Source: a bacterium (GTDB lineage Bacteria > Electryoneota > Electryoneia > Electryoneales > Electryoneaceae). Taken from it: 30,705 nt of DNA. Below, one piece after another: positions 1 through 30,705 of the stretch; within the stretch, counting starts at the first letter, position 1; every line of letters starts with the position of its first letter. The DNA lies in contig JAZDLX010000151.1 of the NCBI GenBank assembly GCA_043801585.1, positions 1-30,705 on the forward strand, read 5' to 3'. The notes under the pieces are model-generated. The model searched no databases. It was not told where the DNA came from and saw nothing but the letters and a program-made list of their open reading frames with translations. The translations under genes and the position numbers were made by a program.

Positions 1-208
1 GCTTTCATTCACAGCCGCCTCGAACAATTTTGAACTGGCGATCGCGGTGGCCATTGCGGTCTTTGGCATCCACAGTGGTGAGGCGTTTGCGGCGGTGATC
101 GGTCCGCTCGTTGAGGTCCCGGTGCTGATCACGTTGGTCAATGCGGCGTTCGCACTGAGGAAACGCTGGTGGGGTCAGGGATCGGGCATAGAGCCAGCGA
201 GGGACTGA
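1..208 (+). CDS. acr3: ACR3-family arsenite efflux transporter, 3' end (truncated by window start)
   Basis: Frame from base 2 reads [47 protein letters not shown]...RD*, with TGA at 206-208. SNNFELAIA and GPLVEVPV are ACR3 signature motifs, and arsC follows. Confidence 0.95.
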
Positions 209-284
209 CCGTTTTTCCTCACTAGATGCCAACAAGTCGATGACAGGTTTGAACCGTCGTTCAGGGAACCGTGGAGAAGTAACG

Positions 285-710
285 ATGAAAAAAGTGTTGA
301 TCCTGTGCACGGGCAATTCCGCACGCAGCCTGATGGCGGAGTACCTGGTCAATCGAGAACTGGGGCAGCAGTGGCAAGCGGAGTCGGCGGGTGTCGAACC
401 GAGCAGGCCCAACCCCTGGGCGATCCGTGTGCTCGAGGAACTGGGGATCGACGCCGGTGGTGCCCGCAGCAAATCCGTGGAGGAATTCCTCGAACGGGAC
501 GACTTGGACCTGGTCGTTACCGTCTGCGATCACGCTCGCGAAACCTGCCCGGTGTTCCCGCACCCGGTCAAACAGATCCACATGGGCTTTGAAGACCCCG
601 CCCCTTATTCAAACGAGCCGGAAGATATCGCCCTGGCAAAGTTCCGCGAGGTGCGCGATCTGATACGGAATCAACTGTTGCCGGTTCTCGAGCAGTTCAT
701 CTCCGATTGA
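285..710 (+). CDS. arsC: Arsenate reductase, thioredoxin-dependent (LMW-PTP fold)
   Basis: MKKVLILCTGNSARS P-loop (CX5R), VVTVCDHARETCPVFP with the two resolving Cys, and FEDP motif. GGAG SD lies before ATG 285; the ORF-track start at 240 is probably too long. Confidence 0.92.
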   Translation: MKKVLILCTGNSARSLMAEYLVNRELGQQWQAESAGVEPSRPNPWAIRVLEELGIDAGGARSKSVEEFLERDDLDLVVTVCDHARETCPVFPHPVKQIHMGFEDPAPYSNEPEDIALAKFREVRDLIRNQLLPVLEQFISD

Positions 711-738
711 GCGATTCCCGGAGATATTCGATTGCATG

Positions 739-776
739 AAAAAGGCGAATCCGATTGGATTCGCCCTTGTTTCTTT
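739..776. terminator. Bidirectional intrinsic terminator
   Basis: Perfect 9-bp stem GGCGAATCC(744-752)-GATT-GGATTCGCC(757-765), with an A-run on the left and a T-rich tail on the right. It lies between arsC and the displaced ccsA 3' end. Confidence 0.8.
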
Positions 777-792
777 CAAAGGTTCCGAAGAG

Positions 793-828
793 TCTACCCC
801 GCCACCTCGAAACTGTGCAGGCCGCCGA
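793..828. repeat. Direct repeat copy 1 (displaced 3' end of ccsA, att-like)
   Basis: TCTACCCCGCCACCTCGAAACTGTGCAGGCCGCCGA matches 2042-2077 at 35/36 positions. The minus strand reads GGLHSFEVAG*. Confidence 0.93.
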
Positions 829-946
829 TCATATTCCTCTTAAAACTATAAACTTCCCATTGGTAAGGATGTTATGTAGAGATATTCGTTTAAAGTTATA
901 TAGTTTGCTTTATTGAGCACGCTTTGAGTGATGTGAGGAGTAAAGC

Positions 947-1762
947 ATGTCGCCATTTAGGAAACCGTCATCGGCACCCTTGGGAGCAGATTGGGGGTAC
1001 AGGCTGCGAACGGGTGAACGGGGCAACTACAAATTCTGGTACGAAGACACTCAAACCGGACTTCTTTACGAGGGGAAGAAACCAAGCGACTATCGAATTG
1101 ACATCAATCGTAAGCAAAGAAGACATCCCGCGCGGAGTCGACAGATCGAGAATCCCTGGCCAAACTACCAAACCTCTTCGAATCCGGAGAAAATTGAGAC
1201 ACAAGACGGAGTCCTAATGAACTACTTCGGGATCACCGATCCTCGTGAAATTGATTTGCTTGAAGATCAAGCATATGTCCAGACAGTCACGGATGTCATT
1301 CATTACATAACACGTGATCAATCCATTACACTTTCGCTGATCCTGCGTATTCACGAAAGTATGTTCGGCAGGCTGTATCCCTGGGCGGGTAAATACAGAA
1401 CGGTCAATGTGAGCAAAGGCCAGTTCTCCTGGCCGCCGTGGGTGAATATCGAGCCCTCCATGAAAGAGTATGCGGAGAAGGTCTTAGAATCATGCACACC
1501 AGCTTGGCAGCATCCGGACGAGGTCTTTGAACGTGCTGCCATGGTTATGGGCGATTTGTTGGCCATTCATCCATTCCGTGAAGGAAACGGAAGGGTTGCA
1601 AATCTGCTTGGAAATATTCTATTTCTGCAAGTGAACTTCCCCATGCTCGACTTGCGGAAATTGAAGAAGGCCGACCTGATCCAGGCGGCCCTCTCGGCAT
1701 ACGGCAAAGACTATGATCCTTTTATCACCCTTTTACAATCTTCGATGCCCGGCGTGGAGTAG
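947..1762 (+). CDS. Fic-domain protein (FicT-like, class I)
   Basis: Fic motif HPFREGNGRVAN; FicT-like GVLMNYFGITD...LE segment; IHESMFGRLYPWAGKYRTVNVSKG flap region; GAGGAG SD before ATG 947. Confidence 0.9.
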   Translation: MSPFRKPSSAPLGADWGYRLRTGERGNYKFWYEDTQTGLLYEGKKPSDYRIDINRKQRRHPARSRQIENPWPNYQTSSNPEKIETQDGVLMNYFGITDPREIDLLEDQAYVQTVTDVIHYITRDQSITLSLILRIHESMFGRLYPWAGKYRTVNVSKGQFSWPPWVNIEPSMKEYAEKVLESCTPAWQHPDEVFERAAMVMGDLLAIHPFREGNGRVANLLGNILFLQVNFPMLDLRKLKKADLIQAALSAYGKDYDPFITLLQSSMPGVE

Positions 1763-1925
1763 GCCGGGATGAGGTGGTTTCGTAATGCTCGCGGGTCTTC
1801 TTTTTCGTAACCTGAATCCCCTCCAATCGGTTCGCACCGAATACGAAATCGACGATCATCGAGGCTCGTTTTGCGGAATCCCTGAGGAACGGATTCGTCT
1901 CGATCAAAGAACGCTTGGCGCTCAT
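1725..1925 (-). CDS. Putative FicA/VbhA-like antitoxin (66 aa)
   Basis: AAGGGGAG SD upstream of the ATG. FGANRLEGIQV resembles the (S/T)xxxE(G/N) Fic inhibitory helix (SQRLEG/SRRLEG type). Overlaps the Fic gene 3' end. Confidence 0.65.
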   Translation of the reverse strand: MSAKRSLIETNPFLRDSAKRASMIVDFVFGANRLEGIQVTKKKTREHYETTSSRPTPRRASKIVKG

Positions 1926-2041
1926 CGCAATTCACTCCCCTTACTAGCCCAACTTAACACTAATATATAGTTGCAAACGGCTCTTTAGCACAAAAAAGTG
2001 AAGTGGTAACCATTTATAAATTTAATAATGACAATTGTTCT

Positions 2042-2077
2042 TCTACCCCGCCACCTCGAAACTGTGCAGACCGCCGA
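2042..2077. repeat. Direct repeat copy 2 (current 3' end of ccsA)
   Basis: TCTACCCCGCCACCTCGAAACTGTGCAGACCGCCGA; one synonymous difference from copy 1 (GGT vs GGC, Gly). Confidence 0.93.
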
Positions 2078-3377
2078 AGAAGTAGTTCCCGAAGAAGCTG
2101 ACGAAGACGAAGATCATGCCGAGCACGATCAGCACGGCGGCGCGGGCGCCCTTCCACTCACGCTGGTAACGGGCGTGGAGGAAACCGGTGTAGAAGAGCC
2201 AGATGATCAGCGCGCCCACCTCTTTCGGATCCCAGCTCCACCACGTTCCCCAGGCCTGTTCCGCCCAGATGGCGCCTGCGAAAAGCGCGCCCACGGTATA
2301 AAGTGGGTAACCGATGGCGATGCTGGTGTAGGCCATTTCCTCGAACGCCTGACGTGGGAGGTTCAGTGTCGCCAGCCAGGTTTCGCTGTCGGAGCGAATC
2401 ATCAGGCGGTGGAAGATGGGGGTCAGCACCCAGGTGACAACGAGTGTCGGCCCGAAGAACTCGAAGATCTTGAAGTAACTGCGGCTGCTCAGTTGAAGAA
2501 TGCCGTTGCGAATGCCAAACCCGGTGATAACGGCGGAGATCAGCAGGCTGATCGCGAGCACGACAAAGAACCGCGATCCCGGATTTCCGGCTCCGTGAAG
2601 CTGTACGATCCTCTTCTGAAAAAACGGCCAGGCGATCGCGCCAACAACCATCCCGATGCCAAGGCCGATGACCCCGCGCCCCCAATAGAGGGGGGAACTA
2701 CCGGGGACAAAGGCGAAGGAGGTTATCTGGCTTGCGGACAAACGGCTGAGCTGAGTCGGGGTCAGCAGGTCCACCGGAACCGGCAGCAGACCGAATCCCT
2801 TGAGCACCAGGGTAAGGACAATCGGCACCCCGATCCAGAAAATCCCGAAAGCCATCCAGATGCGGTTGTTCACTTCGGCGAGGTTCTTGATCCCCTCGAG
2901 TTTTTCGGTCAGGAGGTAGAGCGCCGCCGCCGCAAAGGCGATCAGGAAAGCGCCGGAGCCGATCGCTGCGAGGGTGACGTGGATCGCCAGCCACGTCGAT
3001 TGCAATGCCGGCATCAACTGACGGTTCACCTCACTCGGGAGCAGGCTGGCGACGACGAGCAGGATCACCATGATCGGGTCGATGAATATGCCGATGCGGT
3101 GGTTTTTATAACGCAGGACAAAATAGAGAAGCCCCACCGCGACCATCCAGGACATCAACCCCATATACTCGTACATGTTCGCGAGAGGAATGTGTCCCTG
3201 GACGACCCAGCGGCTGAAGAATGCAACGGTGTGAGGGATTATCCCGATGGCGACAAGTGCGGTCGCGATTTGACCCAGGCGCTGTTTCTTCAACGCGATG
3301 TGCACGATGTAAAACAGGAACGCGATCAGATAGCTGTAAAATGCAATCGAATAAAACAGAGCGTCGGGGCGGTTCAT
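2043..3377 (-). CDS. ccsA: Cytochrome c biogenesis protein CcsA/ResC (system II)
   Basis: WAEQAWGTWWSWDPKE WWD motif, GHIPLANMYE, LQSTWLAIHV, C-terminal GLHS and multiple TM helices. Confidence 0.95.
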   Translation of the reverse strand: MNRPDALFYSIAFYSYLIAFLFYIVHIALKKQRLGQIATALVAIGIIPHTVAFFSRWVVQGHIPLANMYEYMGLMSWMVAVGLLYFVLRYKNHRIGIFIDPIMVILLVVASLLPSEVNRQLMPALQSTWLAIHVTLAAIGSGAFLIAFAAAALYLLTEKLEGIKNLAEVNNRIWMAFGIFWIGVPIVLTLVLKGFGLLPVPVDLLTPTQLSRLSASQITSFAFVPGSSPLYWGRGVIGLGIGMVVGAIAWPFFQKRIVQLHGAGNPGSRFFVVLAISLLISAVITGFGIRNGILQLSSRSYFKIFEFFGPTLVVTWVLTPIFHRLMIRSDSETWLATLNLPRQAFEEMAYTSIAIGYPLYTVGALFAGAIWAEQAWGTWWSWDPKEVGALIIWLFYTGFLHARYQREWKGARAAVLIVLGMIFVFVSFFGNYFFGGLHSFEVAG

Positions 3378-3922
3378 CCTTCCTCTCCCTTGTCGGCGTC
3401 ACCCTGCGACCAGCTCAGGCCGTCGTAGGCAACGAGGGTAAACGCAAGGCGGGGATCCTCCCCCGATCCACCGCTGGCAGTATGCATCCTGAAAAACTTT
3501 ATGTGTTGAAATGCCCAACTGTAATAGATGACCTTGCCATCCTTCAGGACTTCCACTTTTACCGCGGGATTCTGTTCTTCGGGGCTCAGATTAATCGGCC
3601 CTGAATCCCAATTCCAATGAGTGTAGAAATCCGTTATGCGAATTTTATAGGGTGTTCCCTCAACCTCAATCTCCTGATTGGGATTCACAGTGACTATACC
3701 GAGATCTTCGCCGTTTCCCCCCTGAATGGCGATTTTTGCGGCGGTGATCGTCGGTGTGCCGGCGTTCGAACCGTGCGTGTGCTCAACGGGAGGGACGGCA
3801 GTTTCCTGCATCTCACCAATGCTCATCTTGCCGGACGGTGCGTTATCCCGGCGGCCGGACCACCAGAACAGGAGCGCCAGGACAGCAATGGTGAAAATGA
3901 ATATGGCAATTTTGTTTCTCAT
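3374..3922 (-). CDS. Membrane-anchored periplasmic protein, ResB-loop-like
   Basis: N-terminal TM/signal segment, then beta-rich YKIRITDFY...SPEEQNPAVKVEV...SWAF. Overlaps the ccsA start by 4 bp and begins 6 bp after the ccsB stop. Confidence 0.75.
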   Translation of the reverse strand: MRNKIAIFIFTIAVLALLFWWSGRRDNAPSGKMSIGEMQETAVPPVEHTHGSNAGTPTITAAKIAIQGGNGEDLGIVTVNPNQEIEVEGTPYKIRITDFYTHWNWDSGPINLSPEEQNPAVKVEVLKDGKVIYYSWAFQHIKFFRMHTASGGSGEDPRLAFTLVAYDGLSWSQGDADKGEEG

Positions 3923-3928
3923 GCTGCT

Positions 3929-5221
3929 CTATCCTTCCATACTCTTCACCAGGGATGCAAATTTCCCGGCGAAGAGAGTACGTGAACGTTCGCTGCGGCC
4001 CCCCAGAGATGCGCTCTGCTTTTCTCCTTCTCCTTCGACGATCGCGACAATGCGGTGGGGGACGAAATACATCCCGATGATCAGTCCAAGGGAGACGATG
4101 AAAATCCCCGCCCAAACGAACGGTGCGCCGTCGTCACGGCGGACGTTGATGATGGTCGTCCAGCGGCCCTGGTCGTCCACTCGACGGTCGTCGTAGGCGG
4201 ACTGATAAAAACGATACCCTTTGAACCTCATCGGGCTGTTGACTTCGATCGTATCCGACTTGACCTCTTTACCGTCCTCGATCACGGTCAGCATGCAAAT
4301 GTAATCCTGGATGTTCGTTGCGTCGAGACGGCCGCCCTGCATTTTCCGGTCGATCCGGTTGGAAATGCGTTCCGCGGTGATGTTGTTCATCGGCCCCATG
4401 CGTGGACTGTACGTGTCCAGATCGAACGAGCCGTCACGATTCTCTCTCGTGATTCTGCCGATGATCTTGCCGTCCACTTCGACCCATTGACCACCCTGGA
4501 GCGGATAATAGAGGATCTGGAAATCATCGACCCGAGCGTTGAAGCCCCAAAGTTGCTGTTGCTGCGCATCCGCAAGAAATTCACCAGGAAGCCCCGCCAC
4601 ACGGTCATCGTATCCACCTCGGGCGATCATCGCGCCTCCCAGAACGAGCAGGACGAATCCGATGTGGACAAACCAGGCGCCCCATCGTGCCCACTGCATC
4701 TTGGTCGCATCGATGAGCAGTTCGCCCGCTTCACCGGTTTTCGTCTGGACTGTGTAACCGGCCTGACGGAGAATCTGTGGGATTCGTCCGCGCAGGTCCG
4801 TGCCGGCCAGTTTCGCCGATTCCGCCATCTCTTCGGCGTTGCCCCCGGAACGTGGGAAGGCTGGTTTGAAAGCGAGTCTCCAGATCGTGGGAGCCCGGTC
4901 GATGATGCAGACGATCAGGCTCAGCAGAAGCAGTCCCAGAAGCAGGGTATACCACCAGGAGCGGTAGGGGCTGTACATCTGGAAGAACATCAGCAGATCC
5001 GCGCGAAGCCCACCGTATGCCTGTTGGTAGAGGCGAGTGGCGCGCTCGGCGGATCCAGCGGAAATGATGAACTCATTGGCGAACAGGTTGAGGATCGACG
5101 CGGCAGTAATGATCAGGAAAAGGATGATCGCGAAACGCATCGATTTAAGCAGGTTCCACGTCTTATCCAGGAGATTGTCAACAAAGCCGGTCTGTCGCTT
5201 TTCGTTCTTTGTTTCGGCCAT
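3929..5221 (-). CDS. resB: Cytochrome c biogenesis protein CcsB/ResB
   Basis: LKSMRFAIILF, YRSWWY...SLIVCIIDR, GAWFVHIGFVLLVLGG (heme-ligand His), IEVNSPMRFKGYRFYQSAY and a C-terminal TM. Start chosen at MAETKNEK (5221), with GGAG upstream. Confidence 0.93.
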   Translation of the reverse strand: MAETKNEKRQTGFVDNLLDKTWNLLKSMRFAIILFLIITAASILNLFANEFIISAGSAERATRLYQQAYGGLRADLLMFFQMYSPYRSWWYTLLLGLLLLSLIVCIIDRAPTIWRLAFKPAFPRSGGNAEEMAESAKLAGTDLRGRIPQILRQAGYTVQTKTGEAGELLIDATKMQWARWGAWFVHIGFVLLVLGGAMIARGGYDDRVAGLPGEFLADAQQQQLWGFNARVDDFQILYYPLQGGQWVEVDGKIIGRITRENRDGSFDLDTYSPRMGPMNNITAERISNRIDRKMQGGRLDATNIQDYICMLTVIEDGKEVKSDTIEVNSPMRFKGYRFYQSAYDDRRVDDQGRWTTIINVRRDDGAPFVWAGIFIVSLGLIIGMYFVPHRIVAIVEGEGEKQSASLGGRSERSRTLFAGKFASLVKSMEG

Positions 5222-6226
5222 CGGGCCATTTTCTCCGGTCGTTAAGGAAGGCTTCACGTGCCTGACTACAAAGTGCAAACGTTGCGCAAGATACCACAAA
5301 GTGCAGGTTCCGGGCAAGTTTCACGAGCCTCTGTACCTTACGTAATAAACAGCGCAACCCGTTGAATAATCAGATGTTATAAACATGCTGGCAACTTCTT
5401 CATCCGGTCCTGTGCTCAGTTGCACAATCCCGGCACATGCCCGGTTCCGAACTCGCGAGCCCCACAAACGGAATGTCCCTGCCCCGAACGTTTGCCCTGT
5501 ACGGTTCAGATCAGTTGTTTCCATTCGCGTTCCATCGGATCGTGAATCCCGTCCGGACGGCATGAGATCCGACGGAATCATGTGTCGGGTCTCCGCTTTC
5601 CGCCATAGGTGGACAGGCGCCAACGACCCTGCACACCAAACAATAACCTTCACTAAGTGCGTTCAGTCCTCATGCTTTTCCAAACGGGATTCTGCTTGTG
5701 TGGTCATTTCATCCCCGATGCTCCTGAGACATCTCTCCGTCTCCCATCAGGATTCTGGATCGGTATTTCACTGTATACAAACATTTCGATGAATTCTTAT
5801 GCGTAATGGAGCAAACCTGGTTAAGGACTATTCCTGCCTTTTTCATCTCCTCTTTTGTCATGGAACCCGTCCAGCGTCGCTTATGGAAAGCATTTCCGAG
5901 GTTGTAGCAGGATCGTCCGAAAGCTTGAGCGAAACTTGTTTTGCGTCACAGCACACATCGTAAATACAAAAGGCAAATAACCCAAATCGCAGAGATTGCT
6001 CCTTTTTACACGCTCGAGCCCTGTGGATGGAATTTGAGGAATCGTCGCTTTGGGCTTGCGTTCGTAACGAAAGCCTTAAGAAATTGAATTCCGATGATCT
6101 GGGGATAGTGAGATCGCAGACATTCAGCTCGCTGTTGTGGTATACTCCATTGCGGAAAGGGCAAGTATTGGCTTTTCTGCAAAGTGGATTGTATCGCCTC
6201 GAGAGACCATCACGCGTAGATAGGGG

Positions 6227-6276
6227 TGTGATCGCGATCACGGATTATATACCCCACTCATGTGATTATTATCAAA
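6227..6276. promoter_or_regulatory. Two CRP/FNR-family-like boxes upstream of the pilin
   Basis: TGTGA-TCGCGA-TCACG (6227-6242; GTGATCGCGATCAC is a perfect palindrome) and TGTGA-TTATTA-TCAAA (6261-6276). Confidence 0.5.
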
Positions 6277-6342
6277 TTCAGCGACGCATAACATTCAAGC
6301 GTCAACAGCTAAAGTAGTCCGACCGAAACAGGAGAGGGAACT

Positions 6343-6810
6343 ATGGGTCAACAGCAACTTTTGCTGATCGTGCTTGGCGTGATTATTGTCGGCATCGCGG
6401 TAGCGGTGGGTATTAACATGTTCTCAAGCTCCGCGGTCGACGCGAATCGTGACGCCGTTACGGCAGATCTCGCGCATCTGGGCAGCAAAGCCCAGCAGTT
6501 CTACAAGAAGCCGACCACCATGGGTGGGGGCGGAGGTGACTTCAATGGCTTCGCGCTCGGTGCGTTGGACTCGGTCAACACGAACGGCAACTATCGTTTG
6601 ACGACATCAGCGACGACGGCTGCCACGCAAGCTGCAAATGCCGCCGCAGCGGTCGCTGTCGGCGCCACCAGCATTTCGTCAACCACCACGACGATGTATA
6701 TCGTAGGCTACGGCTCTGAAAAGGGTCGTGACAACACGAATCTCGTCCAGGCCTATGCTCTGGTGGATCCTTCCGCTGCAACTCCGGTTGTGACGTCAGT
6801 CGTCAACTGA
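6343..6810 (+). CDS. Putative major pilin (non-canonical type IV pilin-like, MGQQQLLL type)
   Basis: Hydrophobic N-terminal helix LLLIVLGVIIVGIAVAVGI, amphipathic continuation, small globular domain, strong SD (GGAGAGG) and its own terminator. First gene of the pil cluster. Confidence 0.8.
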   Translation: MGQQQLLLIVLGVIIVGIAVAVGINMFSSSAVDANRDAVTADLAHLGSKAQQFYKKPTTMGGGGGDFNGFALGALDSVNTNGNYRLTTSATTAATQAANAAAAVAVGATSISSTTTTMYIVGYGSEKGRDNTNLVQAYALVDPSAATPVVTSVVN

Positions 6811-6833
6811 TCGAGATGTAACATGCATTGCGA

Positions 6834-6869
6834 CAGGGGCGGGGCTTGCGGGTCTCGCCCCTGCGTTTT
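6834..6869 (+). terminator. Intrinsic terminator after pilin
   Basis: GC-rich stem CAGGGGCGGGG...TCTCGCCCCTG followed by CGTTTT. Confidence 0.7.
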
Positions 6870-6900
6870 GCTCGGAAAAATGGGAGAGCGATAACGTGTC

Positions 6901-7028
6901 AGAAAAAGAGTGACAGTAACTCTTTTTCCGGTTCGGTTGCCGAGTAGCTTGTTCAATCTGGAAGATTCGGGAATCGAGACTGACACTCCGTGCAGGTAGA
7001 AAAAGAGTTACTGTCACTTATTTCTACC
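6901..7028. repeat. Inverted pair of palindromic REP-like units
   Basis: GAAAAAGAGTGACAGTAACTCTTTTTC (6902-6928) and GGTAGAAAAAGAGTTACTGTCACTTATTTCTACC (6995-7028). Each is a hairpin, and they are reverse complements over 20 bp. Confidence 0.75.
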
Positions 7029-7140
7029 GGAAATTCTCAGACGGTTCAAGAGGCTGTCGCTATTACATTGTCTGAAAACTTCTGGAACTTGTTCGAACGA
7101 CGATGCAACATGGGTTTACACAAAAGGCTCAGGAAACACG

Positions 7141-8463
7141 ATGCCAGATTTTCGTTTTGACGGTATAACTGCGAGCGGCAAGCCGGTTCATGGAATCCTG
7201 CAGGCGGACAAACTGCAGGAAGCGAAGCAGAAGGCCGAGAAACTCGCAGCAGCGAAGAAATTTCAGCTCCAGCACGTGCTGCCTCGGCGAGCCTTTGTCT
7301 ATCGTGCCCAAAAGGGAACGGAAAAACCGGTCAAGGGCGAGCAGAAGGCTTTCACCAAAGAGGAGGTGCAGGGAGCTCTCGAGAGGCTGGGGTACAAGGT
7401 TTTGCGCGTAAGTTCGAAGTTGTTCGAATTGAAACTGGGTGTGCCGCTGGCGGAAGTGGTTACGTTCGTCCGAGTGTCTGCGGACCTGCTGCGTGAAAAG
7501 CTTCCCTTCAATGAAGTTCTGCAGCTGCTTCAGAACGACATCTCCAACACGACCCTGCGCGAGGCGGTCAAGGAAATCATCAACGATCTTCAAGCCGGCA
7601 AGGACAGCGAAGAGGCCTTCGTCCGACAGGAAAAAGCTCTCGGAAAATTCTCCGCCAGGATGTTGGGATTGGCATCGAAATCTGGCAACATGGTGGATAT
7701 CTATGAATCCACCGCTGCCTTCCTCGAGCGCCAGGCGGAATTCAAGAAGAGCATCAAGAGCGCACTTGTGATGCCGTTGTTCACTCTCGCAATTCTGATG
7801 GGGGCGGTCGTCTTTTACGTCGCCTACATCTTCCCGCAGACAGCGGAGCTGTTTGTCAAGATGGGCATCGAACTGCCACCGATGACATCCGCGACGTTGA
7901 AAGCGAGCTATTGGCTGATCGACAACATGGTTTACATCGGAATCTTCTTCGTTGCGCTGGCAGTTGGCCTCACCTGGGCGTTTCGACAGGAGCGGGTCCA
8001 GTTCTACAAAGACAAGTACATGTTCAGCATGCCGGTGATGGGGACACTGATCCACAAGACCACGATCGAAATTTTCTGCCGGGTCTTCTATGCTCTGTAC
8101 AGCGGCGCCGGTGAATCAATTGACGCGATCAAACTGTCCGCCGAGGCCTGCGGCAACAAGTACATGGAGTTTCAGATTAAAACCGTGGCGATCCCGATGA
8201 TGCTTTCACGGGGGAGCGGTCTGGTCGAAGCATTTGAGGCGACAGGTGTCTTTACAAAGACGGCGCTGAATCGTTTCCACAGTGGAGCTGAAACAGGTAC
8301 TGTGAAGAAAACCGCGCTCCAGATCGCGAACTATTACGAGAAAGAGACAGTCTACAAGCTGAAAAATATAGTCGAGTTCATTCAGATTATCGTGGCAATG
8401 ATCATCATGGTGGTGATGACCGGATTGACCATCGTTTCGTCCGAAACGGCGACGATAATGTAA
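7141..8463 (+). CDS. pilC: Type IV pilus inner-membrane platform protein (PilC/GspF family)
   Basis: Two GspF-type cytoplasmic domains (DLQAGKDSEEAF; GSGLVEAFEATGVF...GAETG...IANYYEKE) and three TM segments. AGGA SD. Confidence 0.92.
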   Translation: MPDFRFDGITASGKPVHGILQADKLQEAKQKAEKLAAAKKFQLQHVLPRRAFVYRAQKGTEKPVKGEQKAFTKEEVQGALERLGYKVLRVSSKLFELKLGVPLAEVVTFVRVSADLLREKLPFNEVLQLLQNDISNTTLREAVKEIINDLQAGKDSEEAFVRQEKALGKFSARMLGLASKSGNMVDIYESTAAFLERQAEFKKSIKSALVMPLFTLAILMGAVVFYVAYIFPQTAELFVKMGIELPPMTSATLKASYWLIDNMVYIGIFFVALAVGLTWAFRQERVQFYKDKYMFSMPVMGTLIHKTTIEIFCRVFYALYSGAGESIDAIKLSAEACGNKYMEFQIKTVAIPMMLSRGSGLVEAFEATGVFTKTALNRFHSGAETGTVKKTALQIANYYEKETVYKLKNIVEFIQIIVAMIIMVVMTGLTIVSSETATIM

Positions 8464-8761
8464 ATTGCAGCCGGTGGAAGACTTTGGACATCAGTCCCAG
8501 GTATCATTCAGGGAGTGCGCGGAAAGGTGATGACTCATTTTTCATTCTTTCGGAAACCCCTGTTTGAAGACTTGAGCGACCCTCCGGGAGGGAGCTGGAT
8601 CACCGCTTTGATTCGTTTCAGTGCTCATGTTTTGGTGCTCCGAACGGTCAAATGGAAAAGCTGAAAATAGAGCCGAGAGGGAGTCTGCTGAGGCGTTTGA
8701 TGTATGTGACCCGTACTTTATTATATCAGGGATGAAACCGACTTCAACGGGAAGGCAATTC

Positions 8762-10603
8762 GTGGCGGATAAGGCTGAAAAGGATATTCAAGGGCAAAGC
8801 CCTGGTTCTCAGGTGAAGGACAAACTCGGCCTGAAGTTGATCAGCCAGGGATTCGTCGAAGCTGATGTCATCGAGAAGGCTCTGCGCAAACGCGAAGAAG
8901 AGAACGCTGGAACGGTATCACGCCGCTCGAAACGTTCACTGGCGCAGATCCTCGTTGAAGATTTTAATGTCGATCATGATCTGGTTTTCTCGGCGATGTC
9001 CCAGGTTTACGGTTTCCATGAAGTCCAGATAGGCAGCGAAGACACAAATGAATACCGTATCGAGTTCATGAAGAAAATGTTCGATCCGGTGTCCCCGTCC
9101 ACCCGCGAGTACATGATCCAGAAAAAGATCCTCGCCTATCGCTATGACCCGGACCGACCTTACCGCCTGATCCTGATCGCCGCTGATCCGACTGACCGGA
9201 TGATTCCGGCGATTGCACGCTCGATGAATGTGCAGTCCTATGACATCTGCTACGTCAAATACTCCGATATGGAAATGTTGATGGAGAAGGTCTTCCCGCC
9301 CGAGAACAAATTCCTGAAAGATCTGGAAGAGGGCGAAATCAGCGTCGAGGCGGTGGAGGATGAAGAGGAGGGATTTGACGAAGCGCTCATCGAGGCGGAA
9401 ATCAACAAGAGCATGCTGGTCAATCTCGTTGAGGGCATGCTCATCGAAGCGGTACGCATGGGCGCCAGTGATATTCACGTAGTTCCTGTGAATGCGACGA
9501 CCACGGATGTCACGTTTCGCATCGACGGCATGCTGCGCCCATGGCACACCCAGGAGGGCATCCGGCCGGAAGCAATCAGCGCGGTGATCAAGGACCGCAG
9601 CAAGAACATCGACCGGTTCGAGCGGGAGATGAGCCAGGATGGTTTCATTCAGCGAAAAATCGACGGTCACCATATCCGCTACCGTGTCTCCGTTATCCCC
9701 ATCGTCGGGCGTGAATTCCAATACAAGTTTGAATCGATCGTCATTCGAATCCTCGACGACCGCAAGGTCATCACCGATCTTGACAAACTCGGTCTGCAGG
9801 GTGGTGCACGCCAGGCGTTCCTGAAGGCAATCCATCAGCCGCAGGGGATGATTATCGTCACCGGTCCCACGGGATCCGGCAAATCCACGACATTGATCGC
9901 GGCGCTGAGCTACGTTGTCAATCCCGAGATCAATGTGCTCACTGTCGAAGACCCCGTCGAATACATTATCCCCAACGTGCGCCAATTGAAAATCAGCCAC
10001 AAGATGGCGTTCGAGCAGGCGTTGCGCGGTATCCTTCGTCACGACCCCGACGTGGTGATGCTCGGCGAGATTCGCGACAAAGAGACGGGCGAAACCGCGA
10101 TCAAGATGGCGAATACCGGCCACCTGACCTTCTCGACTCTCCATACGAACGACGCCCCTTCCGCGGTCAGCCGTCTCTTCAAAATGGGCATCGAGACCTT
10201 CCTCATTGCCTATGCGATCAACATCATTATTGCCCAGCGGCTGGTCCGTACGCTGTGCAAAGAGTGCAAAATACCGATCGACGAAGAAGATAAATCGATT
10301 GGCCTGCAGTTGGGCTTCACACAGGAAGAGCTGGACACCATCCCGATTTTCAAGCCCAATCATGAGGGATGCGACAAGTGTCACGGAGGGTACAAGGGTC
10401 GCGCGGGAATCCACGAGGCGCTTTATTTCACCAAAGAAATTCGCAAACTGATCTTTGAAGCGAAATCGGATATTAATGAAGATGCGATTCGCCAGAAAGC
10501 CATTGAACAGGGGATGCTCCCCCTGCAGGCCGCGGCGAGGGAAAGGGTGAAGGAAGGGATCACTTCCTTTGAAGAAGTCGCCCGTGTAACCTCGGAAGAT
10601 TGA
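8762..10603 (+). CDS. pilB: Type IV pilus assembly ATPase (PilB/GspE)
   Basis: ASDIH, Walker A GPTGSGKST, TVEDPVE, LRHDPDVVMLGEIRD, GHLTFSTLHTN, and the CKEC...CDKC zinc site. GTG 8762 with GGAAGG SD is preferred over the ORF-track start at 8621. Confidence 0.95.
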   Translation: MADKAEKDIQGQSPGSQVKDKLGLKLISQGFVEADVIEKALRKREEENAGTVSRRSKRSLAQILVEDFNVDHDLVFSAMSQVYGFHEVQIGSEDTNEYRIEFMKKMFDPVSPSTREYMIQKKILAYRYDPDRPYRLILIAADPTDRMIPAIARSMNVQSYDICYVKYSDMEMLMEKVFPPENKFLKDLEEGEISVEAVEDEEEGFDEALIEAEINKSMLVNLVEGMLIEAVRMGASDIHVVPVNATTTDVTFRIDGMLRPWHTQEGIRPEAISAVIKDRSKNIDRFEREMSQDGFIQRKIDGHHIRYRVSVIPIVGREFQYKFESIVIRILDDRKVITDLDKLGLQGGARQAFLKAIHQPQGMIIVTGPTGSGKSTTLIAALSYVVNPEINVLTVEDPVEYIIPNVRQLKISHKMAFEQALRGILRHDPDVVMLGEIRDKETGETAIKMANTGHLTFSTLHTNDAPSAVSRLFKMGIETFLIAYAINIIIAQRLVRTLCKECKIPIDEEDKSIGLQLGFTQEELDTIPIFKPNHEGCDKCHGGYKGRAGIHEALYFTKEIRKLIFEAKSDINEDAIRQKAIEQGMLPLQAAARERVKEGITSFEEVARVTSED

Positions 10604-10715
10604 TCATTTTACAGGCCGGTGCGCGCGGAGCAGGACTCAGGTTAGCCGCAGCAACGGTTTTTTTACGTCGTGCAGGTAAGCAGAGAGCGACTTTGTGTCG
10701 CTCCGGGAGATATTG

Positions 10716-11252
10716 ATGAACACTGGGCAAATGCTTCTTACGCTGGGTGCGTTGATGCTGATCTCCCTGGTAATCCTCAATTTCAACCGGAACCTTGCGG
10801 ACATCGATGATTCTCTGAATTACGACCGGTTCAGGCTCGAAGCGCTCTCCCTACTCACCTCTCACATCGAAGAAGTTTCCGAATACTTCTTCGACGAAGT
10901 CTCGACCGACACCTCGACAGAAAAAAGCCTGAATAATTTTACTACACCCAATTCCCTTGGCTATGATGCCGATGATGGCGGGGTCGTGGACGACATCGAT
11001 GATTTTAACGGCCAGGTGATCCCGGACACAGGCAGAAGCGGCGCAATTTACAATCTTCAGTACACGGTCCAGTACGTCAAGGTCGTTTCAAATCAGATAC
11101 AGACATCGGCAACTCGTGAATACAACAAACGGGTGACTATCAAGATCTGGGACGCATTCGATCCACCTTTGATCGGCCGCATGGTCAACGGGGTTGTCGT
11201 CAACGACACGCTGCAACTTTCGACTGTGATCAGCTACTGGTTCTTCAACTAA
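10716..11252 (+). CDS. Minor pilin-like protein (PilV-like position)
   Basis: MNTGQMLLTLGALMLISLVILNF N-terminal TM, DDIDDFNG motif, KRVTIKIW C-terminal strand; GGGAG SD before ATG 10716. Confidence 0.7.
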   Translation: MNTGQMLLTLGALMLISLVILNFNRNLADIDDSLNYDRFRLEALSLLTSHIEEVSEYFFDEVSTDTSTEKSLNNFTTPNSLGYDADDGGVVDDIDDFNGQVIPDTGRSGAIYNLQYTVQYVKVVSNQIQTSATREYNKRVTIKIWDAFDPPLIGRMVNGVVVNDTLQLSTVISYWFFN

Positions 11253-11259
11253 GGAATCA

Positions 11260-11928
11260 ATGCAAAGCCTCATCGACATAATGGGCGCCATGTTCATCGG
11301 CGGAATTCTCATCCTGGTGGCGATGACCGCTCTGGATAGTGGACTCCAGGCATTTGTCAACAACAACGCGGATGCCATCGTCCAGAACGAACTGGCCGAC
11401 CTCTCTCGCACCATGCAGTTCGATCTTAGAAAAATGGGGTATAGCATTCCGGAAGCTCAGAGCACTTCCATTTTGCAGATCGCTCTGACCAACAGGCTGA
11501 AATTCCTCACCAACCTGAATCTTTCCGAACCTTACAACGGGACCGGCGGGATCGACTCGACCCCGGATACGATTGAGTACCGGGTCACTCCCTTTCAGAC
11601 CTACAACTTCATCGATACATCCATTGTCCTCTATGGACTCTATCGGACCGTGAAAGTCGTGGGCCATGCGACGGAAACCCTCCAGGTGGGAACAATTACC
11701 AATACAGACGTTTTTCGGTATCTCGATCAGGCGGGGAATCCTGTGGTGTACATCCCTGCAACGAAGATGGTCGAGGTAACGTTCGTTTCACTCAATCCGG
11801 AAATCTACCTGAACAGAGAAGTCCTGCTTGCCAGCAGCCCGCAGGAACGGATGACGGAACTGCGGAAACTGGTGCGTGAAAGTTTCTGGCGCCAGACTCG
11901 AGTCGTCTCGAAGAACCTTCGCAGGTAG
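11260..11928 (+). CDS. Minor pilin-like protein (PilW-like)
   Basis: MQSLIDIMGAMFIGGILILVAM N-terminal helix; MQFDLRKMGY resembles the PilW/GspJ 'DLRxAG' segment; FRYLDQAGN near the C-terminus. Confidence 0.7.
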   Translation: MQSLIDIMGAMFIGGILILVAMTALDSGLQAFVNNNADAIVQNELADLSRTMQFDLRKMGYSIPEAQSTSILQIALTNRLKFLTNLNLSEPYNGTGGIDSTPDTIEYRVTPFQTYNFIDTSIVLYGLYRTVKVVGHATETLQVGTITNTDVFRYLDQAGNPVVYIPATKMVEVTFVSLNPEIYLNREVLLASSPQERMTELRKLVRESFWRQTRVVSKNLRR

Positions 11929-11941
11929 CGGGAGGTAATCC

Positions 11942-13210
11942 ATGTTCGGCAAGGGCGCTTTGATTTATGTGGCCGGTTTTTCACTGGTATTTGCCATTTA
12001 CACGGCCCGTCTCTCTGACCTGACCACACGTGTTTCCGATAATTTCAACAAGTATTTCGTCGAGAACTTGGTCCACGAGGCGGCACAAACAGCGATGAAC
12101 TTTGCGGTCAACAAAGTCTGGGATACCGAGGCAACTTCAGATTCATTCTATATTTACGATAGCGCTTGCACGACCTATGTAAGCATCAGCGAACCCAATC
12201 TGGACACCATTCTTGTTCGCGTGAACACTCGCAGCAGGGTTTTCGATCCCGAATACTACGTCTCACAGGGCAAGACGATGCCCGTTGAGGATTCGATTTT
12301 CGCGTATTTCAGCTATAACATCCCCGCGTCACGTTATTTCTGGTTTACCAACACCGAAAATGGCGTGTACTGGATCAGTGGGGACACCGTGTGGGGGCCG
12401 ATTCACAGCAATGGGGTTCTCAAAACCAATGGAAACCCGGTTTTTTATGGAAAAGCCACGGCGAAAACAGGTATCAATCCAAGTCCGACCTCACACGGAA
12501 GTGATGCGCACTTTTACGGTGGGTATGAAATCGGCGTGAATGTCAGTCTGCCCACGGACATGAGCCCGATGGTCTCTGCGGCGCTTATCGCCAACGGGGG
12601 TACTCCCGGCTCTGGCGGGGCAGATTGGAACGCCAAAAGCATGTACAACAAGGAGGTCTGGTTTGAATTTCTGAATAACGGGGATGTCATCCGAACCATT
12701 CCATCCATCGGAGTTCTCGATACAGTTACTCTTTCGGACATCACATCCACAGGAGTGATCCAATGCACTCAGGATGTGCATGTGAAGGGGGTTTTGAACG
12801 GTCAGATTTCAATCCATACCGATCAGACCATTTACATTGAAGATGATATTGTCTATGCGGACAACCCACTGGTCAATCCGAATTCGGACGACATCCTTGG
12901 GCTTGTTGCCGACGAAGATGTGCTGATTGCGGACAACCCGTCAAATTGGAGCGATGTGACGATTCAAGCGACAATCATGGTGCCGGATGGCGCCTTCGGA
13001 GCGGATAATTACAGCACACGCCCGGTTTCCGGCGCAATCTATCTGACCGGGAGCGTCGTTCAGGACAGCCGTGGCCCAGTGGGGACGTTCTCGCATTCGA
13101 TCACACATGGTTTCAGCAAACGATACTATTACGACCCAAGGTTACAAAGTTTTGCGGCTCCGTATTATCCAACCATTCGGGAACTTCACCTCGTCTCCTG
13201 GTGGGAGTGA
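11942..13210 (+). CDS. PilX-like minor pilin with large C-terminal domain
   Basis: MFGKGALIYV start like the PilX 'G-xAL' pattern, AAQTAMNFA helix, GPIHSNG, and GFSKRYYYDPRL tail. GGAGG SD. Confidence 0.65.
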   Translation: MFGKGALIYVAGFSLVFAIYTARLSDLTTRVSDNFNKYFVENLVHEAAQTAMNFAVNKVWDTEATSDSFYIYDSACTTYVSISEPNLDTILVRVNTRSRVFDPEYYVSQGKTMPVEDSIFAYFSYNIPASRYFWFTNTENGVYWISGDTVWGPIHSNGVLKTNGNPVFYGKATAKTGINPSPTSHGSDAHFYGGYEIGVNVSLPTDMSPMVSAALIANGGTPGSGGADWNAKSMYNKEVWFEFLNNGDVIRTIPSIGVLDTVTLSDITSTGVIQCTQDVHVKGVLNGQISIHTDQTIYIEDDIVYADNPLVNPNSDDILGLVADEDVLIADNPSNWSDVTIQATIMVPDGAFGADNYSTRPVSGAIYLTGSVVQDSRGPVGTFSHSITHGFSKRYYYDPRLQSFAAPYYPTIRELHLVSWWE

Positions 13211-13398
13211 TTATTTCTCCCGTGCCACGTTCAACGTCTCTGCCCCCAAGACTCCACGGGAGCTTGCTGACGGCGAATCTGCCGGAAACTCGTCCCTCGT
13301 GAGCATCCTGCAGGCAAAAGATTTATCTTCAATGGGTTGCGTTCGCAGGATCGAACGCAGGCTACAATCAACATTCACCGACGGCTTGAGGGTTTGCC

Positions 13399-14634
13399 AT
13401 GGAACCGAACCAGGTACAACAGGTCAAGCAAAAGGTGCAAAGTCTCGCTGACCGCATCCCACGCACCCTTGCAAGTGTCGAGCGGCAACAATACATCGGC
13501 CGCGAGCTGCTGAAAAAGGTATCGGAACAGGACCGTCTGATAATGCGCGATTTCATCGACGCCGCCCTGCGGCAGATGCGCGTCAAGGATGCCTCCGATA
13601 TCGACATGGGGGGGTATGGATCAGGTGGCAAGATCTGGCTGCGCGTTCAGGGCATCAAGAAACCCGTGGAAGCGTGGGGAACATTTTCGACGGACGAGAC
13701 GGACGTTCTGATCCAGAACCTGATCATGGAGAGTCAGCAGGAACATCTGTATGAGAATAAAAACCTCGACTTCTCCTACATTTTTCGTGAAAATGAGATA
13801 TATGTCCGCAACCGCGCCGACGCCTACTTTGACATGGACAGCCTCGCGTTGAACATGCGCGCGATCAACACGAAAATCCGGTCCTACGAAGGGTTCGGAT
13901 TTCACCCCAACGTGACCAAAAGCCTCGCCCTGGCACACACGAAAGAGGGTTTGATCCTGGTCACGGGAATTACCGGCTCCGGCAAGAGCAGCACCCTCGA
14001 TGCGATCGTTGACATGAACAACCAGACGATCGAAGCGCACATTGTGATCATCGCCAGCCCGGTTGAATTTGTACACTCGTCGAAAAAATGCATCATTCGC
14101 CACCGGGAAGTCGGCAGGGACACACAGAGCTTCAAGCACGGCACCATTGAGGCGTTGCGCCAGGACCCGGATATCATCATCATTGGCGAAATGCGCGATC
14201 CGCAGACCATCCTCGCGGGACTGGAGGTGGCGGACTCCGGCCACAAAGTCCTTAGCACTCTGCATACGTCGTCCGCCATTGAATCCATCGACCGCATCAT
14301 CGGTGAAATCCCTCCTGAAGAGCAGGAACGTGTACGGAACCGTCTGGCCGATGTTCTCCGCTGCGTGATCAGCCAGAAACTGATTCCTTCGCTGGATGGC
14401 AAACGGGTGCTCGCCAAGGAGATCATGATCATGACTCCGAGCATCCGTGCAGCGATCAAGAACAACAACACCAGCGAAATCTACCAGATGATCAACGAGG
14501 GCGTGAAGTTTGGCATGAGCACGATGGAGCAGGATCTCAAGCAGCTTATCATCGATAAGAATATTTCGAAAGAGACGGCAATGAGTTTCGCCAACAACAA
14601 GCGAATGATGCAGCAACTTCTCCAGGGTCTCTAA
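13399..14634 (+). CDS. pilT: Pilus retraction ATPase (PilT/PilU family)
   Basis: GITGSGKSST, HREVGRDTQSF, ALRQDPDIIIIGEMRD, GHKVLSTLHT, SQKLIP and GMSTMEQDL. Confidence 0.92.
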   Translation: MEPNQVQQVKQKVQSLADRIPRTLASVERQQYIGRELLKKVSEQDRLIMRDFIDAALRQMRVKDASDIDMGGYGSGGKIWLRVQGIKKPVEAWGTFSTDETDVLIQNLIMESQQEHLYENKNLDFSYIFRENEIYVRNRADAYFDMDSLALNMRAINTKIRSYEGFGFHPNVTKSLALAHTKEGLILVTGITGSGKSSTLDAIVDMNNQTIEAHIVIIASPVEFVHSSKKCIIRHREVGRDTQSFKHGTIEALRQDPDIIIIGEMRDPQTILAGLEVADSGHKVLSTLHTSSAIESIDRIIGEIPPEEQERVRNRLADVLRCVISQKLIPSLDGKRVLAKEIMIMTPSIRAAIKNNNTSEIYQMINEGVKFGMSTMEQDLKQLIIDKNISKETAMSFANNKRMMQQLLQGL

Positions 14635-14651
14635 GCTGAGCGAGTGAATCG

Positions 14652-16433
14652 ATGGCGAATGCCAGAAAAAACAAAGTCAGAAAGGCCTCGGCGTCCAGCA
14701 AACAGGTTGCCGTTGGGATCAGTGTCGAAGGGCGCTTTATCCAGATGGTCAAGGTGGCGAAAATTCAGAACTCTTACCAGATTCTGGATGCCCGGCTGTT
14801 TGAACTGGATGAGACCTTGGACATGCAGGAAAGTCCGGCGGAAGGTCTTGAGGAATTAGGCGTTGAGGTCGAATCCACAGTTACTGAAGATGCCGCCAAC
14901 AGCGATTCAATCGAGATTTCGGAAGAAACCGGAGAAGTGGATCTCGATCTCGAAGTCCTGACCGCCGATGACCAGGAGGAGGGTGCGAAGGATGACGCCG
15001 GCCGTTTCGTTGAATTGTTGCAGGCAGCCTCCAACAACAACGCTCGAGTCGGTATCAGCCTGACCGAACCTCAGATTTTCTACAACACCTTTGATACGGA
15101 TTGGGGACTGAAAAGTACCAAACTGAAAAAACGTATCAAGGCTGAACTGGTTGAGATCAACGAAGACTATAGCAACCTGCGAGACGATGCATTGAGCATC
15201 ATAAAGGTCAGTGAGGAACGGCCGATGGTGCTCGTACGGGAGGGTCCGGTCTCGCTGATCGAGAAACTCGAGGAGGTCAAGGGATTTGTCACCGGCAGGC
15301 TGCCGTTCATCTCGTTCGTGGAAAGCCTTGAAATATCACTCGCGAATCTGGTCAGGCATCGTTACGATTTGGCGGATGATGCTGTGACAGCGGTTGTCTA
15401 CGTAGGCGAGGAATCAAGCCGGTTCATCTTCATGCGTGGACATCACCTTCACCACATTGCTCCGGTGATCGCGGATGGCGCCAATTCGCCCAACATCGGA
15501 TCCACCCTTTCCAGCAGGTTCCTGTTTGAGCTTGACACTCTCGACCTTCCGGGAGTGGACACAATCGTTCTCGCCGGATTCGCCCACGTCCTCAAAGTCG
15601 AGGAGTCTCTGAAAGATCTGGCGACGGGTGAAATCCATATCGAAGCTGTGAACCTTGATGGTTTTGATCTCACCAAACTGAAACCCAACCGGCTGATGGA
15701 CAACTTGGATCGTCTGCGCCAGCTCAGGGCAAAGGATGACACCCAATCGATGCCGGATTTCGCTTACGATTCGTTTGTACAGGAGGAGACTCCCGCGGGC
15801 GTTCTGGCGGAGGACGCCGAACAGGATCTGACGCTTTACGCCGGTGCGATCGGTGTGGCGCTGCGAATCCTTGACCGCGAACGGGATCTTCATTACGAAG
15901 TCGATCTGACTCCCCTGCGTGTGAAGGAAGGACAAAACCGGTTTGGAATGACCTTTCCTGGCTGGATTCTGCTCGGATTGATTCCCCTCGTAGCCGGGGT
16001 TACCTATCTGGTGGGAGCAAAATACGAACGTCAGGTGGAGCAGTTGAAGGCGGAACTGGGACCGAAGCAGGAACAGATGGTGCTTTTCAACGCCTTGACT
16101 GATTCCATCCGAATGGCTGAAGATAAGCTGATCAAGTATGAACGGTCCTTCTCGGTGATTGATTCCCTCGTCGTCGGGACGAAAACCTGGAGCAATTTCC
16201 TTACCCATGTAGTGAACGTGGCCGACGATGTGGGGGGATTCTGGTTTACGGACATGAACCCTACAGAAGGTGGAAAGAAGGTGAATCTGGTCGGGTATTC
16301 CCTTTACCGAAACCGGATTCCACGTTTTATTGAAGCGCTCGGCGGTGCGACCTTGAAGCGTGTGGAAGTGCAGGAAATTCGTGAAAAGCGCGTTTACAAG
16401 TTCGAGATTGAAGCTCTGGTGCCGAGAAAGTAG
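14652..16433 (+). CDS. PilM-PilN fusion-like alignment protein
   Basis: Actin-fold-like N-part (VAVGISVEG, AVVYVGEESSRF, IVLAGFA, AIGVALR), then VDLTP, a TM helix, a coiled coil and a PilN-like domain (FWFTDM...LVGYS...YKFEIE). Confidence 0.75.
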   Translation: MANARKNKVRKASASSKQVAVGISVEGRFIQMVKVAKIQNSYQILDARLFELDETLDMQESPAEGLEELGVEVESTVTEDAANSDSIEISEETGEVDLDLEVLTADDQEEGAKDDAGRFVELLQAASNNNARVGISLTEPQIFYNTFDTDWGLKSTKLKKRIKAELVEINEDYSNLRDDALSIIKVSEERPMVLVREGPVSLIEKLEEVKGFVTGRLPFISFVESLEISLANLVRHRYDLADDAVTAVVYVGEESSRFIFMRGHHLHHIAPVIADGANSPNIGSTLSSRFLFELDTLDLPGVDTIVLAGFAHVLKVEESLKDLATGEIHIEAVNLDGFDLTKLKPNRLMDNLDRLRQLRAKDDTQSMPDFAYDSFVQEETPAGVLAEDAEQDLTLYAGAIGVALRILDRERDLHYEVDLTPLRVKEGQNRFGMTFPGWILLGLIPLVAGVTYLVGAKYERQVEQLKAELGPKQEQMVLFNALTDSIRMAEDKLIKYERSFSVIDSLVVGTKTWSNFLTHVVNVADDVGGFWFTDMNPTEGGKKVNLVGYSLYRNRIPRFIEALGGATLKRVEVQEIREKRVYKFEIEALVPRK

Positions 16434-16442
16434 GGGACAGCG

Positions 16443-17336
16443 ATGTCGTTTAAACTGCGAAATACGCTGATTCTATTGTTCACGGCGATGGTGGTCATCG
16501 CCATCACGGTATGGCGTCTGCTGTTTTTCTTCCCGGACAAGATCGAAAGTCTCCGCAGTCAATTGAAACAGGTTGAAGAATCGGTCGTCCAGATCCCCGG
16601 CCTCAAGGCGTCTTTGCAAAAAACGCGCGAATTGATTTACACCCGTGAGGAAGTACTCTCATCGTTGGATAAAACCGTGGAAGTGGACGTCACGATGGCT
16701 GATGCGTTCGCCTATCTCGATCAGATTCAGGATCGTTACGGAGCGATTAATTTTACTCTTACTTACAACGGGCAGAAGGAAAGCAAAGGGTTCGGTTCAC
16801 GCAGTTTTACTCTTTCCGGAGAGAGTGTATATGGCACGATCTTCAGCCTCGTCTGGGCGCTTGAACGGGGACCGAACCTGTTCGTGATTGATGGGCTCAA
16901 CATGCGGGGTGTGGAGGCATCACCGCAGCAGGTCGATGGCGCTTCGCTGGTCATCCCGTTTGAAATGAAAGTGCAGGCGTTGTACGCGAACGTGACGGGT
17001 TTGCCGCCGATCAAACGTACCCTCGCGGATGTCAGGGTTCCTCGGCGTCGCAACCTGTTTTACCCTCTCATTTCAAAGAACCTGCCACCCAACACGCGTG
17101 GTCTGGTCGAGGTTGAACGGGCGGAATTGCGCGCTATTCTTCCCAATCGGGCAATTGTTGCGGACCACACCGGAAAAGTTCGTATCCTCTCGGAAGGGGA
17201 TGAAGTGTACCTTGGATATCTGACAAAAGTCGATCTGGCGGACAATTTTGCTGAGTTTACGTTGAATAAAGGTGGCATCGTGGAACGCTTCCGGCTGAAA
17301 CTGCTGTTTACGTCGGAGGAAGGGGAGTCGAGATGA
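16443..17336 (+). CDS. PilO-like protein with PilP-like C-terminal domain
   Basis: N-terminal TM, coiled coil, PilO-like SGESVYGTIFSLVWALE, then RRNLF and ELRAIL...AIVADHTGKVRILSEGDEVYLGYLTKV (PilP-like). Position between pilMN and the secretin. Confidence 0.7.
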   Translation: MSFKLRNTLILLFTAMVVIAITVWRLLFFFPDKIESLRSQLKQVEESVVQIPGLKASLQKTRELIYTREEVLSSLDKTVEVDVTMADAFAYLDQIQDRYGAINFTLTYNGQKESKGFGSRSFTLSGESVYGTIFSLVWALERGPNLFVIDGLNMRGVEASPQQVDGASLVIPFEMKVQALYANVTGLPPIKRTLADVRVPRRRNLFYPLISKNLPPNTRGLVEVERAELRAILPNRAIVADHTGKVRILSEGDEVYLGYLTKVDLADNFAEFTLNKGGIVERFRLKLLFTSEEGESR

Positions 17337-18598
17337 ACCGAGTGTATCAATTCGTTCTGGGGACATTGCTCGCGATGTTGCTTGCCGGTGTAGCGTGGGC
17401 GCAGCTCGGTGGTCCTCGCGAATTGCGCCGGATCAACGCCCAGCCGGACGAAATGATCTCCATGACCCGGTCGATGCCCTTTAACCAGGCTATGATGATC
17501 TTCAGCGACCTGTCGAAACGGAAACTCAACAAGATCATCATCGATCCGAAATCACGCACGATCCCGATTGGGGTCAATATCGAAAACATGCATTGGCTGG
17601 ACGCGTTGGACTTGATCCTGAGGCAGAACGATCTATGGTACCAGGAATTCCCCGATCACATTCTGCTTGTCGATCGTGGAGGTGCCGGCCTTACCAAGGA
17701 AGAGCTTGACAGCAAGACCATGTATGAGGCGAGAGAAGTCCGGATCTCCGCGATCTTCTTTGAAGCCGACCTGACCAAGCTTCGCTCCCTGGGATCAACC
17801 TGGTCTTTCCTCAAACCCGATTCCAGTGTCTCTATCACGATGAGCGCCGCGGAAGCCGGGAAAGGTGTTCTCACGTTTGAAGGAAAGAGTCTGAAGGACT
17901 TCGGCAGCATTGCCGCGACGTTTCGCGCTCTCGAAAGCAAGAATGTGGGCGAGGTGATCGCCAGTCCCCAGGTCACGGTGCGCAGCGGTAGTGAAGGCCG
18001 AATCCAGATCGGATCCGATTTTTCGGTAAATTCCACCGATTTTTCCGGGAACACAGTCACCCAGTTCTACAGCGCCGGATCGATCATCAAAGTGACGCCT
18101 GAGGTGTTGACCATCGACACCACGACCTTCATTCATCTTGACCTTGATGTTCAGAAAAGCCAGGCGGGAAGCAGCGACCTCGGAGTTGAGATCAAGAAAA
18201 CGTCCGCCTCGACAAATGTGCTGCTCCTCGATGGCGAGGAGACTCTGATCGGCGGCCTTTATTCAAACGAGGAAAGCGTGAGTCGGTCGGGAGTGCCAAT
18301 CCTGAAAGATCTCCCCTGGTGGGTGCTCGGCCTCCGTTATATCTTCGGTTATGAATCACGGTCGGTGACAAGAAAGGAATTGATGATCCTCGTCCAGGCG
18401 GAACTGTTGCCGACACTCGAGCAACGGCTGCGCGACCGTATTGCCAGGAATAACGCTCCCGTTCCAGTTCTGAAAAACGCCCGAGAAGATTTTGAACGGG
18501 ATATTACGAGATATCAGAGACAGAGCGACCTGTTTAACCGTTCCCAGATTCAAAAACAGGAAGAGGCGGCCGAGGATTCCCTGAAAGCAAAAGAGTGA
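17333..18598 (+). CDS. pilQ: Secretin (PilQ/GspD family), short form
   Basis: Signal peptide, WLDALDLILRQNDL N0/STN-like segment, ASPQVTVRSGSEGRIQIG, LLDGEETLIGGL, SGVPILKDLP...LRYIF and RKELMILV. Confidence 0.92.
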   Translation: MNRVYQFVLGTLLAMLLAGVAWAQLGGPRELRRINAQPDEMISMTRSMPFNQAMMIFSDLSKRKLNKIIIDPKSRTIPIGVNIENMHWLDALDLILRQNDLWYQEFPDHILLVDRGGAGLTKEELDSKTMYEAREVRISAIFFEADLTKLRSLGSTWSFLKPDSSVSITMSAAEAGKGVLTFEGKSLKDFGSIAATFRALESKNVGEVIASPQVTVRSGSEGRIQIGSDFSVNSTDFSGNTVTQFYSAGSIIKVTPEVLTIDTTTFIHLDLDVQKSQAGSSDLGVEIKKTSASTNVLLLDGEETLIGGLYSNEESVSRSGVPILKDLPWWVLGLRYIFGYESRSVTRKELMILVQAELLPTLEQRLRDRIARNNAPVPVLKNAREDFERDITRYQRQSDLFNRSQIQKQEEAAEDSLKAKE

Positions 18599-18620
18599 AC
18601 TTTGCTTTTGGAAAAGTCAG

Positions 18621-18650
18621 AGAGGGCTACTCCATTTGAGTAGCCCTCTT
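18621..18650. terminator. Terminator hairpin between convergent pilQ and KamA-family gene
   Basis: Perfect 12-bp stem AGAGGGCTACTC-CATTT-GAGTAGCCCTCT. Confidence 0.8.
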
Positions 18651-18727
18651 CGCTATGGAACCAGAATCATCCCGAACCGGGAACGAAAACCGGATTCGGT
18701 AAACCCCGCCTGCCGTTGAACCGCGGA

Positions 18728-19930
18728 TCAGTTTTCCCGCGAATTCTGCTTCGTGTGGTGAAAGGGGCGGTCGAGGCGCATCGGGATCCTTGTCATCAAC
18801 GTCCGTGTCGGGTCGTGCCGATCACGATGGCTTGGATGGGGATGGACTTCCTGGAGTTCATCAAACCAGACAGCCAGATCGTTTCGTTGACAGATCAGAT
18901 GCCGGCCGTGATTTATGGGGTGTGCCGCGCGATGGTAACGAAGGTGAATGAAGTCATGATCGACACCGGTGACCTCCAGTTTTCCCGTGTGATGGCTTAG
19001 CACCAACCGCACTGTACTCGCCAATCCCGGCAGGCTATGTATCGCCTCCATCAGAATCCGCCACACCTCGACAATCGGGAGGGAAAATGATTGGTTTCCA
19101 CGGGTCGGACGGTTGATGAATAGGTAATAGGGATGCACACCTGACGCCATCAGATTCATGAAGAGTTCGTGAAGAACAGTGCCATTGTCGTTCACCCCCC
19201 GAATGATCGGACACTGGTTCATGATCTCACATCCGGTTTCCTTGATTTGTCGGATCGCTCTCCTGGCTTTGGTCGTCAATTCGCGGGGATGGCTGAAATG
19301 TGCCATGATGTAAATCCGCCGGTCCGGATGTGAATAGTTGCGCAACAGGTCAATGAGAGCAGGATCGTCCAAAATGCGTTGGGGACGGAAGGCGGGAATC
19401 CTGGTTCCGATACGAACCGCCCTGACGTGCTCCATCTCGGAAAGTTCAGCAAGGATTCGTTTCAGTCTGCCGGTAGCGAGGGTTAAGGGATCACCACCGG
19501 TCAGCAGGACGTTCTGAATCTCTCCATGTTCACGGATATAGGCGAGCGCGTCCGTGGGGTCCATGGCGATTTCGTCACTTCGACGCATCGTCAGCCGCTT
19601 TCGGAAACAGTACCGGCAATAGGAATCGCAGGTTTCCGCAACCAGCATCAGCGCGGTGTCGCTGTATTTATGCTGGAGGCCGCGCGCAACGGTGTAGTCC
19701 GCTTCCCGGCTGGCATCCAGATCTCCCTCCTGATTCAACTCGGACATGGTCGGGATGACCAGCTTGCGCAGGGGGTCGTTCGGATCGTTCCAGTCGATCA
19801 GGCTCAGGTAATAGCTGTTCGCTCGAAATGCAAATTTCTCTTCAATGACAGAGAGTTTCCTGACCTCTGCGTCAGTGAGTTGAGGTACGTCCCGGACATG
19901 ACGGTAGGTTCGTATCGGTTGCATGTCCAC
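18728..19930 (-). CDS. KamA-family radical SAM protein (2,3-aminomutase-like)
   Basis: GLQHKYSDTALM, CDSYCRYCFRKR (CxxxCxxC), VLLTGGDPL, RIGTR, HFSHPRE, NQCPIIRGVND, PYYLF and TGKLEV. GGAG SD before GTG 19930. Confidence 0.9.
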   Translation of the reverse strand: MDMQPIRTYRHVRDVPQLTDAEVRKLSVIEEKFAFRANSYYLSLIDWNDPNDPLRKLVIPTMSELNQEGDLDASREADYTVARGLQHKYSDTALMLVAETCDSYCRYCFRKRLTMRRSDEIAMDPTDALAYIREHGEIQNVLLTGGDPLTLATGRLKRILAELSEMEHVRAVRIGTRIPAFRPQRILDDPALIDLLRNYSHPDRRIYIMAHFSHPRELTTKARRAIRQIKETGCEIMNQCPIIRGVNDNGTVLHELFMNLMASGVHPYYLFINRPTRGNQSFSLPIVEVWRILMEAIHSLPGLASTVRLVLSHHTGKLEVTGVDHDFIHLRYHRAAHPINHGRHLICQRNDLAVWFDELQEVHPHPSHRDRHDPTRTLMTRIPMRLDRPFHHTKQNSREN

Positions 19931-20144
19931 GGTGCTTTCTCCAAGGGTGTCAGGTACACGGGATCCTCGACGTGATCGTAACCTGGAGGAAAGCCGGAGG
20001 GGGGGTCCCTTGAAATACTATGGGCACAACGGACGGCAAAATCATCGGACTGTTTGAGAAAGAATAAATGGCTGACCTTCCGTCGAAACCCAGAAGGGGA
20101 CGTCCGGCGTGGAGAACGTTCGCACACGTCGGGCTTATGTAAAT

Positions 20145-20173
20145 AGTATAAGGTTCGACCGGACAAAGTGCAA
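20145..20173 (-). promoter_or_regulatory. Sigma70-type promoter for the KamA-family gene
   Basis: Minus strand TTGCAC-N17-TATACT. Confidence 0.55.
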
Positions 20174-20465
20174 AATGGTTGCGGAGGCAAATAATCTTCC
20201 GCTGAATATATTAATACAGATAATACAAGAAGATACATTGAGTGAAAGAGATGTTTTCGATCAATTTGGCCCTCGTCTGAAACCTTTTATTAAAGGTCCG
20301 GGCCACCCGGCCGGTTCTCCATGCGTCCGGACGGCATTCAGGATTCAACGGAACAATAATCATCACCCGCAGTCTTGCAGCGGGAGAATGGGGTGTACCT
20401 TTAGTCCGGTGATTGACGATGCATGCACGAAGCAGAGGGTCGGTAAAGGGAAGGGTGAATCCTGG

Positions 20466-21341
20466 ATGCACTGTTTATTTGTCAGTGACTTGCACGGACG
20501 GTCCGACCGCTATCGGAGCCTGTTCGCCGCGATCCAAAAGGAACGTCCCGGGATGGTCTTCATTGGTGGTGACCTGTTCAGTCTTCTGCCAATTCGGGAG
20601 GCGGACGCTCATGACACTCCAATGGGCGATCTTGAAGGATTCATCATCCCCTCGCTCCTCACGTTGCGAGAGGAACTCGGCAGCGAGTATCCGCGGGTGT
20701 ACATGATCCTCGGAAATGATGACGGGGCGCTGATCGAACCCGACATCCGCGATGTCGAAGCTCAGGGACTGTGGACCTATGTCCATCGTTGCCGGGTCGA
20801 GGATCCTTCTGGATACACCATTTACGGCTACAACTTCGTCCCCCCGACACCGTTCCAACTGAAAGACTGGGAACGCTACGATGTCAGCCGGTTCGTCGAT
20901 CCCGGTTGTGTCTCCCCCGAGGAGGGGTGGCGAAGCGTTCCCGTCGAACAATATCACATCCGTTACGCAACCATCTCGAAAGACCTGGAAGAGATGTCGG
21001 GGAACAACACACAGGAAAAAGCGATCTGGCTCTTTCACGCGCCGCCTCATGACACTCTGCTCGACCGCGCCGGACTGGATGGCGTCAAGGTGGATCACGC
21101 CCCGGTGGACATTCATGTTGGTTCGATAGCAGTCCGCCGTTTCATCGAAAACCGCCAACCACTGCTCACACTGCACGGCCACGTGCATGAATCGGCGAAA
21201 CTGACTGGAAGCTGGCGGGACAGGATCGGCAAAACGGAGATGTTTACGGGTGGACACGACGGAGGCGAGCTTTCGCTGATCCGTTTCGATCCCGACGATC
21301 TCGCCTCCGCGACACGCGAACTGCTCCCCTGGCGTCCCTGA
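20466..21341 (+). CDS. Metallophosphoesterase (calcineurin-like/Icc-related)
   Basis: FVSDLHG, IGGDL, LGNDD, FHAPP and LHGHVHE motifs. ATG 20466 after GGGAAGGG is preferred over the ORF-track start at 20109. Confidence 0.9.
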   Translation: MHCLFVSDLHGRSDRYRSLFAAIQKERPGMVFIGGDLFSLLPIREADAHDTPMGDLEGFIIPSLLTLREELGSEYPRVYMILGNDDGALIEPDIRDVEAQGLWTYVHRCRVEDPSGYTIYGYNFVPPTPFQLKDWERYDVSRFVDPGCVSPEEGWRSVPVEQYHIRYATISKDLEEMSGNNTQEKAIWLFHAPPHDTLLDRAGLDGVKVDHAPVDIHVGSIAVRRFIENRQPLLTLHGHVHESAKLTGSWRDRIGKTEMFTGGHDGGELSLIRFDPDDLASATRELLPWRP

Positions 21342-21344
21342 TCG

Positions 21345-24300
21345 TCAATCGGATGAATCAGTGAATTTGCTCTTGTGCTTCTTCAGTGGGATCAACTTTG
21401 CAGCGTCCGTCACCGCACCGATTTTTACTGCGTAACTGTCACGGTTCTCAATGTCCTTGTCGGTGATCAGGTGGGCGTCGATCAGGTTCCCGGTGCGATA
21501 TCCAGTTCGCAGGTAGTTCAATTCGTCAATGGCCTGGCCCCAACCCTGCAGCCACATGAGCAGTTTATCACGTTTGCAGCCGTCACCTTCTTCTACGTGG
21601 AAAAGCAGGTCGATGTCGCTCGCCAGCCCCGCGGTTCCGCTCTTCGTGCTGCCGGTGATGTACATCGCCTTCACTCCGAATTCGTCAGCAGCCATGCTCT
21701 CGGCGAGACGCTCGACCATCTGCATCCGCCACCGCCAATGATCGTCTGCGGGATGGTCATCGAGGAAACGGTGGGGGGTTGGCCGCGATTTCTCAGCGGA
21801 GCGCTGCGTCAGGATTCCTACCGCTTCTTCGAGGTCAGCGTTCATGAAGACTTTTAAAATCTTGCCGGATGCCACCCTTGGAACATCGATGACGTGCAGC
21901 ACTTTATCGAGGTGTTGGAATTCCGGAAGTACTTCTCCGAGAATGTTGTGCGACTCGGTCAGGAACCTTTCGTTGAAATCGATATTCGGATCATCCGGGT
22001 ACAGCGGCAGGTACCGGATACCGGCCTCGACCAGGTCCTGGAAGAAATGGGTGCCGAACGACAGGTCGGGTGTGTAGTTGCCGCGCTGGCGGGCGATCTC
22101 AATCAATATTGCCGAGTTGTTGATGTCGGAATAGGTGACCGGCACGCCCAGTTTGATGTCGCCGCGGCTGCCCCATCTCCCCGGACCCATCAGGATGAAC
22201 TGGTGTTTCGGAAGGATCTTGTTTAAATGGCCCACGGCTTTGCCGACTTCCTGCATATCTTTCTTCGTCGACAGGGAAGAGTAACCGTCCGGATCGACGT
22301 ACACGATATGCGAGATGTCCGGGACACGGCCGTTTGAGATGTACCTGTTGGCGTCGAAGACCACTGCGCTACGCGGAATATCCTTGGGGATGGCCTGCGG
22401 TTGATCATCGTCCGAATAACTCTGCGGTCGGCACTGGAGCAGGTAGAAATGGTTGCCGTCGCTGGCAAATTCGATGTCCACCGGTGTGCCCAACGCTTCC
22501 TGAAGAACCGCGAGGATGATCCGCACCTGGCGCATGAAATCGGTTTTGGAAATCAGCGATTCGAAATTGACGACAAGGTTGTCCTTCTCGAAATCGAGAT
22601 TCATCTTGTTGGGTTGGGTGATATGCGTGTCGTGAATGACGGAAACCAGCCGCTCCACGGCTGGCAGGTCATGCCCGACGGTACGAAGGAATTCGATCAG
22701 GTCGACAGTTTCAAATTCGTTCGTCTCAAGGTTGATCACATCCATTCGCCGCGGCGAATACCGAAGCGTTTCCTCGAGGGTTGAATTAACTCGAAGTTGA
22801 GATTGTCCGGGAGCAATCAATATCGGATAGTCGTCGCTGAGACGATCGACAGCGCGTGTCCCCAGACCGGGAACCATCCGCACCAGTCCATCCTCGCGCT
22901 TGATTCTCGGCGACCAGCGGAATTCGTTGTTGCTGAAGGCGACACCGGCGAAAGAAGGCAGGTAATACTTGCCGACACGGGTTCCGACGACCTCCTGGAT
23001 CAGGACACCCATCTCCTCATGAAAATCAAGCAGGCCTCGCTCGGCGCGGTATTCGATGGGATCGGAGTGGAAGGTCGAAGCATAGACCTCCGAGATCGCG
23101 TCCATCAGCGATTCCAGACGATCTTGCTTGGTCCCCTGGTTGGCGACAAAAAGGCTCTGGTACTTGCCGGAGAATGCGGCGCCGAGACGATCTTCGAGAA
23201 GAGAGGAGGAGCGAACGATCAACGGAACATTGGCGAGATCATCCAGCGCCATCGACAACCCCTGCACGATTTCCGGACTGAAATGGCTGTTCTTGAAAAC
23301 GTGCATAATGTGAGGGTGTTCCGTCCGAACCTGATCCAGATCCTTGTATTTCTGTTCGGTGACGTCTTCCAGGTTGTTGTAGTGGAGGAAATTGTGCAGA
23401 CCGTCGGAGGTGATGTACCAGGTTTTAGGGATTCGGATATCCGCAAGCTCGGGGTATTCGGCAGCCCGTCTGCGCAGAATCCGGCTCGCGAGGAAAAGCC
23501 CGGCGCTTTTTCCACCCAGCTTTCCATGACTCCCGGTGGGATGGATGACGCGGGGGATCAAATTGACGAAGTCCTTGATCTCGACGTAATCCTTCGCGAT
23601 GCTGATGAACTCGAGTTGATCCGAGAGAAAGCGCCGGACCATCGCGACCTTGACACCCTTGCGGGTGCTGTCGGGGAGTTCAACCGAATCGAGGGAGAGG
23701 TGGTGGAAACGGCGGATCGCATCGCTGATGTCGGTCAGCGTACTCTCCAGGTTGATCAGGGTGCTCACCAGGAACTGCGCCCGGTCCTCCTGCATCCATT
23801 TCTGCACCAGTTTGAGAATCTTCTCGTCGGTGTAGTTCGCGGCGGCGATCCGGAAAATATCCGTCGAGAGCTGCTGGATCGACATATCCAACTTGCGCAC
23901 CATTGGCCGGTTCAAACCCTCAGCATCCCCAAGTGGGTCACGTTGACCCAGCTTGTGCAGAAGCTCTTCCGCTTCAGGAATGCCGCTCCAGCAGAGGTGG
24001 TTCATCATCTTCCGCGAAATGCGAAGGAACAGGTCTTCGTCTGTGCTGCGCAGCAGATCGACGACAACGCGCCACTCGCTTCCCGCTCGTGACAGATCTT
24101 TGCGGGCGGTGTCCCAGGTCTGAACCATTTCACGAAGCTGCTTGTGCAGAATAAAGTGGCCGAGACGGTCCGCGATCGTCGTAATCAGACGCTGCTCTTC
24201 CTTGAGAAACGGACCGAAATCGGCTTTCGGGCGTTGTTTGGTGTAGTTCACTTCGATCCAGCCGACGGCCTGTTCCTGGATGGTGATCGACGCTTTCTGA

Positions 24301-24548
24301 ACCCAGGGTGTGGGCGAGGAATCGCCGGTGGATCCGTAGGTATTCCCGTTGTATTGGATACGGGCAAAACAGACATCGGGGTATTGCCAACCGGCAGGAA
24401 TGGCGCGAATGATCCCGGCAAAGATCTGTTCGAGATCGGCGTTGGAATCGCTCAGCAGCTCTTCAATCTCGTAGAGACAGTTCAACTCCTTTGCACGTTC
24501 CTGCAGAGTGTTAATCAGTTTTTCTGCGGGGCGATGCGGTTCAGCCAT
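21345..24548 (-). CDS. PEP/pyruvate-binding (PPDK_N ATP-grasp) domain protein with N-terminal GAF-like and C-terminal nucleotidyltransferase domains
   Basis: LGGKSAGL, IVRSSSLLED...FSGKY, MGVLIQEVVG, PVDIEFA and LLQCRP. N-terminal LQERAKELNCLYEI...GWQYP. C-terminal YITGST...SDIDLL. Confidence 0.88.
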   Translation of the reverse strand: MAEPHRPAEKLINTLQERAKELNCLYEIEELLSDSNADLEQIFAGIIRAIPAGWQYPDVCFARIQYNGNTYGSTGDSSPTPWVQKASITIQEQAVGWIEVNYTKQRPKADFGPFLKEEQRLITTIADRLGHFILHKQLREMVQTWDTARKDLSRAGSEWRVVVDLLRSTDEDLFLRISRKMMNHLCWSGIPEAEELLHKLGQRDPLGDAEGLNRPMVRKLDMSIQQLSTDIFRIAAANYTDEKILKLVQKWMQEDRAQFLVSTLINLESTLTDISDAIRRFHHLSLDSVELPDSTRKGVKVAMVRRFLSDQLEFISIAKDYVEIKDFVNLIPRVIHPTGSHGKLGGKSAGLFLASRILRRRAAEYPELADIRIPKTWYITSDGLHNFLHYNNLEDVTEQKYKDLDQVRTEHPHIMHVFKNSHFSPEIVQGLSMALDDLANVPLIVRSSSLLEDRLGAAFSGKYQSLFVANQGTKQDRLESLMDAISEVYASTFHSDPIEYRAERGLLDFHEEMGVLIQEVVGTRVGKYYLPSFAGVAFSNNEFRWSPRIKREDGLVRMVPGLGTRAVDRLSDDYPILIAPGQSQLRVNSTLEETLRYSPRRMDVINLETNEFETVDLIEFLRTVGHDLPAVERLVSVIHDTHITQPNKMNLDFEKDNLVVNFESLISKTDFMRQVRIILAVLQEALGTPVDIEFASDGNHFYLLQCRPQSYSDDDQPQAIPKDIPRSAVVFDANRYISNGRVPDISHIVYVDPDGYSSLSTKKDMQEVGKAVGHLNKILPKHQFILMGPGRWGSRGDIKLGVPVTYSDINNSAILIEIARQRGNYTPDLSFGTHFFQDLVEAGIRYLPLYPDDPNIDFNERFLTESHNILGEVLPEFQHLDKVLHVIDVPRVASGKILKVFMNADLEEAVGILTQRSAEKSRPTPHRFLDDHPADDHWRWRMQMVERLAESMAADEFGVKAMYITGSTKSGTAGLASDIDLLFHVEEGDGCKRDKLLMWLQGWGQAIDELNYLRTGYRTGNLIDAHLITDKDIENRDSYAVKIGAVTDAAKLIPLKKHKSKFTDSSD

Positions 24549-26292
24549 GAAGAATTACTCCCCTCATCCGGCGTCCGTCCAGGCGCACGGTCAACGGTGA
24601 GGCGAGGCGAATGTGCCGGACCCAGTTTCCCTCGCGTACCGCTTTCTGCCGTGCCAGCCAGTCCCAATCAACGTGGTACCGGCTGCCGTGCCGGAGGGAA
24701 AGATAACACACACCAAAGGCTGACAGGTTGTGAAAGAAATGAGAGCCTTGGCTTACATCGGCGACAATCTGATCGCCGGATACCTCGACAATCGCTCGGG
24801 CGCCGGAAATCTGGCTCCAGACAACAGGGATTCCGAGCCAGGGATCGCTGCTGCCCCAGCGTCCAAAACCGATCAGCACGTAGGGCCTGCCGAGGGTCAG
24901 CAGCATCCGATTCATTTCGCCAAGCTCATCGGCGATCAGTCTGGTTTTTCCCGCGTCAAAAGTGTCGGAGCGGACATGCAGAATGTCGTAGAGGTCGCTC
25001 AAGACACCGTTCCCCAAAACCTGATCCGAACTGACAAGCGACAGACTACTTTTCATCTCATCGTCGGTGACTGTGATTTCTTTGCCAGGGGCGGCCATGG
25101 GCCGAATCTGAAGAACGGCAAAGCGGCTTGGTTTGTTTTTTGAAAAAACGGCTGCAAATTCAATCTCGACGGGCGCTTCCATCGCTTCCTGGCCGAGCGA
25201 CATCAATTCTTTCAGGAGATCATTCAACGGGTTGATGTTGTGTTGAAGAATCGGCGCGAAATCGAGGACGCGGGGTCCGATCCGCGAAATACCCGGTTGC
25301 AGACGGTCTGATTCCGGGTCGTACACCGATGCAAGGGGAGCGAGAACATCGTCGCTCTCCGCATCCTGCAACTCCGCCTGCACGAGAAATTCGTCTTCCT
25401 TGATCGGATTCCAGACCGGCGGACACCCCATCCGGACTGACCAGAAACGGGTCTGCGTCGTTTCTATCCGCTCGCGGGTCGATCCTACTGGTGGTCCCAC
25501 CTTTGGTCGTGCCGGCGAGTAAATCCAGCACAATCCTCCGTCCACGATTGTTTTGCCCAGACCCAGCGCCAGGTTCACAACCCCCAGCTCCGGCTTTGCA
25601 TTGCCGATTGGATACCAGGCGAAACTCCTTGCCACTCCGGAGATGTTCGGGTAGAAACGCCCGTTATGGGATTCTCCCACCACCTCCTGCACGATCACCG
25701 CCATCCGTTCATCACGAGGATCGGTGCCCGTGCGGTGTTGGTAATCCCTGGCTTTTGAAAAATAGGTGGAAGCCCAGACGTACTTGATCGCCTCGATCAG
25801 CCTGCGGAATCGTTCCGAGGGATCGTGTGAATCGTTGGGGATCATCTTGGTACCGTACACACCAGCGAAGGGGCTGACGAGACGATCCTCGAGCAGGGAG
25901 GAGGAACGAACTGCGAGGGGACGGTGGATCTCCTGCACAAGTGCCATCAAATCCCCGGTGAATTCCGCAGGAAAATCCGCACGCTGAAACTCCCGAGCGA
26001 TCCCGGCATCATCCAACTGGCCTGAAAGCGCCCGGTCAAGAAGGCTATTACGTTTCAGAAACAGTTCAAAAACGCCCGTGCGCAGAACAGTGACCTGAGG
26101 GATGGAAACATGAAAATCGGGGAATTTTTCCGGAAGAAATTTTTCATTGAGGACGGAATCGATAAAGCCTAATCCAAGTGCCTTACCGCCAATCTCTCCG
26201 GGACCAATCACCGTCATCCGAGATTCTGGATCGTCAAACTTTCGCCTGTACGGTGAGGTCAGGGGCGGTACCGAAAAACCGGAATCGCTCAT
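24541..26292 (-). CDS. PEP/pyruvate-binding (PPDK_N ATP-grasp) domain protein, paralog
   Basis: IGGKALGL, AVRSSSLLED...FAGVY, MAVIVQEVVG, PVEIEFA, LQIRP and GRWGS. Overlaps the next gene by 8 bp (ATGGCTGA). Start uncertain (26292 or 26301). Confidence 0.88.
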   Translation of the reverse strand: MSDSGFSVPPLTSPYRRKFDDPESRMTVIGPGEIGGKALGLGFIDSVLNEKFLPEKFPDFHVSIPQVTVLRTGVFELFLKRNSLLDRALSGQLDDAGIAREFQRADFPAEFTGDLMALVQEIHRPLAVRSSSLLEDRLVSPFAGVYGTKMIPNDSHDPSERFRRLIEAIKYVWASTYFSKARDYQHRTGTDPRDERMAVIVQEVVGESHNGRFYPNISGVARSFAWYPIGNAKPELGVVNLALGLGKTIVDGGLCWIYSPARPKVGPPVGSTRERIETTQTRFWSVRMGCPPVWNPIKEDEFLVQAELQDAESDDVLAPLASVYDPESDRLQPGISRIGPRVLDFAPILQHNINPLNDLLKELMSLGQEAMEAPVEIEFAAVFSKNKPSRFAVLQIRPMAAPGKEITVTDDEMKSSLSLVSSDQVLGNGVLSDLYDILHVRSDTFDAGKTRLIADELGEMNRMLLTLGRPYVLIGFGRWGSSDPWLGIPVVWSQISGARAIVEVSGDQIVADVSQGSHFFHNLSAFGVCYLSLRHGSRYHVDWDWLARQKAVREGNWVRHIRLASPLTVRLDGRRMRGVILHG

Positions 26293-26468
26293 GGTCACCA
26301 CTCTGTTCTGGAGACGCTTGAAATATCAGCCGCTAAGCGGAGTACGGCCACTTCTCTCAATCAAGGTACAACTTTTTCAAGGAACTGTCACCCGACGGGC
26401 TCGTGAGGAAAACCTGGCATGTGAAGGATTGACAAGGCTGGCCGGGGATTCCGAACCTGGTTGATCCT

Positions 26469-27659
26469 TCAGTCGTGTTTCAACACCCGCTCTACATAAT
26501 CTTCGAGGGCAACTTGGTGCCCGACGTTTCGTTGCGCACGTTCAGACAGGAACCACTTGTGGTCCAGCAGCTCACAGTAAAGATCAATGTCTGAACGGCC
26601 GGAAAGAGCTTCTTTCAGCAGTTTTGCGGTGAACGGCTGGAAGACCTCGAACTGCCAATGAAAGGCGGCGGCGGAGAGACTGACACTCCGTTTTGTCTCT
26701 TCTGACAGCCGGAAACGGTGTTCCTGGATCTCGTTGAGCAGTTGCCGGGCCTGTAATTCCTCGGCGTCCATGCCGGTGAGGGAATAGAGGAGATCATGGT
26801 GGTAGTGACGGTCCGCGACCACCGCCCGCAACTGAAGGCTGCCGGTATCCCCTTCTCGGATTCTTATTTCCCGTACGGAGAATCCGAGGTCATTAAGGGC
26901 ACGGATTCTCTGATGGATTTTCCACCTTTCACTCGGGTCGAATGTCTCTTCCCGATTGATCTCTTCCCACAAGGACAAATAGCGTGAGCGTATGTAGCCG
27001 CCGACATCACCGGGTTCCACTTCGAGACCCCGCATCGCAGCGAGATCCGCCAATGCGCCTTCCACGTTTTCCTCCATGATGTCGAGGTCGTGCTCACGCA
27101 TGCCGTGTGACAGGTCGTCATGAATTTCAGTGGTCTCAGCGTCCACGAGATACGCCTGCAAGGCTCCGGCATCCCGACGGAAGAGCGTGTTGGCAAGCGA
27201 ACAGTCTCCCCAGAAAATCCCTGCAAGGTGAAGCTGTACAAGCAGGCCTGCCATTGCATCGAGCATTCTTTCACGGTCGGGAGTAGGCTCGTCGGATGAA
27301 AAAAGCATCTGGTAGGGCAACGAGCGATTCAGATGGCGTGTGATCAGCACGCTTCGCGGTTCGGAATCTGAACGCGGTGTGACATGGCCGACGGGACGAA
27401 CGACGGGAAGGTGGCGACTCTCCATTTCCACTAATGCGTCGTATTCCTGGACCGCCAGATCGTTTGGGAGTTCCTTCAACGCGAACAGGTTGCCTTCATA
27501 ATTGACAAACACCACCGGATGCCGCCCCACTCCTCGCGGAATCGTTTCCAGCCTGTCGCAGTGGCCCTCCCAGTGCGACAGGGGCAGGTGCCAGGGCAGA
27601 TCGAGAAAGTCGGGTTTCCCTTGCCGTAAAAGGCTGAATTCAATAGACGGAGTGGGCAT
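26469..27659 (-). CDS. DUF4032-type protein with protein-kinase-like (Kdo/WaaP-like) domain
   Basis: FLDLPWHLPL start, FALKE, LHLAGIFWGDCSLAN (catalytic D...N), LVDAET (DFG-like) and HKWFLSE tail. Confidence 0.8.
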   Translation of the reverse strand: MPTPSIEFSLLRQGKPDFLDLPWHLPLSHWEGHCDRLETIPRGVGRHPVVFVNYEGNLFALKELPNDLAVQEYDALVEMESRHLPVVRPVGHVTPRSDSEPRSVLITRHLNRSLPYQMLFSSDEPTPDRERMLDAMAGLLVQLHLAGIFWGDCSLANTLFRRDAGALQAYLVDAETTEIHDDLSHGMREHDLDIMEENVEGALADLAAMRGLEVEPGDVGGYIRSRYLSLWEEINREETFDPSERWKIHQRIRALNDLGFSVREIRIREGDTGSLQLRAVVADRHYHHDLLYSLTGMDAEELQARQLLNEIQEHRFRLSEETKRSVSLSAAAFHWQFEVFQPFTAKLLKEALSGRSDIDLYCELLDHKWFLSERAQRNVGHQVALEDYVERVLKHD

Positions 27660-27746
27660 TGCCTCCTCGAATGAATTTTCAGAAGAAAGTAAGGCGAAAA
27701 AGGGGTGGACAAACCGGTGTTCACAATGTCACGAGAGAACGCCGGA

Positions 27747-27791
27747 TTGAAAGGGAACAGCCACCGGGGAGAATTCCCCGGTGGCTGTTCC
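27747..27791 (-). terminator. Terminator downstream of gdh
   Basis: Perfect 17-bp stem GGAACAGCCACCGGGGA-GAAT-TCCCCGGTGGCTGTTCC (27754-27791), followed by a short T-run on the minus strand. Confidence 0.8.
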
Positions 27792-27818
27792 GGTCTCGGT
27801 CAAACCCGGGTACTACGA

Positions 27819-29105
27819 TCAGCACCAGCCGCGGTCCTTGCACGCCTGGGCGACACGGTTGATCGAAATGACATAGGCTGCGTCACGCATGAACAACTTC
27901 CGTTTTACCGCCAGATCATGGACGGCGTGGAAAGCCTCGGTCATCTTGACGTCCAGTTTGCCAAGCACTTCGTCACGCGTCCAGAAGTAGTTCATGTTGC
28001 TCTGCACCTGCTCGAAGTAACTGCAGGTAACTCCGCCGGCATTGGCGAGAAAGTCAGGAATCACGTAAATGCCGCGCTTGTAAAGGACTTCATCGGCTTC
28101 CGGAGTCGTCGGACCGTTGGCCCCTTCCGCAACAATCTTCACCTTTTCGCTGATCTTGTTCACGTTATCGGCAGTGATCTGATGCTCAAGCGCGGCGGGG
28201 ATAAGGATGTCCGCTTCCTGCTCAATCCACGCATCACCCGGGAGCACTTCGTAGCCAAGATCCTTCGCTTTGATCTTGTCAATACCGCCGAACCGGTCGG
28301 TGATCTTCAGCAGTTCGTCAACATCGATGCCGGAGTCGCGTTTGAAGGTGTAGCTTGCCTGATCCGACTGATCCCAGGAAGAAACGCAGACAACCTTGCC
28401 GCCGAGCTGCGTGTAGAGACGGACAGCGTACTGCGAAACATTCCCGAATCCCTGCACTGCGGCGGTCGATCCCTCCGGGTGAATCCCCATGGTCTTAAGG
28501 GCTTCACGGATGGTGAAGACAACGCCGAAACCTGTCGCTTCCGTGCGGCCGAGGCTGCCGCCCATGCCCACCGGCTTCCCGGTGATGAACCCGGGATAGT
28601 GGCCGCCGGAGAGCTGCTCGTACTCGTCAAGCATCCACAGCATGTGCTGGCTGTTGGTCATCACATCGGGCGCGGGAATGTCGTTCACCGGGCCCACATT
28701 CTTCCACACCTGACGGACCCATCCGCGTGCGATCTGCTCCTGCTCGCGCATCGAGAGGTTGTGAGGATCGCAGATCACGCCACCCTTTCCGCCGCCGAGA
28801 GGAATATCCACCACGGCGCATTTCCACGTCATCCACATTGACAGGGCACGCACGGTGTCGATCGTCTCCTGGGGGTGAAAACGGATACCACCCTTCGAGG
28901 GGCCGCGGGCGTCATTGTGCTGCACCCGAAATCCCCGAAACACTTTCACCGTGCCATCATCCATGTGCACCGGAATGCTGAAATGGTACTCGCGCAAGGG
29001 ATTGCGCAGCAATTCGCGTGTGCCCTCGTCCAGCTCCAGTAGTTGAGCGACTTTGTCAAACTGCTCCTGAGCCATGGCGAATGGATTAAACGCCGAGCTG
29101 CTCAT
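27819..29105 (-). CDS. gdhA: Glu/Leu/Phe/Val dehydrogenase, glutamate dehydrogenase type
   Basis: GFRVQHNDARGPSKGGIRFHP, MTWKCA, PLGGGKGG, DIPAPDV, ITGKP, GRTEATG, VQGFGNV, AEGANGP and NAGGVTCSYFE. AGGAG SD before ATG 29105. Confidence 0.96.
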   Translation of the reverse strand: MSSSAFNPFAMAQEQFDKVAQLLELDEGTRELLRNPLREYHFSIPVHMDDGTVKVFRGFRVQHNDARGPSKGGIRFHPQETIDTVRALSMWMTWKCAVVDIPLGGGKGGVICDPHNLSMREQEQIARGWVRQVWKNVGPVNDIPAPDVMTNSQHMLWMLDEYEQLSGGHYPGFITGKPVGMGGSLGRTEATGFGVVFTIREALKTMGIHPEGSTAAVQGFGNVSQYAVRLYTQLGGKVVCVSSWDQSDQASYTFKRDSGIDVDELLKITDRFGGIDKIKAKDLGYEVLPGDAWIEQEADILIPAALEHQITADNVNKISEKVKIVAEGANGPTTPEADEVLYKRGIYVIPDFLANAGGVTCSYFEQVQSNMNYFWTRDEVLGKLDVKMTEAFHAVHDLAVKRKLFMRDAAYVISINRVAQACKDRGWC

Positions 29106-29548
29106 CGTGCTTCTCCTGACTGTCAAGGATTCCGGCATCTGACCGGAATCCGGTTTCCTATTTGGAAAAAAATGGCCTTATCAGAGGTCCAATTTTGTGA
29201 CGAATGTAGCGAGGTTTGCTCTGGGGGGCAAGGTGGTTCTCGCAGGGCTCGCTCTCATGAAAGCTCCTGTTACCAGCTGTTAATAAAAAAGTTGAGTGAT
29301 TCGGATTGAAGGCCTGTAGGGGGCCTGCCCGGCATCGTTACATCGGGCACTTGACGATTCGTTTTACAGATTTCTGTCAATTCTTATGATAAGATCGTCA
29401 GGTGTTGCCGAAGTGCTTTTCATCATGGGTGATTGTGATTCTTATGTGACAAGTCTCTCTGAGCATTTGGCGGACAACACCTGAAATTAAAAGAACGCTA
29501 TTTTTCTGTTTCCTCATTGTTGCTATATATCAACAGTTATCACCATTA

Positions 29549-30705
29549 ATGATGCGTGCCATGCACCCCAAAAGACGTTTCGCTGTCCTCAAATGTCTGT
29601 TGCTGGGAGTTTTTGTCCTGCCATCGACTCTGTCCGCTCAGACTTTTTGTGGTGTTCTCCTCGAAGTTTCTATCGGAAGTTTAAGCGATACAGAGAATTA
29701 CGCTGGATTTGATGACAATGCAACCGATGCCTATGACTCAGGTATCGACGCCCCGGAACCCCCCGCTCCTGTCGGTGACTACGTTCGCCTGGCGTTCAAT
29801 CCGATGGCTGGCGCACCCGAATCCTTCACAGAATTTCGAACGGATTGGCGGGAACCCGTCGAATTGCCGCTCGATAGCGCTGTAATATGGACGTTTTTTA
29901 TCTCGACAACTCTGGATACCGGTCAGGTTGTCCTTTCGGTGCAGCTTGGCGACGAACTCGATGCCAGTCTGCCGGTGTACCTCTGGGATGGCAACCAGTA
30001 TAACAACCTCCGGATGACAACGTCGCTGAATTGGACCGCCACCGCTCAGACGAAACGTAACATGACGCTCTATATCGGTTCTCCCGGTAAACCTTTTGTA
30101 TCCGTGCTGGGTCCATCACCGAACGAAGAACTACCTCCGAACGAGCCGGTTGATTGCAGTTGGTCCGTTGCCAGCACGGTGACCATCCAGAGGACTCAGG
30201 TCGAATTCAGTCTCGATGGCGGCACTCAATTCACTGTTCTCGCCGATGTGGACTCACTGATCACCGCCTGTCAATGGACGACTCCCGACAGCGGAGTCAC
30301 CGATGGTGTCTTTCAGGTACAAGTGACTGATTCAATCGGTCAGCAGGCATCCTCTTCCGTTTCCTTTCACGTGCTTGATCCCAGTTCCGAGCTCACCGGC
30401 ATCCAGCTTGTCTCGCCGGCCGAGGGTGCCGTGATCGATGGTGGTGATTCCATTCTGGTCGACTGGACCTGGTTGGGAGGTACTTCAAACGTCAGCGGAG
30501 CTGAGATCCAGACGAGCACCAATCAGGGCAATTCCTGGACCACTGTATACACATCTGATGACACGTTGAGCCGTGCAACTTGGGTGGTACCGGAGGACGT
30601 TTTCACCAATGACGCCTATTTGCGGGTTGTTTCAACGGTCACCTCGGGACTGGTCCAACAGGATTCAGCGGTCGCACTGACCATTCGTCCACCGTTGCTG
30701 CAGAA
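29549..30705 (+). CDS. Large secreted protein with Ig-like repeats (truncated by window end)
   Basis: Open frame absent from the ORF track because it has no stop: MMRAMHPKRRFAVLKCLLLGVFVLPSTLSAQ (Sec signal), ATDAYDSGIDAPEPP, then repeats with FSLDGG...QWTTP and STNQGNSW...WVVP. Start could be 29549, 29552 or 29561. Confidence 0.8.
   Translation, partial: MMRAMHPKRRFAVLKCLLLGVFVLPSTLSAQTFCGVLLEVSIGSLSDTENYAGFDDNATDAYDSGIDAPEPPAPVGDYVRLAFNPMAGAPESFTEFRTDWREPVELPLDSAVIWTFFISTTLDTGQVVLSVQLGDELDASLPVYLWDGNQYNNLRMTTSLNWTATAQTKRNMTLYIGSPGKPFVSVLGPSPNEELPPNEPVDCSWSVASTVTIQRTQVEFSLDGGTQFTVLADVDSLITACQWTTPDSGVTDGVFQVQVTDSIGQQASSSVSFHVLDPSSELTGIQLVSPAEGAVIDGGDSILVDWTWLGGTSNVSGAEIQTSTNQGNSWTTVYTSDDTLSRATWVVPEDVFTNDAYLRVVSTVTSGLVQQDSAVALTIRPPLLQ

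Follow-up and report, generated by a model that had tools for sequence, protein, structure and literature searches.

The stretch of DNA that we analyzed (the window, 30,705 nucleotides) carries on its plus strand, between positions 6343 and 18598, ten uninterrupted open reading frames in the order pilA-pilC-pilB-three minor pilin genes-pilT-pilMN-pilO(P)-pilQ. In the genome from which it comes (an assembly of 225 contigs, 92.4% complete), we saw a single type IV pilus machine, with one copy each of PilB, PilT, PilC, secretin, and pilA. A sequence-only reading had described a near-complete type IV pilus machine here and had proposed a divergent, lineage-wide filament subtype whose pilins lack canonical leaders. 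All ten open reading frames and the identities of PilC, PilB, PilT, PilN, PilO, and the secretin were borne out, and the proposal of a divergent, lineage-wide subtype with pilin folds and no class III leader was supported.

Machine proteins and conservation of the operon

The platform protein PilC (7141 to 8463; 440 amino acids) matched PF00482 over two stretches (E = 1.7e-28), with NF052606 as its best model. The extension ATPase PilB (8621 to 10603; PF00437) was read from the first GTG of its frame, although its true start may lie later. Its best match, to TIGR02538, reached 432.8 bits, below the cut-off of 675.65; its Walker A and B motifs, His box, and two CxxC motifs are intact, and it scored higher with PilB than with GspE models and far higher than with the FlaI model (433 versus 56 bits). 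The retraction ATPase PilT (13399 to 14634; 411 amino acids), also with intact motifs, scored 332.3 bits against TIGR01420, above the cut-off of 319.1. The PilM-PilN fusion (14652 to 16433; 593 amino acids) was recognized in its PilN half by a profile search against solved structures (E = 1.3e-8) and in its PilM half, which had no HMM match, by a language-model lead (ESM, 0.91, 160 shared features). The same kind of profile search identified PilO (16443 to 17336; 297 amino acids; E = 8.2e-6), the C-terminal third of which is perhaps PilP-like and found no PilP match in HMM or profile searches. The PilQ-type secretin (17333 to 18598; 421 amino acids; PF00263, E = 5.3e-30) was the only secretin found in the genome, and its best model was TIGR02515, at a score below the cut-off. 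In a quick tree with only seven outside reference loci, PilB and PilT each formed a long-branched clade of their own (SH-aLRT of 93 and 100, respectively), with PilB outside the GspE clade.

The two ATPases, the platform, PilN/O, and the secretin are all undamaged and evolve under purifying selection, with dN/dS values of 0.04 to 0.16 for the cluster genes when two peptidase-less congeners were compared. The gene order is kept across several phyla, and a carrier represented by a single-record chromosome of 6.28 Mb (G069) has all ten genes free of stops. In another single-record carrier (G085), the operon is split, the pilT match is shortened, and pilMN is interrupted by a stop. No match to pilA was found in plasmid or phage collections. 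Two hairpins were seen as pattern matches only. The first, a 13-bp GC-rich, terminator-like hairpin 3′ of pilA (6834 to 6863, plus strand), would favor pilA output over that of the downstream genes; such patterns numbered 15 in the whole region, against 14.4 expected by chance, and promoter counts were likewise at the chance level. The second, of 12 bp (18621 to 18649), lies between the operon end and a convergent KamA-like gene.

Four pilins that start close to the hydrophobic helix

The major pilin gene, pilA (6343 to 6810; 155 amino acids), follows a strong ribosome-binding site (AGGAGAGG) and encodes a protein that starts MGQQQLLL and has no leader. The model of the protein (pLDDT of 89) shows the long helix (residues 2 to 55) and sheet of a type IV pilin. 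In a structure comparison its 16 best matches were all pilins or pseudopilins, the best being a type IVa pilin (rmsd of 2.5 over 82 aligned residues) at a Z of 7.5, a range that the tool calls common; EpsG reached only 4.0. Foldseek found nothing for it in the PDB at E = 0.001, and a PDB sequence search gave nothing significant beyond weak matches to Geobacter pilins (E = 0.08 to 0.2). When small alignments of the relatives' canonical pilins were compared by hhalign with pilA and minor pilins 1 and 2, probabilities stayed below 40%.

Minor pilin 1 (10716 to 11252; 178 amino acids; MNTGQMLL) is likely PilV/GspI-like, having a weak match (E = 0.002) to the canonical PilV-like gene of relatives. 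Minor pilin 2 (11260 to 11928; 222 amino acids; MQSLIDIM) has a PilW/GspJ fold: its model (pLDDT of 88) matched TTHA1219, XcpW, EpsJ, and GspJ at Z values of 11.2, 10.2, 9.9, and 9.5, and its Asp6 is conserved in 101 of 109 sequences. The predicted binding of minor pilins 1 and 2 scored 0.61 against 0.00 for the best control, on a scale whose mark was reached by 116 of 157 solved pairs and 2 of 215 mismatched pairs; the runs shared at least 50% of contacts, with a partner pLDDT of at least 72. Resemblance to GspI-GspJ complexes of solved structure may lie behind the prediction. Minor pilin 3 (11942 to 13210; 422 amino acids; MFGKGAL), likely a PilX/GspK-like tip pilin, is homologous to large leader-bearing pilins of the relatives' canonical operon (E = 2.4e-31; hhalign, 100%). 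The cluster thus has a core PilV/W/X-like set, with W assigned by fold, X by homology, and V by weak homology plus predicted binding; no FimU/GspH-like gene was identified in it.

The four start codons lie 1 to 5 residues ahead of the hydrophobic helix, and none of the pilins has the hydrophilic leader ending in Gly or Ala that defines a class III signal peptide. The absence of a canonical leader from these four starts, as the sequence-only reading had it, was upheld, and the upstream sequence leaves little room for longer forms: the reading frame is closed by a stop 10, 12, 10, and 1 codons ahead of the starts at 6343, 10716, 11260, and 11942, respectively, and in three of the four genes the intervening stretch holds no ATG, GTG, or TTG. 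In the gene at 10716, an in-frame GTG at 10695 would add seven residues; against this longer form, a GGGAG sequence lies 5 nucleotides 5′ of the ATG. Upstream starts do not supply class III leaders in the homologues either. Among the 120 pilA genes in fetched loci, an in-frame stop lies within 7 codons of the start in 85 and directly before it in 3, and an upstream start codon of any kind is present in only 5. Of the 150 best representatives of minor pilin 1 homologues, 123 align with their own residue 1 at profile position 1.

The N terminus itself is highly constrained. The pattern [MV]GQQQL[LM]L stands at residue 1 in 119 of the 120 best pilA homologues, and the MGQQQLLL start is therefore not a chance feature. 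Residues 1 to 12 are the most conserved stretch (0.37 bits, versus 1.87 for residues 25 to 60), residues 1 to 24 are free of acidic residues in 118 of 120 (the first in our copy is D33), and position 5, the site of Glu5 in type IVa major pilins, is Gln in 118 and Glu in 2. Position 5 of minor pilin 1 behaves similarly (113 Q, 7 E, and 1 each of D, N, and H among 123 homologues). Aligned with mature canonical pilins, pilA residues 13 to 60 fit best at an offset of 3 (Gln4 at +1 and Leu8 at +5), whereas residues 1 to 12 fit best at an offset of 0, nearly tied with other offsets (0.54 versus 0.53 and 0.47), so that the register is ambiguous.

Searches for a prepilin peptidase

No A24 peptidase is encoded in the window, as had been noted from the sequence, and the search of the whole genome was equally empty: PF01478, PF06750, and PF07963 each gave 0 matches, and PF01478 was positive in four archaeal controls. 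PF06550 gave 0 of 5, and no member of the SPP family was found. An HMM built on 11 PilD proteins of the phylum had no accepted match in the genome. Its best candidate (E = 0.19, contig C206) was rejected as a PilD, reading by eye as what we take to be a crotonase-type enzyme. Canonical N-methyl-Phe pilins encoded elsewhere, which could have been the real subunits, did not appear: besides the empty PF07963 search, a class III regular expression had 0 matches in the genome, compared with 8 in the canonical loci of relatives. A looser expression had 32, which on visual inspection were membrane segments inside proteins or open reading frames that do not encode pilins. These searches are blind to a peptidase of an unrelated family.

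A tabulation of A24 peptidases against MGQQQ pilins showed most carriers of the pilin to be without the enzyme. PF01478 was missing from 33 of 50 named carriers, and 16 of the 17 that had it also had N-methyl pilins. In a second phylum (161 genomes at least 97% complete, the centre genome apart), 56 of 66 carriers lacked PF01478 and 54 lacked all three markers; A24, where found, adjoined a canonical pilin of its own. In the window's own phylum, A24 was present in 49 and N-methyl pilins in 50 of 52 genomes, both being missing from our genome and a congener, and 19 of 21 strong pilin carriers had A24. Kin are not independent in these carrier counts, and the genome sets partly overlap.

Gaps in the assemblies might have hidden the enzyme and canonical pilins, or the operon might be a decaying relic. 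The completeness of our own assembly leaves room for an omission, a likely PilD in one genome (G128) was caught by PF06750 and escaped PF01478, and the G085 operon looks damaged. Against this explanation stand the 54 near-complete carriers and the single-record chromosomes of G069 and G092, all devoid of the three markers, together with the purifying selection and the gene order conserved over several phyla. We regard it as largely refuted and as the least probable of the alternatives.

A second possibility is that the pilins are cleaved at G2|Q3 (PilA), G4|Q5 (minor pilin 1), and G5|A6 (minor pilin 3) by a peptidase of an unrecognized family, or further down by signal peptidase I. Gly precedes Gln in 119 of 120 pilA proteins and in 107 of 123 minor pilin 1 homologues, the −3/−1 rule at residues 32/34 fits 70 of 120 pilA proteins, and some systems are described in part of one review (PMC4471445) as tolerating very short leaders. 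However, G4 is missing from 16 of the 123 minor pilin 1 homologues, and only 2 of the 123 have K or R at positions 2 to 4; G5 of minor pilin 3 is present in only 10 of 20; minor pilin 2 offers no Gly at which to cut; the signal peptidase I rule fails for 50 of 120 pilA proteins; and the N terminus is the most conserved region of pilA. No conserved peptidase-like neighbor was seen among families present in at least 4 of 82 loci, judged from N-terminal sequence by eye. We consider such cleavage improbable, and the archaeal-style G|Q processing suggested from the sequence was not supported, with no A24- or SPP-type peptidase found in the genome or in most carriers.

Relation to known filaments and proposed assembly

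The cluster shares with type IVa pili (those of Pseudomonas, Myxococcus, and Thermus and the canonical operon of its own phylum) the pilin fold, PilB/PilT, PilC, PilN/PilO, the secretin, and, in matching order, three V-W-X-like minor pilins. It differs from them in lacking the class III leader, Phe1/Glu5, and PilD, in its fused PilMN and PilO(P), in an N-terminal helix that exceeds that of a mature canonical pilin by about 3 residues, and, in the quick tree, in the separate clades of its ATPases. Like type II secretion systems (GspD, E, F, G, H-K, L, M, and O), it has a single compact operon, a GspJ-like minor pilin, and a short secretin; unlike them, it has PilT, lacks GspO and a GspG-type pseudopilin (its major pilin being closer to type IVa pilins), and has a PilB outside the GspE clade. 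MSHA pilus loci also lack a prepilin peptidase, but according to the portion of PMC6668835 that treats them their genomes always encode one in another system, whereas most carriers of our cluster have none, and MSHA loci, in the relevant passage of PMC10191384, have no PilT, which our cluster does have. Pilins of archaeal type IV pili and archaella, as summarized in a section of PMC4471445, frequently have no Glu5, as here, and carry no N-methyl group, but they keep a cleaved leader and a PibD/FlaK-type peptidase, neither of which we found, and our cluster has a PilB-type rather than FlaI-type ATPase, plus PilT and a secretin.

These likenesses bear on a further alternative, namely, that the peptidase-free machine makes not a long surface pilus but a short endopilus in the periplasm, used to secrete proteins or for uptake by way of the secretin. 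The short secretin, the only one in the genome, the resemblance of minor pilin 2 to XcpW/EpsJ/GspJ as well as to a Thermus pilin, and the branching of a Bacteroidetes secretion system with type IVa pili (a passage of Denise et al., PMC6668835) would fit it. The presence of a PilT above the family cut-off in every complete operon seen, set beside the statement in part of PMC10191384 that type II secretion arose through PilT loss, the type IVa matches of pilA, and the PilB-like scores of the extension ATPase speak against it, and we think it unlikely.

We favor, at a probability of roughly 0.78, a machine of type IVa-like character whose pilins are leaderless; it likely assembles a retractile pilus with no prepilin peptidase, and the start codon likely sets the mature N terminus. 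By analogy with established type IV filament biology, SRP and Sec would insert the pilins N-in, and the polar MGQQQ cap would anchor them on the cytoplasmic side in place of the leader; minor pilins 3, 1, and 2 (PilX/V/W-like) would form the tip; PilA would be added by PilB and PilC, and PilT would retract the filament through PilQ. Least certain is the suggestion that Met1 and Gln5 stand where canonical pilins have N-methyl-Phe1 and Glu5, respectively. The pilus would likely serve surface attachment and pulling and possibly DNA uptake; ComEC, present in all five genomes tested, is no pointer to competence because it also occurs in 10 of 14 controls.

Maturation by Met removal, also suggested from the sequence, may apply to the major pilin, in which Gly2 is nearly invariant (119 of 120), and the genes for MAP and PDF are present. 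Removal of Met cannot hold throughout the system, however, because residue 2 of minor pilin 1 is of the MAP type in only 43 of 123 homologues. Retention of formyl-Met, leaving an uncharged N terminus, could well be the actual state, at somewhat below an even chance; removal of Met, exposing a free Gly that the Gln residues would cap, is slightly less probable, and some other N-terminal modification is rather doubtful. According to passages of PMC5454389, SRP can keep membrane proteins from being deformylated, which would favor retention; the paper also says that N-in proteins may lose the formyl group once inserted, and this speaks against it, since pilins are N-in. Glu5 mutants of known pilins form no homopolymers (in the portion of PMC4471445 on this point); we propose that here the salt bridge between Glu5 and the amine would be dispensable because the N terminus is likely uncharged, formyl-Met being kept.

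Reviews, in the sections concerned, describe the class III signal peptide as "invariably" present, its processing as needed before assembly, and the peptidase as an ancestral core protein (PMC10191384, PMC4471445, PMC6668835). In a literature search that left out most subscription journals, neither this pilin family nor a type IV filament independent of the peptidase turned up; such loci may stand as "generic" in the system tables of PMC6668835, and the passages found in the Salinibacter and Ignavibacterium album genome papers do not discuss pili. If our reading is true, a filament is built without an enzyme thought universal for type IV pili; the purpose of the leader, the roles of Glu5 and N-methylation, and the exit of pilins from the membrane become directly testable; and surveys based on PilFind or N_methyl models overlook the pilins of whole lineages.

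More tentatively, and with the odds a little against it, the cluster would represent a multiphylum filament clade without prepilin processing, with formyl-Met for N-methyl-Phe and Gln5 for Glu5, that is identical with the "incomplete" pilus system of Ignavibacteria. The 2013 genome paper on Melioribacter roseus reported pilT, pilQ, pilB, and pilC but gave "not found" for pilA and pilD (PMC3534657). Two loci of uncultured Melioribacter (L058 and L066) carry the pilin family of our cluster, and a cultured carrier exists in Stygiobacter electus 09-Me (L053/G089).

The cluster and its pilins

Ten genes run in one direction and without interruption from 6343 to 18598 on the forward strand, encoding the major pilin PilA, PilC, PilB, minor pilins 1 to 3, PilT, PilMN, PilO(P), and PilQ. 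We regard this cluster, at a probability of nearly four in five, as a real, conserved type IV filament variant that likely works without prepilin processing. Family scans of the window identified PilC, PilB, PilT, and one secretin, and the PilB and PilT ATPase motifs are intact. Profiles from 38 homologues matched the PilN half of PilMN to Myxococcus PilN (E = 1.3e-8) and PilO to Myxococcus PilO (E = 8.2e-6); the putative PilM half is named solely by a language-model lead, and the PilP half of PilO(P), for which the same component identification gave no confirmation, is likewise putative. The loci that we fetched, the best 79 of 452 confirmed matches, belong to named genomes of Calditrichota, KSB1, Ignavibacteria, Kryptonia, Balneolaceae, Latescibacterota, and others, and the gene order pilA-C-B-(minors)-T-MN-O-Q is repeated from one of these phyla to another; many loci of the Ignavibacteria type have minor pilins that lie elsewhere or are divergent. 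Candidatus Electryonea is among the named sources of minor pilin homologues (57% identity), and the host likely belongs to that lineage. Because dN/dS between the two peptidase-less congeners is 0.04 to 0.16 for all ten genes (dS, 0.8 to 1.8), the system is being maintained.

The four pilin N-termini given by the sequence-only reading (MGQQQLLL, MNTGQMLL, MQSLIDIM, and MFGKGAL) were borne out when the open reading frames were read. In-frame stops lie 10, 12, 10, and 1 codons before the starts of pilA (6343) and minor pilins 1 (10716), 2 (11260), and 3 (11942), and only minor pilin 1 has an in-frame GTG upstream; its ATG at 10716 is favored because the RBS position and the homologue starts agree. 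PilA has 4518 homologues at E = 0.001, and 119 of the best 120 open with [MV]GQQQL[LM]L at residue 1, the remaining one carrying a 50-residue upstream extension. Among the 120 of 122 pilA genes scored in the fetched loci (two truncated genes were dropped), an in-frame stop lies at most 7 codons from the start in 85 and directly before it in 3, and any upstream start codon is found in 5. The minor pilins behave like pilA in this respect (27, 19, and 20 genes scored). Judged from these sequences, the missing leader is a trait of the pilin family. Two to three tandem pilA paralogues, one often with a TTG or GTG start (16/120 starts), occur in loci L022, L030, L048, L050, L052, L053, L055, L058, L060, L062, L066, and others, with up to seven copies per genome; the paralogues with such starts may be low-abundance minor pilins.

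All four leaderless proteins are pilins. For PilA, the AlphaFold2 model (89 sequences, pLDDT 89) has a 54-residue helix and a β-sheet. Foldseek returned no match to this model; in a full structural search the first 16 rows were all pilins or pseudopilins, led by a Shewanella pilin (Z 7.5, rmsd 2.5, 82 aligned) and including Thermus PilA4 (Z 7.3, rmsd 3.2, 106 aligned), and since Z values below 8 are common, as the tool itself warns, the fold call rests on how uniform the list is. Among named language-model clusters, the nearest, taken as leads only, are N_methyl pilins (0.85 to 0.86). The structural matches of minor pilin 2 are TTHA1219 (Z 11.2, rmsd 3.1, 142 aligned) as well as XcpW, EpsJ, and GspJ, all scoring far higher than unrelated rows (4.3). 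Large leader-bearing pilins from the relatives' canonical operon are homologues of minor pilin 3, and minor pilin 1 weakly matches a PilV-like gene of that operon. Minor pilins 1 and 2 are predicted to bind along their α1 helices (score 0.61 versus 0.00 for the best of three controls; individual runs 0.62, 0.25, and 0.61), the mark for such predictions being reached by 116/157 solved and 2/215 mismatched pairs; the prediction possibly reflects likeness to solved GspI-GspJ pairs.

Prepilin peptidase and canonical pilins in carrier genomes

The genome of the window (92.4% complete), in which this is the sole type IV filament machine found, gave no match to PF01478 (A24 peptidase), PF06750 (peptidase), or PF07963 (N-methyl pilin), for which controls were positive in 12, 8, and 8 of 14 genomes. 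A class III regex that recovered 8 pilins from relatives' canonical loci found none there, and an HMM from 11 PilD proteins of the phylum had no match. Among 52 genomes of the phylum at least 90% complete, A24 is present in 49 and N-methyl pilins in 50, the genome of the window and its congener being the only two without either. In the relatives, pilD is part of a distinct canonical operon that also comprises pilA, pilT, V, W, X, M, N, O, Q, B, and C. That 19 of 21 strong carriers in the phylum possess A24 counts against a peptidase-free reading. PilD proteins of one family of the phylum (f2; loci L094, L101, and L102) are longer (about 340 aa) and score weakly.

PF01478 is absent from 33 of 50 genomes picked from those of the 79 named loci (completeness not given), and both it and N-methyl pilins are absent from 28; 16 of the 17 A24-bearing genomes also carry N-methyl pilins. 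A second sample comprised 161 genomes, at least 97% complete, from the phylum of Stygiobacter electus, with 66 carriers called at E = 1e-12. PF01478 occurs in 10 of these, 9 of which have N-methyl pilins, each with one match ~0.6 to 1.5 kb from an A24 gene; PF06750 adds carriers G128 (likely a PilD missed by PF01478) and G176 (a weak partial match), and 54/66 have none of the three markers. One marker-free carrier (G069), a single 6.28-Mb record, has all ten genes in order with no stops, and pilA, C, B, T, O, and Q are present without markers in G092 (a 3.88-Mb record) and the S. electus isolate (G089). A further marker-free single-record chromosome (G085) has its operon split in two parts about 440 kb apart (L049 and L114), a pilT match missing its first 114 residues within a 1223-aa open frame, and one stop in pilMN; this operon is possibly rearranged or decaying. 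Judged by this marker distribution, the pilus likely needs no peptidase; we give no P value for it because the genome sets share five members and kin are not independent. In the 161-genome sample, 19 genomes without the leaderless pilin have A24, most with no N_methyl match at E = 1e-4; the substrates of the peptidase there may be of Tad type or of another kind.

The N-terminus and known filament systems

Pilins are described, in the passages cited, as inserted N-in by SRP/Sec, with Glu5 neutralizing the N-terminal amine of the neighboring pilin in the filament core (PMC4471445, PMC10191384). PilA conservation is highest at residues 1 to 12, which is not the pattern of a disposable signal. Gly17 (116/120) and Gly23 (101/120) stand at expected helix-breaker positions, and there is no Pro. 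PilA and minor pilin 1, the latter variable at positions 2 to 4, both have Gln and rarely Glu at position 5, and minor pilin 2 has a conserved Asp6 that aligns with Glu5 at offset 1. These patterns suggest that the start Met is residue +1 and that Gln5 stands in place of Glu5. PilA residues 13 to 60 align at offset 3, which would make the N-terminal helix about one turn longer; in an alternative register, MGQ would be an uncleaved remnant and Gln4 residue +1.

The PilA helix has no acidic residue in 118/120 homologues, for which a blocked N-terminus would be a neat solution; SRP can, according to the part of the source cited, prevent deformylation of nascent membrane proteins, mostly N-out ones (PMC5454389). 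Trimming of the start Met of PilA is a nearly equal alternative, Gly2 being suitable and MAP and PDF genes present, but it would not be general, as residue 2 is suitable in only 43/123 minor pilin 1 homologues. The presence of PilT argues for retraction, and candidate functions are adhesion, movement, and DNA uptake.

The likely mode of working resembles that of the type IVa pilus, but we do not file the cluster there because three defining features, the class III leader, Glu5, and the peptidase, are missing. In a quick tree (67 rows, 37 chosen loci), the PilB (25 rows, SH-aLRT 93) and PilT (24 rows, 100) clades of the leaderless system are set apart from the canonical T4aP of the phylum and from T2SS, any superfamily placement being tentative given seven outside reference loci and long branches. 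MSHA loci are reported to lack a peptidase, but MSHA genomes provide one (PMC6668835, in the part cited), and according to a review passage no phylum other than Nanoarchaeota has prepilins without a detected peptidase (PMC4471445). Our literature search found no description of a leaderless, peptidase-independent pilus system, and as far as we found such a variant is undescribed in print; the cited part of the Melioribacter roseus genome paper notes the pilus machine and reports pilA and pilD as not found (PMC3534657). Database names for these pilins are hypothetical, "Tfp pilus assembly protein PilE," and, once, "type IV pilin protein."

Surroundings of the operon

Three families, and no others, are conserved beside the operon in the fetched loci: one in 21 loci that we take for a response regulator, one in 19 that we read as aspartyl-tRNA synthetase-like, and one in 15 that we read as sensor-like. 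The first and the 421-aa sensor-like family lie downstream of pilQ in L013, L024, L029, L033, and other loci, are absent from the window, and are possible pilus regulators. A Calditrichia locus (L039) has two tandem operons of this type, and a KSB1 locus (L021) has the three-gene minor pilin cassette in two copies.

By family scans, the window also encodes a Fic/DOC-family protein (271 aa; 947 to 1762, forward strand) and a ResB-like cytochrome c biogenesis protein (3929 to 5317, reverse strand), the latter divergent from the pilus operon with ~1 kb between them that holds no recognized gene. A convergent block (18728 to 29138, reverse strand) encodes a KamA-family radical SAM protein, a DUF4032/Kdo-kinase protein, glutamate dehydrogenase, and two PPDK_N-domain proteins, one of 1067 aa whose C-terminal domain is nucleotidyltransferase-like and one of 586 aa.
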